64,000 nucleotides of DNA, taken from Synergistota bacterium (GTDB taxonomy: Bacteria > Synergistota > Synergistia > Synergistales > 79-D21). This document shows positions 1-64,000 of this stretch, one piece after another. Location of the stretch: positions 9,539 through 73,538 of the forward strand of contig JALHIN010000006.1 in NCBI GenBank assembly GCA_022839995.1, given 5' to 3'. Every line of letters begins with the position of its first letter. The first letter of the stretch is position 1. The notes under the pieces were generated by a model. That model was not told the origin of the DNA. It was given only the letters and a program-made list of their open reading frames with translations, and made no database searches. A program made the translations under genes and the position numbers.

Positions 1-729
1 GAAATGATCCACGCGGAGCACCGCCACGGGATGATCCAGTCCGCACGGAACGAACGCCTGTCCCTGCTCGCTTTGGCGGTCGCCGTCGCAAGCAAAGGGG
101 AAGCTGCTGCGATGATCATAGCGAACATCGCCCAGGTGGCGATCCTGAATGCATATAGCAGGGACCTCGAAAAAGACGCGGACCTGGGAGCCCTACGAAT
201 CCTCCAGGCATCGGGCTTTCCGGTTTCCGCCGCGGTGACCCTGATGGAAAGGCTGGCGGAAGAGCGGTTGAAACACCCCTACGTCGATCCCGGTGTTTTC
301 ATGGACCACCCGGACCTTCCCGAGAGAATCCTTTACATGGTCAAGTTCATCCGGGATTCCGGCTGGCCTTTAAACCGGAAGGAACCTCTTCACCTGCTGA
401 GGGTTACCATCGAACCTCAAGGAGAACGGCTTGTGATGAGCCTGGACGGGAAAGCGGCCTGGCAGGGACCTTCGAGCGACAAGAGCCGGTCCCTGATGGA
501 GAGAACCAAAAAAGGGCTTGATCGGTACTTCCAGATGGAACTGATGTCCAGCGAGATCGGAGTCGTGAGGGATGAAAAGGGCAGGGTCCTCCGGGTCGGC
601 CAGGGGGCCATCGTACGAGAAAGCGACCTTCCGGCGGGAATGGATTCCCTGGATGTCTTTTCGGAAAACCTGAAAAAAGCCTTAATCGAAGCCCAGCGGG
701 TCCATCCCATGGGACATTACCTCCTTTAG
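1..729 (+). CDS. M48-family zinc metallopeptidase, C-terminal part (5' end outside window)
   Basis: Frame 1 is open from base 1. The first residues, (H)EMIHAEHRHG, fit the M48 HExxH region, and EKDADLGAL fits the downstream Glu-ligand region. Stop at 727-729. Confidence 0.7.
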   Translation, partial: EMIHAEHRHGMIQSARNERLSLLALAVAVASKGEAAAMIIANIAQVAILNAYSRDLEKDADLGALRILQASGFPVSAAVTLMERLAEERLKHPYVDPGVFMDHPDLPERILYMVKFIRDSGWPLNRKEPLHLLRVTIEPQGERLVMSLDGKAAWQGPSSDKSRSLMERTKKGLDRYFQMELMSSEIGVVRDEKGRVLRVGQGAIVRESDLPAGMDSLDVFSENLKKALIEAQRVHPMGHYLL

Positions 730-747
730 GAAAGGAGCCAACCTGGG

Positions 748-2535
748 ATGATCGAGAAAGAAGCCTTCCCTTCGGCGGTTCGGTATGTTTCCATCTATCG
801 GCGTTACCGACCCTTGCGATTCGAGGAGGTTGTCGGACAGGACCCGGCCGTCTCGGTTCTCAAGCGTTCCCTAGAAACCGGTAAGACCGTACACGCCTAC
901 CTGTTTTCCGGACCCAGGGGGTGCGGAAAAACATCCCTGGCGCGGATTCTCTCGAAGGCTCTCAATTGCCAGGATGGAACCCAAAAGGCAGAACCTTGCG
1001 GAATTTGCCCGAGCTGCCTGGCGATCACGGCGGGCGAAAGCCTGGATGTTGTAGAAATCGACGGTGCTTCCAACCGGGGGATTGACGAGGTCAGGGAACT
1101 GAAGGCCCATGTCTCGCTTGCACCGTTTTCTTCCCGCCGGAAGATCTACATCATCGACGAAGTTCACATGCTCACCGAGCCGGCATTCAACGCCCTTCTA
1201 AAGACGCTCGAGGAACCCCCCGCCCATGCCGTTTTCATCCTAGCGACCACGGAACCCCAGAAGGTCCCGGTAACGATTCGTTCCCGGTGTCAGCACATCC
1301 CTTTCCGCAGGATTTCAGGAAGGGACATCGCAACGCGGTTGGCCCTGGTTTGCGAAAAGGAGGGGATACCCGCGGATGAGGCTGCCCTCTGGGAACTCGC
1401 AAGGCAGGCGGACGGGGCAATGCGTGATGCCCTGTCGCTCCTTGAGCAGGCGATCCCCGTCGGGGCGGGCTCCGTGACGCTGGATTCCGTCCGGGCTCTT
1501 TTGGGGGGCGGGAGCCGTTCCGAGATGGAGAGGTTCGTTGCTTCCTTCCGCTCAAGGCCCGAAAAAGCCGTCTCAGAACTCATGGACTCTCTGAGGAAGG
1601 GAACTTCCATGGAAAGGGTCCTGGAAAACCTGTTCCTCATCTTCCGGGACCTATGGATCCTGAAAGCGTGGGGAGAAACTGCCTTGGAGGGGCTGGAGCT
1701 CTCCCGGGAGGAGAGATCGTTCCTTCTCGGGGAAGTCGGTTTCTGGACGGCGGAGGGGCTTCGCGACTGCCTGGAGACTCTTTCCCGCATGATCGGCCGA
1801 TCTCGGACGGGAATCCGGACCGATGTCCTGGCCGGGCTCCTTCTCGAGGGGCTTCTGCCGGCTGCCTCGGCTTCGTGTCCGAACGGGACCGGGGCAGAGA
1901 TGCCGCTTCAGGAGAGGGAGCCTCATACCCCGAGGACAAGGATTTCCCAGCCTTCTCCTGCCGTCTTGGACCGGCAAAAGGAACCGGCCGGAAATACCGC
2001 GCCCGCAATGGATATCGATGCGGTACGCCGTTTCTGGCTGGGTCTACTGGAAAGCCGGGACCCGGAGGATCGGCAGATTTCCGCGGCTCTGGTCCCAGCT
2101 CGTGTTTTATCCGGGGAGAGCGGCATCGAGGTGTCCTTTTCCACCCGTGATCGCTTCTGCTTCGAGCTGATCCGGCTGGAACGAAACCTGAGGCGTTTCC
2201 ATACCTTGAAGGAAAGTGCCCTGGGAGACCTGCCTTTCGCGTTCAACTGCGGAAAGGACCGGTTTTCCTGGAAAGAACCAGCGGTCAAGGAGGCTTCCCC
2301 ATCAGGGGAAGACGGTTTGTTCCCCTGGCGACAGCGCAAAGCCCAGGCAGAAAAGCCGGAGAGGGGTGTTCGAACACCGGAAACCGGGACGAAAGTCGAA
2401 ACTCCCCCGGAAGATCCTGCGATTTCACAGATCGACGAGATGCTCGGCTGGTTCGGCGGGGAAATCCTTCTGGTCAGAACGGACGACCAGGAAAGTGGGA
2501 TAGCTGGATTTGACGAAGGGAGCGTGGGGGAATGA
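748..2535 (+). CDS. dnaX: DNA polymerase III subunit gamma/tau
   Basis: 595-aa ORF with Walker A GPRGCGKTS, zinc module CGICPSC, DEVHML box and SRC motif TIRSRCQ. SD AAAGGAG lies about 10 nt before ATG 748. Confidence 0.95.
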   Translation: MIEKEAFPSAVRYVSIYRRYRPLRFEEVVGQDPAVSVLKRSLETGKTVHAYLFSGPRGCGKTSLARILSKALNCQDGTQKAEPCGICPSCLAITAGESLDVVEIDGASNRGIDEVRELKAHVSLAPFSSRRKIYIIDEVHMLTEPAFNALLKTLEEPPAHAVFILATTEPQKVPVTIRSRCQHIPFRRISGRDIATRLALVCEKEGIPADEAALWELARQADGAMRDALSLLEQAIPVGAGSVTLDSVRALLGGGSRSEMERFVASFRSRPEKAVSELMDSLRKGTSMERVLENLFLIFRDLWILKAWGETALEGLELSREERSFLLGEVGFWTAEGLRDCLETLSRMIGRSRTGIRTDVLAGLLLEGLLPAASASCPNGTGAEMPLQEREPHTPRTRISQPSPAVLDRQKEPAGNTAPAMDIDAVRRFWLGLLESRDPEDRQISAALVPARVLSGESGIEVSFSTRDRFCFELIRLERNLRRFHTLKESALGDLPFAFNCGKDRFSWKEPAVKEASPSGEDGLFPWRQRKAQAEKPERGVRTPETGTKVETPPEDPAISQIDEMLGWFGGEILLVRTDDQESGIAGFDEGSVGE

Positions 2536-5500
2536 AGGATCCTTTCGTTCACCTGCACGTTCATAGCGAATACAGCCTTCTCGATGGGGCAATCCGCTGT
2601 TCGGAAATTGCCGCCAAAGCGGCTGAATGGGGCTCGCCTGCCGTTGCGCTGACTGACCATGGAGCCATGTACGGAGCGGTGGAATTTTACGAAAAATGCC
2701 ACGCTTGCGGAGTCAAACCGCTGATTGGTTGTGAGGTTTATGTGGATCCGCTGGGGCATACCTGCCGGGACCGGAAGGGCGGAAATAACCACCTGATCCT
2801 CCTGGCCCGGGATCTTGAAGGATACCATAACCTGGTCAAGCTGGTTTCGATTGCCAATACCGACGGTTTTTACTACAGACCGAGGATTGACCACGACCTC
2901 CTCGCCCGGTATTCCAAGGGCCTGATCGCTTCTTCCGCCTGCCTGGCCGGAGAAATCCCCTCCTTGATCCTCGAGGGGAACGAAGAGGGGGCAGCGGAGC
3001 GGGCAAGTCTCTACCAGGACATCCTGGGGAAAGGCAATTTCTATTTGGAGGTCATGCACAACGCACTGGCGGAGCAGGCCCTCGTGAACAAGGCGATCGT
3101 CCGCATCGCCAAGAGAACGGGAATCCCCCTGGTGGCGACCAACGACGCCCATTACCTGAATGCCTCGGACGCCTCCTGGCACGACATCCTGCTTTGCGTC
3201 CAGACCAACGCCACAGTCAACGAACCTAACCGCTACCGGTTTGGCGCTTCCGATTTCTACCTTCGCTCCCCCGAGGAAATGTGGACGCTATTCGGGAGGG
3301 AACTGCCCGAGGCGCTGACGAATACCCTTGAAATTGCGGAAAAATGCGACGTCAAGCTCGACTTCAACGTCTACCGGCTTCCCCGGTACGAGGTCCCGGA
3401 AGGGGAAACCCTTGAGAGTTACCTGGAGAAACTCGCCTGGGAAGGGCTGGATGAGCGAATGAACGGGAATCCTCCCCAAGAATACCGGGAGAGGATGTCC
3501 TACGAGCTTGGAGTCATCAAGAAAATGGGCTTCGCCGGGTACTTTCTCGTGGTGTCCGATTTCATCCGGGCGGCCAAGTCCCGAGGCATCCCGGTAGGGC
3601 CCGGGCGGGGGTCGGCGGCAGGATCCCTTGCCGCATGGGCACTGAAGATCACCGAACTGGATCCCATCCGCTACCAACTCCTCTTCGAGCGCTTCCTGAA
3701 TCCTGAGCGGATCAGCATGCCCGACATCGACACGGACATCTCCGACAAGCGCAGGGACGAAGTTCTTGATTACGTCGTGCAGAAATACGGACGGAATCAT
3801 GTCGCCCAGATCATCACCTTCGACCGGATGAAAAGCAAGGGAGCGATCCGCGATGTCGGACGGGCTTTAGGCATCCCCCTTGCGGATGTAAACCGGGTGG
3901 CAAAGAGCGTTCCGGACGGCGTTGGGAGCATTTCCGAGGCCCTGGAGGAGTCGCCGGACCTGTCTCTTTTCCAGAAGAAGGAACCCGCGATCAAGAACCT
4001 TCTTGAAGTGGCAGGAAAGATCGAGGGTCTCGCCCGCCACTGCTCCCAGCATGCCGCAGGGGTTGTGATCTCCCCCGTGGAAGTGACCGACCTGGTTCCC
4101 GTTCGGAAGATCGGGGAGGGCCAGGTGGTTACCCAGTTCGGCATGGAGGCCATCGAAAAACTCGGCCTGGTCAAAATGGATTTCCTGGGGCTGAGAACCC
4201 TTTCCATGATCGAGGACACGCTCGAAAACATCCGGTTGAACGGAAAGGACGTTCCTGACATCAACGCCCTTCCGCTGGATGATCCTTCGACCTTCTCACT
4301 CCTTCAGGCAGGCGACACCCTGGGTGTTTTCCAGCTTGAATCTCCCGGAATGAGGCAACTCCTGAAGAAGATCGTGCCGGATTCCTTCGAGGACCTCGTG
4401 GCGATTCTGGCCCTGTACCGCCCGGGTCCGCTCGAGAGTGGCATGGTGGACCAGTTCATCAACTGCAAGCACGGCAGGTCCGAGGTTGTCTACCCGCACC
4501 CCCTGCTTGAACCCGTCTTGAAGGAAACCTACGGAGTGATCCTGTACCAGGAGCAGGTGATGCAGATCGCGGCGACGCTGGCGGGATTCTCCCTGGGGGA
4601 GGCGGATCTCCTCCGGAGGGCGATGGGTAAAAAGAAAATGGAAGTGATGGAGCAGCAGAGGAAAAAGTTCGTGGATGGCTGTCTCCGTAACGGTGTCGAG
4701 CGGGGCACGGCGGAATCCCTTTTCGATCTCATTCAGAAGTTCGCCGGTTACGGTTTCAACAAGTCCCACAGTGCGGCCTACGCGCTGATCAGTTATCAGA
4801 CCGCCTACCTCAAGGCTCATTACAAGGCCGAATTTTTGGCAGCCTTTCTTTCAAGTCAGATCGGTTCCAGAATGGATGTCCTTGCGCGGTACGTCCGCGA
4901 GGTCAGAAATGCAGGGATACAGGTCCTGCCCCCGGATATCAACGAGTCTGGAGCCACCTTCTCTGCCGTGGGGCGGGTGATCCGCTTCGGTCTAAAGGCA
5001 GTCGCGAAAGCGGGTGAAACTGCCGTGGAGGCGATCCTGCAGGCCAGGCAAACGAAAGGAACCTTCCAATCTCTCTGGGACTTCCTAAACAAGGTTGACC
5101 TGCGAATTGTCAACCGGAGCGTGGTCGAAAACCTCATCAAGGCGGGAGCGTTTTCCGCGATCCATCCGAACCGGAGGCAGCTGCTCGAGAACTTGCCGAT
5201 CCTGATTGACCGCGTGCAGAAAAAACAGAGCGACGGGGCCCAGAGATCCCTGCTGACGCTGGTAGAGGAACTGCCCCGGGAAGAACCCGAGATGGAAGAG
5301 ACGGAAGATTTTTCCGTTCTGGAAACGCTGGACCTGGAAAAGGAGGCCCTGGGACTTTTCATTTCTGGGCATCCGCTGGAAAAAGAGGAAGAGAGGATTG
5401 CGAGGTTTTCGACCTGTCGGATCGCCGACTTGCGTTACTGGAAGGCTCCTGAAACCCAAGCAACCGTCGGCGGCCTCCTAGTGGGCTTTAAGGAAAAAAC

Positions 5501-5939
5501 CACAAAGCGCGGAGACCTGATGGGAATCCTCGAATTCGAAGATACGGAGGCCAGGCTTGAAGTGGTCTGCTTCCCGAAAACCTGGCCTGAGGTCAAGGCA
5601 ATCCTGGATCCCGGAAAAGTCTTTTTTGCCCGGGGGAAGGTCCAGGATCGAGGCGGAATCACGATGGTCGCCGAAGAGATCATCCCGTTGTCGGAGATCG
5701 AGGCCTGCCAGGAACCGTTCGTCAGAATTCGACTGAAGGGCACCGCAGGTGCGCTGCCCTTCAAGGCCATCTGCCGCGAATTGAAGGGGCACGCTGGCGC
5801 TTCTCCGGTGTTACTCGAATACCTGGGCGAGAATTCGGTGACGCTCATCCGGTTGAAGGATATCCGGGTAAAGCCTGAACCATCCCTCGCGGAGCGCCTG
5901 ACGGATCTCTCGGAGGGAGCACTGGAAGTCATCCTGTAA
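2532..5939 (+). CDS. dnaE: DNA polymerase III alpha subunit (DnaE type)
   Basis: 1135-aa ORF. PHP-domain N-terminus FVHLHVHSEYSLLDGA, followed by the polymerase core and a C-terminal OB region. The ATG overlaps the dnaX stop (ATGA at 2532-2535). Confidence 0.97.
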   Translation: MKDPFVHLHVHSEYSLLDGAIRCSEIAAKAAEWGSPAVALTDHGAMYGAVEFYEKCHACGVKPLIGCEVYVDPLGHTCRDRKGGNNHLILLARDLEGYHNLVKLVSIANTDGFYYRPRIDHDLLARYSKGLIASSACLAGEIPSLILEGNEEGAAERASLYQDILGKGNFYLEVMHNALAEQALVNKAIVRIAKRTGIPLVATNDAHYLNASDASWHDILLCVQTNATVNEPNRYRFGASDFYLRSPEEMWTLFGRELPEALTNTLEIAEKCDVKLDFNVYRLPRYEVPEGETLESYLEKLAWEGLDERMNGNPPQEYRERMSYELGVIKKMGFAGYFLVVSDFIRAAKSRGIPVGPGRGSAAGSLAAWALKITELDPIRYQLLFERFLNPERISMPDIDTDISDKRRDEVLDYVVQKYGRNHVAQIITFDRMKSKGAIRDVGRALGIPLADVNRVAKSVPDGVGSISEALEESPDLSLFQKKEPAIKNLLEVAGKIEGLARHCSQHAAGVVISPVEVTDLVPVRKIGEGQVVTQFGMEAIEKLGLVKMDFLGLRTLSMIEDTLENIRLNGKDVPDINALPLDDPSTFSLLQAGDTLGVFQLESPGMRQLLKKIVPDSFEDLVAILALYRPGPLESGMVDQFINCKHGRSEVVYPHPLLEPVLKETYGVILYQEQVMQIAATLAGFSLGEADLLRRAMGKKKMEVMEQQRKKFVDGCLRNGVERGTAESLFDLIQKFAGYGFNKSHSAAYALISYQTAYLKAHYKAEFLAAFLSSQIGSRMDVLARYVREVRNAGIQVLPPDINESGATFSAVGRVIRFGLKAVAKAGETAVEAILQARQTKGTFQSLWDFLNKVDLRIVNRSVVENLIKAGAFSAIHPNRRQLLENLPILIDRVQKKQSDGAQRSLLTLVEELPREEPEMEETEDFSVLETLDLEKEALGLFISGHPLEKEEERIARFSTCRIADLRYWKAPETQATVGGLLVGFKEKTTKRGDLMGILEFEDTEARLEVVCFPKTWPEVKAILDPGKVFFARGKVQDRGGITMVAEEIIPLSEIEACQEPFVRIRLKGTAGALPFKAICRELKGHAGASPVLLEYLGENSVTLIRLKDIRVKPEPSLAERLTDLSEGALEVIL

Positions 5940-5963
5940 TTCCTCGAAACGGAGGGAAATCCA

Positions 5964-6224
5964 ATGCGAGAAGAAGCGGGAGAAGTCAAGTCCGTCCTGA
6001 GCGACTACCTTGTCATCAAGGCCCTCGAGAATGGAGTCACGGTGATCGGGCTCACGAGGGGGCAGGAGACCAAGTTCAGCCATACCGAGAAACTCGATGC
6101 AGGGGAGGTCTGGATTTCCCAGTTCACGGAGCACACTTCGGCGATGAAAATCAGGGGAGCCGCTGAAATCTACACCAAGCACGGCAGAATCCTTTGCGGG
6201 AGGTTGCAGGATGAAAAAGGTTAA
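5964..6224 (+). CDS. mtrB: trp RNA-binding attenuation protein (TRAP/MtrB) homologue
   Basis: 86-aa [24 protein letters not shown]...EKLDAGEV...[13 protein letters not shown] aligns by eye with B. subtilis MtrB as I recall it. SD GGAGGG lies 8 nt before the ATG. Confidence 0.85.
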
Positions 6225-7968
6225 GATTGTCTGTACGCTGGGCCCTGCCTGTCGATCCAGGGAAACGCTTGCCGGTATGGTCAGGGCAGGGATGAATGTT
6301 GCCCGGTTGAACTTCAGCCACGGATCGTACGAAAGCCACGGGGAGAATGTCGAAAACATCCGGGCGGTGGAGAAGCAGCTTGGAATCCCGATCGCAACGA
6401 TTCTCGACACGAAAGGGCCGGAAATCCGAACGGGCAAACTGTTTAACGGCCTCTCCGTCAACCTTGTCCGGGGACAGGTCTTCCGGTTTGTCGCCCATGA
6501 CGTGATGGGGACAGAGAACCAGGTTTCGATCAGCCATCCGCAGGTTTGCAGGGAACTCAACCCCGGCCAGGATGTCTTCATCGACGACGGTAGCCTGCAC
6601 TTGAAAGTCCTCCAGGCGGGCGACACGGAGCTTTTGATGGAAGTCCTCGTCGGTGGGGAACTGGGGGAACAGAAGGGAGTCAGTTTCCCCGGAGCGAAGC
6701 TGAAAATCCCCACTTTGACCGGAAAAGACCGTGAAGATATCCGCTGGGGACTCGATCACGGGCTTGATTATATCGCCGTCTCCTTTGTCCGCAGCCGGGA
6801 CGACATCATGGAGGTCCGACGGGTCATGGAGGAGATGGGCGGAGCGATGAAGATCATCGCGAAGATCGAGACAAGCGAAGCCGTTTCAGCGCTGGAAGAG
6901 ATCGTCGAGGTCGTCGATGGCTTAATGGTTGCGAGGGGAGACCTTGGGGTGGAACTCCCCGCCGAAGAAGTTCCGCTGATCCAGAAGCGCATGATTGACC
7001 TGGGCCGGTCTCAAGGGAAGCCGGTCATCGTCGCCACACAGATGCTTGACTCGATGATCCGGAACCCGAGGCCGACAAGGGCAGAAGTGAATGACGTCGC
7101 GAACGCGGTTCTGGACGGAGCGGACGCGGTGATGTTGTCCGGCGAAACGGCGAAAGGCGCATACCCTGTCCAGGCCGTGGAAACGATGGCTCGCATCATC
7201 GCAAGAACGGAGAAGGAAATTCGTGTCTGGCAAAGGCCTTCGTCACTTCCCCAGGTGGCCTCCCAGACGGTTCCTGATGCCGTAAGCCATGCGGCCGTGA
7301 CGATCGCCGAACAGATGCAGGCGAAGGTGATCCTGTCCCTGACCCAAAGCGGCAGCACGGCAAGAATGGTCAGCAAGTACAGGCCCGGCTGTCCGATAGC
7401 GGGTGTAACGGCGGATCGCAGGACATGGAGAGAGCTCGCGCTTGTGTGGGGGGTCGTTCCGATCCTGACCGGGAAGACCCATGCAGAGGAACGGGAAATG
7501 GTGGAGTCGGGCCTTATGGCCACCCTGGCGGAAGGGATGGCCTCCGAAGGGGATATCGTTGTCGTCACGTCCGGTATGCCGACCGGTATTGCCGGCACGA
7601 CCGATATGGTCAGGGTGCACACGGTCGGCAGGATTGTCGTGAAGGGCATTTCCCTGGTTCGAAAGGAAGCCTATGGCCCAGTGGTCAAGGGAACTACCGC
7701 TGCCGAGGCCAGGAGCAAGATGCGCCCAGGAGCCGTTCTTGTGGCAAGGCAGACGGACCGGGAATATGTGGATGTCATTCGAATGGCCTCGGCGATCATC
7801 TGCGAGGAAGGTGGGCTCACGAGCCATGCCGCTATCCTCGCCCTGGAGATGGGCATCCCCTGCGTCGTTTCTGCAACGGATGCCCTGAAGCTCCTCGAAG
7901 ACGGGATGTTGGTCACCGTGGACGGTTCTCGTGGCCTGGTCTATCACGGCAAGGTAACCGTGAGATAA
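6211..7968 (+). CDS. pyk: pyruvate kinase with C-terminal PEP-utilizer swivel domain
   Basis: 585 aa. N-terminus KIVCTLGPA...[11 protein letters not shown]. The C-terminal ~100 aa carry the GGLTSHAAI phosphohistidine-type motif, as in Bacillus/Geobacillus PK. Confidence 0.97.
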
Positions 7969-7988
7969 AGGTAGGCAAGAGAGGGAAA

Positions 7989-8588
7989 ATGCTCTGGGAA
8001 AAACTGCAAAGGGAAGGAATACCAACCGCCTGCCCCGGCTGGGAAACGATCCCGTCCGCGGGGAAGTTCCGCCAAAGCGCGGTGCTTGTCCTTCTTTGCG
8101 GGGATGAAGAAGATGAAAGAGTATTGCTGATCCGGCGCCCCCTGCATATGAACCGTCACGCCGGAGAGATCGGTTTCCCCGGGGGGAGGAGGGAACCCTC
8201 CGACAGGAGCCCTTTCGAAACGGCGATACGGGAGGCACAGGAGGAAATCGGCCTTGATCCGGCACGGGTTCGACTGTACGGGATGCTGGAAAGGGAATTT
8301 GCCTATACAAGCGATTTCGAGATCCACCCCGTGCTTGCCCTTCATGAGCCCGGGGCAGTTTCGTTCCCGCGCTTTGACCGCAACGAGGTGGATGAAATCC
8401 TGCTCCCGAAAGTGGAGGAATTCCTTTGCCCTCCCCGCCTGGAATGGGGGACGCACGGGAACGTTCACATCCTTTTTCCCGTCTTCGAGCTTTCCGGAAA
8501 CTGCCGGGTTTGGGGAGCGACAGCCAGGATCCTTTGGCAGTTGGGCCGCGTCCTGAAGAGGACTGTGGAGGAAACCGCGTGTCGCTGA
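7989..8588 (+). CDS. Nudix hydrolase, CoA pyrophosphatase-like
   Basis: The long ORF 7425..8588 is trimmed to ATG 7989, which is preceded by GAGAGGGA. Nudix box GGRREPSD...ETAIREAQEEIGL and the upstream LLIRRPLHMNRHAGEIGFPGG signature are typical of CoA diphosphatases. Confidence 0.85.
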   Translation: MLWEKLQREGIPTACPGWETIPSAGKFRQSAVLVLLCGDEEDERVLLIRRPLHMNRHAGEIGFPGGRREPSDRSPFETAIREAQEEIGLDPARVRLYGMLEREFAYTSDFEIHPVLALHEPGAVSFPRFDRNEVDEILLPKVEEFLCPPRLEWGTHGNVHILFPVFELSGNCRVWGATARILWQLGRVLKRTVEETACR

Positions 8589-9421
8589 TCGGACTGCATG
8601 TTTCGATCTCGGGAGGATTCCTCAAGGCGATTGAGCGCGGCAAAACGTTCGGTTGCGAGGCAATCCAAATTTTCACAAAAAACCAGCTCCAGTGGAAGGC
8701 GCCTCCAATCTCGCCCTCACAGGGGATCGCCTTCCTGAAGGCTCTCAGGGAAAGCGGCATCAGGCAGGTCGTTGCCCATGCCTCCTACCTCATCAACCTT
8801 GCCGCCGAGGGGGACCAGAGGAGAAGAAGCCTTGAGGCGCTGATCGATGAGATCGACCGGTGCGACCAGCTGGGGATCGGTGAGCTGGTGCTGCACCCCG
8901 GGGCCCACCTTGGAATCGGGGCGGAAAAGGGAATAGCGAATCTGCTTGAAGGGCTCCGAGCCGTGCTGGATAGGACCAGCCACCAGAAGGTGAGAATCCT
9001 CCTGGAAACGATGGCAGGGCAGGGAACGGTCATTGGAGCGAGGCTTGAAGAGTTCAGAAATGTTCTGGAAGGGCTGGACTGGCACGAACGGCTGGGCCTT
9101 TGCCTGGATACCTGCCACCTCTTCGCTGCAGGCTACGAGCTTCGCGAACGCTCGTCTTACGAACACTTCGCTCGCGGAATTGAGAGAACCTTCGGCCTCC
9201 GGAGAATCGGTTGCTGGCACCTGAACGACTCGAGAACCGAAAAAGGGAGCCTTCGTGACCGTCACCAGCACCTCGGGGACGGAGAACTGGGGTTGAAGTT
9301 TTTTTCCATGCTGCTGAATGACGGGCGGTGGGAAGATGTCCCGTTGATCCTGGAAACCCCGAAGGACGGACCGGGTGACGCCCGGAACATGGCTCTGCTG
9401 AGAAAGTTGAGGGGGCATTAA
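8579..9421 (+). CDS. nfo: deoxyribonuclease IV (endonuclease IV)
   Basis: ORF 8426..9421 is trimmed to GTG 8579, giving VSLIGLHVSISGG, the typical Nfo N-terminus. AP-endonuclease-2 TIM-barrel motifs present (HASYLINLA, LETMAGQG, DTCH). The start overlaps the Nudix stop. Confidence 0.9.
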   Translation: MSLIGLHVSISGGFLKAIERGKTFGCEAIQIFTKNQLQWKAPPISPSQGIAFLKALRESGIRQVVAHASYLINLAAEGDQRRRSLEALIDEIDRCDQLGIGELVLHPGAHLGIGAEKGIANLLEGLRAVLDRTSHQKVRILLETMAGQGTVIGARLEEFRNVLEGLDWHERLGLCLDTCHLFAAGYELRERSSYEHFARGIERTFGLRRIGCWHLNDSRTEKGSLRDRHQHLGDGELGLKFFSMLLNDGRWEDVPLILETPKDGPGDARNMALLRKLRGH

Positions 9422-9489
9422 GCGGTTCCGGGAAAGAATTGGGATAAACTAAACGGAGAAGGGGAAAAGGGTCTTCCGCCTGGCTCCAT

Positions 9490-9516
9490 CCCGCAAATCC
9501 TCAGGGTGCGGTTTTT
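9490..9516 (+). terminator. weak intrinsic-terminator-like hairpin after nfo
   Basis: CCGCA-(11 nt)-TGCGG followed by TTTTT. The stem is only 5 bp and is nested inside a longer 7-bp pairing (9478-9484 with 9520-9526). Confidence 0.3.
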
Positions 9517-9544
9517 GTGGCCAGGCTTTCCAAAGGAGGCATCC

Positions 9545-10372
9545 ATGCTGGAAAACTTCCGGTGGCAGGATCTGCTTGACATTTTCATCGTGGCCTTTAT
9601 CCTTTACCGGGTTTTACTCCTCATGGTCGACACCCGGGCGATGCAGCTTGTCAAGGGGATTCTGGTCATTGGAGCCACGGCTGCAGCATCCAAGTATTTT
9701 GACCTCAAGGCACTCTCATGGCTGCTGGAACGAGCCCTGGGGGCAATTTTCATCGCGATCCCCATCGTGTTCCAGCCGGAATTGAGACGGATGCTGGAAG
9801 AGCTCGGACGCGGGAGAATCTGGAAGAGGCGGCAAGCCATCGAACATGCGGAACAAATGGCGGATGACGTGACGAGGGCCATTTCCTATCTTCGGGACCA
9901 GCGTTTGGGAGCAATCCTCGTCTTTCAGAGAGAGACTGGCCTGGCGGATGTCTGGCGCTCCGCGGTGAGGCTGAACGCGGAGATTTCCCAGGAATTGATC
10001 GTTTCGATCTTCTGGCCGAACAATCCGCTACACGACGGTGCCGCCATCATCGATCGGAGCGTCATCGTGGCAGCCGCCTGCTATCTGCCCCTTACGTCCA
10101 ACACTGACCTTTCGCGCTGGTACGGCACAAGGCACCGGGCTGCTCTCGGCGTGACGGAGGTTTCAGACGCAATCGCACTGGTGGTTTCCGAGGAGCGGGG
10201 AGAAGTTGCCCTTGCCACGAACGGGCACCTTTCGCGGGGATTGAAGGAAGACCAGATCCATCGGCTGGTTTACCATTACTTCATGGCCATGGAAGGCCCG
10301 AAAGGCCTGTGGGACCAACTGAGAGAGGAAATCAGGGCCATGTGGAGAGAGGAGGGCAAAGATGGCGTTTAA
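9545..10372 (+). CDS. cdaA: diadenylate cyclase (c-di-AMP synthase) CdaA
   Basis: Three N-terminal TM helices followed by a DAC domain (PLHDGAAII, YGTRHRAALG, VVSEERG). AAGGAGG lies 7 nt before ATG 9545. The track ORF begins at GTG 9506. Confidence 0.93.
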   Translation: MLENFRWQDLLDIFIVAFILYRVLLLMVDTRAMQLVKGILVIGATAAASKYFDLKALSWLLERALGAIFIAIPIVFQPELRRMLEELGRGRIWKRRQAIEHAEQMADDVTRAISYLRDQRLGAILVFQRETGLADVWRSAVRLNAEISQELIVSIFWPNNPLHDGAAIIDRSVIVAAACYLPLTSNTDLSRWYGTRHRAALGVTEVSDAIALVVSEERGEVALATNGHLSRGLKEDQIHRLVYHYFMAMEGPKGLWDQLREEIRAMWREEGKDGV

Positions 10373-11591
10373 GCACATCGACCGCCTGCTTTCCTCGAAA
10401 ATCTTCCTGAGAGGGGTTGCCTTTGTCGTCGCACTTCTCATGTGGTTTTACGTTGCCGGTGACCGGGGGTACGAGGTCAACAGGACTCTCCGCCTGAAGG
10501 TCAACTACCAGAACGCCTCTCCGGGGTTCACCATCCTGCGCAGCGAGGGAGAAGTGCAGGTCCGGATCGCGGCCAACCGAAAAATCTTTGAAAGCCTCGA
10601 TCTCGACAGGATGGATTGCTCCGTTGACCTCAAGGGGCTGGAAAGCGGCAAGTATCGATTGCCGGTTCGGGTCCTGCTGCCGCCTGGGGTTCGGCTGGTC
10701 TCGGTGGTCCCGGAGCAGGTGACGGTTGAACTGTCCCGCCTGATCGAAAAAGTGCTGCCTGCCAAGATCGTTTGGGAAGGCGAGTTCCCCGAGGATGTCC
10801 TCGTGGATAAACTGGAGATGACGCCTTCCGAAGTGACGCTTCGGGGGCCGGAAAAGGTCCTGGCGGGGCTGAACGAGGCCGTCGTTCAGGTTTCTCCGGC
10901 AAGCGTCCTTGCGGGGGATGAGATATCAAGGGAAGTCAGGCTTATTTCCGAAAAGGGTGCAACCTTGCCCAAGGGCGTGGACCTGTATCCGAAAGAGATT
11001 CGAATAAAGGCGAGCCTGGTCAAGGACGTGGAGAAAAAGGAACTGCAAGTGGTGCCGAACGTTTCCGGTGTTCCCGAAGCCGGCTACCGAGTCGAAGAAG
11101 CGACTGCACTTCCCGCGACCGTGCAGGTCGTTGGGGCCAAGTCGGTACTCGAAACGCTGGATCGCCTGCAGACCAAACCGATTGATGTAACGGGACTTGC
11201 CCAGGACAAGACCTTCGAGACCGAACCCGAGTTGCCCGAAGCGAAGGTCAAGGTGCTTGGACCCGGGAAGATCAAGGTTTCTGTCGTGGTGCGCCCCGTC
11301 GACAACGGAACGGGTTCCCTCCGGCTGAAGATCCCCGTGAAAGTGGAGGGCAAGAGCGTCTATCCTTCCTGGAAGGCCGTTCCCCCCTCGGTGGCGGTGC
11401 AGATCGTTTCGGAATCGGGAAACAACGCTTTTCAAAACTTGAGTGAACCCCTCGTGGAAGTCTACGTCGATGTGACGAACCTGGTTTCAAAAAGAATCGT
11501 GGTCCCGGTTCAGGTCCGGCTTCTTTCAAAAGATGTCCGGGTTTTGAAGGTGGAACCGGAACGCGTGATCCTGTATGCGGTGAACCCATAG
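10362..11591 (+). CDS. cdaR: CdaA regulatory protein CdaR (YbbR-domain protein)
   Basis: 409 aa with an N-terminal TM followed by repeated YbbR-like beta domains. It holds the conserved position between cdaA and glmM and overlaps the cdaA stop. Confidence 0.85.
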   Translation: MAFKHIDRLLSSKIFLRGVAFVVALLMWFYVAGDRGYEVNRTLRLKVNYQNASPGFTILRSEGEVQVRIAANRKIFESLDLDRMDCSVDLKGLESGKYRLPVRVLLPPGVRLVSVVPEQVTVELSRLIEKVLPAKIVWEGEFPEDVLVDKLEMTPSEVTLRGPEKVLAGLNEAVVQVSPASVLAGDEISREVRLISEKGATLPKGVDLYPKEIRIKASLVKDVEKKELQVVPNVSGVPEAGYRVEEATALPATVQVVGAKSVLETLDRLQTKPIDVTGLAQDKTFETEPELPEAKVKVLGPGKIKVSVVVRPVDNGTGSLRLKIPVKVEGKSVYPSWKAVPPSVAVQIVSESGNNAFQNLSEPLVEVYVDVTNLVSKRIVVPVQVRLLSKDVRVLKVEPERVILYAVNP

Positions 11592-11607
11592 CGGAGAAAA
11601 GGACGAG

Positions 11608-13008
11608 GTGAAGTCGGTGATGGCTGAGACCAGAAAAATCCGTTGCCTGTTCGGTACGGACGGTGTCAGGGATATTGCAAACAGGGGGCTGATGACTCCG
11701 GAAATGGCCTTGAGCCTGGGAAGGGCTTTCGTCCTTTTCATGACGGAAAGGGGGATTCCGCGCCCCACCGTTGCCCTGGGCAGGGATACCCGAAGGTCAG
11801 GGTACATGCTGGAAGCGGCGCTTTCGGCCGGCTTGACCTCTGCAGGAGCGGATGTTCTCAGCCTGGGCGTCATCCCGACCCCCGGGGTCAGTTATGCGGT
11901 ACGTCACGAGGGAATCCACGGCGGAGCGGTGATCAGTGCCTCGCACAACCCAGCCGAGTACAACGGGATCAAATTTCTTGACTCAAAGGGATACAAGCTA
12001 AGCGATGACGATGAGGCAGCGATCGAGGAATATCTCGGGGACCCCCTGATGGACGAGTGGCGGCCTTCCGGAGCTTCGATCGGCGTTGTCCGGCAGTCGC
12101 CGGAGTCCGTCCTACGCTATAGGGATTGGCTCAAGGGACTCTTCGGGGAGGGATGGCTCTCGGGGCAAGTCGCGGTGATCGATTGCGCAAACGGCGCGGC
12201 AAGCGCCATAGCGGGCGATCTCTTCTCGGGGTGCGGTATCGATGCCCGGATGGTTGGGAATGGCCCTGATGGATTGAACATCAACGAAGGCGTCGGGGTC
12301 ATGCATATGCAGCACCTGGCCAGGGAAATCACCTCAAGCAAGGCTTGTTTCGGCATCGCTTTTGACGGAGATGCGGACAGGGTCCTGCTGGCGGATTCCA
12401 AGGGAAGAATCATTGACGGCGATATCCTTCTCTGGGTTCTTGCAAGGTGGCTTCAAAAGAAGGGAACCCTGGGATCAGGTGTCGTCGCCACGGTCATGAG
12501 CAACATGGCCCTGGAAGAACGGCTCGCGGAAAGCGGGATCTCGCTTACGAGGTGCCCCGTCGGAGACCGCTACGTGCTCGAGAGCATGAAGAAGAGTGAT
12601 TCGCGGCTGGGAGGAGAACAATCCGGCCACATCATCCTTTACCAGCATGTTCATACAGGAGACGGCCTCTGTACCGCGCTCAATTTCCTGAAAGCCTGCG
12701 AGGAACTGGGGGAAGATTTGGATACCCTGGTCGATCGTTTCGCGCGGTTTCCCCAGGTCCTGAAAAACCTTCGAGTCGATACGAAAACAGGTTTTCTGGA
12801 AAGCAAGGAAATTCAGAAGGCAATCCTGGATTGCCAACGGCAACTTGGGGACAAGGGGCGGGTCTTCGTGAGGATGTCAGGAACGGAACCGCTTGTGCGG
12901 ATTCTCGTTGAGGCAAAGGAGGAGTCGCTCCTTTCCGAAATTTCGAACCGGATCCTTGAAACGATCCGTGCAGCGGGAGCCGAGTCGCTATCCGAAAGGA
13001 AGGGTTAG
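11608..13008 (+). CDS. glmM: phosphoglucosamine mutase
   Basis: FGTDGVRD plus the active-site SASHNPAEYNGIKF and GEQSGH motifs. An alternative ATG at 11620 is possible. Confidence 0.95.
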   Translation: MKSVMAETRKIRCLFGTDGVRDIANRGLMTPEMALSLGRAFVLFMTERGIPRPTVALGRDTRRSGYMLEAALSAGLTSAGADVLSLGVIPTPGVSYAVRHEGIHGGAVISASHNPAEYNGIKFLDSKGYKLSDDDEAAIEEYLGDPLMDEWRPSGASIGVVRQSPESVLRYRDWLKGLFGEGWLSGQVAVIDCANGAASAIAGDLFSGCGIDARMVGNGPDGLNINEGVGVMHMQHLAREITSSKACFGIAFDGDADRVLLADSKGRIIDGDILLWVLARWLQKKGTLGSGVVATVMSNMALEERLAESGISLTRCPVGDRYVLESMKKSDSRLGGEQSGHIILYQHVHTGDGLCTALNFLKACEELGEDLDTLVDRFARFPQVLKNLRVDTKTGFLESKEIQKAILDCQRQLGDKGRVFVRMSGTEPLVRILVEAKEESLLSEISNRILETIRAAGAESLSERKG

Positions 13009-13012
13009 CCGG

Positions 13013-13894
13013 ATGGATGGGAAAAAAACACTTCAGAAATGCCTTTTTCCCGTCGCGGGTCTTGGAACGAGGTTCTTGCCGGCGACGAAGGACATCCCCA
13101 AAGAAATGCTTCCCCTGATCGACCGGCCACTCATCCACTACGGAGTGGAGGAAGCGGTTTCGTCGGGCTGCAGCGATATCGTTTTCGTGACGGGAAGGAG
13201 CAAGCGGTCGATCGAGGATTATTTCGACCGTTCGATCGAGCTTGAGAACCTGCTGGAAAAAAGGGGGAAGTTCCAGTTAAGGGACGAACTGGCCAGGATT
13301 TCCGAGATGGCCCGCTTTGCCTACGTGAGGCAATCGGAGCCGCTTGGGTTAGGACATGCCGTTCTCTGCGGGGAACCCTGTTTCAACGATTCTTTTTTCG
13401 GGCTGATCCTCCCGGATGACGTGATCCTTTCGGATCAACCGGTCCTTGGACAACTGCTCGAGGTCCATCAATCCATGGGAGGATCGGTTCTTGCCCTGGA
13501 GGAAGTTTCCTGGGAAGAGACTTCAAGGTATGGAATCATCGAAGGAACCGCCTGCGGAGAGGGAATTTTCAGGATCACGAACCTGGTGGAGAAGCCCGCC
13601 CCGGGGTTGGCTCCGAGCCGGTATGCGATCATCGGCCGGTATCTTCTCAGCCCTTCGATTTTCCGGCACTTGCGTTCGGTCCAGGCGGGGGTAGGAGGGG
13701 AAATTCAGCTGACGGACGCACTTCAGGCTCTTCTGGCCGAAGAACCGGTCTACGGTCTACTCTATCGCGGAAAGAGGCTGGACTGCGGAACGAAAATGGG
13801 ATGGCTGAAGGCGACAGTAACCATGGCGATGCATGATCCCGAGCTCAGGGAAACCCTCATCGAAATCGTCAGGAAGGAGGAATGGGATGGCTGA
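13013..13894 (+). CDS. galU: UTP--glucose-1-phosphate uridylyltransferase
   Basis: ORF 12893..13894 is trimmed to ATG 13013. The N-terminus KCLFPVAGLGTRFLPATKDIPKEMLP is the GalU signature. Confidence 0.92.
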   Translation: MDGKKTLQKCLFPVAGLGTRFLPATKDIPKEMLPLIDRPLIHYGVEEAVSSGCSDIVFVTGRSKRSIEDYFDRSIELENLLEKRGKFQLRDELARISEMARFAYVRQSEPLGLGHAVLCGEPCFNDSFFGLILPDDVILSDQPVLGQLLEVHQSMGGSVLALEEVSWEETSRYGIIEGTACGEGIFRITNLVEKPAPGLAPSRYAIIGRYLLSPSIFRHLRSVQAGVGGEIQLTDALQALLAEEPVYGLLYRGKRLDCGTKMGWLKATVTMAMHDPELRETLIEIVRKEEWDG

Positions 13895-13920
13895 ATGGTC
13901 CTGAATCCATTGCGTGCCGA

Positions 13921-14078
13921 TGGAAGCGCCAGAACTGGCGTAGCCAGTTGACGAGGTCGGGGAAAATCGAAAATTCGGCGGATACCCCGGGGTCTGCGTG
14001 GGAGAGGCCCGTTGAAGCCCGGTTACAAAACCGCGAAGCGATTTGCGGGACAAAAGCCGGGTCTCCCGCTGGGCGGTC
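13921..14078 (+). promoter_or_regulatory. glmS ribozyme: glmS ribozyme (GlcN6P-activated self-cleaving leader)
   Basis: AA|GCGCCAGAACUGGCGUAGCCAGUUGACGAGGUCGGGGAAAAUCGAAAAUUCGGCGGAUACCCCGG matches the conserved glmS ribozyme core as recalled from the B. subtilis sequence. It sits directly 5' of glmS, with predicted cleavage 5' of G13926. Confidence 0.9.
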
Positions 14079-14097
14079 AAAGGAGCGAAAAACGGAA

Positions 14098-15924
14098 ATG
14101 TGTGGAATCGTTGGATACGTAGGCATGCGGAACGCCCCGGAGGTCCTTCTGGAAGGACTGAAGAGGCTCGAATACCGCGGGTATGACTCGGCTGGGCTTG
14201 CAGTCAAGAGCTCGGGGCGCCTGGAGGTCATCAAGGAGGTCGGCAAGGTTGCCGATTTGGCACGCCTTGTCGAAGAGAGGCGGCTGGAAGGCTGCCAGGG
14301 AATCGGTCACACGCGGTGGGCAACACATGGTGGAGTTTCGGTGGACAATGCCCACCCTCATTGTGATGACTGCGGGAATTTCGTCCTCGTCCACAACGGG
14401 ATTATCGAAAACTACCTTGATTTGAGGGAGGAGCTGGAGGCGTCCGGCGTCTCCTTCTCTTCGGAAACGGACACCGAGGTCATTGTCCAGCTCCTGGCCC
14501 GGCTTTACCGGGGGGACATGCTGGATGCGCTGCTGAATCTCAACGGAATGCTGCGTGGATCCTACGCCCTAGCGATCATGAACCGTGAGATCGATGGGAC
14601 CTTTTACTGCCTCAGGAAGGGATCCCCGCTCATCCTGGGGATCGGTGACGGGGAGGGGTTCTGCGCATCGGACGTTCCTGCCCTTCTGCCCTACACGCGG
14701 CAGGTTGTGTACCTGGAAGAAGGAGAAATCGCCGCCGTTTCGAGAGAGGGGCTCAAGGTCTGGACAAGCGACGGGCAACCGGTCGAAAAAAGCATTTCGA
14801 CCATCGATTGGGACATCTCGATGACGGAGAAAGCGGCCTACCCGCACTACATGCTTAAGGAAATCCACGAACAGGGTGCGGTCCTCCGGACAACCCTCAA
14901 GGGAAGGGTGGAAAACGGGAAAGTCGATCTTTCTCCCGAGCTGGCCTGGGACAAGGATCTGGCACTTTCCTGGAAGAAACTTCACATCGTGGCCTGCGGG
15001 ACCTCCTATTATGCAGCCCTGGTTGCCGAAAGAGTCCTCGAAAAATGGACCGACATCGAAGTGAAGGTCGATATCGCTTCCGAGTACCGCTACCGCCACT
15101 TCAGGGCCGACCCGGAAACTCTCGCGGTTTTTGTTTCCCAGTCTGGGGAAACGGCGGACACGCTTGCAGCTTGCCGCCTTGCCCGTTCCCAGGGAGCCCA
15201 TTGCCTTGCGGTGACCAACGTGCGAGGTTCGACGCTGGCTCGGGAAGTCCACGACGTCCTGCTTCTGAAGGCGGGGCCCGAGATCGGGGTGGCAGCTACG
15301 AAAACGTTTATGGGGCAGATTGCCGCCCTGTACCTGTTGGCTCTCTACCTGGGGCGGCTGCGGGAAAACCTCTCTGCGGCCGAGGGCAATCGCCTACTGG
15401 AGGAAATGTTGAGATTGCCCTACAAGGTGGAGGTCACACTGGAAAGGGAAGAGTCCGTCCGGGAACTGGCCACGAAATATGCAGATAGGAAAGATTTCCT
15501 CTTTCTTGGAAGAGGGATGTCGTTCCCCGTCGCCCTGGAAGGTGCACTCAAACTGAAGGAAATCTCCTACGTTCATGCGGAGGCCTATGCCGCGGGTGAA
15601 ATGAAACATGGGCCGATTGCCCTTCTTGAGGCGGCGGTTCCGGTAATGGTCATCATTCCGAGAGATGGGCTTTACGAGAAGACGCTTTCCAACATCCAGG
15701 AAGCCAAGGCGAGAAAAGCCCCGATCCTTGCGGTAGCAACCGATGGAGACGAACTCATCTCGCGCCACGCGAACGACGTCCTGCGCGTACCATGGACCGA
15801 TGAGGAATTGACACCGTTTCTGACTGTCATTCCTCTGCAGCTGTTCGCCTACCACATGGCCCGGCTGAGAGGGTGCGAGATCGATCAACCGAGGAACCTG
15901 GCGAAAAGCGTGACCGTGGAATAG
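14098..15924 (+). CDS. glmS: glutamine--fructose-6-phosphate aminotransferase
   Basis: MCGIVGY N-terminal nucleophile, two SIS domains and a C-terminal ...AKSVTVE. ORF 13882..15924 is trimmed to ATG 14098 because the upstream part is the ribozyme. Confidence 0.97.
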   Translation: MCGIVGYVGMRNAPEVLLEGLKRLEYRGYDSAGLAVKSSGRLEVIKEVGKVADLARLVEERRLEGCQGIGHTRWATHGGVSVDNAHPHCDDCGNFVLVHNGIIENYLDLREELEASGVSFSSETDTEVIVQLLARLYRGDMLDALLNLNGMLRGSYALAIMNREIDGTFYCLRKGSPLILGIGDGEGFCASDVPALLPYTRQVVYLEEGEIAAVSREGLKVWTSDGQPVEKSISTIDWDISMTEKAAYPHYMLKEIHEQGAVLRTTLKGRVENGKVDLSPELAWDKDLALSWKKLHIVACGTSYYAALVAERVLEKWTDIEVKVDIASEYRYRHFRADPETLAVFVSQSGETADTLAACRLARSQGAHCLAVTNVRGSTLAREVHDVLLLKAGPEIGVAATKTFMGQIAALYLLALYLGRLRENLSAAEGNRLLEEMLRLPYKVEVTLEREESVRELATKYADRKDFLFLGRGMSFPVALEGALKLKEISYVHAEAYAAGEMKHGPIALLEAAVPVMVIIPRDGLYEKTLSNIQEAKARKAPILAVATDGDELISRHANDVLRVPWTDEELTPFLTVIPLQLFAYHMARLRGCEIDQPRNLAKSVTVE

Positions 15925-15954
15925 AAAAAGCTAGTAGAGAAGGAAGAAATAATG

Positions 15955-15995
15955 AAAAAGGATGCACCGAAATTGGCGGATGCATCCTTTTTCTT
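15955..15995. terminator. bidirectional intrinsic terminator between convergent glmS and the 16005..17117 gene
   Basis: AAAAA-GGATGCA-(loop)-TGCATCC-TTTTTCTT: a perfect 7-bp stem flanked by an A-tract and a T-tract. Confidence 0.8.
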
Positions 15996-16004
15996 ATTCT
16001 GGCT

Positions 16005-17117
16005 TCAAAGGTTTGGCTCTTCGACGACGGGGAAATAGAGACGGAGATGGGTGACGCGCTCCAGGGCGTTATCCTGTTTGCCGATTGCCTCCGGCAGGCC
16101 TGTCCAGGGGCCGCCCTCGATCCGGCAAAGGATGAGCGGTCTCCTTCCATAGGTGGACCATAGGTCCCAAAGTTGTTCCGTCTCCCGGGGGCCCGGTACG
16201 AGTATCCCCCCAAAAAGTGGAGGGCGACCGGTAAGGGGAGTTTTACCGTCAGCAGAATCGATGATTAGCCACTGGGTCTTTTGCCAGGCGCCTTCCATCT
16301 CGGCGGAATGGGCATGATTGAAGGGGATGATTTGAAAGCCTCCGATTGTCCCCTCCGGCGATGTGCTGATGTCGATCACGCCGGGGTGATTGGCCCTGAG
16401 CCGACCGACGGATTGGAAGAGGGTCCCCTCGAAACGCCCGACTCCTCTGACCGGGCGAAGGACTCTTGCGATCACGCCGCTTTGTTCGACGGACCTGGAC
16501 CAGGAAAAAACCCTCCCGCCGGGCCTGTTTTCGATCTCGATCATGTATGGGGAGCAGAGGCTGTTGACATCGATCCGGAGGACTTCGCCCTCTTTGGGGA
16601 GCAAACCTCCATTTAGCGGGCGTTCCTCTCCTGAAGCCGAAATCACGGTTACGGGTGCACCTACCGGTGGGGCCCAGCCCCCAAAGAGCCCATAGCCTCC
16701 CTTGCCCTCCACGACGAGGGCACTGCCGGGCCCGGCCGCAGGAGCAACCGTTTCGGACGGGAGAAGGCTGAGGGTCCTGCCTCGGCCCTTTTCGATGTCG
16801 ATCAGGAGGTGGATTGCGTTGACTGCTGATGCAGCGACCGTCCCCGGGGTACCCCATCGGCTTGCCGTGTAGGCTGGCCATCGGGTTTTTTCGGGGAGCA
16901 AACCAACTTGCCCGATCGACTGTTCCGAGCCGTCCGGAAATCGGACACTCACGATTCCCCCGACCTGGAACGGAATAAAAATTGAATACAAGAGGCGCGG
17001 GGTTTCCGCCTGCGTAGGAGGTGTTACCTGAAAAAGGATCCCAAAAATCAGCAGAAGGGCGATCAGGAATCTCTTGGTTGAGGAAGGTGATTTTGAGCCA
17101 AGTGGTTTCTTTCTCAT
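16005..17117 (-). CDS. secreted protein of unknown function
   Basis: 370 aa. Signal peptide KRFLIALLLIFGILFQVTPPTQA|E. Gly/Pro-rich and beta-rich, with recurring LFGG and xNH/IDIS-like segments. I recognise no family. Confidence 0.7.
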   Translation of the reverse strand: MRKKPLGSKSPSSTKRFLIALLLIFGILFQVTPPTQAETPRLLYSIFIPFQVGGIVSVRFPDGSEQSIGQVGLLPEKTRWPAYTASRWGTPGTVAASAVNAIHLLIDIEKGRGRTLSLLPSETVAPAAGPGSALVVEGKGGYGLFGGWAPPVGAPVTVISASGEERPLNGGLLPKEGEVLRIDVNSLCSPYMIEIENRPGGRVFSWSRSVEQSGVIARVLRPVRGVGRFEGTLFQSVGRLRANHPGVIDISTSPEGTIGGFQIIPFNHAHSAEMEGAWQKTQWLIIDSADGKTPLTGRPPLFGGILVPGPRETEQLWDLWSTYGRRPLILCRIEGGPWTGLPEAIGKQDNALERVTHLRLYFPVVEEPNL

Positions 17118-17124
17118 GGTTCGA

Positions 17125-17436
17125 TTATACCCTTACCTGTTTTCGATCTTCCTCCTTTTCGCCTTCCGGCTTTTCTTCAGGAGGAATGACCTTGGCAAAA
17201 ACGAGAGGGAATCGAACGCGAAGAATGAAGATCAGGAAAAGTGGAAGCAATGGCCCGGCCGCAAGCCACCATTCCCCAGCCCATCCAAGGAAAAGCGCTG
17301 AAAATAGAAGGCCGGAAACGAGGAAAAACCAGAATGAACGACGAACCTTGCTTCTCCGTTCCCGACCTGCCTGAAAACCCAACGCGGCCGCGAGAACGAG
17401 GAGGGCGACCGCTCCGACGAAAAAAAGGACCATCAT
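17125..17436 (-). CDS. small integral membrane protein (about 3 TM) with acidic C-terminal tail
   Basis: 103 aa with three hydrophobic stretches and the tail PPEEKPEGEKEEDRK. It lies 14 nt after the fur stop and 7 nt before the next gene. The SD is weak. Confidence 0.55.
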   Translation of the reverse strand: MMVLFFVGAVALLVLAAALGFQAGRERRSKVRRSFWFFLVSGLLFSALFLGWAGEWWLAAGPLLPLFLIFILRVRFPLVFAKVIPPEEKPEGEKEEDRKQVRV

Positions 17437-17450
17437 TTACTGAGGGTCTC

Positions 17451-17867
17451 TTACCGTACGTTACAACTGGGGCACAAACCGTACATGTAGAGCTGGACGC
17501 TCGAAATCGTGGAATCCTGGCCCATCTTCAGCATTTCGAGCAAAGAATCCGTTATCGGGATGTCCTCGATATGGCCGCAGGCCGTACAGCGGAAATGACC
17601 GTGAGGCTCCGGGTTTGGGTCGTAATTGACCCGCTTGTCGTCGATCGTGAGAATCTGCACGAGGTTCTTCTCTGCGAGAAGTTGCGCGGTGCTATAAATC
17701 GTCGCAAAGGAGATGGTCGGGAAGTCCCTTTTGAGTTCGTGGTAAATCTGCTCGGCGGAAGGATGGTCCTTGCGACCCTCCAAGCGCTTTAGGATGGCGA
17801 TTCGCTGCGCGGTAATCTTCGTGCCCGATTCTTTCAAGCGGGAGATGCCTTCATCAAGTGTCCACAT
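17451..17867 (-). CDS. Fur-family transcriptional regulator (Fur/PerR/Zur type)
   Basis: 138 aa. Winged-helix N-terminus (ITAQRIAILKRL...HPSAEQIY), HGHFRCTACG and CPSC zinc motifs. SD GGAGGG precedes the ATG. Confidence 0.9.
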   Translation of the reverse strand: MWTLDEGISRLKESGTKITAQRIAILKRLEGRKDHPSAEQIYHELKRDFPTISFATIYSTAQLLAEKNLVQILTIDDKRVNYDPNPEPHGHFRCTACGHIEDIPITDSLLEMLKMGQDSTISSVQLYMYGLCPSCNVR

Positions 17868-17899
17868 TGGTCAGCCCTCCAGATCAACAACTTTTCTAC

Positions 17900-17928
17900 A
17901 TAATAATCCTTACAAAACGTAATGACAA
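17900..17928 (-). promoter_or_regulatory. sigma-70-type promoter of the fur operon
   Basis: On the minus strand, TTGTCA-17 nt-TATTAT, about 30 nt upstream of the fur ATG. Confidence 0.55.
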
Positions 17929-18062
17929 GCGTGGATCCCAGAAGAAGAGGAATTTCGAGGAGGCAATTCCCCGTTTTTCAAAGGCAATGGAGCAGGAGAC
18001 CTTGTGTCACCGGAATCCTACAGATCCAGGGGCGGTCTTGGGTGCCTTTCGAAAGATTCGCC

Positions 18063-18091
18063 TTGCCAAAGGTGGATTGCATCGATATAAT
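18063..18091 (+). promoter_or_regulatory. sigma-70-type promoter of tRNA-Gly
   Basis: TTGCCA-17 nt-TATAAT, ending 12 nt before the first tRNA base. Confidence 0.65.
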
Positions 18092-18103
18092 ATCCCCCGC
18101 AGT

Positions 18104-18179
18104 GCGGACATAGCTCAGCTGGTAGAGCATCGGCTTCCCAAGCCGAGGGTCGCGGGTTCGAATCCCGTTGTCCGCTCCA
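18104..18179 (+). tRNA. tRNA-Gly (anticodon CCC)
   Basis: Hand-folded cloverleaf: acceptor GCGGACA/TGTCCGC, D arm GCTC-AGCTGGTA-GAGC, anticodon arm TCGGC-TTCCCAA-GCCGA, T arm GCGGG-TTCGAAT-CCCGT, discriminator U, encoded CCA. Confidence 0.93.
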
Positions 18180-18191
18180 TCGAATTTCAGA

Positions 18192-18218
18192 GGGAGGCTG
18201 AGAAAGCCTCCCTTTTTT
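18192..18218 (+). terminator. intrinsic terminator after tRNA-Gly
   Basis: GGGAGGCT-GAGAA-AGCCTCCC followed by TTTTTT. Confidence 0.85.
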
Positions 18219-18253
18219 GATTGATTCGGACAATTTTCCATCTTTTCCCGCGG

Positions 18254-18273
18254 ATTGTGACAATTGACACAAT
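18254..18273 (+). promoter_or_regulatory. 20-bp near-perfect palindrome (candidate operator) overlapping the V-ATPase -35
   Basis: ATTGTGACAA|TTGACACAAT pairs at 9 of 10 symmetric positions. It contains TGTGA-N6-ACACA, resembling the TGTGA-N6-TCACA class of CRP/FNR/Rex sites. Confidence 0.45.
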
Positions 18274-18293
18274 ATTCCGTTGCCGATTAGAAT
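18264..18293 (+). promoter_or_regulatory. sigma-70-type promoter of the V-ATPase operon
   Basis: TTGACA-18 nt-TAGAAT, about 70 nt upstream of the first V-ATPase gene. Confidence 0.55.
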
Positions 18294-18364
18294 ACTCAGG
18301 GTGAATTTTCCTGTGTATTGTGGAATGCATTTTTTTAAAATGTTTTGCAAGGGAGGTGAAACCA

Positions 18365-18691
18365 ATGGTAGCGAATTTGGCTGATGAAATAAGGCAGGCA
18401 GAGGATAGCGCGAAAAAAATCATACAGCAGGCAAAAGCTGAGGCCGCTCGCCTCGTTTCCGATGCACGGTCTGATAGTGAAAGAAAAATTAAGGAAGCGA
18501 AGCAGGAACTGCATCAGAGGTTCCGCCAAGAGATCTCGGAGGCCGAAAAGCGGGCTGAGAAGCGCGCCGAAACGATCCGGGCCGAAGGGAAGCAGCAAAC
18601 GGAAACGTTCGTCACGGCACGGAAATCGCGGGTGGAAGAAGTGGCGAACTGGCTGGTGAAAGAGGTGACGGCGAAATATGGCCTTAGTTGA
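18365..18691 (+). CDS. V/A-type ATPase small coiled-coil stalk subunit (G/H-like)
   Basis: 108 aa of Ala/Glu/Lys/Arg-rich helix (ADEIRQAEDSAKKIIQQAKAEAARL...). It is the first gene of the V-ATPase operon. GGGAGG lies 8 nt before ATG 18365. Confidence 0.7.
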   Translation: MVANLADEIRQAEDSAKKIIQQAKAEAARLVSDARSDSERKIKEAKQELHQRFRQEISEAEKRAEKRAETIRAEGKQQTETFVTARKSRVEEVANWLVKEVTAKYGLS

Positions 18692-20711
18692 GATGAAAAA
18701 GGTCGAGCTTGCCCTGCATCGCTCCGTAACGGACCAGGTGATCGCATCCCTCCAGCGACTTGGATGTTGCGAGATCATCAGGGAAGGAGTCGACAGCGCT
18801 TCTGCGGAGGCCGATGGCGGGAAGGTAACGGAAGAGCTCAAACGCTATGAAAACCTGCTGGCCGATGCCCGGTTCGCCTTGCGTTTTCTGGAGAACTACA
18901 GGGGGGAGAAGGTTGGTTTTCTTGCGAAGGCCTTGTCCGAAAAACCCCGCTACTCGATGAGCGAATTGGAATCCTGTGCCCAAGAGATCGATTTTCAGAA
19001 CTTGATCCTTCGCCTCCGGGGCATTGAAAGACAGTTTGTAGAAATCCGAACCGAACTCTCCCAGATTGCAGGATTGGAAGCAATTCTGCGAACCTTCAGC
19101 GACCTTCCTCAACCTCTTTTCTTCTTCACAACCGGCTCAGAAAAGGTAAAGGGAATCCTTGGGACCTTGCCGACAGACCAGGTCAACCGTCTTGAGCTGG
19201 CTTTTTCTACCCACGTAGGAAAAGAGGGAGAGCTATTTATCCGAATCGGCAACCCCGAAAAGGACAAGGAAGCGAAAGCAGCTCTCATCTACCTTCGCGA
19301 GAACGAGGAGAAAGTGGCTGGGATCTGTGGAGAGGTGGCTTTCAACCGGATCGATCTCCCGCTAGAACTTTCCGGAACGGTCGAAGAAGAGATCATTCGA
19401 CTGGAAGAACGCAAACGGTCCTTGCAGCAGAAGGATTCCGAGCTGCAGGCTGAAGCGAGGTCCCTTTCCGCGGAATGGCTGAACCGAATCCAGGCCCTTT
19501 CCGATTACTTGAGCGTGATGAAGGGGCGTTTTGAAGCTCTTGATTCGAGCGAACGAACCGAACAGAGTCATTTCATTCGTTTCTGGGCCCCGGCTGAATC
19601 CCTGGCTAGGATTGAAAAGGAGCTGGAACCGTATCGGTCGCTATCCGAAAAGACGGTCAAGGCTCCGGAAGAGGGGGAAGATGCTCCTTCCCTACTCAAA
19701 AACCCGAGTTGGGCCTCCCCCTGCGAACCCCTCACGAACATGTTCGGCGTTCCGACTTACGGCGGGGTCGACCCGACGACCATGATGGCTCCTTTTTTCT
19801 ATGTCTTTTTTGGCATGTGCCTGGGTGATGCGGGGTTCGGAATCATCCTGGCGGCCCTGCTGGGGTGGGTGCTGCTTAAATTCCCCGTTGGCGGCAACCT
19901 GAGAAAACTTCTCATCGTCATGTTCATCTGCGGCCTCTCTACAATCGTGATGGGAGCCCTTACGGGTTCTTGGCTCGCAAACACGATCGACAGCTTCGCT
20001 TTCCTCCATTTCCTTCGTCCGCTCAGGGACCGATTGGTCATCTGGGATCCGATGAACGATCCGATGACATACTTGGGGGTTTGCCTCACGCTTGGGTTCG
20101 CCCAGCTGATCTTCGGTCTTTGCATCGCGTTCTGGGATGCTTTGAGGCGCGGCTCCTACTTGGAGGCATTTGCAGACCGTGGCGGCTGGATCCTTCTGCT
20201 CAACGGGGTGGCCCTCCTTTTCCTCGTGTCGATCGGGAAAGCACCGGCCTCGATGGGAATGTTGGCGAAAGTGCTGTCTATTGCGGGGGCTGTCACCTTG
20301 TTCCTGACACAGGGGAGGAGCAAGAAAGGGGTCCTGGGGAAAGCTTTTTCCGGGGCGCTCAGCCTTTACGGGATCACTTCCTATCTCGGGGATACCCTCA
20401 GTTACAGCCGCCTCCTGGCCCTAGGACTATCCGGAGCCGCCATCGGCCTGATCATCAACCTCCTTGCGAAGATGATCTCGGAAGGCGTTCCTTACGTGGG
20501 GTGGATCTTGGCCCTGATCCTTTTCGTCGTAGGAAACATCTTCAGCCTGGCGATCAACGTTCTCGGGGCTTTCGTCCATTCCCTTCGACTCCAGTACGTC
20601 GAGTTTTTCAGCAAGTTCTACGAGGCGAACGGCAGGCTTTTTGCCCCCTTTTGCCATGAAACCCAGTTCGTGAAGATCGTTGATTCCTGCGCGCAGCAGG
20701 AAGAAATGTGA
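18678..20711 (+). CDS. atpI: V/A-type ATPase subunit I (membrane a-subunit)
   Basis: 677 aa: a cytoplasmic coiled N-terminal half followed by about 7-8 TM helices, including the conserved LSYSRLLALGL region with the essential Arg. Confidence 0.93.
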   Translation: MALVEMKKVELALHRSVTDQVIASLQRLGCCEIIREGVDSASAEADGGKVTEELKRYENLLADARFALRFLENYRGEKVGFLAKALSEKPRYSMSELESCAQEIDFQNLILRLRGIERQFVEIRTELSQIAGLEAILRTFSDLPQPLFFFTTGSEKVKGILGTLPTDQVNRLELAFSTHVGKEGELFIRIGNPEKDKEAKAALIYLRENEEKVAGICGEVAFNRIDLPLELSGTVEEEIIRLEERKRSLQQKDSELQAEARSLSAEWLNRIQALSDYLSVMKGRFEALDSSERTEQSHFIRFWAPAESLARIEKELEPYRSLSEKTVKAPEEGEDAPSLLKNPSWASPCEPLTNMFGVPTYGGVDPTTMMAPFFYVFFGMCLGDAGFGIILAALLGWVLLKFPVGGNLRKLLIVMFICGLSTIVMGALTGSWLANTIDSFAFLHFLRPLRDRLVIWDPMNDPMTYLGVCLTLGFAQLIFGLCIAFWDALRRGSYLEAFADRGGWILLLNGVALLFLVSIGKAPASMGMLAKVLSIAGAVTLFLTQGRSKKGVLGKAFSGALSLYGITSYLGDTLSYSRLLALGLSGAAIGLIINLLAKMISEGVPYVGWILALILFVVGNIFSLAINVLGAFVHSLRLQYVEFFSKFYEANGRLFAPFCHETQFVKIVDSCAQQEEM

Positions 20712-20753
20712 ATTCCCGAAGAAAACCCATCTTTTTAAGGAGGAGTGGAACTT

Positions 20754-21266
20754 ATGGACCAGGTCGTCGCAACTCTCTTGAATACCATGTCGGAACAGCT
20801 CGGGGCGATGATTGCCGTTTTGGGAGCGGGAATTGCAGCGGGTTTCGCCGGTTCGGGCTCCGCGATCGGAATCTCGATCGCCGATGAGGCGGCTGCCGGG
20901 ATCATGACCGAAGACCCTGGAAAGTTCGGATTGGCGCTGCTCCTGCTGGCCCTTCCCGGTACCCAGGGAATCTATGGCCTTCTTGCGGCTTTTTTTGCCA
21001 TTCTGAAAGTGGGGCTTCTCGGAGGAGCCGCGGTGAAAGTGACCGTCTGGCAGGGGATCGGGATTTTCGGCTCCCTGATGCCCATTGCGATCGCTTGCTA
21101 CTACTCGGCGATTGCGCAGGGGAAAGCTTCTGCCGGTGCGATCCTGCTGATTTCCAAGCGTCCGGAAGAGATCGGTAAAGCCGTGATCCTGCCGGCCATG
21201 GTTGAAACCTATGCCGTTCTCGCGCTTCTGCTCAGCATCATCCTGATGAACAGCATCAAGCTCTAG
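20754..21266 (+). CDS. atpK: V/A-type ATPase subunit K (16-kDa proteolipid, 4 TM)
   Basis: Aligns by eye with Enterococcus hirae NtpK (LPGTQGIYG, SAIAQGK, AMVETYAVL). AAGGAGG lies 10 nt before ATG 20754; the track ORF begins at GTG 20745. Confidence 0.93.
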   Translation: MDQVVATLLNTMSEQLGAMIAVLGAGIAAGFAGSGSAIGISIADEAAAGIMTEDPGKFGLALLLLALPGTQGIYGLLAAFFAILKVGLLGGAAVKVTVWQGIGIFGSLMPIAIACYYSAIAQGKASAGAILLISKRPEEIGKAVILPAMVETYAVLALLLSIILMNSIKL

Positions 21267-21272
21267 GCCGGG

Positions 21273-21863
21273 GTGTCTGGCATGTCGCTGACGGATATCA
21301 AGGCGAAAATCGAGGAGGATGCCCGGGGAGAGGCGGAAGAAATTCTTTCTTCTGCACGGAACCAGGTCGAAAAGATCCGACACCAGACGGAAGAAGAAAT
21401 CCGGCGGATGGAGGAAATGCAAAAGAAACGCCTGGATGCGGAGATCCCGGAAATCCTGCGCAGGAAGGAAATCGTGGCAAAACTGGACGTGAACAACCAG
21501 GACCTGACTGCACGAAGAGCCCTGATCGATGAGGCCTTTGAAGCCGCAAAGAACATCATGTGCGGGATGGAGCCCGATATGGCGAGGCGCTTTGCGGAAA
21601 CCTTGCTTCTGCAGGCCGTTGAGACGGGGGAAGAAAGCGTCCTCGTCGGACAGGAAGAGAAGGCCCTGGATGCCGAATGGCTGGGGCAATGCAATGAGAA
21701 ACATGGCTGGAACCTGAAGATGGCGGAAAAGAAGGCTCCGATCACCGGGGGATTCATTCTTCGGCGTGGCCTGGTGGACGTAAACTGTTCCTGGGAAATG
21801 CTGATCAGGACAGCCAGGGAAGAGCTCGAGGCGGAGACGGTCAGGAAGCTTTTCTCCAATTGA
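21273..21863 (+). CDS. atpE: V/A-type ATPase subunit E
   Basis: 196 aa with a long N-terminal charged helix (IKAKIEEDARGEAEEILSSARNQVEKI) and a globular C-terminus. Operon position supports the call. An alternative start is ATG 21282. Confidence 0.88.
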   Translation: MSGMSLTDIKAKIEEDARGEAEEILSSARNQVEKIRHQTEEEIRRMEEMQKKRLDAEIPEILRRKEIVAKLDVNNQDLTARRALIDEAFEAAKNIMCGMEPDMARRFAETLLLQAVETGEESVLVGQEEKALDAEWLGQCNEKHGWNLKMAEKKAPITGGFILRRGLVDVNCSWEMLIRTAREELEAETVRKLFSN

Positions 21864-21877
21864 CGGGAGGTGAGGGA

Positions 21878-22894
21878 ATGGCCCAGGCGGAACGTTATGG
21901 CTATACGGTAGCACGCCTGAGGGCGATGGAAAATCGCCTCCTGGATTCCGGTGCTTTTCAGCGGATGCTGGATGCAGAGGACCTGCAGGGAGCACTCAAG
22001 GTTCTCAACGAGACCTGCTATTCGTCCTGGCTCGTTGAGATGAAGAACGAGGGCGCTTTTGACGGGGCCATCGAGGCCGAGTTGAACTACGTGTACAGAG
22101 AAACCGAGCAATTTGTCCCTGACAGGGCTCTGGTCACCCTCTGCAAAATGCCTTACGACTTCCACAACATCAAGGTGTTGTTGAAAAGCTCCTTCCTGCA
22201 GAAAGCCGGCGGGGTGCGGCGATGGGATCTCCTGACTTGGCTGGGAAACGTTTCCCCCGAGTTTTTGATCGAATCCCTCGAATCGGAAGATTACCGTCTC
22301 CTGCCTTTCGGTCTGAGAAGCGCGGTACCGCGGTGCCTGGCGCAATGGGAACAGTTCCATGACATCCTCGAAATCGAGCGGCAGCTGGACGACCTCCTTT
22401 TTTCCGAAATGTTGAAGTTGGCCGCGAAGCTCGAACGGAAAGGTGTGATGGAATGGGTCCAGGGAAGGATCGATGCGGAAAACGTCCGAAACCTCCTGAG
22501 GCTCCGCCGGTTGCAGGTGGAGAACAGCAGGATTGCCGGGTTCATGCACGAGGGGGGCATCATTTCGATTGAACGCCTCCTTTCCCTGACGAGCGAGCCC
22601 CTGGAAAGCTGGGGAAGGATCCTGGCTTACACCGACCTGACAGGAGCGCTGGCGGAGCTTCAGGAGATCTCCGATTTCGACCGGCTCATCGTAGACGTGG
22701 AAAAAGCACTGGACGACTACGTCCTCAGGGTTGTCGAGCAGACGCGGTTCAGTACCGCTTCTCCCGAGTATGTCCTTTACTACCTTTGGTTGAAGGAAAT
22801 GGAAGCGAAGAATGTCCGGATCATCCTTGTCGGCAAGGCAAACGGAGCCAACAGGGACGTCCTGAGGGGGTTGCTGCGGCATGTCAGCGGTTAG
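21878..22894 (+). CDS. atpC: V/A-type ATPase subunit C (d-type)
   Basis: YGYTVARLRAMENRLL N-terminus, all-helical, about 340 aa. GGGAGGTGAGGG precedes ATG 21878; the track ORF begins at TTG 21860. Confidence 0.9.
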   Translation: MAQAERYGYTVARLRAMENRLLDSGAFQRMLDAEDLQGALKVLNETCYSSWLVEMKNEGAFDGAIEAELNYVYRETEQFVPDRALVTLCKMPYDFHNIKVLLKSSFLQKAGGVRRWDLLTWLGNVSPEFLIESLESEDYRLLPFGLRSAVPRCLAQWEQFHDILEIERQLDDLLFSEMLKLAAKLERKGVMEWVQGRIDAENVRNLLRLRRLQVENSRIAGFMHEGGIISIERLLSLTSEPLESWGRILAYTDLTGALAELQEISDFDRLIVDVEKALDDYVLRVVEQTRFSTASPEYVLYYLWLKEMEAKNVRIILVGKANGANRDVLRGLLRHVSG

Positions 22895-23222
22895 CAGAAA
22901 CCGGTCGATGGCTGCTCTCGGCGATTACGAGAGCGTCCTTCCCTTTCAGGCGGTCGGTATTGAGCCCCATGTGCTCGAAGACGGATCGGAGACGGAGGCG
23001 AAAATGGTCCTGAACGAACTCGTGCTGAAAAAATACGCCGTGGTCTTCGTCGTCGAGGATTGGTACGAGCGCATGAAGGAACGGATCGAGGAAATCAACG
23101 AAAAGGAAGACACGAGCATCGTTCCCATCCCCGGACTTCGGGGATCGAGAGGCTTGGGGTTCAAGTCGATCAAGTCGAGCGTCGAACGGGCAGTCGGGAT
23201 GGACATTTTTTCCGTGAAGTAA
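22881..23222 (+). CDS. atpF: V/A-type ATPase subunit F
   Basis: About 105-113 aa. The [18 protein letters not shown] motif and operon position support the call. An alternative start is ATG 22908. Confidence 0.85.
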
Positions 23223-23247
23223 TCGGAACAGGTTGGAGGCGATCCAT

Positions 23248-25041
23248 GTGGCCGTAGGGAAGTCGGTAAAGGGAAAAATCAGCAAAATCTCCGGGCCGCT
23301 CGTTGTTGCCAGCGGAATGACGGGCGCAGGGATGTATGACGTGGTCCGGGTCGGAAACCTTGGGCTTGTCGGAGAAATCATCGAACTGAAAGGGGACCTG
23401 GCCTCTGTCCAGGTATATGAAGAAACTTCCGGGCTGATGCCTGGTGAGCCGGTCATCAGCACGGGTGCGCCCTTGAGCGTGGAGCTGGGCCCGGGCATGA
23501 TCGAGCAGTTCTACGATGGCGTTCAGCGCCCTCTGAACGCGATTGAGGAAAAGGCGCAGAGCCCTTTTATCTCACGCGGCATCAACGTCCCAGCCATCGA
23601 CCGGAACAGGAAGTGGACCTTCAAGGCCAAGGCGAAGAAGGGGGACTCCGTGGCGTCGGGAGATGTGCTCGGGGTTGTCCAGGAAACCGTCCTCGTGGAA
23701 CACCGGATTATGGTTCCGCCGGGCGTCCAAGGGACGATTGAGGAAATCCGCGAAGGGGATTTTACCGTTGAAGAGACCATCGCGGTTCTCGTAGATGGCG
23801 CAGAACGCAGGGAGATCCAGATGCTCCAGCGTTGGCCCGTTCGTACGCCCCGTCCTGTTGCCAGGCGCCTTCCCCCGGTTGTTCCCTTGACGACCGGTCA
23901 GCGCGTTGTCGACATGTTCTTCCTGATCGCCCGGGGGGGAACCGCCTGCGTTCCGGGGCCGTTCGGATCCGGGAAGACCGTCATCCAGCACCAGCTGGCA
24001 AAATGGGCCGATGCGGAAATCGTCGTCTATATCGGGTGTGGGGAGCGGGGGAACGAGATGACGGACGTCCTTCTGGAATTCCCTGAACTCGAAGATCCGC
24101 GATCGGGGCAACCGCTGATGAAGCGGACGGTTCTCATCGCCAACACCTCGAACATGCCCGTTGCCGCCCGGGAGGCCTCGATCTACACGGGGATCACGAT
24201 TGCCGAGTATTACCGTGACATGGGCTACTCGGTCGCCTTGATGGCGGATTCGACGAGCCGCTGGGCGGAAGCGCTGCGGGAAATTTCCGGTCGGCTTGAG
24301 GAAATGCCCGGTGAAGAGGGATACCCGGCCTACCTCGGAACCCGACTGGCATCCTTCTATGAACGTGCTGGTCGAGCGATTTGTCTCGGTAAGGAAAGGG
24401 TCGAAGGGGCCGTCAGCGTCATCGGCGCCGTTTCCCCTCCTGGGGGCGACCTGTCCGAGCCCGTGACACAGAATACCCTTCGCGTCACGAAAGTATTTTG
24501 GGGTCTGGATGCAAGCCTCGCCTACCAGAGGCATTTTCCTGCGATCAACTGGCTTAGCAGTTACTCTCTCTACGCCGAGAAGCTGGGAGAGTACTGGGAT
24601 GGTATTTATGACGGCGAGTGGGCCAAGAATCGAATCCAAGCCATGTCGTTGCTGGAGGACGAAGATCGCCTGAAGGAAATCGTCCGCCTGGTCGGAATCG
24701 ATTCCCTTTCCAAAGAAGAGCGGATGATCCTCGAAACGGCGAAATCCCTCCGGGAGGATTTCCTTCACCAGAACGCATTCCACGAAGTGGACACCTACGC
24801 CTCGATGGACAAGCAGTTCAAGATGCTGAGGAACATCCTGACATTCCACCACCTGGCGATGGAGGCGCTGAAGCGTGGAGCGGCCCTGAAGGACATCGCG
24901 GAAATGGAAATCAGGGAACGCATCACCCGCATGCGGTATGTTGACGAGAAGGAACTGCAATTGCTGGATCAGCTTGAAGAGGACATCAAGAAGGAAATCG
25001 GCAATCTGATGCCGGCTGGGGGTGAGGTCCATGTTGCCTAG
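23248..25041 (+). CDS. atpA: V/A-type ATPase catalytic subunit A
   Basis: [10 protein letters not shown]-terminus, Walker [10 protein letters not shown], the non-homologous insert, and [15 protein letters not shown] lies 8 nt before GTG 23248; the track ORF begins at TTG 23233. Confidence 0.97.
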
Positions 25042-26449
25042 GGAGTACCGAACCATCACCAACCTTTCAGGACCGCTGATGGTTGTCGAGAAAGTCAACG
25101 AGGTCCGCTACGACGAACTGGTGGAAATCGAACTGGATTCGGGGGAAAGAAGAAGGGGCCGTGTTCTCGAAATCACGACGGACAAGGCGCTGGTCCAGGT
25201 TTTCGAAGGGACGACGGGGATCGACTGCGAATCGACCAAGGTGCGTTTTCTCGGGAAGGTCTTGACCCTTCCCGTAAGCCGGACAATGCTCGGACGCATC
25301 TTCAACGGCCGAGGTGAACCCCTCGACGGGGGAACCGGAGTGATCCCGGAAGCGCTGCTGGACATCAACGGGAACCCGATCAACCCCTATTCGAGGGACT
25401 TTCCGTCAGAGTTCATCCAGACAGGGATTTCGACGATCGACGGAATGAACCCACTGGTTCGGGGACAGAAGCTCCCGATTTTTTCGGGTAGCGGCCTACC
25501 GCACAACCGGATGGCGGCACAGATCGCGCGCCAGGCTTCGGTCATCAGCGGGCATGAGGCTTTCGCCGTCGTGTTTGCAGCGATGGGGATCACCTTTGAG
25601 GAAGCCTCGTTTTTCATGGAGGATTTCAGGAAGACCGGGGCGATCGAGCGGACAGTCATGTTCGTGAACCTTGCGGACGACCCGGCCATCGAACGGATTA
25701 CGACTCCCCGCCTGGCCCTCACGGCAGCGGAATACCTGGCCTTCGAGTGCGACATGCATGTCCTGGTCATCCTGACGGACTTGACCAACTACTGCGAAGC
25801 CCTCCGGGAAATCTCCGCAGCCCGGAAAGAAGTCCCTGGGCGACGAGGATACCCCGGGTACCTGTACACGGACCTCGCGACCATGTACGAGCGTGCCGGG
25901 CGACTCAGGGGGAGGAAGGGATCGATCACGCAGCTTCCCATCCTGACGATGCCCGAGGATGACAAGACGCATCCGATTCCGGACCTTACGGGTTACATCA
26001 CCGAGGGACAGATCATCCTCAGCCGAGGCCTTCACAGAAAGGGGATTTACCCGCCCGTGGACGTGATGCCTTCGCTCTCCCGCCTGAAAGACAAGGGGAT
26101 TGGCAAGGGGAAGACCCGGGAAGATCACGCCGATCTCATGAACCAGCTCTTTGCGGCCTATGCCCGGGGCAAGGAAGCGAAGGAACTCGCGATCATCCTC
26201 GGGGAAGGGGCCCTGACCGAGGAGGACAAGGCTTTCGCCCGATTTGCCGATGCTTTTGAAGACCGATATGTCAGGCAGGGCGAATATGAAAACAGGAAGG
26301 TCGAAGAAACGCTGGCCCTGGGGTGGGAATTGCTGACGATGATCCCTGTGCGGGAACTGAAGCGCGTGAGGGATGCCTACGTTGAGAAATATCTCAAGCC
26401 GCTCCTGAACGAACGGGAGGCAAACGAATCGGAAGCCGTTCTGTCCTAA
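25031..26449 (+). CDS. atpB: V/A-type ATPase subunit B
   Basis: [17 protein letters not shown]-terminus and the degenerate P-loop region SGSGLPHN. Overlaps the atpA stop. Confidence 0.97.
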
Positions 26450-26462
26450 GGAGGGCGAACCG

Positions 26463-27089
26463 ATGGCGAAACGATTGAATGTGAACCCGAACCGCATGGA
26501 GTTGTCCAGGCTGAAAAAACGCCTGGTGGTTGCGAAGAGGGGACACAAGCTCCTGAAGGACAAGCAGGATGCTCTGATCAAGGAATTCCTTGGGAGGGCA
26601 AGGGCGATCAAACTCTTAAGGGAACAGCTCGAGAGTGAACTCGCGGAATGTTACCGCAGCTTTCTGCTGGCGCGGGCGCAGACCTTGCCGGCCATGCTGG
26701 AGCAGGCTTTGATGATCTCCGGGGCTTCCTGCAGCTTGGAAGTTGCCTACAGGAACGTCATGAGCGTCATTGTCCCTGAGTACACGGTCAAGCAGGGCGG
26801 AGGGGGCCTCAGCTACGGGCTCGCGACCTCTCCCGGCAGCCTCGATATCGCCCTGGAAAAGTTTTCCAACCTGATCACACGGCTGATCAAGCTTGCAGCA
26901 GACGAGAAAGCCCTGAAACTCATGGCTACCGAGATCGAGAGGACACGGCGGCGCGTGAACGCACTCGAGCATGTCATGATCCCCTCTTTTAAGGAAACGA
27001 TCCGGGATATCACGATGAAATTGGACGAGATGGAGCGGTCAAGCCAGAGCCGACTGATGGTGATCAAGGAAATCGTCCGCTCGCACTAG
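26463..27089 (+). CDS. atpD: V/A-type ATPase subunit D (central stalk)
   Basis: The 208-aa coiled-coil sequence NPNRMELSRLKKRLVVAKRGHKLLKDKQDAL is the canonical subunit D N-terminus. Confidence 0.95.
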   Translation: MAKRLNVNPNRMELSRLKKRLVVAKRGHKLLKDKQDALIKEFLGRARAIKLLREQLESELAECYRSFLLARAQTLPAMLEQALMISGASCSLEVAYRNVMSVIVPEYTVKQGGGGLSYGLATSPGSLDIALEKFSNLITRLIKLAADEKALKLMATEIERTRRRVNALEHVMIPSFKETIRDITMKLDEMERSSQSRLMVIKEIVRSH

Positions 27090-27100
27090 GGCCGAGGAAC

Positions 27101-27622
27101 ATGAACAGTCTGAATTTCTCTTGCCAATGGAAGCTGGACACGGCGGAAGCGGCCTTTGTCGCCGCCTCCGCCGTCCTTGTCGGTTCGGTCTTTCTTGGAA
27201 AGGACACGAGCGTTTGGTATGGAGTCGTCCTGCGGGGAGACCTGAAAAGCATCCGGATCGGGGCCCGGTCCAATATCCAGGACGGTGCCGTGCTGCACGT
27301 CACGCGTGAGTTGGGCGTAGAGATCGGCACCGACGTGACGGTTGGACATGGGGCGATCCTGCATGGCTGTTGCATCGAGCGGGAATGCCTGATCGGAATG
27401 GGGGCGATCCTGCTGGATGGAGTGCAGATCGGGGAGGGATCCGTTGTCGCAGCCGGGAGCCTTGTCCCGGAAGGGCAAAATGTGCCGCCCGGGAACCTGG
27501 TCATGGGAGTGCCGGCAAAGGTCGTTCGTCCCATCCGACCGGAGGAACGGATTCGGATCCGCGAGCTGGCGGCCTCATACGTGGAGCTCGCGATTTTGCA
27601 CTCTGCCATTAAATCGTCCTGA
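27101..27622 (+). CDS. gamma-carbonic-anhydrase-like / hexapeptide-repeat (LbH) protein
   Basis: 173-aa left-handed beta-helix repeats: IGARSNIQDGAVLHV, VGHGAILHGCCIE, IGMGAILLDG. This is the YrdA/PaaY-type family. Confidence 0.88.
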   Translation: MNSLNFSCQWKLDTAEAAFVAASAVLVGSVFLGKDTSVWYGVVLRGDLKSIRIGARSNIQDGAVLHVTRELGVEIGTDVTVGHGAILHGCCIERECLIGMGAILLDGVQIGEGSVVAAGSLVPEGQNVPPGNLVMGVPAKVVRPIRPEERIRIRELAASYVELAILHSAIKSS

Positions 27623-27652
27623 AAGATTTGATCCTGGAGTAAAATGGGTTCG

Positions 27653-27999
27653 GGGAGTATCACAAACGACCGCTGCCTCCGGTTCTTTGAGCCGGGGGGA
27701 GAGGAAAGTCCGGGCTCCAAAGGGCAGGACGCTGGATAACTTCCAGTAGGTGCGAACCTCAGGCCAGTGCCACAGAAACAGTCCGCCGGCCACAGAGCCG
27801 GCAAGGGTGAAAAGGTGGGGTAAGAGCCCACCAGCTGTAGGGTGACCTGCAGGCTAGGCAAACCCCGTCTGGAGCAAGACCGAATAGGGGGGGATGAGGC
27901 GGCCCGCTGACCCCCGGGTACGGTCGCTTGAACTTGTGCGCAAGCCCAAGTCTAGAGAAATGGTCGTTCTTGACAGAACCCGGCTTACGGGATGCTCCC
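27653..27999 (+). ncRNA. rnpB: RNase P RNA, bacterial type A
   Basis: Universal blocks are present: GAGGAAAGUCCGGGCUCC, CACAGAAACA, GGUAAGAGCCCACC, ACAGAACCCGGCUUA. The P1 stem pairs GGAGUAUC (27654-) with GAUGCUCC (-27998). A TAAAAT -10-like box lies at 27640-27645. Confidence 0.93.
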
Positions 28000-28001
28000 C
28001 G

Positions 28002-28024
28002 CCCCCCTCCCGGGGGGTTTTTTT
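28002..28024 (+). terminator. intrinsic terminator after rnpB
   Basis: CCCCCC-TCCC-GGGGGG followed by TTTTTTT. Confidence 0.85.
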
Positions 28025-28113
28025 GTTGCCCACCACCGGAACCCGAAAGAAAAGCCCCACAGATGAACGCCCGCTAAAAAATAGGACCTCCTACCCATTA
28101 TCAACCGTTTCAT

Positions 28114-28142
28114 TTGATTCAATCGGACTATACCCATAGGTT
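28114..28142 (+). promoter_or_regulatory. candidate dcw (Pmra) promoter
   Basis: TTGATT-17 nt-TAGGTT. The predicted start site falls just before the GTG-box array. The -10 is weak. Confidence 0.4.
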
Positions 28143-28153
28143 GTGAAGTGATA

Positions 28154-28190
28154 AAGTGGGCATAAGTGGGATGAAGTGTCATTATGTGGG
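28154..28190 (+). promoter_or_regulatory. candidate MraZ operator: four 10-bp-phased GTG(G/T) boxes
   Basis: AAGTGGG (28154), AAGTGGG (28164), AAGTGTC (28174) and ATGTGGG (28184) are spaced exactly 10 bp apart. A fifth, out-of-phase AAGTGAT lies at 28146. The array ends in the mraZ SD. Confidence 0.6.
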
Positions 28191-28200
28191 AGGTTTTTGG

Positions 28201-28626
28201 ATGCTGGTCGGGACATTCGAACACAGGCTGGATTCAAAAGGACGCCTTGTGATTCCCGCCCGGTTCCGCGAGGAACTCGGGACCAGCATCGTGGCTTCTT
28301 TCGGGATCGACCGTTGCGTATCCATCTATTCGCTGAAGAGTTGGGAAGGAATTCTGGAAAAACTTCACAACCTGCCCTATTCGAAGGGAAAAACGCGGGA
28401 CCTGATCCGGGTGCTTCTTGCTTCGGCCCACGAACTCCCAATCGACCCTGCCGGTCGTGTCCTGCTGCCGCAATCCCTTCGAGAACAGGCGGGGATCGAC
28501 CAGGAGGTCAGCATCAACGGGGTTCTCGATCATCTCGAAGTTTGGGACTCCGAGGAATGGAATCGCTACAGGACCCGGGTCCTGGAAACCCTGCCGGAAA
28601 TCGCCGAGGAGGTTGACGGATTTTGA
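28201..28626 (+). CDS. mraZ: transcriptional regulator MraZ
   Basis: MLVGTFEHRLDSKGRLVIPARFRE plus a second DxxGR repeat (IDPAGRVLLP). GTGGGAGG lies 8 nt before ATG 28201; the track ORF begins at 28156. Confidence 0.93.
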   Translation: MLVGTFEHRLDSKGRLVIPARFREELGTSIVASFGIDRCVSIYSLKSWEGILEKLHNLPYSKGKTRDLIRVLLASAHELPIDPAGRVLLPQSLREQAGIDQEVSINGVLDHLEVWDSEEWNRYRTRVLETLPEIAEEVDGF

Positions 28627-29543
28627 TCGAGCACACTCCGGTCCTTCTCGAAGAAGTCGTTTCGCAATTGGCCAGGGAGGGGATTCCCTCTTTTGTGGTT
28701 GATGCCACGGTGGGACTCGGAGGCTATTCGGAACGGTTTCTCATCGAGTGGCCTTCCTGTAGGGTTCTCGGGATTGACCAGGACCCCATGGCGCTGGAGC
28801 GGACCGTCGTGCGCCTGTCAAAGCCGATAGAAGAAGGGCGTTTCCGAGTTTGCGCGGGGAATTTCAGGCAGCTGGGGCAATTTGTTAAGGAATCTGGCTG
28901 GGGGATGCCGGACGGGATTGTCTTCGACCTGGGAGTTTCCAACCTCCAGCTCTCCTTGTCGGAGAGAGGATTTTCCTTCCAGGAAGACGGCCCTCTTGAC
29001 ATGAGGATGGGTGCCGGCGAAAAGACCGCAGGAGACTTGCTCAAGGACCTATCGGAAGCAGAACTGCGGAGGCTGTTCCGTGATTATGGCGAAGAACCGC
29101 ATTCCGCGGCGATTGCCAGGGGTATCGTGAAGCACAGGGAGCAGAAAGGTCCCATCATGACGACGGGAGAATTGGTAAACGTGATTCGAACCGTTCTTCC
29201 GGCGCCGTTGCAAAGAAAAATGAACCGGCATCCTGCCCGAAGGATCTTTCAAGCTCTGCGGATCGCTGTCAACGACGAGATGGAGGCCCTGAGGGAGGGG
29301 CTCGACCAGGCAATCCGTTCCGTCAGCGGAAATGGGTGTGTCCTGGTCGTAAGCTATCACTCCCTTGAAGACAGGATCGTCAAGCACGCCTTCAACCAAT
29401 GGGAAACGGAAGGGTTGGGACGCAGGATGCCGAGAAAGGCGATCCAGGCTTCGCCGGAGGAGATCCAGAAAAACTACAAGTCCAGGAGCGCGATGTTGCG
29501 CGTTTTTCGAATGAGCGGTTCGAAGATCGGTCCAGGGAGGTGA
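28623..29543 (+). CDS. rsmH: 16S rRNA (cytosine1402-N4)-methyltransferase
   Basis: HTPVLLEEV, DATVGLGGYS, DLGVSNLQL and SYHSLEDRIVK motifs. The TTG start overlaps the mraZ stop. Confidence 0.95.
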   Translation: MIEHTPVLLEEVVSQLAREGIPSFVVDATVGLGGYSERFLIEWPSCRVLGIDQDPMALERTVVRLSKPIEEGRFRVCAGNFRQLGQFVKESGWGMPDGIVFDLGVSNLQLSLSERGFSFQEDGPLDMRMGAGEKTAGDLLKDLSEAELRRLFRDYGEEPHSAAIARGIVKHREQKGPIMTTGELVNVIRTVLPAPLQRKMNRHPARRIFQALRIAVNDEMEALREGLDQAIRSVSGNGCVLVVSYHSLEDRIVKHAFNQWETEGLGRRMPRKAIQASPEEIQKNYKSRSAMLRVFRMSGSKIGPGR

Positions 29544-29549
29544 AGAGCG

Positions 29550-29969
29550 ATGCCGTCTCCGGTCGGAACGAGAAAGCAGAAACAGCAAAAGGGGCGGGGA
29601 CATTCAGCCTTTGCTGCTGTAGCGGTCTTCATCGGGGTTCTCCTTATGGGGCTCGGGGGGCTTCGGATCTATAACATGAGCCTCGAACAGAGGTTAACCC
29701 GACTTAACGAGACGATTGAAAACTACCAGGAGCTTGAGTTGGATTTGAGAAACAAACTGGCTTCTTTACTATCTCCCTCAAGAGTGTATAGTGTGGCGAG
29801 TGCAAAAATGGGCATGGTAGCCGAGGGTTCGATCACGGTGGTGACAATTCCGGCTTCCGTTCGCCCTGCCCAGGTTGTCGCATTGCAGCCGGATTCCGGG
29901 AGGAAGGTGCAGGTGGCGGGTTTCAACCTGGCTGGTTTCTTCCGGAAAGAAGCTCACGCGCAGGACTAA
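29550..29969 (+). CDS. ftsL: cell division protein FtsL-like (bitopic, coiled coil)
   Basis: 139 aa: a basic N-terminus, one TM (FAAVAVFIGVLLMGLGGL), then a heptad-like segment. It holds the canonical slot between rsmH and ftsI. Confidence 0.7.
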   Translation: MPSPVGTRKQKQQKGRGHSAFAAVAVFIGVLLMGLGGLRIYNMSLEQRLTRLNETIENYQELELDLRNKLASLLSPSRVYSVASAKMGMVAEGSITVVTIPASVRPAQVVALQPDSGRKVQVAGFNLAGFFRKEAHAQD

Positions 29970-30068
29970 CCGGAAACTCTTCATCCAATCGGCAAGGGGG
30001 TAGTCAGGATCAGCCTGTTTAGACGCTTTGGAAATGTCTGGACCTGGCTCTTTCTTGCCCTTGCAGTT

Positions 30069-31673
30069 TTGGCGGCACGGCTTGTTTTCGTTCAGGCCCG
30101 GCCAGATCCGAGAACCGTCCTCCAGGCGAGCAGCCAGTATTGGACCCAGGTTTCCATCAGTACGAGCCGGGGAGTGATTCGCGACAGCCGGGGATCTGCC
30201 CTTGCGCTTTCCGTTCCTGCGACCAGCCTTTTCGTAGACCCCCAAGAATGGGATCCCGCGAATGCCGTCGAAGTCAAAAAAATATTGGGAGATCGGGTCC
30301 CCCCCGAAGTGATCGAGAAGATCTCCAAGCCGATGAAAGGACGCTTTGTCTGGGTTGCCAGGAAGGTTCCGCCCGAATTGGGCGCGAGGCTTCTTTCGAA
30401 AAAGTTGAAGGGACTCTACGCACTCAAGGAAAGGAAGAGGGTCTACCCGCAGGGAAAGCTGCTGGCCCACGTTCTCGGTTTCTGCGATATCGACGACGAG
30501 GGCCTTGCCGGGCTTGAGCAGTCTTGGCAAGAGATCCTTTACTCTCCTCCTCAAGTGAAGATCCTGGCTAGGGACGCAGCAGGGCAGGGCATCGACCTCC
30601 TCTCGTTGCAAAAAACGACCAAGGTCCAGGGACCGGGGGAGCTTACGCTCACCATCGATCCGATCCTTCAAATGATCGTTGAAAAACGGCTCGAGGAAGC
30701 GACCATGGAGTACAAGCCGAAATGGGCTGCAGCGGTTTGCCTTGATCCGAGGACCGGGGCCGTTCTGGCTTCCGCTTCGTGGCCTTCGTTCGATCCGAAC
30801 CGGAGAGAAACCTTGCTGGATCCGACGGTCCGGATGAACAACGTCATCGGTAGGGTGTATGAACCGGGTTCCACCCTGAAACCGGTCATTATGGCGATTG
30901 CCATGGAGCAGGGGATGGTGAGGGAAAACGAGACCTTCCACTGCGCCGGTCGAGTCCGGATCGCCGACGGGATGGTGACGGACATCAAGGCACATGGCAG
31001 CGAGATCCTGCAGGACCTGATCGTCAATAGCTGCAACGTCGGGATGGCGCAGATCGGAATTCGTTTCAGGCCCCGGTTTGCCTACGACAACCTGAAGCAG
31101 TGGGGGTTTTCCGAGCCGAGCGGGGTAGAGCTCCCGGCCGAGGAAGCTGGGTTGGTCAGTACTCCTGAGCAATGGAGAGGTGTAGTGCCTGCAAATATCG
31201 CGATCGGCCAGGGGGTCGGCGTGACACCGCTTCAGCTGGTTACAGCCCTCTCGGCCGTGATCAACGGTGGGCGGTGCATCCGGCCTTTTATCGTGAAGGA
31301 AGCCAGGGACGGCAAGGGGAACGTCGTGTACCGCGGCGAAGAATGCGTTCGGAATGTCGTCATATCGAAAAAGACGAGCGATTGGGTTCGGACGGCGATG
31401 CGACGGGTGGTTACCAATGGAACGGGGAAGGCCGCCAACTCCCCCCATGTTGCGGTAGGCGGGAAAACAGGCACGGCACAGGTTGCTGAAAAGGGCAAAT
31501 ACGTCAAGGGAAGGTTCGTTGCCTCTTTCGTGGGGTTTTGGCCGGCGGAGGATCCAGATCATATCCTACTGATCGTGCTGGGGGAACCTTCCCAGAAGGG
31601 GCACCTCGGGGGCGCGATTGCGGCGCCCGCCTTCAGGGCGATTCTTGAAGATTATCTTTTGCTTGCCAGATAG
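30069..31673 (+). CDS. ftsI: penicillin-binding protein 2B / FtsI-type transpeptidase
   Basis: PBP dimerisation domain plus transpeptidase domain with STLKP (SxxK), SCN (SxN) and KTGT motifs. TTG 30069 is the first canonical start, but the TM anchor is encoded in frame upstream (30009-30068), so the true start is probably earlier and non-canonical. Confidence 0.9.
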   Translation: MAARLVFVQARPDPRTVLQASSQYWTQVSISTSRGVIRDSRGSALALSVPATSLFVDPQEWDPANAVEVKKILGDRVPPEVIEKISKPMKGRFVWVARKVPPELGARLLSKKLKGLYALKERKRVYPQGKLLAHVLGFCDIDDEGLAGLEQSWQEILYSPPQVKILARDAAGQGIDLLSLQKTTKVQGPGELTLTIDPILQMIVEKRLEEATMEYKPKWAAAVCLDPRTGAVLASASWPSFDPNRRETLLDPTVRMNNVIGRVYEPGSTLKPVIMAIAMEQGMVRENETFHCAGRVRIADGMVTDIKAHGSEILQDLIVNSCNVGMAQIGIRFRPRFAYDNLKQWGFSEPSGVELPAEEAGLVSTPEQWRGVVPANIAIGQGVGVTPLQLVTALSAVINGGRCIRPFIVKEARDGKGNVVYRGEECVRNVVISKKTSDWVRTAMRRVVTNGTGKAANSPHVAVGGKTGTAQVAEKGKYVKGRFVASFVGFWPAEDPDHILLIVLGEPSQKGHLGGAIAAPAFRAILEDYLLLAR

Positions 31674-31703
31674 ATCATCCGCCTGGAGAGGAGCCGGTGT
31701 CTG

Positions 31704-33221
31704 ATGGATTTCAAGGAAATCATCGCCCATCTTGATGAAAAAGGCCGATTCTGCTCTGCTACCTGGGGAGCAGTCTCCTCCGACGGTGTCCTTGAGATCG
31801 AGCGAATCGCTCACCATACGGAGAAAGTGACCCCGGGCTCACTTTTCTGCTGCCTGAAGGGGGAACGCTTCGACGGCCATGATTTCGCAAAGGAAGCCCA
31901 CCGGAAGGGAGCCGTTGCAATCCTCTGCGAGAGGCCCCTTCCCTTGGACATCCCGCAGATTCTTGTCGATGATGCGAGGAAGGCGGTCAACTCGCTATCT
32001 GCACATTTTTACGGGAACCCCGGGGAAAAGTTGAAAATGATTGCCATCACGGGAACAAACGGAAAGAGCACAACCACTTACCTCATCCGGTCCATCCTAG
32101 CTTCGGCTAGCCTGCCTTCTGGCCTTCTGGGGACGATCGTCTACCACGACGGAATCCAGGAAACCCTGGCCGAGCGGACAACACCCGAGTGTGTCGAGAT
32201 CCAGGAATGGCTTTCCCGGATGGTGCGAAACGGAAGCAAGGCCTGCGTCATGGAAGCCTCTTCCCACGGACTCGTACAAGGGCGGCTTGAAGGCTGCCGG
32301 TTCGATGCAGTCGGATTTACGAACCTGACACCGGAACACCTGGATTACCACGGGAACATGGAAACCTATTTTCAGGCGAAGCGAAAACTCTTTGGGGAAT
32401 ATACGCGCGGGGAATGGTCCGGGGCTGCGAATGCGGACGACCCTTACGGGAAACGTCTCCTTGACGAGTTCCCGGAAAACGTCGTTCCATACGGGGTGGT
32501 CAATTGCGGCAAGAACACGGTCCATGCCTTCGTTCGATACATGGGGCTGGAAGGGATTCGACTCGACCTTTTCTTCCCGTCCGGGAGTGCCGCACGAGAC
32601 TTGAAGGTTCCCTTGACGGGCCGATACAACGTCTACAACATCCTGACCTCGGCGACGGTTGCCTGGGGACTTGGATTGGACGAAGAAGCCATTGGACTTG
32701 GCCTCGAAAGGGTTCCCCAAGTTCCGGGGCGGCTGGAACGATACCTGTTTGAAAACGGAGTTTGCTGCATCATCGACTATGCCCATAGCCCGGACGCTCT
32801 TCGCAATGTTTTGAAAACGCTGGGAGAGTTGGTCCAGGGGAAGATCTGGTCTGTCTTTGGAATGGGGGGTGACCGTTACGCCCCGAATCGACCCCTCATG
32901 GGGGAAGTCGCATCGGAATTGGCAGACGAACTCGTTATCACGATGGACAATCCCCGAAGTGAAGATCCCGCGGAAATCGCCCGCCAAATCGAGGCGGGAT
33001 TGAAAGAAGGGCTCAGGCTGAAAACGCACCGGACCATTCTTGACCGGTCGGAAGCGATCCACTATGCCCTCGACCACGCCTGTTCCGGGGATGTCGTCCT
33101 TGTTTCCGGAAAGGGCCCCGAACCGTACATCATCATCCGGGAGAAAACCCTGCCCTACAGCGACAAGGAAACGGTGAAGAACTGGGCAAAGTCCCGGGGA
33201 ATGGAGTTCCCCAATGCATAG
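31704..33221 (+). CDS. murE: UDP-N-acetylmuramoyl-L-alanyl-D-glutamate--2,6-diaminopimelate ligase
   Basis: Mur ligase with P-loop GTNGKSTTTYL. The DNPR motif (MDNPRSEDP) indicates meso-DAP specificity. Confidence 0.95.
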   Translation: MDFKEIIAHLDEKGRFCSATWGAVSSDGVLEIERIAHHTEKVTPGSLFCCLKGERFDGHDFAKEAHRKGAVAILCERPLPLDIPQILVDDARKAVNSLSAHFYGNPGEKLKMIAITGTNGKSTTTYLIRSILASASLPSGLLGTIVYHDGIQETLAERTTPECVEIQEWLSRMVRNGSKACVMEASSHGLVQGRLEGCRFDAVGFTNLTPEHLDYHGNMETYFQAKRKLFGEYTRGEWSGAANADDPYGKRLLDEFPENVVPYGVVNCGKNTVHAFVRYMGLEGIRLDLFFPSGSAARDLKVPLTGRYNVYNILTSATVAWGLGLDEEAIGLGLERVPQVPGRLERYLFENGVCCIIDYAHSPDALRNVLKTLGELVQGKIWSVFGMGGDRYAPNRPLMGEVASELADELVITMDNPRSEDPAEIARQIEAGLKEGLRLKTHRTILDRSEAIHYALDHACSGDVVLVSGKGPEPYIIIREKTLPYSDKETVKNWAKSRGMEFPNA

Positions 33222-34608
33222 GAAAAGGTTCGGCCTCTCGCAATCGGCTGCTTTTTGCGGCGGCATCGTGAAGGGGCCGGAAATCCCCCTGCCTGAAAAC
33301 ATTTGGCCGGACAGCAGGGATGTTCGTGAGGGAGACGGGTTTATTGCCCTTCCTGGAGAGCATACCGACGGACACCGTTTTGTGGGGGCCGCACTGGAAA
33401 ATGGAGCCAGGCTCGTTATCGGAACGCCCGAGGGGATCGCCCCATGGGAAGGCAGAATCCTGGAAAAAGGGGCTTCCTGCCTTGTGGTCAAGGATGCGGA
33501 GATCGCCCTCGTGCGGATTGCCGAAGAGTACCTTCGGGAGGTCTCCCCGAAGGTGAGAATCGCCGTGACCGGCAGCGTCGGAAAAACGACGACACGGGAG
33601 TTGATCCGATCCGCACTCGATCCGGCCTTTCGAGTCCATTCTGCCAAGAGAAGCCACAACACCCGGATCGGCTGCGCGCTGACCGTGCTTTCCATGCCTC
33701 CTGAATCGGACGTGCTTTTGCTCGAAATGGGAACGAACCACCCCGGAGAAATCAGCGGCATCGTGGAACATTTTCCTCCGACCCTAGCCGTAATTACGGG
33801 TGTTGCACCGGTTCACCTTGAGGGACTCCGTGACCTGGACGGCGTTCTGTCGGCAAAACTTGAAATCATCCCCAGGGAAGGGTTGAATCTGCTCATCTAC
33901 AACGCGGACGACCCGAAACTGAGCCATGCCCTTGAAGGGACCCAGCGCGCTTTCAGAATCGCCGGCGTCGGTTTCCGCAAAGGGAGCGCCTTGCTGCTGA
34001 CGGGAGCGGAGGCGGTTCAGGAAGGGAACCTTAGGGTCGGGTTGTCCTACGGCGGGCAGACCTGGGTTTGCCAATCCCTGCTCAAGGGAGCGCATCACGC
34101 TTACAACATCGGGTTCGCGGTCATGGTCGGAGTTTCCCTCGGTGTTTCCCCGGAGGTTCTCCTGAAAGGGATTTCCGAGATGGGTCCACTGCGGGGTAGA
34201 GGAAGGTGGATTCGCGACGGCCGCGTGCACCTGATCATCGACGAATCCTACAACGCGAATCCATCCTCGGTAGCAGCGGCACTCAGGGTTCTTCAATCGC
34301 TCGTGGTTCCGGGACGGCGCATCGTGGTGCTTGGCGGTATGAGGGAACTCGGAGAGGAATCCGCGAAAATGCACACCGAGATTTTCGGCATGACCGATTC
34401 CCTGGATGGGGTGATCCTTATCGGGGAAGAGTGGGAAAGGGTTACCGATACTTCGACAGGTAGAAAGGCTGCTGTCTGGCGGGTAAGGGATTCGGAGGAG
34501 GCAGCCACCCTTCTGGAGGACCTGGTCAAGAAGGATGATACCGTACTGGTTAAGGGCTCGCGGAGCTATGGGCTCGAACGGGTCGTGGAAAGGCTGGAAA
34601 TGCCATGA
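33214..34608 (+). CDS. murF: UDP-N-acetylmuramoyl-tripeptide--D-alanyl-D-alanine ligase
   Basis: Mur ligase with P-loop TGSVGKTTT and DESYNANP motif. Overlaps the murE stop. Confidence 0.93.
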   Translation: MHRKRFGLSQSAAFCGGIVKGPEIPLPENIWPDSRDVREGDGFIALPGEHTDGHRFVGAALENGARLVIGTPEGIAPWEGRILEKGASCLVVKDAEIALVRIAEEYLREVSPKVRIAVTGSVGKTTTRELIRSALDPAFRVHSAKRSHNTRIGCALTVLSMPPESDVLLLEMGTNHPGEISGIVEHFPPTLAVITGVAPVHLEGLRDLDGVLSAKLEIIPREGLNLLIYNADDPKLSHALEGTQRAFRIAGVGFRKGSALLLTGAEAVQEGNLRVGLSYGGQTWVCQSLLKGAHHAYNIGFAVMVGVSLGVSPEVLLKGISEMGPLRGRGRWIRDGRVHLIIDESYNANPSSVAAALRVLQSLVVPGRRIVVLGGMRELGEESAKMHTEIFGMTDSLDGVILIGEEWERVTDTSTGRKAAVWRVRDSEEAATLLEDLVKKDDTVLVKGSRSYGLERVVERLEMP

Positions 34609-35570
34609 ACAGCGTTGCCTGCTGGGTTCTTTTTGTCGTGACGGCTGTTTTCACGATCGTGCTGGAGGGGCTATGGATCCGCCTGGTTCGCAAGTGGGAA
34701 GTCCGACAGGTGGAGAAGTCGTACGGCCTTTCTTCCCACCTGGAGCGGAAAACCGGAACGCCTACGATGGGAGGGGTCGTTTTCCCGATCGTATGCTGTC
34801 TTTCTCTCGCAGCAACCGGGATCCTCTCGTGGGAAACGGTCCCGGGCCTGTTGGGGCTGCCCCTTGGAGCCTTTGCCGTAGGATTCACCGATGATTGGCT
34901 CAAATTCACGAATCGGTCGAGCGAAGGATTGAAATCCCTTGAGAAACTGGCGCTTCAGCTTCTTGTCGCGATCCCGTGGAGTGCCTACGTCCTCCTCGTG
35001 AGCCGATGGGATCCTTTCCCAGGAATCCAGCTCGGCTTGTTTCCGGCGATCGGGCTTTTGATCTTTTTCAGTGTCGGGATGATGAATGCCGTGAATGTAA
35101 CGGATGGACTGGACGGCCTTGCCGCAGGGGCTTCTGGACTCAGCTGCATCGGCTTGGCACTTCTCCCGGCCATCCGCCCTGCGGTATCGGGATATGCCTC
35201 CCTGGTCGGTGCGGGAATCTGCGCGGGATTTTTGTGGCATAACGCACACCCTGCAAAGGTCTTCATGGGGGACTGCGGTTCCCACTTTCTCGGCGGACTC
35301 CTGGTCAGCCTGTGTGTTTCAAGCGGCGGACTCCCGCTGTTGATCCCCTTTGGATTTCTTTTCGGAATCGAGATCGCGAGCGTGGCTGTCCAGATCGTAT
35401 CAATCAGGGGGTTCGGGAGAAAGGTTTTTCGAATGAGCCCCATCCACCATCATTTCGAACTCCTCGGGTGGCATGAAACGCAAGTTGTCGTCCGCTTCTG
35501 GCTGATTCATGCCGCGGGAATGATTGCGACCGGGGTTGTCCTGAAAAAGGCCATGGAAACCTGGGGGTAA
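34605..35570 (+). CDS. mraY: phospho-N-acetylmuramoyl-pentapeptide transferase
   Basis: Polytopic protein with NAVNVTDGLDGLA and PAKVFMGDCGS motifs. ATGA overlap with murF. Confidence 0.96.
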   Translation: MNSVACWVLFVVTAVFTIVLEGLWIRLVRKWEVRQVEKSYGLSSHLERKTGTPTMGGVVFPIVCCLSLAATGILSWETVPGLLGLPLGAFAVGFTDDWLKFTNRSSEGLKSLEKLALQLLVAIPWSAYVLLVSRWDPFPGIQLGLFPAIGLLIFFSVGMMNAVNVTDGLDGLAAGASGLSCIGLALLPAIRPAVSGYASLVGAGICAGFLWHNAHPAKVFMGDCGSHFLGGLLVSLCVSSGGLPLLIPFGFLFGIEIASVAVQIVSIRGFGRKVFRMSPIHHHFELLGWHETQVVVRFWLIHAAGMIATGVVLKKAMETWG

Positions 35571-35574
35571 GCAG

Positions 35575-36963
35575 ATGCAGATCGATGAGTCCATTGAAGG
35601 AATTCGAATCGGGATTGTCGGCTCAGGGGTGAGCGGCCTCTCACTGGCTTCCCTGGCGAAACGAAAGAATGCACGGGTTTTCGTTTCCGACAGCGGGCCC
35701 TTCCGGGAGAGTGCGGCAAGACAACTGGAATCGATGGGAATCGATTTCGAGTTCGGAGGCCATGGCAGAGTCCTTTGGGAATCAGACCTGATCGTCCTCA
35801 GCTCGGGGATCGCTCCTTCGGCGGTTCCAGTCCAGGAAGCGAAGCGCAGGGGGATCCCGCTGGTCGGGGAGCTTGACTTTGTCGCTCCGTACCTGAAGGG
35901 AAAGCGGGTGGGGGTCACGGGCAGCAATGGCAAGTCAACGACCACCGCCCTTCTCGGTCACTTGCTGCAGGGGATGGGGAGAAAAGCGGTAGCAGTCGGG
36001 AACATCGGCAACCCGCTGGCCGATTACGCCGACCTTCCCATCGATGTCCTCGTGATGGAATTGAGCAGCTTCCAGCTCTTCTGGGCCAATCGGCTCTCCG
36101 TTGATGTCGCGATCGTGACGAACCTCGACCCGGATCACCTCGACTGGCATGGTTCCTACGAAAACTACGTTGCGGCAAAAGCGAACCTGCTTCGAATGCA
36201 GCAAGCGGGAAGCTGGGCCATCCTTCAGGGAAGGGACCTGCGATTCTTCAGGGAAGCTGCCCACGTGAAAAAGGTCTCCCTTGGAGCAAACGAGGAGTTC
36301 CCGACAGAAGGGTGGATCGAGATGGGGGAGCGGGAGGCGGTCCTTTGGAGGGGGAAGACCCCGAAAAGGCTATTCTCTTTTGAACGCCTGCCGCTGCTGG
36401 GAAAACACAATCTCGAGAACGCGGCCATGGCGATGGCCGCGTTCGAGGTGCTGGGTTTCGATGCAGGAATGGCTGAACCCCTGCTTGAAGGTTTTTCGGC
36501 TTTGCCGCACCGATGCGAGGAAGTCGCTACGATCAACGGCGTCCGGTACGTGGATGATTCGAAGGGAACCAACGTGGCGGCGTCTGTCACGGCTCTCGGC
36601 TCCCTTCCGGGTGTCAAGATCGTTATCCTGGGAGGACAGGGAAAGGGAGAGGATTACGCCCCTCTGGCCCTGGCGGTCAAGCGCCATGCACGAGTCGCCC
36701 TGGTCATGGGAACGGAACGGGAGAAGATCTGTGACGCCCTGGAAGAAGCCGGTTTTGAAGGGATTCTCAAAGTCCGGGACATGGAAGAAGCGGTCCAAAA
36801 GGCATTTCGGGAGGCCTTGCCGGGAGAAACGGTGCTCCTCTCGCCCGCCTGCACGAGTTGGGACGCCTACCCGAACTACAAGGAGAGAGGAAAGCACTTC
36901 CAGCGGCTGGTCCACGCGATCCGGGAGGGAGAAAAGTTTGACGAATCTTCGGAACGGACCTGA
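35575..36963 (+). CDS. murD: UDP-N-acetylmuramoylalanine--D-glutamate ligase
   Basis: Rossmann-like N-terminus GIVGSGVSG and Mur ligase P-loop GVTGSNGKSTT. Confidence 0.95.
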   Translation: MQIDESIEGIRIGIVGSGVSGLSLASLAKRKNARVFVSDSGPFRESAARQLESMGIDFEFGGHGRVLWESDLIVLSSGIAPSAVPVQEAKRRGIPLVGELDFVAPYLKGKRVGVTGSNGKSTTTALLGHLLQGMGRKAVAVGNIGNPLADYADLPIDVLVMELSSFQLFWANRLSVDVAIVTNLDPDHLDWHGSYENYVAAKANLLRMQQAGSWAILQGRDLRFFREAAHVKKVSLGANEEFPTEGWIEMGEREAVLWRGKTPKRLFSFERLPLLGKHNLENAAMAMAAFEVLGFDAGMAEPLLEGFSALPHRCEEVATINGVRYVDDSKGTNVAASVTALGSLPGVKIVILGGQGKGEDYAPLALAVKRHARVALVMGTEREKICDALEEAGFEGILKVRDMEEAVQKAFREALPGETVLLSPACTSWDAYPNYKERGKHFQRLVHAIREGEKFDESSERT

Positions 36964-38074
36964 TACCGGCTCTGCCCTCGTCCGCGAAGACTGCGGTACG
37001 GATCCTCTCTTGTGGCTGATCCCGCTTCTCCTGAGCGGGATAGGAGTCATCATGATCAGTTCTTCTTCCAGCCCGATCTCCATGGCGCGCTTTGGCACTC
37101 CGCAGGCGCTGGGTGTGAAGCAGGCGGTCTGGATCTTGGTAGGAATGGCTGCCATGCTTTTCTCCTATTCGATACCGGTTCAAACCTTGAGAAAAGGAAG
37201 TGGGGTTTTCTGGCTGGCCGCCGTGGGATTCTGCTTCCTGCCGCTCCTTCCCCTAACGGGGGTGACGGCGGGCGGAGCCAGGCGTTGGGTCAACCTGGGG
37301 CTTGTCACGGTGCAGGCTGCCGATATCCTCTTCCTTGCTTTTACGATCCACGCCAGCAGAAAACTCTTTGAATCCCGGGAGAGAGAAACCCGAACCGGTG
37401 CCCTGGTCAAAGTCGGGATCTTGTGGGCGATTTCAGCCGTGCCGCTCCTCCTCCAGCCGGATATGGGGAGCACGATTCTCGTCTTCGTTCTGGCTATGGG
37501 GATCTACGTCCCGCTTTATGGCTGGACGCTTCCCCTCGTGCTAGGTGGAGGAATCGGCGTGGCAGGGTTCCCGTTCATTTTCACCCATGGCTACCGGTTG
37601 AGGCGACTGGAAGCGTTTCTCGATCCCTGGGCGGATCCGCTTGGGAGCGGTTTCCAGGCAATCCAGGGGCTGGTCGCGTTTGCAAACGGCGGGATTTGGG
37701 GAATGGGCCTCGGGCAGGGACTCCAGAAACTCAAATACCTTCCTGCATCCCATACCGACTTTATCCTGGCGGCGATCGGCGAGGAGCTGGGGCTGGCCGG
37801 TACCCTCGCAGTGCTTGCCCTCTTCGGTTGCTGGTTCTACAGGCTGTTCATCCACTATCGCCGATTGGAGGGGACGTTTGAGGCCTGCCTTGTCTGGGGG
37901 CTTTGCCTGAACGTCTTTTCCCAAATGGCCATCAACGTCGCCGGCGTGACGAAGCTAATTCCCCTAACGGGGATGCCCTTGCCCTTCCTGAGTTACGGAG
38001 GGAGCTCCCTCGTCATGATGTGGGCACGGGTGGGGCTTCTCCTGAGGCTAAGCCGATGCCGGCGACTGGGATGA
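36938..38074 (+). CDS. ftsW: SEDS-family lipid II flippase/peptidoglycan polymerase FtsW
   Basis: About 10 TM helices with QPDMGS, HTDFILA and LPFLSYGGSS motifs. ORF 36281..38074 is trimmed to TTG 36938, 7 nt after GGGAGGGAG; the 5' part of the ORF overlaps murD. Confidence 0.9.
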   Translation: MTNLRNGPDTGSALVREDCGTDPLLWLIPLLLSGIGVIMISSSSSPISMARFGTPQALGVKQAVWILVGMAAMLFSYSIPVQTLRKGSGVFWLAAVGFCFLPLLPLTGVTAGGARRWVNLGLVTVQAADILFLAFTIHASRKLFESRERETRTGALVKVGILWAISAVPLLLQPDMGSTILVFVLAMGIYVPLYGWTLPLVLGGGIGVAGFPFIFTHGYRLRRLEAFLDPWADPLGSGFQAIQGLVAFANGGIWGMGLGQGLQKLKYLPASHTDFILAAIGEELGLAGTLAVLALFGCWFYRLFIHYRRLEGTFEACLVWGLCLNVFSQMAINVAGVTKLIPLTGMPLPFLSYGGSSLVMMWARVGLLLRLSRCRRLG

Positions 38075-39168
38075 AGCGCCTTTTCCTGGTAGCGGGCGGA
38101 ACGGGTGGACACATCTTCCCGGCCCTTTCTTTCGGTCGCTGGTTGTCCGAAACCGTGGAGAGGCTGGAGATCGTCTATGTTGCTGGAAACAGGCCCCTGG
38201 AAAGGGAAATCTACGGCAGTGCCGGATTGAAGCCGGTTTTCCTTTCCTGCGAAGGATCGCCGGTGGGAACGCGGGGATGGGCCGCAGCAAACCGGTGGCT
38301 GCAGGTTGCGAGGGCGTTCGGGGAAATGGTTCGCTTGTTCAGGGAAAGACCTCCATCGGCCTGTGTCCTGTTCGGGGGATATATTTCCTTCCCCGCACTG
38401 GTTGTGGGAAAGATGTTCGGGATCCCCCTGATCGTTCACGAGCAGAATGCCGTCGCCGGGCGTGTCACTCGTATGGGGGTTCGGTTCGGGGCGAAACTCC
38501 TGACTGGGTGGCGAACTTGCCATCCGTTCAGAAAGAACCGGTACGTAGAGGTCGGAACCCCGATTCGGGCCATGAGGCGTTTGCCTCGCCGGGAAGCTTG
38601 GAATAAACTAAACTTGGGTGATTTCCCCGGCGGGAAGAATTGCCTTGTGCTCGGCGGCTCCCTGGGAAGCCGCTCCCTCCAGGAAAAGGTTGGAGAAATT
38701 TCCGGGCTTGCCGATTTTCGGGGATGGAACTTTCTTGTCGTTGGACAGGAAAAAGGGGATAATCACCTGTCGGAAAGAGTCTGGGGGATACCGCGCCGCT
38801 GGGACATGGAAACGCTCTACTCCCTTGCGGATGTTGCCATCGCCAGGGGAGGCGCGTCGACCTTGTCCGAACTGCGTGCCTGGGCGATCCCGGCCCTGGT
38901 TGTTCCCTGGCCGGATTCTCGGGACGATCACCAGTCCGCCAATGCGAGAGCTTTCTGCGAGGTCGGACAGGGACTGGTCTGGGATGAGGTGCTGGAGGGC
39001 AGGACGGAGTTTGTTTCAAAGCTTCACCAGCTGGGGTCAATGGATCCAATGGGCGAAAAAAGCCACTCGGATCCGGGAGTCGCGGCAGAGCGGATCAATC
39101 GGAGCGTTCTTAGGGAAATCCTCAGGACTCTTGAAGGGAGAGACGGGAAATGGATGGACTCAAACTGA
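38071..39168 (+). CDS. murG: undecaprenyldiphospho-muramoylpentapeptide beta-N-acetylglucosaminyltransferase
   Basis: MKRLFLVAGGTGGHIFPAL N-terminus. ATGA overlap with the ftsW stop. An alternative ATG lies at 38056. Confidence 0.92.
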   Translation: MKRLFLVAGGTGGHIFPALSFGRWLSETVERLEIVYVAGNRPLEREIYGSAGLKPVFLSCEGSPVGTRGWAAANRWLQVARAFGEMVRLFRERPPSACVLFGGYISFPALVVGKMFGIPLIVHEQNAVAGRVTRMGVRFGAKLLTGWRTCHPFRKNRYVEVGTPIRAMRRLPRREAWNKLNLGDFPGGKNCLVLGGSLGSRSLQEKVGEISGLADFRGWNFLVVGQEKGDNHLSERVWGIPRRWDMETLYSLADVAIARGGASTLSELRAWAIPALVVPWPDSRDDHQSANARAFCEVGQGLVWDEVLEGRTEFVSKLHQLGSMDPMGEKSHSDPGVAAERINRSVLREILRTLEGRDGKWMDSN

Positions 39169-40601
39169 GCCATGACCGGATCAGGAACGTCCACCTGCTT
39201 GGAATTGGAGGTTCGGGAATGAGTGGGCTGGCGGCGCTTCTTTCCGAACTTGGATTTGAGGTTTCAGGGTGCGATATGTCTCATTCCTACTATATGGAAA
39301 AGCTTCTGGCCCGGAAGGTGGAGTGTGTCCTGGGACACGACCCTGCGCACCTGGACCGGTATTGTCCGGATCTCCTCATTTACAGCAGCGCGATCCCCGA
39401 GCGAAATGAGGAACTGATCGAGGCCGGAAGGAGGGGAATCCAGATCGCGAGGCGGGCGGAGGTCCTCAGCTCGCTTTTCAACGAGCGGTTTGGAGTCGGC
39501 ATCGCCGGAACCCACGGGAAGACGACCACTTCGTCGATGACGGCCCTGATTCTCGACCGGGCCGGCTTGAAGCCCACCGTTGCGATCGGCGGGGAAGTCT
39601 GCGACATCGGGGCCAACGCAAGGCTGGGAGCCGGCCTTCCGATGGTCGCCGAGCTGGACGAGAGCGACGGTTCATTCGAGCTTTTCCGGACGAACGTTTC
39701 CGTCATTACCAACGTGGATTGGGATCACGTAGATCATTACCGGACGAGGGAAGAGGTCGAAAAGGCCTTCAACCGCTTCCTCAACAACAGGAAGAAGGAT
39801 TCATCCATCGTCATTTGCGGCGAAGACCCGGGCGCAGCGAGGCTGATCGAACAGAATCGCGCTTCCGGTTTCGACGGTTCTCTCATGACCTACGGCTGGG
39901 GCTCCGGGTGGGATTGGGGAGCGGTTGATGTCAAACATATCCCCGGCGGGGGAGTGTCGTTCAACGTCCTTCAACATGGCAGGCTCAAGGGATCGATGAC
40001 CCTCAAGGTCTCGGGAGAACATAACGTCCTGAATGCACTGGCAGCCTGTGCCGCATCCTCCTGCATGAACGTTCCCTTTGAGACGGCCAGTGAAGCACTG
40101 AAAGCGTTCAAGGGGGCAAAGCGCCGTCTTCAGTACATGGGCTCCGTGGGGGAAGTCGACCTGTATGACGATTATGGCCATCACCCAAGAGAAGTCGCCG
40201 CAACTCTCCGTGCAGTCCGGTCGATCTTTCCCGGCCGACGGATCGTCACCCTTTTCCAGCCGCATCGTTATACTCGAACCGCTGCCCTTTACAGCGACTT
40301 TGCCGATGCGTTGAACCACTCGGATCGCCTTTTCCTCTTGCCCATCTATGCAGCAGACGAAAATCCGATCCCCGGGGTTTCCTCGGATCTGATCGGCCAG
40401 GCAATGATCGAAAAGGGTGCCCAGCATGTGACGATGTGCACGGACATCGCGGAAGCCGTCGAACGCATCGCCAGAGAGGCCCGGCCGGACGACCTGGTCC
40501 TCACGCTGGGCGCCGGCAATGTCAATTCGGCTTGTGAGCAGCTGATGAGCCGTCTCGAACAGCAAGAGCCCATTCCCGATGCAATGGCCTGCAGCGCTTG
40601 A
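39150..40601 (+). CDS. murC: UDP-N-acetylmuramate--L-alanine ligase
   Basis: HLLGIGGSGMSGLA and GTHGKTTTSSM motifs. Confidence 0.95.
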   Translation: MDGLKLSHDRIRNVHLLGIGGSGMSGLAALLSELGFEVSGCDMSHSYYMEKLLARKVECVLGHDPAHLDRYCPDLLIYSSAIPERNEELIEAGRRGIQIARRAEVLSSLFNERFGVGIAGTHGKTTTSSMTALILDRAGLKPTVAIGGEVCDIGANARLGAGLPMVAELDESDGSFELFRTNVSVITNVDWDHVDHYRTREEVEKAFNRFLNNRKKDSSIVICGEDPGAARLIEQNRASGFDGSLMTYGWGSGWDWGAVDVKHIPGGGVSFNVLQHGRLKGSMTLKVSGEHNVLNALAACAASSCMNVPFETASEALKAFKGAKRRLQYMGSVGEVDLYDDYGHHPREVAATLRAVRSIFPGRRIVTLFQPHRYTRTAALYSDFADALNHSDRLFLLPIYAADENPIPGVSSDLIGQAMIEKGAQHVTMCTDIAEAVERIAREARPDDLVLTLGAGNVNSACEQLMSRLEQQEPIPDAMACSA

Positions 40602-41502
40602 AAGAAAGCTGAATTGCGCTCTTGAACCGCAGGTCCCTCTTGCTCCCCTGACGACCTGGAAGGCAGGAGGCAACGCAGAAATGTTTTTGGCCCCGCGTAA
40701 TGCCGAAGAGGCACACGGGGCTTTTGCCTTTTGCCGGGAAGAAGGCGTGCCGGTCTGGATGATTGGGGGAGGCAGCAACATCCTGGTTCACCCGGCGGGG
40801 CTTCCCGGACTGACCCTCTGGATGGGGAAGATTAACCGCTTTTCCTGCCTTCCGCGAAAAGATGGATCATTCCTTCTCGAAGCCGATGCGGGATGTTCGA
40901 CCCGCCGCCTGCTTCACTTCTGCCTCACCTACGGGTTCTCCGGCCTGGAATTCGCAACCGGCATCCACGGTAGCATCGGGGGGGCCCTCATGTGCAATGC
41001 CGGAGCGGGCGAGGATTCCATCGGAGAGAGAGTCGAGTGGGTGGAAGCAGTGGAGGGAGACGGAACGCTACGCCGCTGGGACTCCCGTGAACTTTCCTTC
41101 CGGTATAGGTTCAGTTCCCTGCGGGACGGGGTTCGCTTGGTCACCCGCTGTGGGCTTAGGCTCCTGAAAGAAAACCGGGATCTCATCCGAGAGAGGGTCC
41201 AGGGGTTCTGGTCCCTTCGAAAGGGACAACCTCACGGGGCCAAGACGGCGGGCTGCGTTTTCAAGAATCCGGGATCGGGAAGGGAACCCGCAGGGTTGTT
41301 GCTGGACCGGTCGGGATGCAAGGGCATGAGGATCGGGAATGCAAGGGTTTCCCCCCTCCATGCGAATTTTATCGAAAACAGCGGTTCAGCGAGCGCAAGC
41401 GAGATCTGGGAATTAATCCTGGCTTGCCGGCGGAAAGTCTACGAAGCGAGCGGCATCTGGCTGGAACTGGAGGTGAACCTGCTCGGTGGCCCGTGGGACT
41501 AA
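40579..41502 (+). CDS. murB: UDP-N-acetylenolpyruvoylglucosamine reductase
   Basis: FAD-binding PCMH domain (PLAPLTTWKAGG, IGGGSNILV) and C-terminal HANFIEN. Confidence 0.93.
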   Translation: MQWPAALERKLNCALEPQVPLAPLTTWKAGGNAEMFLAPRNAEEAHGAFAFCREEGVPVWMIGGGSNILVHPAGLPGLTLWMGKINRFSCLPRKDGSFLLEADAGCSTRRLLHFCLTYGFSGLEFATGIHGSIGGALMCNAGAGEDSIGERVEWVEAVEGDGTLRRWDSRELSFRYRFSSLRDGVRLVTRCGLRLLKENRDLIRERVQGFWSLRKGQPHGAKTAGCVFKNPGSGREPAGLLLDRSGCKGMRIGNARVSPLHANFIENSGSASASEIWELILACRRKVYEASGIWLELEVNLLGGPWD

Positions 41503-42337
41503 AAGGGGAGGCCCGGGCCGAAAGCTCCTGGTGCTTGCCCTTTTTTTCGGCATCCTCTGCGGGCTGGAAAACCATTACCAACTTCTCCGGCTGGTCGAGC
41601 TGACCATCGAGCCGCCGGAAAGCCTGCCCGACAGCGTCTTGTGGAGTTCGATCGGGAGCCTTTCAAGACGTTTCTGGGTTATCCCCGTGATGAGAAGAGC
41701 TTCGATCGCCCGCGAACTGCAGGAACGCTATCCTGCAGAGATCAGGGTTACGAGCCCCGGGTGGGGGCGCATCGGGATTACCGTGAGGCCCTACCTCCCC
41801 TGGCTTTCCATTTCGTACGAGGGAAAACAATACGTCCTTTCCCTCGAAGGGTTTATCTGGCCCAAAGGATTCTCGGTTGGAGGAGTGAAGCTTCCTGCGG
41901 TAGGGGACCGTTTGCCGGCCTGGGAATGGGAGAAGGGGCTCCTGAATCCGTTTACCGATCCAAATCGGCGGGATTCGGCCGTACAGAAATCCGCCCTTCC
42001 GATCGCGGAAATCGGGCGATGGGAGCAGGGGCTGGCAGAGAAGACCTGGCTGGGGAACCGGGTTCGGACGATGGTTTCCGCAAGGGGCGGACAGCGGGTT
42101 TTGAAGGTGATTGCGCAAAGGAACAATCAAAGGATACAATTGGAATTGAAGGACGATCCAAAAGAATGGGAAGCGGTGTTTGCCGCGGTACGCCGGATCC
42201 TAGGGGATCCGGATTTGTCGAAACAGGGGACATTGCTGATCGATGCGACCTACGAAGGAAAGATCGTTGCACGGATTGTTCCTCCTGACGGAACGGACGG
42301 AAAGCGGCTAAGGCCGGAAGGGAGCGAATCGAATTGA
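41486..42337 (+). CDS. ftsQ: cell division protein FtsQ/DivIB-like
   Basis: Basic N-terminus, one TM (LLVLALFFGILCGL), then a POTRA-like segment. It holds the canonical slot between murB and ftsA. Confidence 0.75.
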   Translation: MARGTKRGGPGRKLLVLALFFGILCGLENHYQLLRLVELTIEPPESLPDSVLWSSIGSLSRRFWVIPVMRRASIARELQERYPAEIRVTSPGWGRIGITVRPYLPWLSISYEGKQYVLSLEGFIWPKGFSVGGVKLPAVGDRLPAWEWEKGLLNPFTDPNRRDSAVQKSALPIAEIGRWEQGLAEKTWLGNRVRTMVSARGGQRVLKVIAQRNNQRIQLELKDDPKEWEAVFAAVRRILGDPDLSKQGTLLIDATYEGKIVARIVPPDGTDGKRLRPEGSESN

Positions 42338-43659
42338 AAGACGAACCCGATCTTCTGGTCGGTCTGGACCTGGGAACAACGAAAATCGCGGTGGTCGTCG
42401 CGGAAGTGGACTCTCGTACCGGCGAGGCCCAGATCATCGGTGTCGGCGAGTCCCCTTCCATGGGAATCCGCAAAGGGATGATCGTGAACCTGGACCAGGC
42501 AACCCGAGCCATCCAGGCTGCGGTTGAAGATGCCGAGAGCATGGTTGGGCTGGGGATCGAAGAAGTCGCGGTGGCCTTCTCCGGAGCAGAATCGGCGAGC
42601 GTTCGAACGCGGGGAATGATCTCTCTCGGTCGTTCCGCTAGACAAGTGATGATCGAAGACGTAGACCGAATCATCGAGGCTGCGCAATCGGAGATCGCCG
42701 TTCCTTTGAATCGCTGCATCCTCCACACGATCCCTGTCGAATATACACTGGATGGGCATCCTGGGATCGACGACCCCTTGGACATGACGGGAGTCAGGCT
42801 TGAGGTGGAACTCCAGTCGATCATCGTTCCGACGGCCGTGATCCAGAATGTCGTGAACTGCGTGAGCAAGGCCGGGCTGGATGTCACCGGGCTGGTCATG
42901 AAGCCCCTTGCAAGTTCCCTGGGATGCCTTTCCAACGAAGAAGCCATGGCAGGGGTCGCTGTTGTCGATTTGGGCGGGGGGACTACGGGGGTCTCGGTTT
43001 TTTCCGAGGGAAGGCCAAGGAGGCTTTCTGTCATTCCTGTGGGAGGCGACCATATCACCAACGATCTGGCCTGTGTGCTGAGGATTCCGATCAGCCGCGC
43101 AGATGTCCTGAAAAAAAGCGTTTCCCTTTCACCGGAAAGCTTCGGGCAAAACGAAAAGATCGAAATCGAAAGCATGGGGAAGATCCTGTCCTTCAGCACC
43201 CGTGAAGTGGTTGAGGTCATCGCCTGCCGGCTTGACGAACTCTTTTCCTCCCTGGTGGAAAACGAACTGAAGGAATCCGGTGTTTCCATGCTGCCGGGTG
43301 GAATTGTTCTGACCGGAGGAGTTTCAAGGTTGGCCGGTCTGGATGCCTACGTGTCGAGACTGCTCGACTTGCCCGTTCGGGTTGCCGGGCCCCTTGACGC
43401 CGGCCGTATGCCTCCCGGTATGGACAGCGAAGAATACGCCAGTGGAGCCGGGATCATTAGGTACGTCCTGGAGAAGGAGCGGAATCCCTACCGGTACATC
43501 GAATCGGACCTCCCTCTTGAAGGATCCGTTTCAGGAGGCCGGATCAGGCGTACGGGCAGGGGAGGCATCAATGCCGGGAACGGAAAGAAACGAGCCGGGA
43601 ACGGGGCACTCAAAGCCGTGATGGAAAATATCCGGAAATCCGTGAAGGATTTGTTTTGA
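42334..43659 (+). CDS. ftsA: cell division protein FtsA
   Basis: Actin-fold motifs VGLDLGTTKIAVVVAE and VVDLGGGTTGVSVF. The TTG start overlaps the ftsQ stop (TTGA). Confidence 0.93.
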   Translation: MKDEPDLLVGLDLGTTKIAVVVAEVDSRTGEAQIIGVGESPSMGIRKGMIVNLDQATRAIQAAVEDAESMVGLGIEEVAVAFSGAESASVRTRGMISLGRSARQVMIEDVDRIIEAAQSEIAVPLNRCILHTIPVEYTLDGHPGIDDPLDMTGVRLEVELQSIIVPTAVIQNVVNCVSKAGLDVTGLVMKPLASSLGCLSNEEAMAGVAVVDLGGGTTGVSVFSEGRPRRLSVIPVGGDHITNDLACVLRIPISRADVLKKSVSLSPESFGQNEKIEIESMGKILSFSTREVVEVIACRLDELFSSLVENELKESGVSMLPGGIVLTGGVSRLAGLDAYVSRLLDLPVRVAGPLDAGRMPPGMDSEEYASGAGIIRYVLEKERNPYRYIESDLPLEGSVSGGRIRRTGRGGINAGNGKKRAGNGALKAVMENIRKSVKDLF

Positions 43660-43689
43660 CCATTCTGGATCCTGCAGGAGGCGAACGGC

Positions 43690-44880
43690 ATGGCCGACAT
43701 TTTTGAAATTGAGAAAGCGAGCCGTCCATTCAGGGAAGTCATCAAGGTGATGGGAATCGGCGGTGGCGGAAACAACGCGCTGAACCATATCGCTCGTAGC
43801 GGGCTTGTCGGCGTGGAGTTCGTTGGAGCCAATACGGACATGGCACACCTTCAGACCTCGGAAGCGGATGTACGGATCGTCCTGGGGAAGGAATTGACCC
43901 GAGGCCTCGGAGCGGGGGCGGATCCAGAGGTCGGGATGAAGGCTGCGAAGGAATCCAGGGAAGAGATTCGCCAAATCCTCGAGGGAACCGATATGGTTTT
44001 TCTGACGGCCGGAATGGGAGGCGGAACCGGAACGGGGTCGACCCCGGTCATCGCGGAAGTTGCGAAGGAAATGGGGGTTCTTGTCGTTGCGGTCGTCACC
44101 CGCCCCTTCTCCTTCGAGGGCAAGAAACGGCTCTTGCAGGCGAAAGCCGGGATCGAAAACCTGAAAGACAAGGTAGACGCCCTGATCGTCATTCCCAATG
44201 ACAAGCTGCTGGAGATTTCCGATTGCAAAACGGCCCTTTGCGATGCCTTCCGGTTGGCGGATGACGTTTTGAGGCAGGCCGTGCAGGGCGTAACCGACCT
44301 GATTTTCCGCCCCGGCCTGGTGAACGTGGACTTTGCCGATGTCCGTACGGTCATGAGCAATGCGGGTTCAGCGATCATGGGGATCGGCGAGGCGGAAGGG
44401 GAGAGTAGGGCAGAAATCGCGGCGAGGGCAGCAATCAATAGCCCCTTGATGGAAACTCAGATGGCCGGAGCAAAGGGAGTCCTGTTCAACGTGACGGGAG
44501 GTCCGAGCCTGGGGATCCACGAGATCAACCAGGCTGCCAACGTGATTACCGAGGCAGCGGACGAGGATGCGACAATCATCTGGGGCAACGTGGTCGATCC
44601 TTCGATGGGGGAGAAGATACAGATAACGGTCATCGCGACCGGTTTTTCGGAACAGGCTGTCGTTCCTGTCCAAACCCGAAAGATCGAGACTGTCCGCAGG
44701 ACTGCAACACCTCAACCGGTTCAGGCGGCAACCCCCCGAGTCAAGAAGAACCGGATCGATCTCGAAGAGGCCGAGGTGCGGTCTTCTTCACAGGAAGAGG
44801 ACCTTTTCAAGATCAGCGGAGTGCCGACGAACCACCTGGATATCCCTTCCGTTATCCGACGGCGGAAGGCTGGAGACTGA
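43690..44880 (+). CDS. ftsZ: cell division protein FtsZ
   Basis: [11 protein letters not shown], the tubulin signature [14 protein letters not shown], and a C-terminal conserved peptide DIPSVIRRR. Confidence 0.98.
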
Positions 44881-44905
44881 CCGGTCGGAGGGGGGCGCCG
44901 GCGGT

Positions 44906-46411
44906 TTGAAGGGATATAGGCGGCTTCCTCCCTATCGTGAAGCTGCCCGGTTCGGCAGAGATTGGGAACCCGTCACCCAAAACGAGGTCAATGTGCTTCC
45001 GCTGCCGCGGGGGGGCGATCCCTCCTGGGCTCTGGTTTTTCCTTCGGATTACGGAACGGGGATTGCGAACCTCGGCTTTCATTACGCGTTTTACCATTTA
45101 AAAAAGTTGGGGGTTGGCGTAGAGCGTTTTTTTCTTTCGCCGATCCTCAACCTTTCCTTGGAGAGCCGCCGTCCCCTGCAGGACTTTCCTATCATCACGG
45201 CGAGTCTCGCCTATGAGCCGGATGCCCTGAACTTTCTTGAAATACTGGCCAAGGCTGGAATCCCGCCAAGGGCAAAAGAGCGAAAGCAAGGAAGGTTCCC
45301 GCTGATCGGAGCGGCGGGGGCTTTTACTTCGATAAACCCGGCGATGTTGCTCGCCGTTGCCGATTTTATCGTGCTCGGGGATGGGGAGCCTGTTATTCCC
45401 CATCTTGTCGGCTGTTTCCGGGGCCAACCTCATGGAGAGGACGGCCGAGATTCGATCCTGGAAGCCCTAGACGAGCACCCTTCCATCCTGGTTCCGGCCT
45501 TGGGTGAGGAGAGGGCGCTTGAGTTTCTCAAAAACGGGACAAAACGAGTCGCAAAGACGCCCTGCCAACAAACCCTGGGACACGGCATCTGGATTTCTCC
45601 GAACTCGGTCTTTGGAAGGACCCTTCTCCTTGAGCTGCAAAGAGGGTGTGCTCGGGGGTGCCCCTATTGCGTTTTGCCTTCCTGCTTTTCGCCCCTCAGG
45701 CAGAGGCCGGTCGAAACGGTAATTGAAACCGTTGAACGTCTTGCCCCGGTGGTTCCTTTTACCCAGGTGGGGCTAGTTACCCCGGAAGCGGGGGATTATC
45801 CGGGGCTGGAACCGTTGCTTGATACCCTTGAAAGGCTGAAGAAAGGGGTTTCGTTTGCCTCCCTGAGGATCGACAACCTGACGAGGAGGATGGTAAAAGC
45901 ACTGAGGGGTTCGCGGCGAGAAAGCCTCACCATCGCACCGGAAGCGGGGTCGGACCGGTTGCGGTTGCGGTGCGGAAAAGCCTTCACAAACATGCAGATT
46001 CTCGACAAGCTTGAAATGGCGTCCAGCGAAGGGATACGAAAAGTGAAACTCTACTTCATGGTAGGGTTACCGACAGAAACGGAAGAGGATCTCATTGCGA
46101 TCGCCACTCTTGCGGAATCGATCCGGAAAGAATTGCGCCTTGCGGTTTCGCTTTCCGTGAACGTCTTTGTTCCCAAGCCGGGAACGCCATGGGAAACCCA
46201 GTCCTTCGTCGGAACCGCGGAGGCAGAGAGTCGGTGTCGCATCTTGAAATCCGCGATCTCGGGAAAATTGGGCAGGAGCTGCGATGTCCGATTTTCGAGC
46301 CTGCGGGAAGCCGAGTTGGAATATCGACTCTCCTGGGGCGGCCCTGAAATCCTGGATTTGATGGAAACCCTTGTTGAAAAAAGAAAAGGGGGGAAAACCA
46401 ATGCTTCCTGA
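44906..46411 (+). CDS. radical SAM protein with N-terminal B12-binding-like/flavodoxin-like region (uncharacterised family, TIGR03960-like by recollection)
   Basis: CxxxCxxC cluster motif CARGCPYC. The N-terminal ALVFPSDYGTGIANLGFHYAFYHL resembles the family signature. TTG start; an alternative in-frame GTG lies downstream. Confidence 0.85.
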   Translation: MKGYRRLPPYREAARFGRDWEPVTQNEVNVLPLPRGGDPSWALVFPSDYGTGIANLGFHYAFYHLKKLGVGVERFFLSPILNLSLESRRPLQDFPIITASLAYEPDALNFLEILAKAGIPPRAKERKQGRFPLIGAAGAFTSINPAMLLAVADFIVLGDGEPVIPHLVGCFRGQPHGEDGRDSILEALDEHPSILVPALGEERALEFLKNGTKRVAKTPCQQTLGHGIWISPNSVFGRTLLLELQRGCARGCPYCVLPSCFSPLRQRPVETVIETVERLAPVVPFTQVGLVTPEAGDYPGLEPLLDTLERLKKGVSFASLRIDNLTRRMVKALRGSRRESLTIAPEAGSDRLRLRCGKAFTNMQILDKLEMASSEGIRKVKLYFMVGLPTETEEDLIAIATLAESIRKELRLAVSLSVNVFVPKPGTPWETQSFVGTAEAESRCRILKSAISGKLGRSCDVRFSSLREAELEYRLSWGGPEILDLMETLVEKRKGGKTNAS

Positions 46412-47159
46412 ATCCGAAGAATGGGAATTGGGGGATGACGAGGCGAACCCCGAGGGGGTGCCCCCGCGTCCGCAGAGGCGTCTACCTTCGCGAAGGAACC
46501 GCAGGAGCCGATCCCGCCGAACGAGTTTCGGTTTCGGCCACTTCATGCTTCCAATTGTAGGTCTCGTGGCTGTCGGAGTTCTTGTTCTCGGAATCCGCCT
46601 TTTCTTCTTCCCGTCTGCCAAGGTCGAAACTCTTCCGATTGTTGCGGAACAGACAGTTGAAAGCGGTTCCGTGACGGTTCAGGAAGGGAGCCGTGCTCCC
46701 TTAAGCGGAGAAGCGGAAGAAACGGTGGTGGCAGTTCCGGAAGGGAGTCCGTTGCCGAAATCGGAATCGACTTCGAAGCCGAAGCCAGCTCAGGAAAAAC
46801 CGGTTGTCAAACCGGTCGCCGTCAAAACCGGAGGAAAACCGGCTGCCGTGTCGGAACCGCAAACGTCGCCGGCCAAGACTGAAACCGAGAAACTGGGCAC
46901 CCAAACAGGAACGGGAGCGGCCGGAAAAGAAACCTGGGGCGTGCAGGTCGGAGCCTTCAAGGAACGCGGGAATGCGGAAAACCTGGTCAAGAAGCTTCGG
47001 CAGGAAGGCTTCAAGGTTGGTACGATCGAGGCGGCAAACGGGGAAACACCGTTGACGAAAGTCGTAGTCCAGGCCGGGAATGAGCGTCTGGCGGCCGAAA
47101 AGCTAGCGAAAGAGCTGGGCGATAAAGGCTATCCCGTTCTGATCGTAAGGACTCGTTGA
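46401..47159 (+). CDS. bitopic SPOR-domain (septal peptidoglycan-binding) protein
   Basis: Acidic/basic N-terminus, one TM (MLPIVGLVAVGVLVLGI), a Pro/Lys/Glu-rich linker and a C-terminal SPOR fold (WGVQVGAFKERGNAENLVKKLRQEGF...). ATG 46401 overlaps the radical SAM stop by 11 nt. Confidence 0.8.
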   Translation: MLPESEEWELGDDEANPEGVPPRPQRRLPSRRNRRSRSRRTSFGFGHFMLPIVGLVAVGVLVLGIRLFFFPSAKVETLPIVAEQTVESGSVTVQEGSRAPLSGEAEETVVAVPEGSPLPKSESTSKPKPAQEKPVVKPVAVKTGGKPAAVSEPQTSPAKTETEKLGTQTGTGAAGKETWGVQVGAFKERGNAENLVKKLRQEGFKVGTIEAANGETPLTKVVVQAGNERLAAEKLAKELGDKGYPVLIVRTR

Positions 47160-47188
47160 AACACACAAGGCGGGTGGAGGTTCTTAGG

Positions 47189-48415
47189 ATGTCCGGTTTT
47201 GCAAAAGAACTGATCTCGAGAAAAGAAGCGATTGAACACGTGGCCGAGGCGTTGGGGTTTCCCTGGCCCTTGAAAACCCGCTCCGTCCCTCTGCAGGAAG
47301 CGATGGGGAAGAGATGCGGTTTGAACCTGGTGTCGCCGGTAGATTATCCTCCCTTCACCCGCAGTACTCGAGACGGTTATGCCTTAAGGTCGGAGGATGT
47401 GGCTGGTGCCTCTGACACGGCTCCGGTGTTCCTTCGGATCACCGGGGAGATCCTGATGGGAGAGCAGACCGAGAAGCGAGTCGCGGAAGGGGAGTGTGTT
47501 CTCGTCCACACGGGGGGAATGATTCCCGAGGGAGCCGATGCGGTTGTCATGGTGGAGGACACGGTGCAGGCAGGAGCCTGGCTGGAAGTTCGAAAGGCTC
47601 TCCAGTCGGGTGAGAATCTCGTTTTCCGCGGGGAGGAAATCCGGCAAAACGAAGTGATCCTGAGTGCGGGTGATCTCGTGGATGACCGGAATGTCGGAAT
47701 TCTGGCGACCTTGGGGATCTGTACGGTTGAACGCCTCGACCTGAAGATAGGCATCCTCTCGACGGGGGATGAGATCGTTCCCGCCGAAACGCCTGTTCTT
47801 CCTCCTGGGAAGATCAGGGACGCGAATGCCTGGTTCCTGGAATTCCTCTTGGCACGGTACGGTTTCCAGGCAAAACGCCTCGGGATCGTGCCGGACATCC
47901 GGGACCGGCTTGGAGAAGCGGTCCGGGAATCCATGGAAGAAAACGACATCGTTCTTTTGAGCGGGGGTTCCTCGGTGAGCGTCAGGGATTTCTGTTCAGA
48001 GATCATGGAAAATCTGCCTCCTCCAGGGCTCCTCGTGAGGGGGATCAACATGAACCCCGGAAAACCGGCTCTCATCGCCGGCTGTATGCCGGAGAGGAGG
48101 CTGCTTTTGGGGCTGCCGGGACATCCCCTCTCCTGTTCCGTCGTTGCGATCACCCTTTTACTCCCGTTGCTTTCGGCACTGGCAGGGGCTCAAAGTCCGC
48201 TGAAAACCTCGGAGGCGGTTTTGGCCGGTGACCTTTTCGGGAAAGCGGGTACGGAAGAATTCGTTCCTGCCTTCCTTTCAGGGGGGCAAGCCAAGCCCAT
48301 GCCGGGTAAATCCGGGTACGTTTCCGTTCTGAAGAATGCGAACGCTCTTGTGCGCCTTGCGGAAAACGAGGAAACGCGCAGGAAGGGAGAGAGAGTGGAG
48401 GTTTTGCAATGGTAA
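47189..48415 (+). CDS. moeA: molybdopterin molybdotransferase MoeA
   Basis: MoeA domains: PFTRSTRDGYAL, VHTGGMIPEGADAVVMVE, LSTGDEI, LSGGSSV and PGKP. ATG 47189 follows GGTGGAGG; the track ORF begins at TTG 47156. Confidence 0.9.
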   Translation: MSGFAKELISRKEAIEHVAEALGFPWPLKTRSVPLQEAMGKRCGLNLVSPVDYPPFTRSTRDGYALRSEDVAGASDTAPVFLRITGEILMGEQTEKRVAEGECVLVHTGGMIPEGADAVVMVEDTVQAGAWLEVRKALQSGENLVFRGEEIRQNEVILSAGDLVDDRNVGILATLGICTVERLDLKIGILSTGDEIVPAETPVLPPGKIRDANAWFLEFLLARYGFQAKRLGIVPDIRDRLGEAVRESMEENDIVLLSGGSSVSVRDFCSEIMENLPPPGLLVRGINMNPGKPALIAGCMPERRLLLGLPGHPLSCSVVAITLLLPLLSALAGAQSPLKTSEAVLAGDLFGKAGTEEFVPAFLSGGQAKPMPGKSGYVSVLKNANALVRLAENEETRRKGERVEVLQW

Positions 48416-50337
48416 GGACTTGCAAGGAACACGTCAGCCTTCCTGAAGCAAGAAAGATCATCCTCGAAGCGGTACGGGAGGCAGGGTTTCCGGAGGTTGC
48501 TCGAATTCCCGCAGAGGAAGGGCTGGGGTTCCTCCTGGCCGAGGATGTCCTTTCACGTCGAAACGTTCCGCACTATGCCGCTTCCGCCGTGGACGGCTTT
48601 GCCCTGAAGTCGGCCGAAACGGGACGTGCGACTCCGGCCACTGTTGTGCGACTCCCCCAGGATCGCTTCCTTTGGGTGAATACCGGCGGCCCCTTGCCGG
48701 ATTGGTGCGATTCCGTGGTGATGGTAGAGGATACCGCCATGGCGGAGAACGGCGATCTCCTCATTTCAAAAGCGCTCCCTCCAGGGGCGAACGTCCGTCC
48801 GGTAGGGGAGGACGTCATGAAAGGGCAGGTCATTGCCCATTGGGGAGAAAGGGTTGACCCTCCCATGATCGCGCTTCTCCTGGGGGCGGGGATCGGAGAG
48901 ATCCCTGTCTTTCGGCTTCCGAGATGCCTTTTCATCCCGACCGGAGACGAGATTTTCCCGGTAAGCGAATGGTTGGAAACCGAAGAGGAACCGAAGGGAA
49001 AAGTTCCCGAAACCAATTCCGCCTTAATAAAGGGGATTTTTAAAGAATGGGGACTGGACCTTGACATTCACCCCGTTTTGCCCGATGCGCCGGACCTCAT
49101 CAAGGAAAAGCTGAAGGCGGCGGCGGAGCGCTACGACCTGGTCCTGATCGGTGCCGGGACGGCGAAAGGGAAAAGGGATCACACAGCCGACGTGATTGCC
49201 TCAGAGGGTGAAATCCTGTTCAGGTGGGTCCGGATGAAACCGGGGCGTCCGGCTCTCTTTGGCAGGATAGAAAAGACCCTGGTCTTCGGAATCCCCGGAT
49301 TCCCCATGTCGGCGGCAGTCGCCGCCTGGAGCCTGGTGGCCCCGGCCACTTTCGCTATGTCCGGTGTGCCGGTCGGTGGGATGGAACCGGAAGAGATCTT
49401 GCGCCGGGCACTGCGGGCACGGGAAGAATTACGATGCGAGATGATGCTGCCCCATTCGTCCCCGGCGGGAACCGAAGAGTGGCTGAGGGTGAAGGCCGTG
49501 GAAGTGGGAGGGAGAAAAACCTTCTGGATCCTTTCTTCCGGGGCATCGACCATGGGGTCGATGCATGAGGCTGACGGGTACGTCCTCTTGCCCTCGGAAA
49601 AGGTCGAATGTCCGAAAGGGACCGGGGTCAACGTGTGGTTCAAACGAACGGTTCCCTGGTCAAGTAGGGCCCTTTTCCAAGGGTCGGACGATCCGGCGTT
49701 TACCCGGATCGTAACGCCCGTTCGGAAAAAGGGGGCCGACCTTGCGATCCGTTCGGTTGGGAGCCTCGGTGGTCTTGCGGCCCTTGCCCGGGGAGAGGGG
49801 CACCTGGCGGCCTGCCATCTGTTGGACGGGAAGACCGGCCGGTATAACGATGCGTTTATCGAGGATCTCTCGAACGGCGATTCCTGGGTTCGAAAGCTCC
49901 TGTATTATCGGGAGCAGGGGTTTTTGGTGGCGAAAGGAAATCCCATGGGACTTTCAAGGATAGAGGACCTCGCAGAAAAGAGGATCCGGATTGTGAACCG
50001 TCAAGCGGGAGCCGGGACTCGGATCCTCCTGGACTGGTTCCTTCTCGAGGCGGGCTTGGACAGGTCGAAGATTGCCGGATACGCGACCCAGGCCATGACC
50101 CACTTGGATGCAGCAAGCCGAGTGGCTTCGGGAGTCGTAGATGCGGCTCTCGGCATTCGGGCCGCTGCGGATGCTTTCGGGCTGGACTTCGTGACGATGG
50201 CCTGGGAACCCTTCGAGCTGGTCATCCCGGAAAAGTACCTGGAGCATCCCGGGGTAAGGGCGGTTCTGGAGTCAATCCGGGATCCCGAGTGGAGAAGTGG
50301 CGTTGAAGCTATGGGAGGATATCGATGGCCGGATTGA
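48409..50337 (+). CDS. MoeA-family protein fused to a C-terminal periplasmic-binding-protein-like (molybdate/tungstate-type) domain
   Basis: The N-terminal ~400 aa are MoeA-like (SAVDGFAL, NTGGPLPDWCDSVVMVE, PTGDEI, PGRP). The C-terminal ~230 aa resemble the PBP-like domain (NRQAGAGTRILLD...AALGIRAAADAFGLDF). Confidence 0.85.
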   Translation: MVRTCKEHVSLPEARKIILEAVREAGFPEVARIPAEEGLGFLLAEDVLSRRNVPHYAASAVDGFALKSAETGRATPATVVRLPQDRFLWVNTGGPLPDWCDSVVMVEDTAMAENGDLLISKALPPGANVRPVGEDVMKGQVIAHWGERVDPPMIALLLGAGIGEIPVFRLPRCLFIPTGDEIFPVSEWLETEEEPKGKVPETNSALIKGIFKEWGLDLDIHPVLPDAPDLIKEKLKAAAERYDLVLIGAGTAKGKRDHTADVIASEGEILFRWVRMKPGRPALFGRIEKTLVFGIPGFPMSAAVAAWSLVAPATFAMSGVPVGGMEPEEILRRALRAREELRCEMMLPHSSPAGTEEWLRVKAVEVGGRKTFWILSSGASTMGSMHEADGYVLLPSEKVECPKGTGVNVWFKRTVPWSSRALFQGSDDPAFTRIVTPVRKKGADLAIRSVGSLGGLAALARGEGHLAACHLLDGKTGRYNDAFIEDLSNGDSWVRKLLYYREQGFLVAKGNPMGLSRIEDLAEKRIRIVNRQAGAGTRILLDWFLLEAGLDRSKIAGYATQAMTHLDAASRVASGVVDAALGIRAAADAFGLDFVTMAWEPFELVIPEKYLEHPGVRAVLESIRDPEWRSGVEAMGGYRWPD

Positions 50338-51317
50338 TGGGTTCTTTCAACCGAAGGCTCGATTACGTCAGGCTCTCGGTTACGGATCGCTGCAACTACC
50401 GGTGCCGCTACTGCATGCCGGAAGAGGGAGTCGATTGGCTCGACCACGAAAAGATCCTTTCCTACGAGGAAATCCTGGTCCTGTGCCGCCTGCTTCACGA
50501 GATGGGAGTCAGGAAAATCCGGGTCACCGGCGGGGAACCCACGGTCAGAAAGGGGCTGCCCGACTTCCTCAGGCGCCTCCATGAAGAAATCCCGGCTCTC
50601 CACGTGGCGCTGACGACAAACGGGTCCCTTTTGCATTCAATGGCGGTGGAACTGTCGGCGATCCCCCTCGCAGGCCTGAATGTCAGCCTGGATTCCTTGG
50701 ACCCTGAGAAGTTCAGGTTTCTGACCCGTTGCGGTTCGTTAGACGATGTCCTGGAAGGAATTCGCGCGTTCAAGGCCAGATCCGACACTCCCCTCAAGAT
50801 CAACACGGTTCTTATGCGGGGGTTCAACGACGAAGAAATCCCGGCCCTCCTCAAATTTGCCGAATCCTGCGGCGCTGTTCTGAGGCTGATCGAATTCATG
50901 CCCCTGGACGAGTCCGTTTGGAGCCGGGATCGGTTCATTCCTGCAGACGACATTCTAAAGTCCCTCCCGGAACCGGAAAAGTGGATACCGGAAACGAAAG
51001 CCCGCAGGAGTCCGAACCATGGAATTCCCGTGGGCCCGGCTCGATACCTCGTTCACGCGGAAACGGGGCAGAGGCTTGGCATCATCGCTGCTGTAGGTCA
51101 CCACTTTTGCGAAACCTGCAACCGGTTGAGGATAACCGCAACCGGAGAGCTTCGGAGTTGCCTTTTCAGCCCTGAGGGCGTTTCCTTGAGAGAGGCGCTC
51201 CGCGAAGGAGACCTGGAAGCGGTCCGAGGGCTGATCCTTGCCGAAGCGGGAAGAAAGCCGAAATGCTGGAAGGAAGCTTCCGCCTCGACCCGGCATATGT
51301 CCCAGATTGGAGGATGA
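50325..51317 (+). CDS. moaA: GTP 3',8-cyclase MoaA (radical SAM)
   Basis: LSVTDRCNYRCRYCMPEEG, GGEPTVR, and the C-terminal cluster CETCNRLRITATGELRSCLF. Confidence 0.95.
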   Translation: MAGLMGSFNRRLDYVRLSVTDRCNYRCRYCMPEEGVDWLDHEKILSYEEILVLCRLLHEMGVRKIRVTGGEPTVRKGLPDFLRRLHEEIPALHVALTTNGSLLHSMAVELSAIPLAGLNVSLDSLDPEKFRFLTRCGSLDDVLEGIRAFKARSDTPLKINTVLMRGFNDEEIPALLKFAESCGAVLRLIEFMPLDESVWSRDRFIPADDILKSLPEPEKWIPETKARRSPNHGIPVGPARYLVHAETGQRLGIIAAVGHHFCETCNRLRITATGELRSCLFSPEGVSLREALREGDLEAVRGLILAEAGRKPKCWKEASASTRHMSQIGG

Positions 51318-51320
51318 GGA

Positions 51321-51806
51321 ATGGGAGAGTTGACTCACCTGGATGCGGAAGGGCACCCCGTAATGGTCGACGTTTCGGGGAAGCCCGAAACCGAAAGGGA
51401 AGCGGTAGCGGAAGGTTGGGTTCATCTGCCGGAAAGTGTATACGATGCGATCCTGGAAAATCGGATCCGGAAGGGAGATGTCCTGAAGATTGCGGAACTC
51501 GCCGGAATCCAGGGAGCGAAAAGGACGGCTTCGCTGATCCCCCTGTGCCACGGGATTCGTCTTGACCAAGCGAGCGTTCGCTGCCACCTTGTCCCGGATC
51601 GGAAAGCGATCCGCGTAGAATGTCATGTCAAGGCCCGAGAGGTAACGGGTGTGGAAATGGAAGCCTTGACGGGGGTTTCCGTTGCCGCCCTGACCGTATA
51701 CGACATGTGCAAGGCGCTGGACAAGGGAATCGAAATTAGGAACATCCGCCTCCTCATGAAAAAAGGCGGCAAAAGCGGCGAGTACAAGGTTTCAGAAGGG
51801 GTGTGA
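51321..51806 (+). CDS. moaC: cyclic pyranopterin monophosphate synthase MoaC
   Basis: LTHLD...MVDVSGK, IPLCHGI, TGVEMEALT and YDMCKA motifs. Confidence 0.95.
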   Translation: MGELTHLDAEGHPVMVDVSGKPETEREAVAEGWVHLPESVYDAILENRIRKGDVLKIAELAGIQGAKRTASLIPLCHGIRLDQASVRCHLVPDRKAIRVECHVKAREVTGVEMEALTGVSVAALTVYDMCKALDKGIEIRNIRLLMKKGGKSGEYKVSEGV

Positions 51807-51809
51807 AGG

Positions 51810-52685
51810 ATGCGGGTCATCGGGTTTCTCGAGGGGAAGAAATCGGCGGGCGGATTATCGATGATCTACCTCCACCTGGGGAGCAGGGGAGATTGCCTGG
51901 TGAACGGGAAATCAGCCGAGATTTTTGGTTCCGGCCCAGGTTTCCTGGAAGACCTGGGGGAGGGACAATGGCAGATCCTGTTTTCTTCAGATAGTCCAAT
52001 TCAGGAAGGGCATTTCATCTCCCTCGAAAAGGACGGCCCGGTTCTTCTGGTCGAAGAACCTCTTGAAAAATGCTTCCGGCTGAAGCCGATCAAGGGAGGA
52101 TTCGTATCGCTTTCTCAGAAAGCAGCACTTCAAAGGCCCATCAAGGTTGGGGTCCTCACCGTCAGCGATAAGGGAAGCCGGGGGGAAAGGGTCGACACGG
52201 CGGGTCCGGCACTGGAGGAACTGGTCATTCCTCTTGGAGCGGTTGTTTCCAGGCGGGCCATTGTCCCGGATGAGAGGGCCCTTATTGCCGAAACCCTCCG
52301 GGACTGGGCGGACCGGGAAAGGCTCAATCTCGTCCTCGTCACGGGCGGGACCGGGCTTTCCGGAAGGGATGTCACTCCGGAAGCCCTGGTGGACGTAGGG
52401 GACAGGATCGTCCCCGGGCTCGGGGAAGCGATGCGGAGGAAAACCGAACCCCTGTTTGACCGTTCGATCCTAAGCCGTGCTCTCGCGGTCACCCGAGGCA
52501 GCTGCCTGCTGATCTCCTTTCCTGGAAGTGAAAGAGGGGCACGCCAGTGTTTTGATGCAATCGGAGGCGTTTTACGGCACGCCGTCGAAATCCTGAACGG
52601 CTGGGAAGGAGATTGCGCCTTGCACGGCCATTCTCACACCTGGAAGAAGGGGTGCCATGCCGGAGACGACAGGTTCCTTCGTTGA
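51810..52685 (+). CDS. fusion of an uncharacterised N-terminal domain (MOSC-like?) with a MoaB/MogA molybdopterin-binding domain
   Basis: The C-terminal ~170 aa show IKVGVLTVSDKGSRGERVDTAGP...VLVTGGTGLSGRDVTPEA, a MoaB/Mog fold. I cannot confidently assign the N-terminal ~115 aa. There is a Cys/His-rich tail. Confidence 0.8.
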   Translation: MRVIGFLEGKKSAGGLSMIYLHLGSRGDCLVNGKSAEIFGSGPGFLEDLGEGQWQILFSSDSPIQEGHFISLEKDGPVLLVEEPLEKCFRLKPIKGGFVSLSQKAALQRPIKVGVLTVSDKGSRGERVDTAGPALEELVIPLGAVVSRRAIVPDERALIAETLRDWADRERLNLVLVTGGTGLSGRDVTPEALVDVGDRIVPGLGEAMRRKTEPLFDRSILSRALAVTRGSCLLISFPGSERGARQCFDAIGGVLRHAVEILNGWEGDCALHGHSHTWKKGCHAGDDRFLR

Positions 52686-53550
52686 AAAGGTCGTGATCAT
52701 CACCGGGATGTCTGGGGGAGGGAAGTCCACTGCCCTCCACATCCTAGAAGACCAGGGCTTTTTTGCCATCGACAACATCCCCCCTTCTCTCCTGCCCCAG
52801 CTTGTCGAAGTGCTGGGGAAGCACCGTGCAGCGGTCCTTCACGGAGTTGCGGCGGTTGTCGACATTCGGGGAGACGAACTCTTGAGGGATCTCGAAGCAG
52901 TGCTGGACAGCCTGAGGCGAAGGCTGGCAAGCGTCAAGCTGATCTTCATGGATGCGTCTGATTCCGCTTTGATCCGGCGTTACGAATGCACGAGGAGGCG
53001 CCATCCCTTGGGGCCCGGTCTTTCGACGCTGGAGGGCATTCAGAAGGAAAGGGAAAGCCTGGCCCCGCTCAAGGAAGCCGCGGACGTCGTCCTCGACACG
53101 ACGGGTTTGAACCTTTCCGATTTGAGGGGGCGTGTTCTCGAAAGCCTTGGAACTCCTCCCGGGCGCTTGACCGTGTTCCTGACCTCCTTTGGCTACAAGC
53201 ACGGGATCCCCCAGGATTGCGACTATCTCGTGGACGTTCGGTTCCTCACGAATCCCTATTACGAACCAGACCTGCGAGCCATGAGCGGGAAGGATTCGGC
53301 TGTAGCCGACTACATCTTCAAAGCCTCGAGCGCTGCGACCGATTTTCTCTTGAGGCAACGAGATCTCTTCGAGTTTATCTTCCCTCTGTACGAGGGGACG
53401 GGGAAGACACAGATCCACATCGCGGTCGGATGCACGGGGGGAAGGCACCGTTCGGTAGCAGTGGTGGAAGCATTCGCCTCCATGCTGGAACTGTCGGGAT
53501 ATTCCTGCGTCGTCCGCCATCGTGATATCGAAAGGGAGCAGACATGGTAA
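52657..53550 (+). CDS. rapZ: RNase adapter / nucleotide-binding protein RapZ (YvcJ)
   Basis: Walker A ITGMSGGGKSTA, FAIDNIPP, DVRFLTNPYY, and a C-terminal GCTGGRHRSV motif. Confidence 0.93.
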   Translation: MPETTGSFVEKVVIITGMSGGGKSTALHILEDQGFFAIDNIPPSLLPQLVEVLGKHRAAVLHGVAAVVDIRGDELLRDLEAVLDSLRRRLASVKLIFMDASDSALIRRYECTRRRHPLGPGLSTLEGIQKERESLAPLKEAADVVLDTTGLNLSDLRGRVLESLGTPPGRLTVFLTSFGYKHGIPQDCDYLVDVRFLTNPYYEPDLRAMSGKDSAVADYIFKASSAATDFLLRQRDLFEFIFPLYEGTGKTQIHIAVGCTGGRHRSVAVVEAFASMLELSGYSCVVRHRDIEREQTW

Positions 53551-54659
53551 CCACGGAATGGCTGGGTCCATTTTCGATCGGGCTGCTGATCGGGGGGGGT
53601 GCGGTTTTTATCTGGATGCGGCGTTTGATCCGGAAAAGACGCGGCTTAGCCGAAATCATGTCCAGTGCCATCGGTTTCCGGCTGAGTGCGGGGCCCCGTG
53701 TGGTCGCCCTGGGAGGAGGAACGGGCCTTTCCACCCTGCTCAAGGGGTTGAAGGCCTACACGCGCAATATAACGGCCATTGTCACGGTGACGGACGAAGG
53801 GGGCAGCTCGGGTCGTCTCAGGATCGAGTGGGGTGTTTTGCCACCCGGTGATGTCCGAAACTGCATCATTGCCCTGGCGGAGAACGACAGCGCCTTGAAC
53901 AGGCTCCTAAGCTTTCGTTTCGACAAGGGAGAATTGGCGGGACATAGCTTGGGCAACCTCGTGCTGCTGGCGGCAACAGAACTGGCTGGGGATTTTCGCC
54001 TGGCCGTGGAAGAGATGAACAAGCTCCTCGCGATCCGCGGCAGAGTCCTGCCTGTTACGACTGAGGCCGTGTCGATCGCAGGAGTGGATGCGAAAGGGAA
54101 CCGGTACCGCGGAGAGCTGGATGTGGCCCGTCATGGCCGTGAACTCACCGAAGTGCATCTGGAACCCGCGGATGCCAAGCCCCTGCAGGAAGTGGTGGAC
54201 TCAATCCGGGAAGCCGAGGTGATCGTGCTGGGTCCCGGTAGCCTGTTTACAAGCATTCTGCCGAACCTGCTCGTTCAGGGAGTGGCAGAAGCGGTACGGC
54301 TGGCCGAAGCCCCGAAAATCTACGTTGCGAACGTGATGACCCAGCCAGGGGAAACGGACGGTTTTTCCGTTTACGACCATGTCCGATGGATCAAGGAAGT
54401 CCTCGGGCAATACCCTGATATCGTCCTTGTCAATGAAACGGAAGTTCCGAAGGAAATCCTGCGGCGGTACCGCGAAACGGGATCCGAACCCGTGATCCTG
54501 AAGGAACGGGAGGAAGCGCGACTGACGAAATCGAGAGTCCAGGTGGTTCGAGGAGATTTCCTGGAAATCACGCCGGAGGGGCTTGTCCGGCATCAGACCC
54601 AGAGGGTTTCGGAAGCGATCATGAAGGTGGCGCGTGAGGCGAAAGAACTGGGACGATGA
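53544..54659 (+). CDS. yvcK: YvcK/CofD-like gluconeogenesis/cell-shape factor with N-terminal TM segment
   Basis: VVALGGGTGLSTLLKGLK, VTVTDEGGSSGRLR and PPGDVRNC motifs. An extra hydrophobic N-terminus (FSIGLLIGGGAVFIWM) is present. Confidence 0.9.
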   Translation: MVTTEWLGPFSIGLLIGGGAVFIWMRRLIRKRRGLAEIMSSAIGFRLSAGPRVVALGGGTGLSTLLKGLKAYTRNITAIVTVTDEGGSSGRLRIEWGVLPPGDVRNCIIALAENDSALNRLLSFRFDKGELAGHSLGNLVLLAATELAGDFRLAVEEMNKLLAIRGRVLPVTTEAVSIAGVDAKGNRYRGELDVARHGRELTEVHLEPADAKPLQEVVDSIREAEVIVLGPGSLFTSILPNLLVQGVAEAVRLAEAPKIYVANVMTQPGETDGFSVYDHVRWIKEVLGQYPDIVLVNETEVPKEILRRYRETGSEPVILKEREEARLTKSRVQVVRGDFLEITPEGLVRHQTQRVSEAIMKVAREAKELGR

Positions 54660-55579
54660 ACGCGATCGCGGAAAAACTTTGGGATGAATGGCTGACCGCT
54701 CCCATTAACGGGGCAGGAGAGGCTGACGCAGAAGTCGGTGCCCTGCTTTTGTCCATGAAAGAAAGGGAAGAGAAAGGCTGGACGGCCCTCTTCTCCAGGC
54801 GGATTTTTCTGTTCAGACGCCTGCATCAACTCTGGAATGCGGGGACTTGGAAAGAGGAGGGAGAGCTTGGGTCTTTCCTGAAACTTCCACCGGATCTCAA
54901 GGGGGTTCCATCGCTCGAAATCCCGCGATCCATGGTGGAAAAAGCACTGGGGAATCTTGGCCTTTCGACGGAAAGCACTGTGGGGGTCCGGTCGGCCTGG
55001 CTGAGAGGGATCTTGGGAGGGCTGGGCTCCCTGTACCTTCCCCAGACAGGGTATTATCTCGTGTTCCGGTTCGAAAAAAAGAAACGGCCGGTCGGGGAGA
55101 AAGCCGCCCAACTGCTGAAGATCGCCGGAATTAGGTTTACCGAGCGGCTCCGTTCTTTTCATGCCGATCTGCTGATCCGTGACCAGGGCCAAATCGTTGC
55201 TTTTCTTTCGGGCATCGGGCTCGTCGGAGCCAGTTTGGCACTTGAAGAAAGGTCATTGATGCGGTCCATGAGGGACAGGGCGAACAAGCTGGTCAATTGC
55301 GATTCGGCAAACATCCGGAAAAGCCTCGACGCTGCAGAGCGGCAGATGGAACTGGCCGAACGGGTTTGCGCGTCCGGCCTGTTCGAACGGTTGGCTCCTT
55401 CCTACCGGGAGCTCGTGACGGCAAGGCTGGAAAATCCGAGCGTGTCCCTTCGCGAGCTGGGGCAACTACTCTCGAGACCCGTGACGAAAAGTACAGTAGA
55501 ATATAGATGGAGCCGCTTGGGGAGACTTTTGGAGAACACCGTGAAGGGGGATGGTTGCCATGTACCTTGGGAAAGCTGA
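54656..55579 (+). CDS. whiA: DNA-binding protein WhiA
   Basis: Degenerate LAGLIDADG-type scaffold plus a C-terminal HTH (SLRELGQLLSRPVTKSTVEYRWSRL). It holds the conserved rapZ-yvcK-whiA position. Confidence 0.88.
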   Translation: MNAIAEKLWDEWLTAPINGAGEADAEVGALLLSMKEREEKGWTALFSRRIFLFRRLHQLWNAGTWKEEGELGSFLKLPPDLKGVPSLEIPRSMVEKALGNLGLSTESTVGVRSAWLRGILGGLGSLYLPQTGYYLVFRFEKKKRPVGEKAAQLLKIAGIRFTERLRSFHADLLIRDQGQIVAFLSGIGLVGASLALEERSLMRSMRDRANKLVNCDSANIRKSLDAAERQMELAERVCASGLFERLAPSYRELVTARLENPSVSLRELGQLLSRPVTKSTVEYRWSRLGRLLENTVKGDGCHVPWES

Positions 55580-57524
55580 TGTCAACACCTACGAAAAGGG
55601 GGCCGGGCGCGAATATCTCGTTTCAAACGGCCGCGGGAGCTATTGTTTCTCGACGGTGGCTGGATCGAACACGAGAAGGGAACACGGGCTCCTTGTCGTC
55701 CGGCCCCAGGATTGCGCTCAGCACAGGGTTCTTGTCAGCAAAGTGGAGGAGACTCTCTTCACCCGAGGGAAGAAATATCAACTTTCGACGAACCGATACA
55801 AGGACGTCATTTTCCCCGACGGGTTTCGCTACATCCAGGAATTCCATTCCAACCCCCTGCCCAGTATCCTTTTTGTCGTACACAGCCTGCTGATGAGGAA
55901 AACGGTTTACATGCCCGAAGGAAAGGACGCCTGCATCGTAAAGTATGAGCTTTTGGCGAGCCCTGACCGAATCCAGCTGGAAGTGAGGCCTCTTTTTGCC
56001 CATCGCCTCTACACGGAAGTCCGGTCGAAATCCGCGGAAGACTCCTTCCATGCGGATTTCGCTTCCAACGGGATCTTGGTGAACGGCCGTCAGATGAGCA
56101 GCTTCCTTTCTTTCCCGAAAGGCGAGTGGCACCCCAAGGCCTACTGGCATGACCACCTCCTCTACGAGAACGACGAGATTTCCGCTCCCTCGACGGAGGA
56201 CCTATGGTCCCCGGGTTCCCTGTCGATCGAAATGGCCGAAGGGGAGACGGCCTACGTGGTATTCTCCTCGGAACCCTTCCATCCTTCCGTCGATCAGATC
56301 GAGGCTTTCGAGAAGGATGCGATTGCAAACCAGCAGAGCCGTTTCGGAAAGATCGAGCCTGCAGGGCAATCCTCCGCGGTGAGGGATCTGACACGGACGG
56401 CGCTCCACCTGTTTGCTTCGGGGAAGGACCGGGGGACAACCTTGTTCTCCGGGTACCCTTCCCTTTGCGAACGTGCTCGGGACACTTTCATCGCCCTTCC
56501 CGGACTGACCCTATCGCTGGGGCGCTACCGGGATGCAGAGGAAGTTCTCAACCGCTGGCTTGACCTGGCCCGTCTAAACGATGCGGTCATGCCGAGCGAA
56601 ATCGATACTTCAACCGGACATGCACTCCTAAAAGGTGCGGATGCAGGCCTCTGGTTCCTTTATGCGCTGGAAAAACTGACCGAGAAGACGGGTTCCCTGG
56701 AATTTGCCGAAAAGAACTGGGAAATCCTGGTGGAGATGGTCTCCCGGTATGAAACGGGAATTCGGGCCTTGGACCTGCATTGCGAGGAAGATCTCCTTGT
56801 CCTTGAAAAACCGGACCCGGAGCGGCACTGGATGGAAGGAACCGTGAACGGTAGCCCCGTTGTGGTTCGTTGCGGCAAGCTGGTGGAGTTTAATGCCCTT
56901 TGGTACAACGCCTTGCGGGCCATGGAGCGCTTCGCTGAGGGGCTTGGCCTGCCGGAAGATGCGGAAAAGTACGGGAAACAGGCGGACCGGACCAGGGAAT
57001 CGTTTGTACGGACTTTCTGGAACCCTGAGGGAGGGTTCCTGTACGATTCGGTGGATGGGGAGAAGAAGGATGACGTAATTCGTCCGAATCAGATCCTGGC
57101 GGTTTCTCTCCCGAGTTCACCCCTTCCTCCCGAGATCGGTCGATCGGTGGTGGAAGTCTGTTGGAACGAGCTCGTGACGACCTACGGCCTGAGGACCCTC
57201 GATCCCCATCATGACAAATACAAGGGAAGGTTCGAGGGAAGATCCGACCAGAAAGCGAAGGCCCGTTACCGCGGAATGGCGTGGCCGTGGCTTTTGGGGC
57301 AGTTCGTGACGGCCTACATGCGGTATAACCCGAAGAGGAGCGATATTGCCTGGTGTTTCATCCGCCCCTTCACGGCGCACCTGAGGCAGGGGTGTCTCGG
57401 CGGAATTGCCGAAGTGTTCGACGGCAGCATGCCCTACCTCCCTCACGGGGATGTCCTGAGCGCGGCAAGCATGGGAGAAATCCTGCGGGTCATGGAGGAA
57501 GACCTTCTCCTGCAGCAGAGGTGA
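55551..57524 (+). CDS. glycogen debranching enzyme-like (amylo-alpha-1,6-glucosidase family)
   Basis: 657 aa. N-terminal EYLVSNGRGSY...TRREHGLLV (GDE_N_bis-like) and a C-terminal (alpha/alpha)6-type region (NQILAVSLP, YGLRTL, WPWLLGQF). An alternative ATG lies at 55560. Confidence 0.88.
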   Translation: MVAMYLGKADVNTYEKGAGREYLVSNGRGSYCFSTVAGSNTRREHGLLVVRPQDCAQHRVLVSKVEETLFTRGKKYQLSTNRYKDVIFPDGFRYIQEFHSNPLPSILFVVHSLLMRKTVYMPEGKDACIVKYELLASPDRIQLEVRPLFAHRLYTEVRSKSAEDSFHADFASNGILVNGRQMSSFLSFPKGEWHPKAYWHDHLLYENDEISAPSTEDLWSPGSLSIEMAEGETAYVVFSSEPFHPSVDQIEAFEKDAIANQQSRFGKIEPAGQSSAVRDLTRTALHLFASGKDRGTTLFSGYPSLCERARDTFIALPGLTLSLGRYRDAEEVLNRWLDLARLNDAVMPSEIDTSTGHALLKGADAGLWFLYALEKLTEKTGSLEFAEKNWEILVEMVSRYETGIRALDLHCEEDLLVLEKPDPERHWMEGTVNGSPVVVRCGKLVEFNALWYNALRAMERFAEGLGLPEDAEKYGKQADRTRESFVRTFWNPEGGFLYDSVDGEKKDDVIRPNQILAVSLPSSPLPPEIGRSVVEVCWNELVTTYGLRTLDPHHDKYKGRFEGRSDQKAKARYRGMAWPWLLGQFVTAYMRYNPKRSDIAWCFIRPFTAHLRQGCLGGIAEVFDGSMPYLPHGDVLSAASMGEILRVMEEDLLLQQR

Positions 57525-57552
57525 GCCTTCGGGTGGACGGAGAAAGCTTTTC

Positions 57553-57581
57553 TTGATTTCCCTGGCGGAACGGATTAAAAT
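57553..57581 (+). promoter_or_regulatory. candidate sigma-70-type promoter upstream of gap
   Basis: TTGATT-17 nt-TAAAAT, located just after the stop of the preceding gene and before the hairpin at 57599-57627. Confidence 0.45.
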
Positions 57582-57598
57582 TTGATAGGATTCGAGAG

Positions 57599-57627
57599 AA
57601 AGGGTATGGCTGAGGCTATACCCTTTT
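57599..57627 (+). terminator. terminator/attenuator-like hairpin in the gap leader
   Basis: GGGTATGGC-TGAG-GCTATACCC (9 bp with one G-U) is flanked by AAA and TTTT. The U-tract is short (4 T). Confidence 0.6.
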
Positions 57628-57683
57628 CGCGTGGGTTCCGTTCAATCAAACAATGGATTTGTACGAAGGAGGAGGGGAGCCGA

Positions 57684-58703
57684 ATGGCTAAGGTCAGGCT
57701 GGGAATCAGCGGTTTCGGTAGGATCGGCCGCCTGACCCTGAGAGCCCTGTTCCAGCATGGGCACGAAGGGAATGTCGAGATCGCGGCAATCAATCACAAG
57801 CCGGTTCCGATCGAGGATCTGGCTTACCTTTTCAAGTACGATTCGGTGCATCGAAGTTTTCCAGGTAGCGTGCAGGTCGACGGGGACACAATCGTCATCG
57901 ACGGAACCCCCGTCAAGGTGCTTGCGCAAGCCGATCCGGAGAAACTGGACTGGAAGTCCCTCGGGGTCGACATCGTCATTGAGGCGACAGGCAAGTTTCG
58001 GGACAAGGCCGGTGCTGGACTGCACCTGAAGGCAGGTGCAAAAAAGGTCATCATTACGGCTCCGGCGAAGGACGACGACTGCACGATCGTCATGGGGGTC
58101 AACGAAGAGGATTACGAACCGAAAAACCATCATGTCCTTTCGTGCGCATCCTGCACGACGAACTGCCTAGCCCCGGTGGCCAAAGTCCTGCAGGAAGAAT
58201 TCGGAATCGAAAGGGGTCTCATGACGACGGCGCACGCCTATACAAGCGACCAAAGCATCCTGGATCACACGCACAAGGACAGGAGAAGGGGCCGTTCGGC
58301 GGCGATGTCGATCGTTCCGACGACCACGGGAGCGGCAAAGGCCATCGGCCGGGTCATTCCTGGACTGAAAGGGAAGCTGAACGGCATTGCGCTTCGGGTT
58401 CCGACCCCGGACGTTTCGATCGTGGATCTGACGGCAGTCCTCGCACGAGAGGCCAGCGCGGAAGAGATCAACGATGCGATGGCCCGCTGGGCCGAAGGTC
58501 CCATGAAAGGGATCCTTTCCATCGTCAACGAGGAACTGGTTTCTGTCGATTTCACCGGGAATTCCGCTTCCTCGCTCTTTGACCCCTCTCAGACGATGGT
58601 TGTCGGGAATCTGGCTAAAGTCCTGGCCTGGTATGACAACGAATGGGGATACAGCTGCAGGGTTGTGGACCTGGCAAACCTGGTTGCCGCAAGGGGGCTT
58701 TAG
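57684..58703 (+). CDS. gap: glyceraldehyde-3-phosphate dehydrogenase (type I)
   Basis: GISGFGRIGR NAD-binding motif and catalytic ASCTTNCLAP. GGAGGAGGGGAG precedes ATG 57684; the track ORF begins at 57582. Confidence 0.96.
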   Translation: MAKVRLGISGFGRIGRLTLRALFQHGHEGNVEIAAINHKPVPIEDLAYLFKYDSVHRSFPGSVQVDGDTIVIDGTPVKVLAQADPEKLDWKSLGVDIVIEATGKFRDKAGAGLHLKAGAKKVIITAPAKDDDCTIVMGVNEEDYEPKNHHVLSCASCTTNCLAPVAKVLQEEFGIERGLMTTAHAYTSDQSILDHTHKDRRRGRSAAMSIVPTTTGAAKAIGRVIPGLKGKLNGIALRVPTPDVSIVDLTAVLAREASAEEINDAMARWAEGPMKGILSIVNEELVSVDFTGNSASSLFDPSQTMVVGNLAKVLAWYDNEWGYSCRVVDLANLVAARGL

Positions 58704-58705
58704 CT

Positions 58706-59899
58706 ATGAGATTGAAAGGCCTGCCCGAAACGGGGCTGGAAGGCAAGAAGGTCCTTGTCCGGGTCGATTTCAACGTGCCCTTGCGCGGCGATGGAGCCGT
58801 TTCGGACGACACCCGAATCTGCGCTCACCTGGAGACGATTCGCAGACTTCTGGAGAAAGGGGCCAGGATCAGCCTGATTTCCCATTTGGGTAGACCCAAA
58901 GGCAAGGTTTCCCCGGAATTCTCTCTCAGGCCTGTGGCGTATCGTCTCGCGGAACTCACGGGGTGGGATATCGGATTTGTCGATGACTGCATTGGGCCTC
59001 TCGTTGGCGAGGCCGTTTCGGAAGCGAGGCCAGGCTCGATCCTGGTTCTCGAAAATGTCCGCTTCCATCCCGAAGAGGAAAAAAACGACCCGGACTTCGC
59101 AAAAGCCTTGGCGGCTCCCTTTGACGCCTTCGTCATGGATGCCTTCAGCGCCGCACACAGGGCTCACGCCTCGACGGAGGGAATCGCTGCCTTTCTGCCG
59201 TCCTACGCGGGGGACCTCCTCTGCCGCGAGGTCGAAATTCTCGGGCAGGTTCGGGATCATCCAAAACGCCCCTTCGTCTTGCTTTTGGGCGGCGCAAAGG
59301 TCTCGGACAAGATCGGCGTGATCGGCCACCTCCTTGAGAGGGTGGATACGCTTCTCATCGGAGGCGGGATGGCCTTTACCTTCCTGAGGGCCCAGGGGAA
59401 CCGAGTCGGGCGATCCCTGGTTGAAGAGGATCGGATCAGTTTTGCAGAGGGTCTTCTTGCCGAAGCCGCCTCCAGGAACATCGAGGTCCTACTGCCTGAA
59501 GACATCGTGGCCGGAAGCTCGCCGGATTCCAGCGGACCGGTCGAGATCGTCCCGTCGAAGGAAATCCCGGAATCGCTCATGGGCCTCGACATCGGCCCGA
59601 AGACGGCCGAAGCCTTTTCTGCGGCGATCACCCGAGCTTCCACGGTTCTCTGGAATGGACCGATGGGGGTTTTCGAAAACCCGCTGTTTGCAGAAGGGAC
59701 GCGGAAGGTTGCGCAAAGCCTTGAGGAGGCAACGAAGGCAGGCTGCCAGACCGTCGTGGGAGGCGGAGACACCGCTGCCGCGGTGAATTCCATGGGGTTT
59801 GCCGACAAGGTGACCCACGTTTCGACCGGGGGAGGAGCGAGCCTTGAATTTTTTGAAGGGCTTCCCCTGCCGGGTATCCAGCCGTTCCTCCTGGACTAG
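58706..59899 (+). CDS. pgk: phosphoglycerate kinase
   Basis: KKVLVRVDFNVPL, SHLGRPKG and GGGDTAAAV motifs. ATG 58706 lies 2 nt after the gap stop. Confidence 0.96.
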   Translation: MRLKGLPETGLEGKKVLVRVDFNVPLRGDGAVSDDTRICAHLETIRRLLEKGARISLISHLGRPKGKVSPEFSLRPVAYRLAELTGWDIGFVDDCIGPLVGEAVSEARPGSILVLENVRFHPEEEKNDPDFAKALAAPFDAFVMDAFSAAHRAHASTEGIAAFLPSYAGDLLCREVEILGQVRDHPKRPFVLLLGGAKVSDKIGVIGHLLERVDTLLIGGGMAFTFLRAQGNRVGRSLVEEDRISFAEGLLAEAASRNIEVLLPEDIVAGSSPDSSGPVEIVPSKEIPESLMGLDIGPKTAEAFSAAITRASTVLWNGPMGVFENPLFAEGTRKVAQSLEEATKAGCQTVVGGGDTAAAVNSMGFADKVTHVSTGGGASLEFFEGLPLPGIQPFLLD

Positions 59900-59914
59900 G
59901 CTCAGGGAAAACCC

Positions 59915-60706
59915 ATGGGAAGAACGAAGCTGATCGCCGGAAACTGGAAGATGTACCACGGGATCGCCGCAACCGGCAAGTTTCTCTCGGAGCTGGAAGC
60001 GAAAATCACGAAGGATACGGGGGTAAAACAGGCCCTACAGGAGTGTCGGATCGAAATGGCCATTTTCCCCCCCTTTACGAGCCTCTGGAGGGCCCTGGAA
60101 GGAAAACGGTATTTACCCTGGCTCAAAGTGGGGGCTCAGAACGTGCACTGGGCTACCGAGGGAGCGTTTACCGGAGAAGTTTCGGCGGGAATGCTGAAGG
60201 AAGCAGGCTGTGATTATGTCATTATAGGACATAGTGAGCGCAGGCAGCATTTCGCGGAAACCGACGACCAGGTGCACAAAAAGATCGATGCAGCCATTTC
60301 GGCAGGGGTGCAGGCGGTTCTCTGCGTAGGGGAAACCTTGCAGGAGCGGGAGTCCGAAGAAACGGTGCCCGTTGTCGAGAGACAATTGATGAAAGCCCTC
60401 GTGGGGCTTCCGCCGGATGAGATTGGCGGTTCCGTTTGCGTCGCCTATGAACCCGTTTGGGCAATCGGCACGGGAAAGAATGCCACCGCCCGTGAAGCAC
60501 AGGAAGTCTGTCAGGCCATTCGGCGATTCCTGTCGGAACGCTTCGGCGATGAGACAGGAATGACCGTCAGGATCCTCTACGGAGGCAGCGTTAAGCCGGA
60601 CAACGCGGCGGGACTCCTGAACGAACCGGATATCGACGGCGCTCTTGTGGGGGGCGCATCGCTTTTGGCAGGTTCCTTTGCGCAGATTCTGACCGCGGCG
60701 CTCTAA
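59915..60706 (+). CDS. tpiA: triosephosphate isomerase
   Basis: IAGNWKM, IIGHSERR, AYEPVWAIGTG and YGGSV motifs. Confidence 0.96.
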   Translation: MGRTKLIAGNWKMYHGIAATGKFLSELEAKITKDTGVKQALQECRIEMAIFPPFTSLWRALEGKRYLPWLKVGAQNVHWATEGAFTGEVSAGMLKEAGCDYVIIGHSERRQHFAETDDQVHKKIDAAISAGVQAVLCVGETLQERESEETVPVVERQLMKALVGLPPDEIGGSVCVAYEPVWAIGTGKNATAREAQEVCQAIRRFLSERFGDETGMTVRILYGGSVKPDNAAGLLNEPDIDGALVGGASLLAGSFAQILTAAL

Positions 60707-60739
60707 GTTCCCGTTTCTTTTCAAAAAAACTAAGAAGAC

Positions 60740-60778
60740 GCCCCTTCCTTTTCCTTCAAAGGGAAGGGGTGCTTTTTT
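60740..60778 (+). terminator. intrinsic terminator after tpiA
   Basis: CCCCTTCC...GGAAGGGG (extendable with TTT/AAA), followed by TGCTTTTTT. Confidence 0.85.
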
Positions 60779-60795
60779 GGACTTTTCCTCGCATA

Positions 60796-60823
60796 ACGCA
60801 ACATAAGATACATTATAGGACAG
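60796..60823. other. dif: candidate dif (XerC/XerD chromosome-dimer resolution) site
   Basis: The reverse complement CTGTCCTATAATGTATCTTATGTTGCGT contains ATAATGTATCTTATGTT, a 16/17 match to the dif core ATAATGTATATTATGTT as I recall it from E. coli. It lies in non-coding DNA between the two terminators, at the convergent strand switch. Confidence 0.5.
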
Positions 60824-60834
60824 CAATGGGAAGA

Positions 60835-60861
60835 CAAAAAAGAGGCGTTCTGACGCGCCCC
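60835..60861 (-). terminator. intrinsic terminator after rsfS (minus strand)
   Basis: On the minus strand, GGGGCG-CGTCAGAA-CGCCTC (6 bp including one G-U) followed by TTTTTT. Confidence 0.6.
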
Positions 60862-60914
60862 TTTTTCCCCCGAATTCATTTTCTATTATTTACTGCGAAT
60901 CTGTTTAGGTCGGT

Positions 60915-61262
60915 CTATACCGTCATTTCCTCGTCGAAAACGAACGTTTCAGCGTCTCCCCAGATTCGCTCGATCCCATAATAATCGCGACCCTGGCGGC
61001 TGAAAATGTGAATCACAAGGTTTCCGGCGTCGACGAGACGCCACCGGGCGCTCGTGGCTCCTTCCACCCGTGCTGGAAGTTCGAGAGCCTCCAGTGTGTC
61101 CAGGGTCGTTTCCAAAAGCGTGTTCATGTGGACATCCGAGTTCGCCGTGGCCAGGATGAAGGTGTCTGCAAGGGTTGTCGTTTCTCCGAGGTTCATGACG
61201 GTGATTTTTTCCGCGTGCTTGTCGGACAACGACTTCACGATGGCTTGAGCTTCTTTGCTCAT
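60915..61262 (-). CDS. rsfS: ribosome silencing factor RsfS (iojap)
   Basis: ADTFILATANSDVHMNTL...RWRLVDAGNLVIHIF...RDYYGIERIW. GAAGGAG lies 5 nt before ATG 61262; the track ORF begins at TTG 61286. Confidence 0.9.
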   Translation of the reverse strand: MSKEAQAIVKSLSDKHAEKITVMNLGETTTLADTFILATANSDVHMNTLLETTLDTLEALELPARVEGATSARWRLVDAGNLVIHIFSRQGRDYYGIERIWGDAETFVFDEEMTV

Positions 61263-61318
61263 CTTCTCCTTCAGTTTCTCCCTCAATCATGCGTCACCTC
61301 CGGTATATGAACTAAAAA

Positions 61319-62575
61319 TTAAAGATTTCTCTTGTACTGTTTTAACCTTTTCAGAATTATATCATAATCCTTGCCGACGATAATCGTCGCATGGGTAGCC
61401 CCCCGGTTCGGGCGGACGAGGTTTGCAGGAACGCCGCAGAGCTCCCCTAGTGCCCTTGCATTGGCGAGAACCTGGGCTGAGGGATTCTCCGGGTGGGCAA
61501 TGTTGGTGTATCGGTAATCGAAATGCTTGGCATTCCCAAGGAAAGCCACGTCAATTCCGAGGCGCTGCAGGTGTTCCGAAAAAGCCTGGCTGATACCCTT
61601 GACTCCGCAGCCGTTCAGGACCGCGACCTGTCCCTTGATTCTATCGAGGATGGCATCGGCTGGGACGAGAGCCTCCTCCGGGGGCCTTTCTCCTTTGTCT
61701 CCGCTGACGGGTATCGGAGGGGTCGTCAGGAATTCCGAGGCAAGGGCGATATCTCCGAGCCAATAGCTGATTCCATCGATCATGGCAGCTTTTCCCGGCA
61801 TCGTTTCGAACGAGAATCGGCTTCGGTCGAGGTCCTTCAGGTAATTGACCATCTGGATGGCCTGAGTGGGCTGAATTTCCGTCTGGAAGAAACGGGTCGC
61901 TTCCTCCACGATTTGCGGAAGCCTGGTTACGGTCTCGGGCTCTCGGAGCTTGTTCAGGACTTCTTTCAGGAAAAGCTGCTGACGTTGAATGCGGCCGATG
62001 TCTCCGAGAGCATCGTGGCGGAAGCGGACGAATTCCAGCGCGGTCTTCCCGTTTAATGTCTGGCGCCCTGCCGGGATGTCGATGTAGAGCCCCCCGGCCC
62101 GGTCGGTATAGCGAAGCCGTTTGGGAACGTCGACCGTTACTCCTCCCAGGAGATCGACCAGCTTCGGGAAGCTCTGGTAGTTGACGATCACGGAATAGTG
62201 AAGGGGAATTCCAAGGAAATTCGAGACCGTGGAACGGAGAAGTTCAATCCCGCCGTAGGCGTAGGCGTGGTTGAGCTTCTGCCAGCCATGTTTCTCGATC
62301 TGAACTCGGAGGTCTCGCGGAAGGGAAAGCACCTTGACGAACCGGTCATCGATATTGATCGCGACGACGGCGATCGTATCGGAACGGTGGGATCCCTGAA
62401 CATCATCGATTCCCACGGCAAGGATGTTGATATTGCCGGTTAAGGCGTCGTGCTCGAAACTTTTTTCGATCTCCTGCGATCCAGGGGAAACGATCGTGTG
62501 CATTCGCCAGGCGACCCCCAAGGCGATTGAAAGCGCGGAGAGAGAGAAAAAAAGGATTAGGCGGGCTTTTTTCAA
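61319..62575 (-). CDS. LytR-CpsA-Psr (LCP) family protein with C-terminal LytR_C-like domain
   Basis: N-terminal TM, then NILAVGIDD...HRSDTIAVVAIN...VLSLPRDL...KLNHAYAYGG. TTG start 7 nt after GGAAGGTGA. Confidence 0.9.
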   Translation of the reverse strand: MKKARLILFFSLSALSIALGVAWRMHTIVSPGSQEIEKSFEHDALTGNINILAVGIDDVQGSHRSDTIAVVAINIDDRFVKVLSLPRDLRVQIEKHGWQKLNHAYAYGGIELLRSTVSNFLGIPLHYSVIVNYQSFPKLVDLLGGVTVDVPKRLRYTDRAGGLYIDIPAGRQTLNGKTALEFVRFRHDALGDIGRIQRQQLFLKEVLNKLREPETVTRLPQIVEEATRFFQTEIQPTQAIQMVNYLKDLDRSRFSFETMPGKAAMIDGISYWLGDIALASEFLTTPPIPVSGDKGERPPEEALVPADAILDRIKGQVAVLNGCGVKGISQAFSEHLQRLGIDVAFLGNAKHFDYRYTNIAHPENPSAQVLANARALGELCGVPANLVRPNRGATHATIIVGKDYDIILKRLKQYKRNL

Positions 62576-62581
62576 GCCGTT

Positions 62582-63172
62582 TCACCTTCCGTTCCGAATG
62601 TAGAGGTTTTTCTTGAAGATATAGTGTTCAACGGTCCAGGGCAGCAGATACCTTGTGCTCTTTCCTTCCAGGACGCGATCCCTGATCTCGGTGCTCGAGA
62701 TGGCGAGCATGGGGATTTCAAGTGGGATGATCGCCTTCTGGATCGGTTCGGGCAATTCCTTCAGCCGGGCGGAATTGTACCCAGGCCGGCTGACTGCCAC
62801 GATCCTGCAAAGTTCAACGATCGCGTACGGTTCTTTCCATGAAAGGATGTCGAGGACTCCGTCGAGCCCCGTTATGAAAAAGAGCTCCGTGCTGCCCGGT
62901 GCATACCAGTGTCGCATTTCCCTCAGCGTGTCGACCGTATGGCTGTCTCCTCCACGGTCGATTTCGAGACGTGAGACCTTGAAATGCGGGTTGTCCAAAG
63001 TAGCCAGGAGGGTCATCGTGTAGCGGTCTTCCGGAGAGGATACGAGTTTTGCCCTTTTGTGGGGGGGATTCCCCGTCGGGACAAAAATCACCTCCGACAG
63101 CCCAAGGGCAAAATAGGCTTCCTCCGCCGACACGAGATGCCCGTAATGGATGGGATCGAACGTACCACCCAT
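62582..63172 (-). CDS. nadD: nicotinate-nucleotide adenylyltransferase
   Basis: GGTFDPIHYGHL (HxGH) and ISSTEIR motifs. ATG 63172 removes the first beta strand. The in-frame upstream sequence reads ...RNRVGIMGG, so the start may be CTG 63211, preceded by AAAGGGGAGAGG. Confidence 0.9.
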   Translation of the reverse strand: MGGTFDPIHYGHLVSAEEAYFALGLSEVIFVPTGNPPHKRAKLVSSPEDRYTMTLLATLDNPHFKVSRLEIDRGGDSHTVDTLREMRHWYAPGSTELFFITGLDGVLDILSWKEPYAIVELCRIVAVSRPGYNSARLKELPEPIQKAIIPLEIPMLAISSTEIRDRVLEGKSTRYLLPWTVEHYIFKKNLYIRNGR

Positions 63173-63231
63173 GATACCGACTCGATTCCGGCCTAGAAAG
63201 GTCTGGCTCAGGGTCCTCTCCCCTTTCGGGA

Positions 63232-64000
63232 TCAGGCTTCCCGGTCTTCCGGATTCTCCGGGGGTTCGATGGCTTTTTCCGGCTTGAAGGTGAACTCCGT
63301 TTCCCCGATGGTGACCAGGTCACCTTCCCTGGCACCGGCTTCCTCGAGCAGTTCTTCCACTCGGTACCGGGCCAGCAGCCGGGAAAATCGAAGGATGGCC
63401 TCGTCCTGGTCAAAATTGTACCTTAGGACGGCTTCTTCGAGGCGGGAATGGATCACACGATACCCCTTATTCGCGCGGAGCTTCACGATTTGGACTATAT
63501 CCCGTTTTCTCGAGGCCAACCCCGATTCCGGTTCCTCCTGCAGGGCAACCAGTCGGGTTTCCCCCTTCGGGCGAGGGATGGCCCTGGAATGTTCCACGAT
63601 CGCTTCGGCCAGGCAGGCAATTCCTTCTCCCGTCAGGGCGCTCAAGGGAAAGAACCGCAACCCCATCCTTTCGAAAGCTGCGCTGATTTCTTCAAGGACC
63701 GTCCTGTTCTCCAGGAGATCGATCTTGTTTCCGACGACAAGGGTTGGCGTTTCCAGGAGAGCCGCCTTGTATTGCCTGAATTCTTCCCGGACGGTCTCCC
63801 ATTGTTTCATTACGGGCGAAACGCCCGTCCCTTCCGAAACGTCGAGGACGTGGACCAGGAAACGCGTCCGTTCCACATGCCGGAGGAAAGCCAGCCCGAG
63901 CCCGAGATTGCGATGGGATCCCTCGATGAGACCCGGAACATCGGCGAGGACAACCCGTTCATCGTCAACCGACAAGACTCCCAGGTTCGGAGAGAGCGTG
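63232..64000 (-). CDS. obg: GTPase Obg/CgtA, C-terminal two-thirds (5' end outside window)
   Basis: The frame is open to the window edge (TLSPNLGVLSVDDERVVLADVPGLIEG). G3 DVPG and G4 NKID are present, with a C-terminal OCT domain (GDLVTIGETEFTF). Confidence 0.93.
   Translation of the reverse strand, partial: TLSPNLGVLSVDDERVVLADVPGLIEGSHRNLGLGLAFLRHVERTRFLVHVLDVSEGTGVSPVMKQWETVREEFRQYKAALLETPTLVVGNKIDLLENRTVLEEISAAFERMGLRFFPLSALTGEGIACLAEAIVEHSRAIPRPKGETRLVALQEEPESGLASRKRDIVQIVKLRANKGYRVIHSRLEEAVLRYNFDQDEAILRFSRLLARYRVEELLEEAGAREGDLVTIGETEFTFKPEKAIEPPENPEDREA

Follow-up and report, generated by a model that had tools for sequence, protein, structure and literature searches.

Sequence comparison and a predicted fold identify a TRAP (MtrB) orthologue of Synergistota, encoded between dnaE and pyk in an inherited gene order

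We analyzed a 64-kb stretch of Synergistota DNA (hereafter, the window) in which an 86-aa open reading frame lies between the genes for a DNA polymerase subunit and pyruvate kinase. The features of this locus are as follows.

748–2535, + strand: dnaX, clamp-loader tau/gamma (Pfam DNA_pol3_delta2/DNAX lid)
2532–5939, + strand: dnaE, DNA polymerase III alpha, 1135 aa (Pfam PHP/DNA_pol3_alpha/finger/HHH_6)
5940–5963, + strand: dnaE-mtrB spacer of 24 nt, with the mtrB Shine-Dalgarno sequence GGAGGG at 5951–5956
5964–6224, + strand: mtrB (TRAP), 86 aa, with the ATG at 5964 and the stop codon at 6222–6224
6198–6224, + strand: 3' end of mtrB with the pyk Shine-Dalgarno sequence GGGAGG at 6198–6203 and the 14-nt mtrB/pyk overlap at 6211–6224
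6211–7968, + strand: pyk, pyruvate kinase, 585 aa (Pfam PK, PK_C, and PEP-utilizers, the PEP-utilizer domain being C-terminal)

Reading the sequence reproduced exactly the coordinates given in the original prediction, namely the reading frame at 5964–6224, the 24-nt spacer, the pyk ATG at 6211, and the 14-nt overlap. The dnaE stop codon is a TAA at 5937–5939. The pyk product matched the NCBIfam pyruvate kinase subfamily PRK06354 with 699 bits. The 3' end of dnaX and the start of dnaE share 4 nt, and dnaX probably leads the replication genes in the transcription unit that comprises dnaE, mtrB, and pyk.

A Shine-Dalgarno sequence of its own precedes each of mtrB and pyk, at junctions of 24 nt and −14 nt, respectively. 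Within the overlap, the same bases encode the TRAP tail D-E-K-G-stop and the pyk residues M-K-K-V-K. A consensus scan for promoter-like or terminator-like sites between dnaE, mtrB, and pyk found none. Because these junctions offer neither room nor signal for a promoter or terminator, mtrB is almost certainly co-transcribed with dnaE and pyk, as had been proposed. Translation of pyk is possibly coupled to that of mtrB.

The original prediction had assigned the 86-aa protein to TRAP and suggested an HMM search as a check. In that search, residues 13–76 matched Pfam TrpBP (PF02081) with an E-value of 3.9e-38 and 129.6 bits (gathering score 21.3). The NCBIfam equivalog MtrB (NF009724) was passed with 130.7 bits at a cut-off of 117, and phmmer against PDB sequences returned TRAP entries only, among them G. 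stearothermophilus 1c9s with an E-value of 4.8e-25 over residues 13–76. An AlphaFold2 monomer model, built with 32 homologues as input, had a mean pLDDT of 81 and seven strands, as in the TRAP-type seven-stranded beta-sandwich. The core of the sandwich comprises residues ~13–78, flanked by extensions of ~12 aa at the N-terminus and ~8 aa at the C-terminus, and low confidence is confined to the protein ends (residues 1–3 and 84–86). When the model was submitted to Foldseek against the PDB, the top 41 matches were all TRAP, the best being 1c9s with an rmsd of 0.7 Å and a target-normalized TM-score of 0.92.

For the residue comparison, 18 sequences from Synergistota, Clostridia, and Bacillus were aligned (B. 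subtilis numbering in parentheses). The residues E42 (E36), K43 (K37), D45 (D39), K62 (K56), R64 (R58), and F38 (F32), which are RNA contacts in the TRAP-RNA structures (1C9S), were invariant in all 18 sequences. Equally invariant were G29 (G23), T31-R32-G33 (T25-R26-G27), T36 (T30), H40 (H34), Q53 (Q47), T55 (T49), and T58 (T52). These residues, together with S59 (S53), which is present in the window protein and missing from only two of the 18 sequences, are the tryptophan-pocket positions of established TRAP structures. The motifs GLTRG, FTEHTSA, EKLD, and MKIRG, pointed out earlier in the protein, are present and aligned to TRAP residues, with ligand and RNA-contact positions intact. Thr30 of TRAP is treated in PMC1474065. 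Profile matches, predicted fold, and aligned residues together identify the 86-aa protein as a genuine TRAP/MtrB orthologue of Synergistota, and databases already label these Synergistota proteins MtrB.

Compared with the TRAPs of G. stearothermophilus and B. subtilis (1C9S, 1QAW, 1WAP), the window protein is 62% and 59% identical, respectively, over the alignment, and 68% identical over 66 structurally aligned residues. The predicted fold lies within the 0.7 Å given above, and the Lys/Lys/Arg triad and the tryptophan-pocket loops are identical. However, the host is a diderm Synergistota rather than Bacillus, and the gene lies in dnaE-mtrB-pyk instead of folE(mtrA)-mtrB. The protein also differs in its ~9-aa N-terminal and ~8-aa C-terminal extensions, of which the C-terminal one owes its shape to the pyk start that it overlaps, and in Trp50 (in place of Leu/Ile/Met), Ser39 (His33), and Glu35 (Asp29), the last two being neighbors of tryptophan-pocket residues. 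These peculiarities are shared by Synergistota TRAPs, which have the ~9-aa N-terminal extension, Trp50, Glu35, either Ser or Ala in place of His33, and the C-terminal tail; at position 39, Ser occurs in the window protein and Ala in other Synergistota.

The 12-mer TRAP of Bacillus halodurans (3ZZL) has the same fold and is 60% identical over structurally aligned residues. Lys15 and Thr72 have been described as the signature of 12-mer TRAP (PMC3184956). The window protein does not carry this signature; its position 15 is Leu21, matching the 11-mer TRAP of G. stearothermophilus, and its position 72 is Cys78, followed by a longer tail, onto which the C-terminal ring-size determinants (PMC3184956) map poorly.

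The closest proteins are from Synergistota: Synergistaceae MAGs (94% identity), followed by Aminomonas paucivorans, Aminiphilus, Thermovirga, and Thermovirgaceae. Among genome loci, the best match was a Synergistales MAG in which all three proteins, DnaE, TRAP, and Pyk, show 88% identity to their window counterparts, and metagenome contigs from several public samples carry identical copies. Against the L008 orthologue (88% identical), dN/dS was 0.05, indicating strong purifying selection. Identity to the Aminomonas proteins is 79% for TRAP and 64% for both DnaE and Pyk. The mtrB gene is retained across several Synergistota families.

The context had been described as neither folE-mtrB nor a trp operon, and the arrangement dnaX-dnaE-mtrB-pyk agrees with this. 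The description of the gene as an orphan does not hold, since dnaX-dnaE-mtrB-pyk was found in every Synergistota locus retrieved (L008–L013, L018, L020, L021, L026, L030, L032, and L210–L213), including strain M3-1 and Thermovirgaceae/Synergistaceae MAGs. Aminomonas paucivorans DSM 12260 has the order M48 peptidase-dnaX-dnaE-mtrB-pyk-...-cdaA-ybbR-glmM-...-glmS, as in the window, and the 14-nt overlap too. In the other Synergistota, the dnaE-mtrB spacer measures 12–45 nt. The mtrB/pyk overlap is 14–20 nt in the window clade, Aminomonas, M3-1, Thermovirgaceae, L009, and L013, and 4 nt in L020, whereas five loci (L018, L021, L026, L030, and L032) have a gap of ~15–35 nt and no overlap. In the overlapping loci, the TRAP tail D/N-E-K/T-G/S-stop shares its bases with the pyk residues M-K/R-K/R-V-K; thus, the tail looks conserved because the same bases encode the pyk N-terminus.

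A one-genome-per-species scan yielded at least 591 TRAP-encoding loci, from which we took the 80 most similar to the query and classed them by tblastn, clustering, and Pfam; as these are the nearest relatives of the query, Bacillales are under-sampled in the following counts.

dnaE-mtrB-[accD-accA]-pfkA-pyk: 30 of 80 loci (Thermincola, Carboxydothermus, Heliorestis, Halanaerobium, Syntrophothermus, Limnochordia, and Desulfotomaculum relatives)
dnaE-mtrB, then contig end or other genes: 15 of 80 loci
dnaE-mtrB-pyk directly (Synergistota): 12 of 80 loci
mtrB followed by a trp operon: 7 of 80 loci
Bacillales-type hbs-folE-mtrB-hepS-like, named by position only: 6 of 80 loci
mtrB-...-pyk, with the contig beginning at mtrB: 3 of 80 loci
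other or too short: 7 of 80 loci

Overall, 58 of the 80 loci closest to the query have dnaE shortly before mtrB, and dnaE-mtrB-...-pfkA-pyk is the commonest TRAP context among them. The folE-type context appeared only in Bacillales loci (L068, L070, L073, L079, L084, and L085), in which folE and hepS were named by position and size. In the Clostridia-type block (Thermincola, Carboxydothermus, Heliorestis, Halanaerobium, and the Desulfotomaculum group; L033, L037, L041, L074, and L016), mtrB directly follows dnaE, pyk comes later on the same strand, and the TRAP core shares 64–79% identity with that of the window. However, 1.2–3.4 kb holding a DUF2007 gene, usually accDA, and pfkA part mtrB from pyk there, whereas the mtrB of the window runs into pyk. 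No homologue of PfkA, AccA, AccD, or DUF2007 was found near mtrB in the Synergistota loci. Judged by gene content, the direct mtrB-pyk junction is most simply explained as the Clostridial block minus its middle genes, mtrB adjoining pyk because Synergistota do not have the pfkA/accDA genes that separate the two in Clostridia. In many Clostridia, a terminator-like hairpin with a T-run follows mtrB; this, together with the intervening DUF2007, accDA, and pfkA genes, indicates that the persistent partner of mtrB is dnaE, not pyk. The dnaE-mtrB-pyk position is therefore an old, inherited, and widely common gene order with no special wiring.

The DUF2007-like gene (PF09413, best E-value 1.6e-8) encodes ~60–70 aa and, in 41 of the 80 loci, follows mtrB at a distance of 10–190 nt, for example at L025 7541–7783, L028 10294–10533, L031 618–830, L033 10340–10528, and L041 10279–10476, with ~36 more. 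It is limited to the Clostridia dnaE-mtrB-X-[accDA]-pfkA-pyk loci and is missing in Synergistota, in Bacillales, and where a trp operon follows mtrB. We considered its product as a TRAP partner, which is unsupported, as the terminator-like hairpin usually parts the DUF2007 gene from mtrB; it may instead head the acc-pfk-pyk unit.

Runs of (G/U)AG triplets are the target of TRAP (PMC3064811). We scanned the window and 87 loci for such arrays, permitting one missing triplet in both and using spacers of 2–3 nt (strict) and 1–4 nt in the window. The absence of an array from the window, reported previously, was confirmed: the longest chain had 3 triplets with 2–3-nt spacers and 4 with one missing, against 4–8 in shuffled sequence and 7–9 triplets in the control loci described below. 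Likewise, no array occurred within ±10 kb of mtrB in the Synergistota loci (L001–L013, L018, L020, L021, L026, L030, and L032), and the ~10 kb past either end of the window held no trp gene or array. A tblastn search with TrpE/G/D/C/F/B of L080 found no trp genes in the window or the retrieved Synergistota loci, which cover ~20–85 kb per genome. An Rfam scan of the window detected no T-box or other tryptophan-related RNA. For anti-TRAP (RtpA), a B. subtilis query gave no tblastn match at E ≤ 1 in the window and the Synergistota loci, a small part of each genome. A literature search on TRAP in Synergistota and Clostridia, dnaE-mtrB linkage, and tryptophan biosynthesis in Synergistota, with key reviews falling outside it, returned nothing specific.

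We also submitted the pattern KAGNN x7 against metagenomes (loci L088–L207). Among the matches listed, most were pentanucleotide microsatellites of eukaryote style (TTAGG, GAGAA), and only L129, L153, and L089 were array-like, none of them resembling Synergistota. Metagenome searches for such arrays thus need a complexity filter.

The same array scan was positive in uncultured Bacillota, which served as the control. In L024, L047, L078, and L080, 7–9 (G/U)AG triplets lie 60–190 nt downstream of mtrB in a textbook attenuator layout: the array, a GC hairpin with a T-run, a Shine-Dalgarno sequence, a DAHP-synthase::TrpE fusion or TrpE, and then TrpG, D, C, F, and B. Two of these loci, L047 and L080, have a dnaE-linked mtrB 110–130 nt upstream of an array of 7–8 triplets, in the order dnaE-malic enzyme-TrkA_C protein-mtrB-array, with dnaE ~5 kb upstream of mtrB. 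In L080, a terminator hairpin with a T-run and then aroG::trpE-trpGDCFB come after the array, an arrangement that directly connects a dnaE-linked mtrB with the control of trp genes; the L047 contig ends at the array. A similar mtrB-leader-trp layout was found in L017, L022, L024, L027, L064, and L078. In all eight loci, the regulator adjoins its target, and nothing alike occurs in the window. The dnaE-malic enzyme part resembles the B. subtilis neighborhood dnaE-ytsJ-accD-accA-pfkA-pyk. These arrangements suggest that mtrB entered or left the ancient dnaE block more than once.

Two of these leaders differ in detail. Between mtrB and aroG::trpE in L022 (10230–10470) and L027 (2490–2710), only three contiguous GAG triplets (GAGATGAGCTGAG) precede the terminator, and more GAG/UAG triplets lie upstream, parted by small GC-rich hairpins, e.g., GGGGCTGTGAAGCCC, as an interrupted variant of the TRAP array. 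The first gene of the TRAP-controlled trp operon in uncultured Bacillota is a fusion of DAHP synthase (PF00793) to anthranilate synthase component I of ~770 aa, found at the following positions.

L024, 10438–12753: DAHP synthase::anthranilate synthase I fusion
L080, 10468–12786: the same fusion
L022, 10470–12791: the same fusion
L027, 2709–5084: the same fusion

We regard it as probable that the protein is a canonical tryptophan-activated TRAP ring, a constitutively co-transcribed passenger of a housekeeping operon that acts on (G/U)AG leaders in other parts of the genome. Homology suggests that the 86-aa subunits would form an 11- or 12-membered ring binding L-tryptophan in pockets between adjacent subunits. 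The liganded ring would wrap single-stranded RNA carrying a run of (G/U)AG triplets with 2–3-nt spacers, one Lys-Lys-Arg site per subunit, and thereby attenuate transcription or block translation of genes for tryptophan biosynthesis and/or uptake. The dnaX-dnaE-mtrB-pyk operon would provide a steady supply of the regulator, control being exerted through tryptophan binding and not through mtrB expression. Its position would be the Synergistota version of the Clostridia dnaE-mtrB-(accDA)-pfkA-pyk order, minus pfkA and accDA. The RNA target would lie elsewhere in the genome and be acted on in trans; we place it in a trp or tryptophan-uptake leader because the contact residues are unchanged and because mtrB-array-trp loci exist.

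There is a smaller chance that the ring, the tryptophan pocket, and RNA binding were kept for another regulon, such as uptake, export, or catabolism of tryptophan or aromatic compounds, or unrelated mRNAs. The asaccharolytic, amino-acid-fermenting Synergistota may be without a trp operon, and trp genes were absent from all Synergistota sequence examined, although this says little at ~20–85 kb per genome. Two published observations also count for such a regulon: a gut-microbiome survey reported mixed amino-acid prototrophy in three Synergistetes strains (PMC9026213), and Bacillus TRAP controls transport genes too (PMC1474065). However, since all RNA-contact residues are unchanged, the protein should follow the same (G/U)AG grammar, and every array seen in the loci precedes trp genes. 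If the Synergistota TRAP had no trp leader to bind, it would be a considerably more interesting case.

The original prediction had raised an unusual wiring to the PEP/pyruvate node. In such a wiring, TRAP would control pyk or be co-regulated with it, so that tryptophan status feeds back on the supply of PEP, from which aromatic amino acids are made. The 14-nt mtrB/pyk overlap, the linkage throughout Synergistota, and the presence of mtrB in a pfkA-pyk block in many Clostridia would fit this idea, which we nevertheless consider improbable. The gene order is inherited and occurs in hundreds of species, the overlap is not conserved across the phylum, and no TRAP-type array was found in or near dnaX, dnaE, mtrB, and pyk in the window or the relatives scanned, leaving no TRAP site on the transcript. 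Moreover, the hairpin, DUF2007, accDA, and pfkA intervene before pyk in many Clostridia, and the absence of pfkA/accDA accounts for the direct adjacency. Equally improbable in our estimate is a second, housekeeping role of TRAP that keeps mtrB in the dnaE unit from Clostridia to Synergistota, for example tryptophan sensing on the replication/glycolysis operon or on RNAs other than trp leaders; it could even be the main job in Synergistota, where tryptophan synthesis may be lacking, through a motif outside the (G/U)AG scan. A decaying relic or chance reading frame without present function, for which the missing local target might speak, is effectively refuted and scarcely credible, given the dN/dS value, a TRAP more conserved than its essential neighbors, the invariant functional residues, and the several families that keep mtrB.

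TRAP is a textbook RNA-binding attenuator that has been studied almost entirely in Bacillus. The canonical reading reveals no new mechanism, and the protein is a fairly ordinary member of the TRAP family. What the locus adds is an intact copy under strong selection in a phylum of diderm bacteria, as well as the usual home of mtrB outside Bacillales, immediately after dnaE within the ancient dnaE-(accDA)-pfkA-pyk block. This is of use for annotation and for reconstructing how the TRAP system became separated from its target, and it adds to the Firmicutes-type regulators carried by Synergistota, in which CodY has already been reported (PMC9318921). Its less routine side is the regulon that a TRAP ring would have in Synergistota living by amino-acid fermentation.

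The rest of the window consists of housekeeping genes: nudix, AP endonuclease, cdaA-ybbR-glmM, glmS, a V-type ATPase operon, the dcw cluster, molybdenum-cofactor genes, rapZ-cofD-whiA, and gap-pgk-tpi. The following features were observed in addition.

13914–14072, + strand: glmS ribozyme/riboswitch (Rfam RF00234, 86 bits), immediately upstream of glmS
17241–27089, + strand: V-type (A/V) ATPase operon encoding subunits I, c/K, A, B, and D; several small reading frames without a Pfam match lie ahead of it
18104–18179, + strand: tRNA-Gly(CCC)
27654–28002, + strand: RNase P RNA class A (287 bits)
48409–50337, + strand: MoeA carrying a PBP_like (molybdate-binding-like) domain as a C-terminal fusion, adjoining a second, stand-alone MoeA in a moaA-moaC-mog cluster

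The glmS ribozyme is best known from Firmicutes and represents another regulatory element of Firmicutes type in Synergistota. Its position shows that the long reading frame called at 13882–15924 begins too early. The reading frame at 27064–27861 on the − strand, which overlaps the RNase P RNA, is probably spurious.

Follow-up and report, generated by a model that had tools for sequence, protein, structure and literature searches.

In all Synergistota genomes sampled, and in some members of at least two further named phyla, a radical-SAM (rSAM) gene of unassigned function stands directly behind ftsZ where the dcw cluster ends. The conserved unit is the ftsZ-rSAM pair, and the SPOR-domain gene that follows it is a Synergistota-specific addition. 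We consider the ftsZ-linked enzyme a strong candidate for a new division-linked function, and the confinement of the ftsZ linkage to a single branch of a large, still uncharacterised family turns this into a concrete, cheaply testable hypothesis. Few bacterial proteins have been studied as much as FtsZ, and to our knowledge neither a modification of it nor an enzyme dedicated to modifying it is known. Surveys of dcw clusters concentrate on the classical genes, and in the papers that we found on TIGR03960, TIGR03936, DUF2344, PF19864 and radical SAM together with ftsZ, dcw or the divisome the linkage is not described. The DNA that was analysed, here called the window, is a stretch of 64,000 nucleotides from a Synergistota bacterium, and the features of interest in it are collected in Table 1.

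Gene order at the 3' end of the dcw cluster

Table 1. Positions in the window of ftsZ, the radical-SAM gene, the SPOR-domain gene and their parts
Feature	Position	Strand	Evidence or remark
ftsZ	43690..44880	+	TIGR00065 423 bits vs cut-off 295; Pfam Tubulin + FtsZ_C
ftsZ-rSAM spacer, 25 nt	44881..44905	+	GGAGGGGGG Shine-Dalgarno-like run, read from sequence
Radical-SAM enzyme, 501 aa	44906..46411	+	TIGR03960 best NCBIfam match; Pfam PF19864 + PF04055
Radical_SAM_N2 N-terminal Rossmann-like domain, residues 82-197	45149..45496	+	PF19864 E 1.4e-22
Radical-SAM core, residues 243-402, with KLYFMxGLPxE and APExGS motifs	45632..46111	+	PF04055 E 9e-19
CX3CX2C motif CARGCPYC, residues 248-255 (C248, C252, C255)	45647..45670	+	read from sequence
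SPOR-domain bitopic protein, 252 aa from ATG	46401..47159	+	PF05036 E 8.9e-13
rSAM stop / SPOR ATG overlap, 11 nt	46401..46411	+	TGA 46409-46411, ATG 46401
SPOR-protein TM helix	46542..46610	+	motif FG.F.LP....A.GLL..GVKLFF, orthologue alignment
SPOR domain, residues 176-245	46926..47135	+	PF05036

Inspection of the sequence bore out what a preliminary description of this DNA had reported on the position of the enzyme behind ftsZ, its length and its CARGCPYC motif, and likewise on the overlap of its stop codon with the start of a bitopic protein that ends in a SPOR domain. The rSAM gene begins with TTG; ahead of E27, a residue invariant in the family, there is no other in-frame start codon. 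The ATG of the SPOR gene is preceded by a purine-rich run, AAGGGGGG, as read from the sequence, and an alternative TTG start at 46371 would extend the overlap with the rSAM gene to 41 nt. The ATG/TGA overlap behind the translational coupling proposed earlier is kept in the window's own clade, all members of which (7/7) display it together with the purine-rich run; it is however confined to this clade, and elsewhere in Synergistota the gap between the rSAM and SPOR genes is about 0-90 nt. The gap between ftsZ and the rSAM gene in other Synergistota is mostly 0-48 nt. A scan of positions 42000-48500 found no promoter-like sites, and neither the ftsZ-rSAM nor the rSAM-SPOR spacer contains a promoter-like or terminator-like site; the terminator-like sites in this interval are all inside coding sequence, in numbers not above those in shuffled sequences, and an Rfam search near the genes gave no match. 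The window's own dcw cluster also contains rsmH, at 28623-29543.

Retention of the adjacency with ftsZ and SPOR in related genomes had been set beforehand as the test of the preliminary description, and it is kept: the rSAM gene is immediately preceded by ftsZ at 72/72 Synergistota loci with 1300 nt or more of upstream DNA, and immediately followed by a SPOR homologue at 72/76. A SPOR family HMM built from C-termini matches 72/77 downstream proteins, and at 3 loci, belonging to a single Synergistota clade, MltG stands in the place of SPOR. At locus L009 the ORF behind the rSAM gene resembles an antisense artefact, and rearrangement seems to have taken place there.

We then turn to the wider family. 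The profile of the Synergistota enzymes matches 2,629 cluster representatives at E <= 1e-30; for the metagenome scan a broad 133-sequence alignment was too diverse as a query and a motif-selected subset worked, and the 80 metagenome loci obtained are those most similar to the query rather than a random sample. Outside Synergistota, relatives that are free of DUF2344 (non-canonical) follow ftsZ at 18/28 loci, as against 0/28 for canonical TIGR03960/DUF2344 members (Fisher p = 1.2e-7); the other 10/28 non-canonical relatives, among them one from Thermotogaceae, are located away from ftsZ. The ftsZ-linked relatives come from Acidobacteriota, Desulfobacterota and other lineages (loci L081, L083, L084 and L085, an Acidobacteriota MAG and a Deltaproteobacteria MAG). 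They occupy the same slot, are likewise devoid of DUF2344 and have the domain order of the window protein, and at L081 the rSAM start abuts the ftsZ stop. Their identity to the window protein is 28-36%; they are about 550-610 aa long, most with a C-terminal extension that often bears a Cys motif, and they score 294-473 bits against TIGR03960, with 2 of the 9 tested passing the cut-off. None has a SPOR partner, and the gene that follows differs from locus to locus: RtcB, thioredoxin, cytochromes c3, a PMT_2 glycosyltransferase (at the Acidobacteriota locus) and others. A genome-scan match at L080 (Myxococcales) is an ordinary MiaB and no relative. Because the downstream gene varies outside Synergistota and MltG replaces SPOR in one clade, the SPOR pairing is not the conserved unit, so that the earlier view of the enzyme as one half of a pair with a septal peptidoglycan reader is not supported; the link to ftsZ, recurring as it does in other phyla, is stronger than had been supposed.

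Affinities of the radical-SAM enzyme

By its CX3CX2C motif, its PF04055 domain (68.7 bits against a Pfam cut-off of 29.5) and its fold, the window enzyme is a member of the radical SAM superfamily, predicted to cleave SAM to a 5'-deoxyadenosyl radical. C248, C252 and C255 are the only cysteines that do not vary among 71 Synergistota homologues and 133 wider relatives; there is no further invariant cysteine and no auxiliary-cluster cysteine in this set. The AF2 model (pLDDT 91.4, pTM 0.90), in which beta-alpha elements alternate over residues 40-190, matches radical-SAM structures with a Foldseek probability of 1.00, the top PDB matches being MgmA, MtaB, MiaB, AprD4, TsrM and RimO (TM 0.5-0.58). 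A flavodoxin/B12-binding-like N-terminus had been noted before; the region is indeed a Rossmann-like PF19864 domain, but the B12-binding domain PF02310 was not detected by Pfam in the window protein, although it is faint in some relatives. The fold resembles the cobalamin binders MgmA, TsrM and TokK and also the cobalamin-free AprD4. As an Fe-S/SAM protein in which we found no TM segment, and whose model has neither a membrane anchor nor an amphipathic segment, the enzyme is by these features cytoplasmic.

The best solved fold match, MgmA (PDB 9ccb; Foldseek E 1.3e-16, TM 0.58/0.68), is also the best PDB sequence match (4.5e-12), at 17% identity and over the radical-SAM core only. MgmA is a cobalamin-dependent radical-SAM enzyme that C-methylates a glutamine side chain of methyl-coenzyme M reductase; it shares with the window enzyme the succession of a Rossmann-like domain and a radical-SAM barrel. 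PF02310 was not detected in the window protein. MiaB, MtaB and RimO, which modify the macromolecules tRNA or ribosomal protein S12, are near the window enzyme in overall architecture and fold (TM about 0.5) but possess an N-terminal three-Cys auxiliary cluster and a TRAM domain, both of which it lacks. Pfam found neither TRAM nor UPF0004 in it, the MiaB/RimO/MtaB family profiles give 23-38 bits against cut-offs of 251-357, and we rejected a methylthiotransferase identity on the missing auxiliary cysteines and TRAM. Profile and structure comparison thus placed the enzyme in no family of known function, in agreement with the preliminary description.

That description had further called the enzyme TIGR03960-like. 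TIGR03960, an NCBIfam hypothetical equivalog domain labelled as B12-binding radical SAM protein, is its best match (E 4e-59), but the score of 200.6 bits is far under the curated cut-off of 462.3, whereas a canonical fused member (L100b) reaches 772 bits. The alignment spans profile positions 31-511 of 605, the last ~95 positions being absent from the window protein. What the two have in common is the N-terminal PF19864 followed by the radical-SAM core, with the CX3CX2C, KLYFMxGLPxE, APExGS and FVPKPxTP motifs. A C-terminal CxnCx2CGxC motif occurs in 0/17 sequences of the window protein's clade, 17/37 of the canonical clade and 19/45 of a mostly ftsZ-linked clade, and the canonical clade was split from the remaining sequences in 100/100 bootstraps. 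The TIGR03960/TIGR03936 (DUF2344) pair also differs from the window enzyme in its home. In the canonical branch DUF2344 is fused or adjacent in 24 loci, and RNase E/G (7 loci), rodA (3) and an M50 peptidase (4) are found among the neighbours; the window enzyme is instead found after ftsZ. The search that recovered those 24 loci as a positive control gave no DUF2344 match anywhere in the 64-kb window, hence none fused to the rSAM gene, next to it or up to 8 kb away, and none in 79 Synergistota loci. One locus (L100) has both paralogues side by side. The window enzyme is therefore placed in a DUF2344-less sister branch of the TIGR03960 family; membership of TIGR03960 proper was rejected, as score, C-terminus and partner all fail. 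The model of DUF2344 (pLDDT 94) matches TruA, Pus10, Pus3 and Cbf5 (E down to 3.5e-8, TM about 0.6), and the domain is predicted to have a pseudouridine-synthase fold, which points the canonical branch towards RNA.

The SPOR-domain partner in Synergistota

The partner protein (PF05036, 48.8 bits against a cut-off of 21) has a TM helix (about residues 48-70) behind a basic tail, then a linker rich in Pro, Glu, Lys and Ser, and the SPOR domain at its C-terminus. In 69 Synergistota orthologues the median length of the cytoplasmic tail is 20 aa and its median net charge +5, and the TM motif is conserved at F 0.91, G 0.97, P 0.99 and A 1.0. The same bitopic layout of tail, TM helix, low-complexity linker and SPOR domain is seen in FtsN, DedD, DamX and RlpA of proteobacteria, but the TM motif is Synergistota-specific and only the architecture is common with FtsN and DedD, whose profiles score below threshold (TIGR02223, 29.3 bits against 107.65; NF008641, 24.7 against 150). 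SPOR domains as a family bind denuded septal glycan and localise to the septum (PMC6895207), and by analogy with the family the window protein is likely to do the same. That a radical reaction at the division site would have septal glycan as its substrate is implausible on topological grounds, because the enzyme is cytoplasmic and the SPOR domain periplasmic.

Possible functions of the ftsZ-linked enzyme

The best explanation, which we put forward tentatively, is that of a conserved operonic ftsZ-rSAM unit whose enzyme modifies a cytoplasmic target tied to the Z-ring, with SPOR as a separate Synergistota addition. Under this proposal the rSAM gene would be co-transcribed with ftsZ and its product therefore made in a fixed ratio to FtsZ, and the 5'-deoxyadenosyl radical would be used to modify a cytoplasmic macromolecule associated with the Z-ring. 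Our best guess for the target would be FtsZ itself or another early divisome protein, and the likeliest chemistry would be a C-H functionalisation such as C-methylation, methylation being only a guess because PF02310 was not detected. The SPOR protein would be neither a substrate of the enzyme nor a reader of its product, but an FtsN/DedD-like component of the divisome in its own right, binding septal peptidoglycan, that happens to share the transcription unit in Synergistota.

Several points favour this proposal: 1) ftsZ is upstream of the gene at all 72 Synergistota loci despite enzymes that are only 40-50% identical and downstream genes that have been reshuffled. 2) The linkage recurs in other phyla and is limited to the non-canonical branch. 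3) The tight gaps and the spacers free of promoter-like and terminator-like sites suggest shared transcription. 4) The best fold match in the modelling is an enzyme of protein glutamine C-methylation, and the list of matches includes a second modifier of proteins, RimO. 5) No recognisable RNA-binding domain, DUF2344 or TRAM was found in the ftsZ-linked enzyme, as judged from its sequence. 6) The downstream partners in Synergistota, SPOR or MltG, are envelope or division proteins. 7) The literature offers precedents, in that the radical-SAM protein QueE of E. coli is physically and functionally tied to the divisome, which it binds, blocking division (PMC4974570, PMC11142719), and among actinobacteria the distribution of the radical-SAM gene SCO2606 follows that of the mre cluster (PMC4255298). 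QueE differs in belonging to an unrelated radical-SAM family with queuosine synthesis as its primary role, in not being encoded beside ftsZ, and in that its effect on division is independent of catalysis on a divisome substrate. Against the proposal stand the 10 of 28 non-canonical relatives that are not beside ftsZ, the selection of the 80 metagenome loci by similarity to the query, and the RNA-related features taken up in the next paragraph.

A housekeeping role, with the enzyme modifying RNA (tRNA or rRNA) or a ribosomal protein and residing in the dcw operon for growth-coupled expression, free of any direct part in division, appears to us somewhat unlikely, but it is the main rival, and a serious one, because the canonical branch is coupled to an RNA-type module, namely DUF2344 with its predicted pseudouridine-synthase fold, and has RNase E/G among its neighbours. 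As fold matches MtaB and MiaB, which modify tRNA, nearly equal MgmA, so that RNA is a plausible substrate class; the ribosomal-protein modifier RimO is likewise on the list of matches. Moreover, not every gene of dcw clusters serves the divisome: the standard example is RsmH/MraW, which methylates 16S rRNA, and rsmH provides a precedent at the 5' end of the very cluster in the window. RsmH resembles the rSAM enzyme in using SAM for a modification and in being a conserved member of the dcw cluster; it is however a classical non-radical methyltransferase, encoded at the 5' end, with a known RNA substrate. What speaks against such a role is that no DUF2344, TRAM or other recognisable RNA-binding module was found in the ftsZ-linked branch, that the side-by-side paralogues at L100 imply distinct jobs, and that the slot is specifically beside ftsZ and stable while downstream genes reshuffle. 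Were the enzyme an RNA modifier, this would be the first function for the TIGR03960 superfamily, and were the adjacency only regulatory, it would be the second modification enzyme, after RsmH, to be hard-wired into the division operon.

A more specific claim, that the ftsZ-linked enzymes are dedicated divisome maturases which place a radical post-translational modification, for example C-methylation, on FtsZ or an FtsZ-binding protein, we regard as unlikely; if true, it would represent a new chemical layer of Z-ring control common to Synergistota, Acidobacteriota, Desulfobacterota and other mostly anaerobic lineages.

That the substrate is a membrane lipid, undecaprenyl-phosphate or lipid II, modified on the cytoplasmic side of the septum in conjunction with SPOR or MltG, is distinctly improbable. 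The lipid-modifying B12-type profiles TIGR04072 (ladderane lipid, 2e-10) and HpnJ (3e-4) do match the protein weakly, but these matches span the generic radical-SAM core only and are far under the cut-offs. The envelope character of the Synergistota partners and the striking conservation of the SPOR TM helix, the rodA and M50 peptidase genes near the canonical paralogue and the PMT_2 glycosyltransferase in Acidobacteriota would all suit a lipid substrate; the envelope partners are however not conserved outside Synergistota, and the model offers no means of membrane attachment.

That the adjacency is inherited gene order devoid of functional meaning seems very unlikely. The order of dcw genes is exceptionally well preserved, and loci from the same phylum do not count as independent, but the ftsZ-rSAM pair survives insertion, deletion and replacement of the flanking genes, is found at 28-36% protein identity in several phyla, and is limited to one branch of the family.

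Finally, a tie of the rSAM gene to the downstream Moco genes rather than to ftsZ, which could be read from the same-strand block moeA, moeA-PBP, moaA, moaC and moaB directly following rSAM-SPOR in the window and from MoaA being itself a radical-SAM enzyme, is effectively refuted because the presence of the block varies: it is dispensable in many Synergistota loci, no moa genes lie beside the ftsZ-linked relatives at the loci examined in other phyla, and the Synergistota loci that lack the moeA pair (about 13) or the whole moa block (4: L028, L052, L055 and L064) retain ftsZ-rSAM-SPOR, followed directly by rapZ-yvcK.

The radical-SAM gene behind ftsZ

A complete dcw cluster lies on the + strand of the window, and its ftsZ is directly followed by genes for a radical-SAM protein (rSAM) and a SPOR-domain protein. 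The 25-nt spacer, the 501-aa ORF with its CARGCPYC motif, the 11-nt overlap and the bitopic SPOR protein of the preliminary description were all borne out by the sequence and Pfam. The motif corresponds to C248/C252/C255, and no in-frame start other than the TTG precedes the family-invariant E27. Pfam recovers Radical_SAM_N2 (PF19864, E 1.4e-22) and the radical-SAM core (PF04055, E 9e-19) in rSAM, and a C-terminal SPOR domain (PF05036, E 8.9e-13) in the neighboring product, whose ATG shares the overlap with the rSAM TGA. A scan of the ftsZ-rSAM and rSAM-SPOR spacers showed neither promoter-like nor terminator-like sites, and no Rfam element was found at these three genes. Given the tight spacing, ftsZ and rSAM are probably co-transcribed. 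The FtsQ-position product has no Pfam match at E <= 1e-5, neither to POTRA nor to FtsQ_DivIB_C, and the same holds for its counterparts at the three Synergistota loci with precomputed Pfam hits (L001, L002 and L004).

Features of the window and of homologous loci from other genomes or metagenomes (L-numbers)
Feature	Coordinates	Strand	Remarks
V-type (A/V) ATPase operon	18678-27089		just upstream of dcw cluster
dcw cluster	mraZ at 28156	+	mraZ, rsmH, ftsI, murE, murF, mraY, murD, ftsW, murG, murC, murB, FtsQ-position gene, ftsA, ftsZ
FtsQ-position gene	41486-42337	+	283 aa
ftsZ	43690-44880	+	
ftsZ-rSAM spacer			25 nt; contains GGAGGGGGG
rSAM	44906-46411		501 aa; TTG start at 44906
SPOR protein	ATG 46401		252 aa; basic tail, one TM helix, Pro/Glu/Lys/Ser-rich linker, C-terminal SPOR
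First MoeA paralogue	47156-48415		
Second MoeA paralogue	48409-50337		fused to PBP-like domain
rapZ, yvcK (CofD-like), whiA	52657-55579		after molybdenum-cofactor genes
LCP (LytR-CpsA-Psr) gene	61319-62575	-	
L009	9541-10893		long ORF after rSAM
L069	9468-10508		MltG/YceG after rSAM
L081			hot-spring enrichment; ftsA-ftsZ-rSAM-RtcB
L082			Thermotogaceae; rSAM not linked to ftsZ
L083			deep 'Synergistota' MAG; ftsZ-rSAM-PNP-SIR2-SPOR
L084			ftsQ-ftsZ-rSAM-thioredoxin
L085	4449-5633 and 5826-6956		Firmicutes-like, with DUF881/DUF1290; ftsA-ftsZ-ftsZ-rSAM; coordinates of the tandem FtsZ-family genes
L100, ftsZ-linked rSAM	5899-7632		577 aa; 414 bits on TIGR03960
L100, canonical rSAM-DUF2344 fusion	7829-10354		841 aa; 772 bits on TIGR03960, plus TIGR03936
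L161 (Lutispora thermophila)	7812-8513		DUF2344

The top NCBIfam match of rSAM is TIGR03960, as the preliminary description had suggested, with a score of 200.6 bits that falls under the curated cut-off of 462.3 and an alignment ending at profile position 511 of 605. rSAM is a divergent, TIGR03960-like member of a family that is known but uncharacterised. The AlphaFold2 model, for which 71 homologues were used (pLDDT 91.4, pTM 0.90), confidently places a Rossmann-like N-terminal domain before a radical-SAM barrel. The Pfam B12-binding model has no match in rSAM. Only the three cysteines that bind the SAM cluster are invariant, which excludes an auxiliary cluster of the methylthiotransferase type. 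The Synergistota clade has lost the CxnCx2CGxC motif present at the C-terminus of many relatives.

Conservation of the ftsZ-rSAM pair

The nearest homologues of rSAM are all from Synergistota, including Aminiphilus, Thermanaerovibrio, Acetomicrobium and Thermovirgaceae. When two subfamily motifs were run against a single genome for each GTDB species, the hits were 75 Synergistota loci plus a MiaB that is not related. In this phylum the adjacency is indeed conserved: by tblastn and ORF analysis, ftsZ immediately precedes rSAM at 72 of the 72 loci where the upstream DNA is long enough, mostly at a distance of 0-48 nt, and a SPOR-domain gene comes next after rSAM at 72 of the 76 usable loci. The 11-nt overlap is kept in 7 of 7 members of the window's own clade and only there, the rSAM-SPOR gap being about 0-90 nt in other Synergistota. 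Outside the SPOR domain, the TM helix (FG.F.LP....A.GLL..GVKLFF) is the most conserved part of the SPOR protein. At L069, L071 and L072, from one Synergistota clade, the slot is taken by the endolytic transglycosylase MltG/YceG (PF02618, E 7e-65), a peptidoglycan enzyme that is likewise bitopic. L009 is the sole Synergistota locus with nothing recognisable after rSAM; the long ORF there resembles an antisense artefact, and a rearrangement or an assembly error may lie behind this.

Searched with a profile of the Synergistota subfamily, 1.84 billion cluster representatives gave 487-719 bits for the subfamily itself and, after a gap, many relatives, 2,629 of them with E <= 1e-30; TIGR03960 is the best match for 10 of the 10 tested (130-434 bits). 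The gene contexts of five such relatives (L081 to L085) are given in the table, and all but L082 are linked to ftsZ. A metagenome scan supplied 80 further loci at 28-36% identity, which are best matches to the query and no random sample, with genes called heuristically. A distance-based neighbor-joining tree sets the canonical clade, whose members are fused or adjacent to DUF2344 (TIGR03936), apart from all others in 100 of 100 bootstraps. Non-canonical rSAM directly follows ftsZ at 18 of 28 loci (at three more, the contig ends within ftsZ), as against 0 of 28 canonical loci with enough flank (18/28 versus 0/28, Fisher p = 1.2e-7). The linkage was confirmed in one Acidobacteriota MAG and one Deltaproteobacteria MAG. 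ftsZ and rSAM form a selected gene pair that spans several phyla and is confined to a single branch of this uncharacterised radical-SAM superfamily. Tandem rSAM paralogues follow ftsZ on the 1.55-Mb metagenome contig L100; both types lie there side by side, and hence ftsZ-linked and canonical rSAM are distinct paralogues.

Among the loci read, ftsZ-linked rSAM has no common downstream partner outside Synergistota, and the unit's third member, SPOR or MltG, is specific to that phylum. The division linkage proposed in the preliminary description is thus real and wider than envisaged, reaching other phyla, but its conserved core is ftsZ; the pairing of rSAM with a septal peptidoglycan reader does not stand as the core unit.

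The canonical branch and candidate substrates

Canonical rSAM proteins are 600-900 aa long, fused or adjacent to DUF2344; the sole member scored, from L100, reaches about 770 bits on TIGR03960. Their neighbors include RNase E/G, rodA-type and M50 peptidase genes. The Lutispora DUF2344, modelled at pLDDT 94.2, matches the pseudouridine synthases Pus10, Pus3, TruA, Cbf5 and TruB (E down to 3.5e-8, TM about 0.6), and its invariant SHLD motif is reminiscent of their catalytic-Asp motifs. This modelled fold, together with the RNase E/G neighbors, suggests RNA as the substrate of the canonical system. DUF2344 is absent from the 64-kb window and from 79 Synergistota loci.

The closest solved structures to the rSAM model (TM 0.5-0.58, 13-17% identity) are MgmA (C-methylation of a glutamine in methyl-coenzyme M reductase), the tRNA modifiers MtaB and MiaB, AprD4, TsrM and the protein-modifying RimO. 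We tentatively prefer a model in which rSAM would perform a radical modification of FtsZ or another early divisome protein because: 1) ftsZ is its sole invariant partner; 2) it has no RNA-binding module; and 3) the protein modifiers MgmA and RimO are among the closest folds. rSAM is most likely cytoplasmic, and septal glycan would therefore be out of its reach; nor is the SPOR domain likely to be its substrate. The main rival, that rSAM modifies RNA or the ribosome and only shares the operon, has a precedent in RsmH, a modifier in the dcw operon, and is supported by the RNA-type partner DUF2344 of the sister family; we consider it somewhat less likely than the preferred model. The ftsZ-linked branch has no DUF2344-type module. 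Action on lipid or lipid II is unlikely, and so is plain synteny inertia as an account of the adjacency.

The literature searched holds no mention of TIGR03960, TIGR03936 or PF19864, only two irrelevant ones of DUF2344, and no description of a radical-SAM gene tied to ftsZ or the dcw cluster; the conserved ftsZ-rSAM context appears to be previously undescribed. There are two related precedents: the radical-SAM enzyme QueE moonlights as an E. coli division inhibitor (PMC4974570, PMC11142719), and SCO2606, a likely radical-SAM gene, is reported to adjoin the Streptomyces mre cluster and to be co-distributed with it (PMC4255298).

Molybdenum-cofactor genes downstream

The molybdenum-cofactor genes are bystanders of ftsZ-rSAM-SPOR. 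About 13 Synergistota loci have moaA, moaC and moaB but no moeA pair, and four lack the entire moa block, with rapZ-yvcK directly after the SPOR gene. With the moeA/moa genes so variable, a role for rSAM in cofactor synthesis is effectively excluded. Since rapZ-yvcK-whiA directly follow the SPOR gene in moa-less Synergistota, the ancestral order appears to have been dcw-ftsZ-rSAM-SPOR-rapZ-yvcK-whiA. In the window, the two MoeA paralogues separate the division genes from moaA-moaC-moaB. The first, for which ATG 47189, preceded by GGTGGAGG, is the more likely start, scores about equally as MoeA (230 bits) and as Glp (220 bits), both below cut-offs; Glp is an FtsZ-binding, gephyrin-like divisome protein.

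Follow-up and report, generated by a model that had tools for sequence, protein, structure and literature searches.

A probable chromosomal dif site in the tpiA-rsfS spacer of a Synergistaceae bacterium

A spacer between two converging operons

The DNA analyzed here is a 64,000-nucleotide stretch (the window) from a member of the Synergistota whose TpiA is 100% identical to a protein of the Synergistaceae MAG GCA_012517495.1. Toward its right-hand end, two runs of genes converge on a spacer of 208 bp: gap-pgk-tpiA, with the tpiA stop at 60706, arrives on the plus strand, and obg-nadD-lytR-rsfS, with the rsfS stop codon starting at 60915, arrives on the minus strand (Table 1). To the left of the spacer, 46 of the 47 ORFs taken as probable genes lie on the plus strand over about 60 kb, including a V-type ATPase operon, the mraW-pbp-mur-fts cluster of cell wall and division genes, moa, rapZ-cofD-whiA, and gap-pgk-tpiA itself. 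All four genes to its right in the window (rsfS, lytR, nadD, and obg) lie on the minus strand, and in relatives the right arm holds 19 to 20 genes over 20 kb, every one of them directed toward the spacer. These right-arm genes include those for L27 and L21, a recN-like gene, nadK, tlyA, dxs, ispA, xseB, a gene with a thiamine pyrophosphokinase domain, ftsK, pmbA, yqeH, mltG, and genes of the FTCD (formimidoyltransferase-cyclodeaminase) family. The convergent strand switch described in the earlier note, which gave about 42 kb of plus-strand genes, is real and larger than claimed, extending over about 60 kb on the left and, in relatives, 20 kb on the right.

Each of the two gene runs ends in an intrinsic terminator of its own. 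Folding verified both hairpins and both U runs, and a 28-mer sits between them, as had been proposed. The rsfS terminator hairpin is bordered by an A run and, on its opposite side, by a T run, and is therefore possibly bidirectional; a search of the plus strand picked it up as terminator-like too. The 28-mer, with a converging operon's terminator on either side, thus lies in a transcription-free pocket, and folding gave it no RNA structure (z +1.1 and -1.7). An RNA element was considered and rejected, as Rfam returned just two weak miRNA-family matches, far below gathering scores and both on the tpiA terminator hairpin. Two ORFs that overlap the 28-mer, at 60113-60826 on the minus strand and 60769-60981 on the plus strand, run antisense to tpiA and across the terminators, respectively, and were not taken as genes.

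Table 1. Features of the tpiA-rsfS spacer in the window, and sites with the same arms on three annotated viral contigs
Feature	Sequence record	Position	Strand	Remarks
tpiA, last gene of the plus-strand run (gap-pgk-tpiA)	Window	59915..60706	plus	Pfam TIM, E 6e-88
Intrinsic terminator of tpiA	Window	60739..60779	plus	14-bp stem followed by a T run; -28.7 kcal/mol, z -4.65
Putative XerD-binding arm TTATGTTGCGT	Window	60796..60806	minus	8/11 identical to the E. coli XerD arm TTATGTTAAAT
Central hexamer TGTATC, presumed strand-exchange region	Window	60807..60812	minus	5/6 identical to E. coli TGTATA
Putative XerC-binding arm CTGTCCTATAA	Window	60813..60823	minus	Inner ATAA makes up an inverted repeat with TTAT in the other arm
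Intrinsic terminator of rsfS	Window	about 60832..60871	minus	-20.3 kcal/mol, z -2.55; followed by UUUUUUG
rsfS, last gene of the minus-strand run (obg-nadD-lytR-rsfS)	Window	60915..61286	minus	PF02410 RsfS in identical contigs
Site on tailed-phage contig	L115	4825-4849		GC 0.33; large terminase, exonuclease
Site on tailed-phage contig	L165	885-909		GC 0.55; large terminase, portal, major head protein
Site on tailed-phage contig	L181	11867-11891		GC 0.52; large terminase, portal, major head protein

Sequence of the 28-mer and its conservation in relatives

The 28-mer occupies window positions 60796-60823 and reads ACGCAACATAAGATACATTATAGGACAG on the plus strand. Its reverse complement, CTGTCCTATAATGTATCTTATGTTGCGT, agrees exactly with the sequence given in the earlier note when the window is read again. 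Written on the minus strand as CTGTCCTATAA-TGTATC-TTATGTTGCGT, it has an 11-6-11 architecture, is AT-rich, and carries an inner ATAA/TTAT inverted repeat around the 6-bp center. The 17-nt core, ATAATGTATCTTATGTT, occurs once in the 64-kb window even when three mismatches are allowed (shuffle mean 0.02), and the bare dif skeleton ATAA-N6-TTATG is found in the window at the 28-mer and nowhere else (shuffle mean 0.01). The site would also fit the Firmicutes dif consensus with one mismatch, at the same central base that differs from E. coli. The core is identical at 16 of 17 positions to the E. coli core, ATAATGTATATTATGTT; this bears out the one-mismatch match given in the earlier note, the dif of E. 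coli K12 being listed as GGTGCGCATAATGTATATTATGTTAAAT (PMC2731167). None of 100 dinucleotide-preserving shuffles produced such a match, in keeping with the expectation that it would be rare by chance. Over all 28 positions, identity to E. coli dif is 18/28 and falls mostly in the inner arms and the center.

Conservation was assessed with spacers chosen independently of the motif. We retrieved the tpiA-rsfS spacers of eight species through TpiA homology alone (50 to 100% identity; the seven species other than the window's own at 81, 77, 74, 70, 61, 55, and 50%). All eight keep the motif, over 25 to 28 bp, and the remaining spacer has diverged. Alignment of the eight spacers gives 23 invariant columns that all fall within window positions 60795-60822, and 3 in the other roughly 180 bp. 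The terminators have retained their function with unrelated sequences. Inside the site, only three parts vary: the central hexamer (TGTATC, TATATC, TTTATC, or TGGTTC), a single base in the presumed XerC arm (CCTATAA or CTTATAA), and the bases at the very ends; TTATGTTGC of the presumed XerD arm is invariant in 8/8 species, and within Synergistota the presumed XerC arm varies only as TGTCYTATAA.

Comparison with characterized and predicted dif sites places the 28-mer close to the classical form, with one distinctive region. Like E. coli dif, it is 28 bp long in an 11-6-11 arrangement with a core, ATAATGTAT-TTATGTT, identical at 16/17 positions; it is also intergenic, unique in its window, and placed where gene orientations converge, in a clade whose FtsK has a gamma domain. 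Unlike E. coli dif, which is experimentally defined, the Synergistota site is a predicted one; it has GCGT rather than AAAT in the outer XerD arm, TGTCCT rather than GTGCGC in the XerC arm, and C as the last base of the center. A nearer likeness comes from the Deltaproteobacteria, where dif sites were likewise predicted from sequence and position. The predicted dif of Syntrophus aciditrophicus, TTGTCCTATAAGATATATTATGTAAACC (Carnoy & Roten 2009, PMC2731167), has the same skeleton and a XerC arm, TGTCCTATAA, identical to that of Synergistota, whereas its XerD arm is the canonical TTATGTAAAC and that of Synergistota is TTATGTTGCG.

The assignment of XerD to the arm TTATGTTGCGT is putative and follows from sequence similarity. 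In its outer bases, this presumed XerD arm has GC in place of the proteobacterial AA, and position 25 of the 28-mer is a G, where the A of proteobacterial dif is described as "highly conserved" (PMC2731167). The G25 deviation is conserved across Synergistota and Actinomarina, which suggests a clade-specific arm more than a decayed one, and it leaves room for a divergent recombinase.

Distribution among genomes and viral contigs

A scan of 185,579 species, one genome each, with the pattern GCAACATAA-N6-TTATARGACA (19 fixed positions) returned 94 matches, where roughly 9 would be expected by chance under uniform base composition. Synergistota account for 42 of these loci, from 41 assemblies, with 'Bacterium M3-1' counted among them on gene context; they include Synergistaceae, Thermovirgaceae, Aminiphilus, Acetomicrobium, Dethiosulfovibrio, and Fretibacterium. 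Another 44 come from Ca. Actinomarina or other marine Acidimicrobiia, one per assembly, and the last 8 are scattered over unrelated taxa, a number near the chance expectation. Among assemblies with the motif, the strict pattern occurs once in 40 of 41 Synergistota assemblies and once in 44 of 44 Actinomarina-like ones. Outside the 28-mer, sequence similarity among the loci breaks off. At the central hexamer, which the pattern left free, 20 of the 42 Synergistota loci read TGTATC and 19 read TATATC, and 43 of the 44 Actinomarina-like loci have TATATA. Proteobacterial dif centers behave alike, being fixed within a clade and different between clades (PMC2731167).

Most Synergistota loci also have the same gene context. 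By tblastn, with identity down to about 40%, tpiA lies immediately left of the site in 34 of 42 loci, and the right neighbors are rsfS-lytR-nadD-obg in most, with other genes there in several lineages; synteny at the site therefore extends through most of the phylum. The motif nonetheless is not tied to these genes, being present in unrelated gene contexts. In Fretibacterium it lies between genes for an MCP and an MFS transporter, and in Actinomarina between genes for adenosine deaminase and an alpha/beta hydrolase.

This context independence weighs against a reading in which the 28-mer is a conserved operator, or another cis-regulatory or structural element, tied to the expression of tpiA or rsfS, with a likeness to dif that comes only from being an AT-rich palindrome. 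Occurrence in the same tpiA-rsfS spacer in most Synergistota loci is what such an element would lead one to expect, but the site lies downstream of both genes, between their terminators, and comes with neither RNA structure nor a credible Rfam match. A 25-mer that recurs once per genome beside unrelated genes in Fretibacterium and Actinomarina, and also on phage contigs, fits a regulatory role poorly, and we consider this reading very improbable.

Several of the loci bear description in their own right. The Actinomarina-like loci (within L020-L108; for example, L079:3802-3826) read TGTCCTATAA-TATATA-TTATGTTGCGTTATG, once per assembly in 44 genomes, and on four Actinomarina-like contigs of about 1 Mb the site falls at 45.6 to 58.8% of the span. 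The Actinomarina-like motif is probably the dif of Actinomarinales, with the unusual XerD arm that it has in common with Synergistota. Intact dif-like sites with the same arms are also present on Planctomycetota-labelled contigs, two from MAGs (L054 and L103) and one labelled Ca. Kuenenia (L023); the last may be misbinned, because its GC of 0.61 seems not to fit Kuenenia. Kono et al. 2011 reported that dif prediction failed for Planctomycetota.

The MAG of Dethiosulfovibrio sp. STD2_11 has two dif-like sites on two contigs with differing neighbors (L063:3266-3290 and L024:1721-1745; see also L052:4181-4205). Around one of them the order is tpiA, the site with center TAAAAC, ribB, and clpB; around the other it is a gene for a 197-aa tyrosine recombinase, a methyltransferase gene, the site with center TGTATC, and rsfS. 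An insertion at dif, or a rearrangement there, seems to have parted tpiA from rsfS in this MAG. The 197-aa protein was the only tyrosine recombinase found, and it had no other tblastn match in any locus.

Viral genomes contain the same pair of arms. Scanning IMG/VR yielded 72 viral contigs (L111-L182) with both arms and 28 different central hexamers. The three annotated contigs are tailed-phage genomes, each with a large terminase (Table 1). Genes that flank the site in the Actinomarina host were not detected on the viral stretches examined, and neither was an integrase or tyrosine recombinase, the latter being a weak test. Integrative mobile elements exploiting Xer (IMEX), such as CTXphi, VGJphi, and TLCphi, carry arms that resemble host dif around a center that differs, and the 72 viral contigs stand in the same relation to the cellular sites. 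Conserved arms with divergent centers, as in these Xer-exploiting elements, suggest that recombinases bind the arms. Classical IMEX are filamentous phages or genomic islands, whereas the viral contigs examined here are tailed phages, and the site in the window, in contrast to an IMEX, is the cellular, clade-invariant version, single copy in nearly all assemblies. By analogy, the viral contigs are candidate tailed phages that would use the Xer recombinases of the host to integrate at dif.

The same observations can be turned around, so that the site is only an attB for integrating phages or other elements and plays no part in dimer resolution. The 72 viral contigs with its arms would suit an attachment site, as would the Dethiosulfovibrio MAG with two copies, one of them about 0.7 kb from a small tyrosine recombinase gene. 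Serving as an attB, however, would not by itself explain why 25 of 28 positions are conserved throughout a phylum and from one phylum to another; what mobile elements target are sites kept by the host for a function of its own. Nor was an integrase detected on the viral stretches examined, weak as that test is. We hold an exclusive attB role to be exceedingly unlikely.

Recombinases, the dif reading, and chromosomal position

FtsK of relatives (755 aa; L109:5513-7780 and L110:5503-7770) has the domains PF17854, PF01580, and PF09397, which correspond to alpha, motor, and gamma domains. The gamma domain of FtsK is the activator of XerD. In the window's clade, ftsK lies 12 to 14 kb from the site, on the right arm and directed toward it. 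No tyrosine recombinase gene was found in the window, where Pfam was run on every plausible 280- to 340-aa ORF, and neither xerC nor xerD was found there or in any locus retrieved; in the literature, xerC is annotated across Synergistota.

Not every dimer-resolution site is served by a XerC/XerD pair, and single-Xer or alternative systems include XerS/difSL, XerH/difH, and archaeal XerA. The 28-mer could likewise be the substrate of a single Xer-type recombinase or of a divergent pair. Its presumed XerD arm would be the reason to think so: the outer half is GCGT where canonical sites have AAAT or AACT, including A25 (PMC2731167), the same unusual arm is common to Actinomarina and two Planctomycetota MAGs, and no xerD was observed in the loci examined. 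Set against this, the arms are unlike one another, with each conserved separately, and in length and 6-bp center the site follows classical dif; the alternative sites of dif type listed for epsilon-proteobacteria are 40-mers with a different consensus (PMC2731167). The annotation of xerC across the phylum and an FtsK with a XerD-activating gamma domain also speak for the canonical pair. A single or divergent recombinase is in our judgment unlikely.

We conclude that the 28-mer is very probably the chromosomal dif site of this Synergistaceae bacterium. The proposal of a dif-like XerC/D site is supported by its architecture, conservation in 8/8 species, near-single copy number, independence of context, a center fixed within the clade, and a nearby FtsK with a gamma domain. 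On the E. coli and B. subtilis paradigm, XerC would bind the arm CTGTCCTATAA and XerD the arm TTATGTTGCGT. A crossover between sister chromosomes would produce a dimer, and septum-bound FtsK would pump DNA until both dif copies met. The gamma domain would then activate XerD, and two pairs of strand exchanges across TGTATC would return monomers. On the same reading, recombination would take place at the 28-mer and replication forks would meet there.

A Synergistota dif seems not to have been cataloged before. The phylum is absent from the accessible text and supplements of the dif survey of Kono et al. 2011, and a dif of Synergistota or Actinomarina is described in none of the papers that our literature search covered. 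On the features tested, the site seems to belong with classical XerC/XerD dif and to be set apart by its outer XerD arm. With it, Synergistota have a concrete dif sequence, and the tpiA-rsfS spacer becomes a fixed landmark that could help to orient and scaffold MAGs, to place the terminus for coverage-based estimates of replication rate, and to recognize elements that integrate at dif. Because dif function is textbook housekeeping, we regard the finding as a useful annotation rather than new biology. More interesting as leads are the arms common to two or three phyla, the phage contigs that bear them, and the near phylum-wide fixation of position. Speculatively, the arm pair TGTCCTATAA / TTATGTTGCG might define a distinct dif class, comprising Synergistota, Ca. 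Actinomarinales, and possibly Planctomycetota, that is the target of many unrecognized tailed phages having these arms around central hexamers of their own and using host Xer in place of an integrase; the tpiA-rsfS location in Synergistota might also have been kept since the origin of the phylum, implying an unusually stable terminus. We offer this broader idea tentatively and think it has a minority chance of being right.

The position of the site on the chromosome is a separate question. Since the gene orientations of both chromosome arms meet at the site, it should lie in or near the replication terminus region. The earlier note had placed it exactly at the convergent strand switch, as a possible terminus; the convergence of gene orientation, over at least 80 kb, and the position in one complete genome support a terminus circumstantially, local skew and KOPS polarity being uninformative. 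A position exactly at the terminus is plausible but unproven, and we would lean slightly toward it. CP159918.1, a complete genome, has the site at 1,047,049 of 2,203,405 bp, or 47.5% counted from the start of the record, which may differ from oriC; counted in the same way, it is at 2.4%, 35.5%, and 84.6% on three other long MAG contigs, whose records may likewise start elsewhere.

Motif polarity had been put forward as a check through KOPS-like sequences. Occurrences pointing toward and away from the site were counted on three arms: the left arm of the window and the right arms of two relatives, L109 and L110. In that order, the toward:away ratios of GGGNAGGG were 21:9, 8:3, and 7:2 (pooled 36:14), those of GAAGAAG were 26:5, 9:3, and 5:3, and those of GAGAAGGG were 4:4, 0:2, and 2:1. 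The polarity of GGGNAGGG toward the site is typical of 42 composition-matched permutations (2.36:1) and therefore carries no specific KOPS signal. The 8-mers that a de novo search found skewed on the left arm failed to show the same skew on the right arms, and no KOPS-type motif was identified.

GC skew changes at the site, from +0.09 on the left to between -0.01 and -0.03 on the right. The change arises mainly from first codon positions, an effect of coding strand and gene orientation. Third-position skew, read in the coding sense, has a mean of +0.044 on the left arm (sd 0.084, 46 ORFs) and ranges from -0.06 to -0.12 on the right arm (window 60915-63975, L109:1-19700, and L110:1-19650). Two leading strands should mirror each other in this respect, and the two arms do not; the sign of the left-right difference is inconsistent across Synergistota and opposite in other members. 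Because the signal is mostly from first positions, the arms are not mirror symmetric, and the sign varies within the phylum, local GC skew is uninformative either way. The lone sizeable minus-strand ORF within the 60-kb plus-strand run, at window 16005-17117, had no Pfam hit; it encodes 370 aa with a coding-sense GC3 skew of -0.205 and is either an isolated gene in head-on orientation or not a gene at all.
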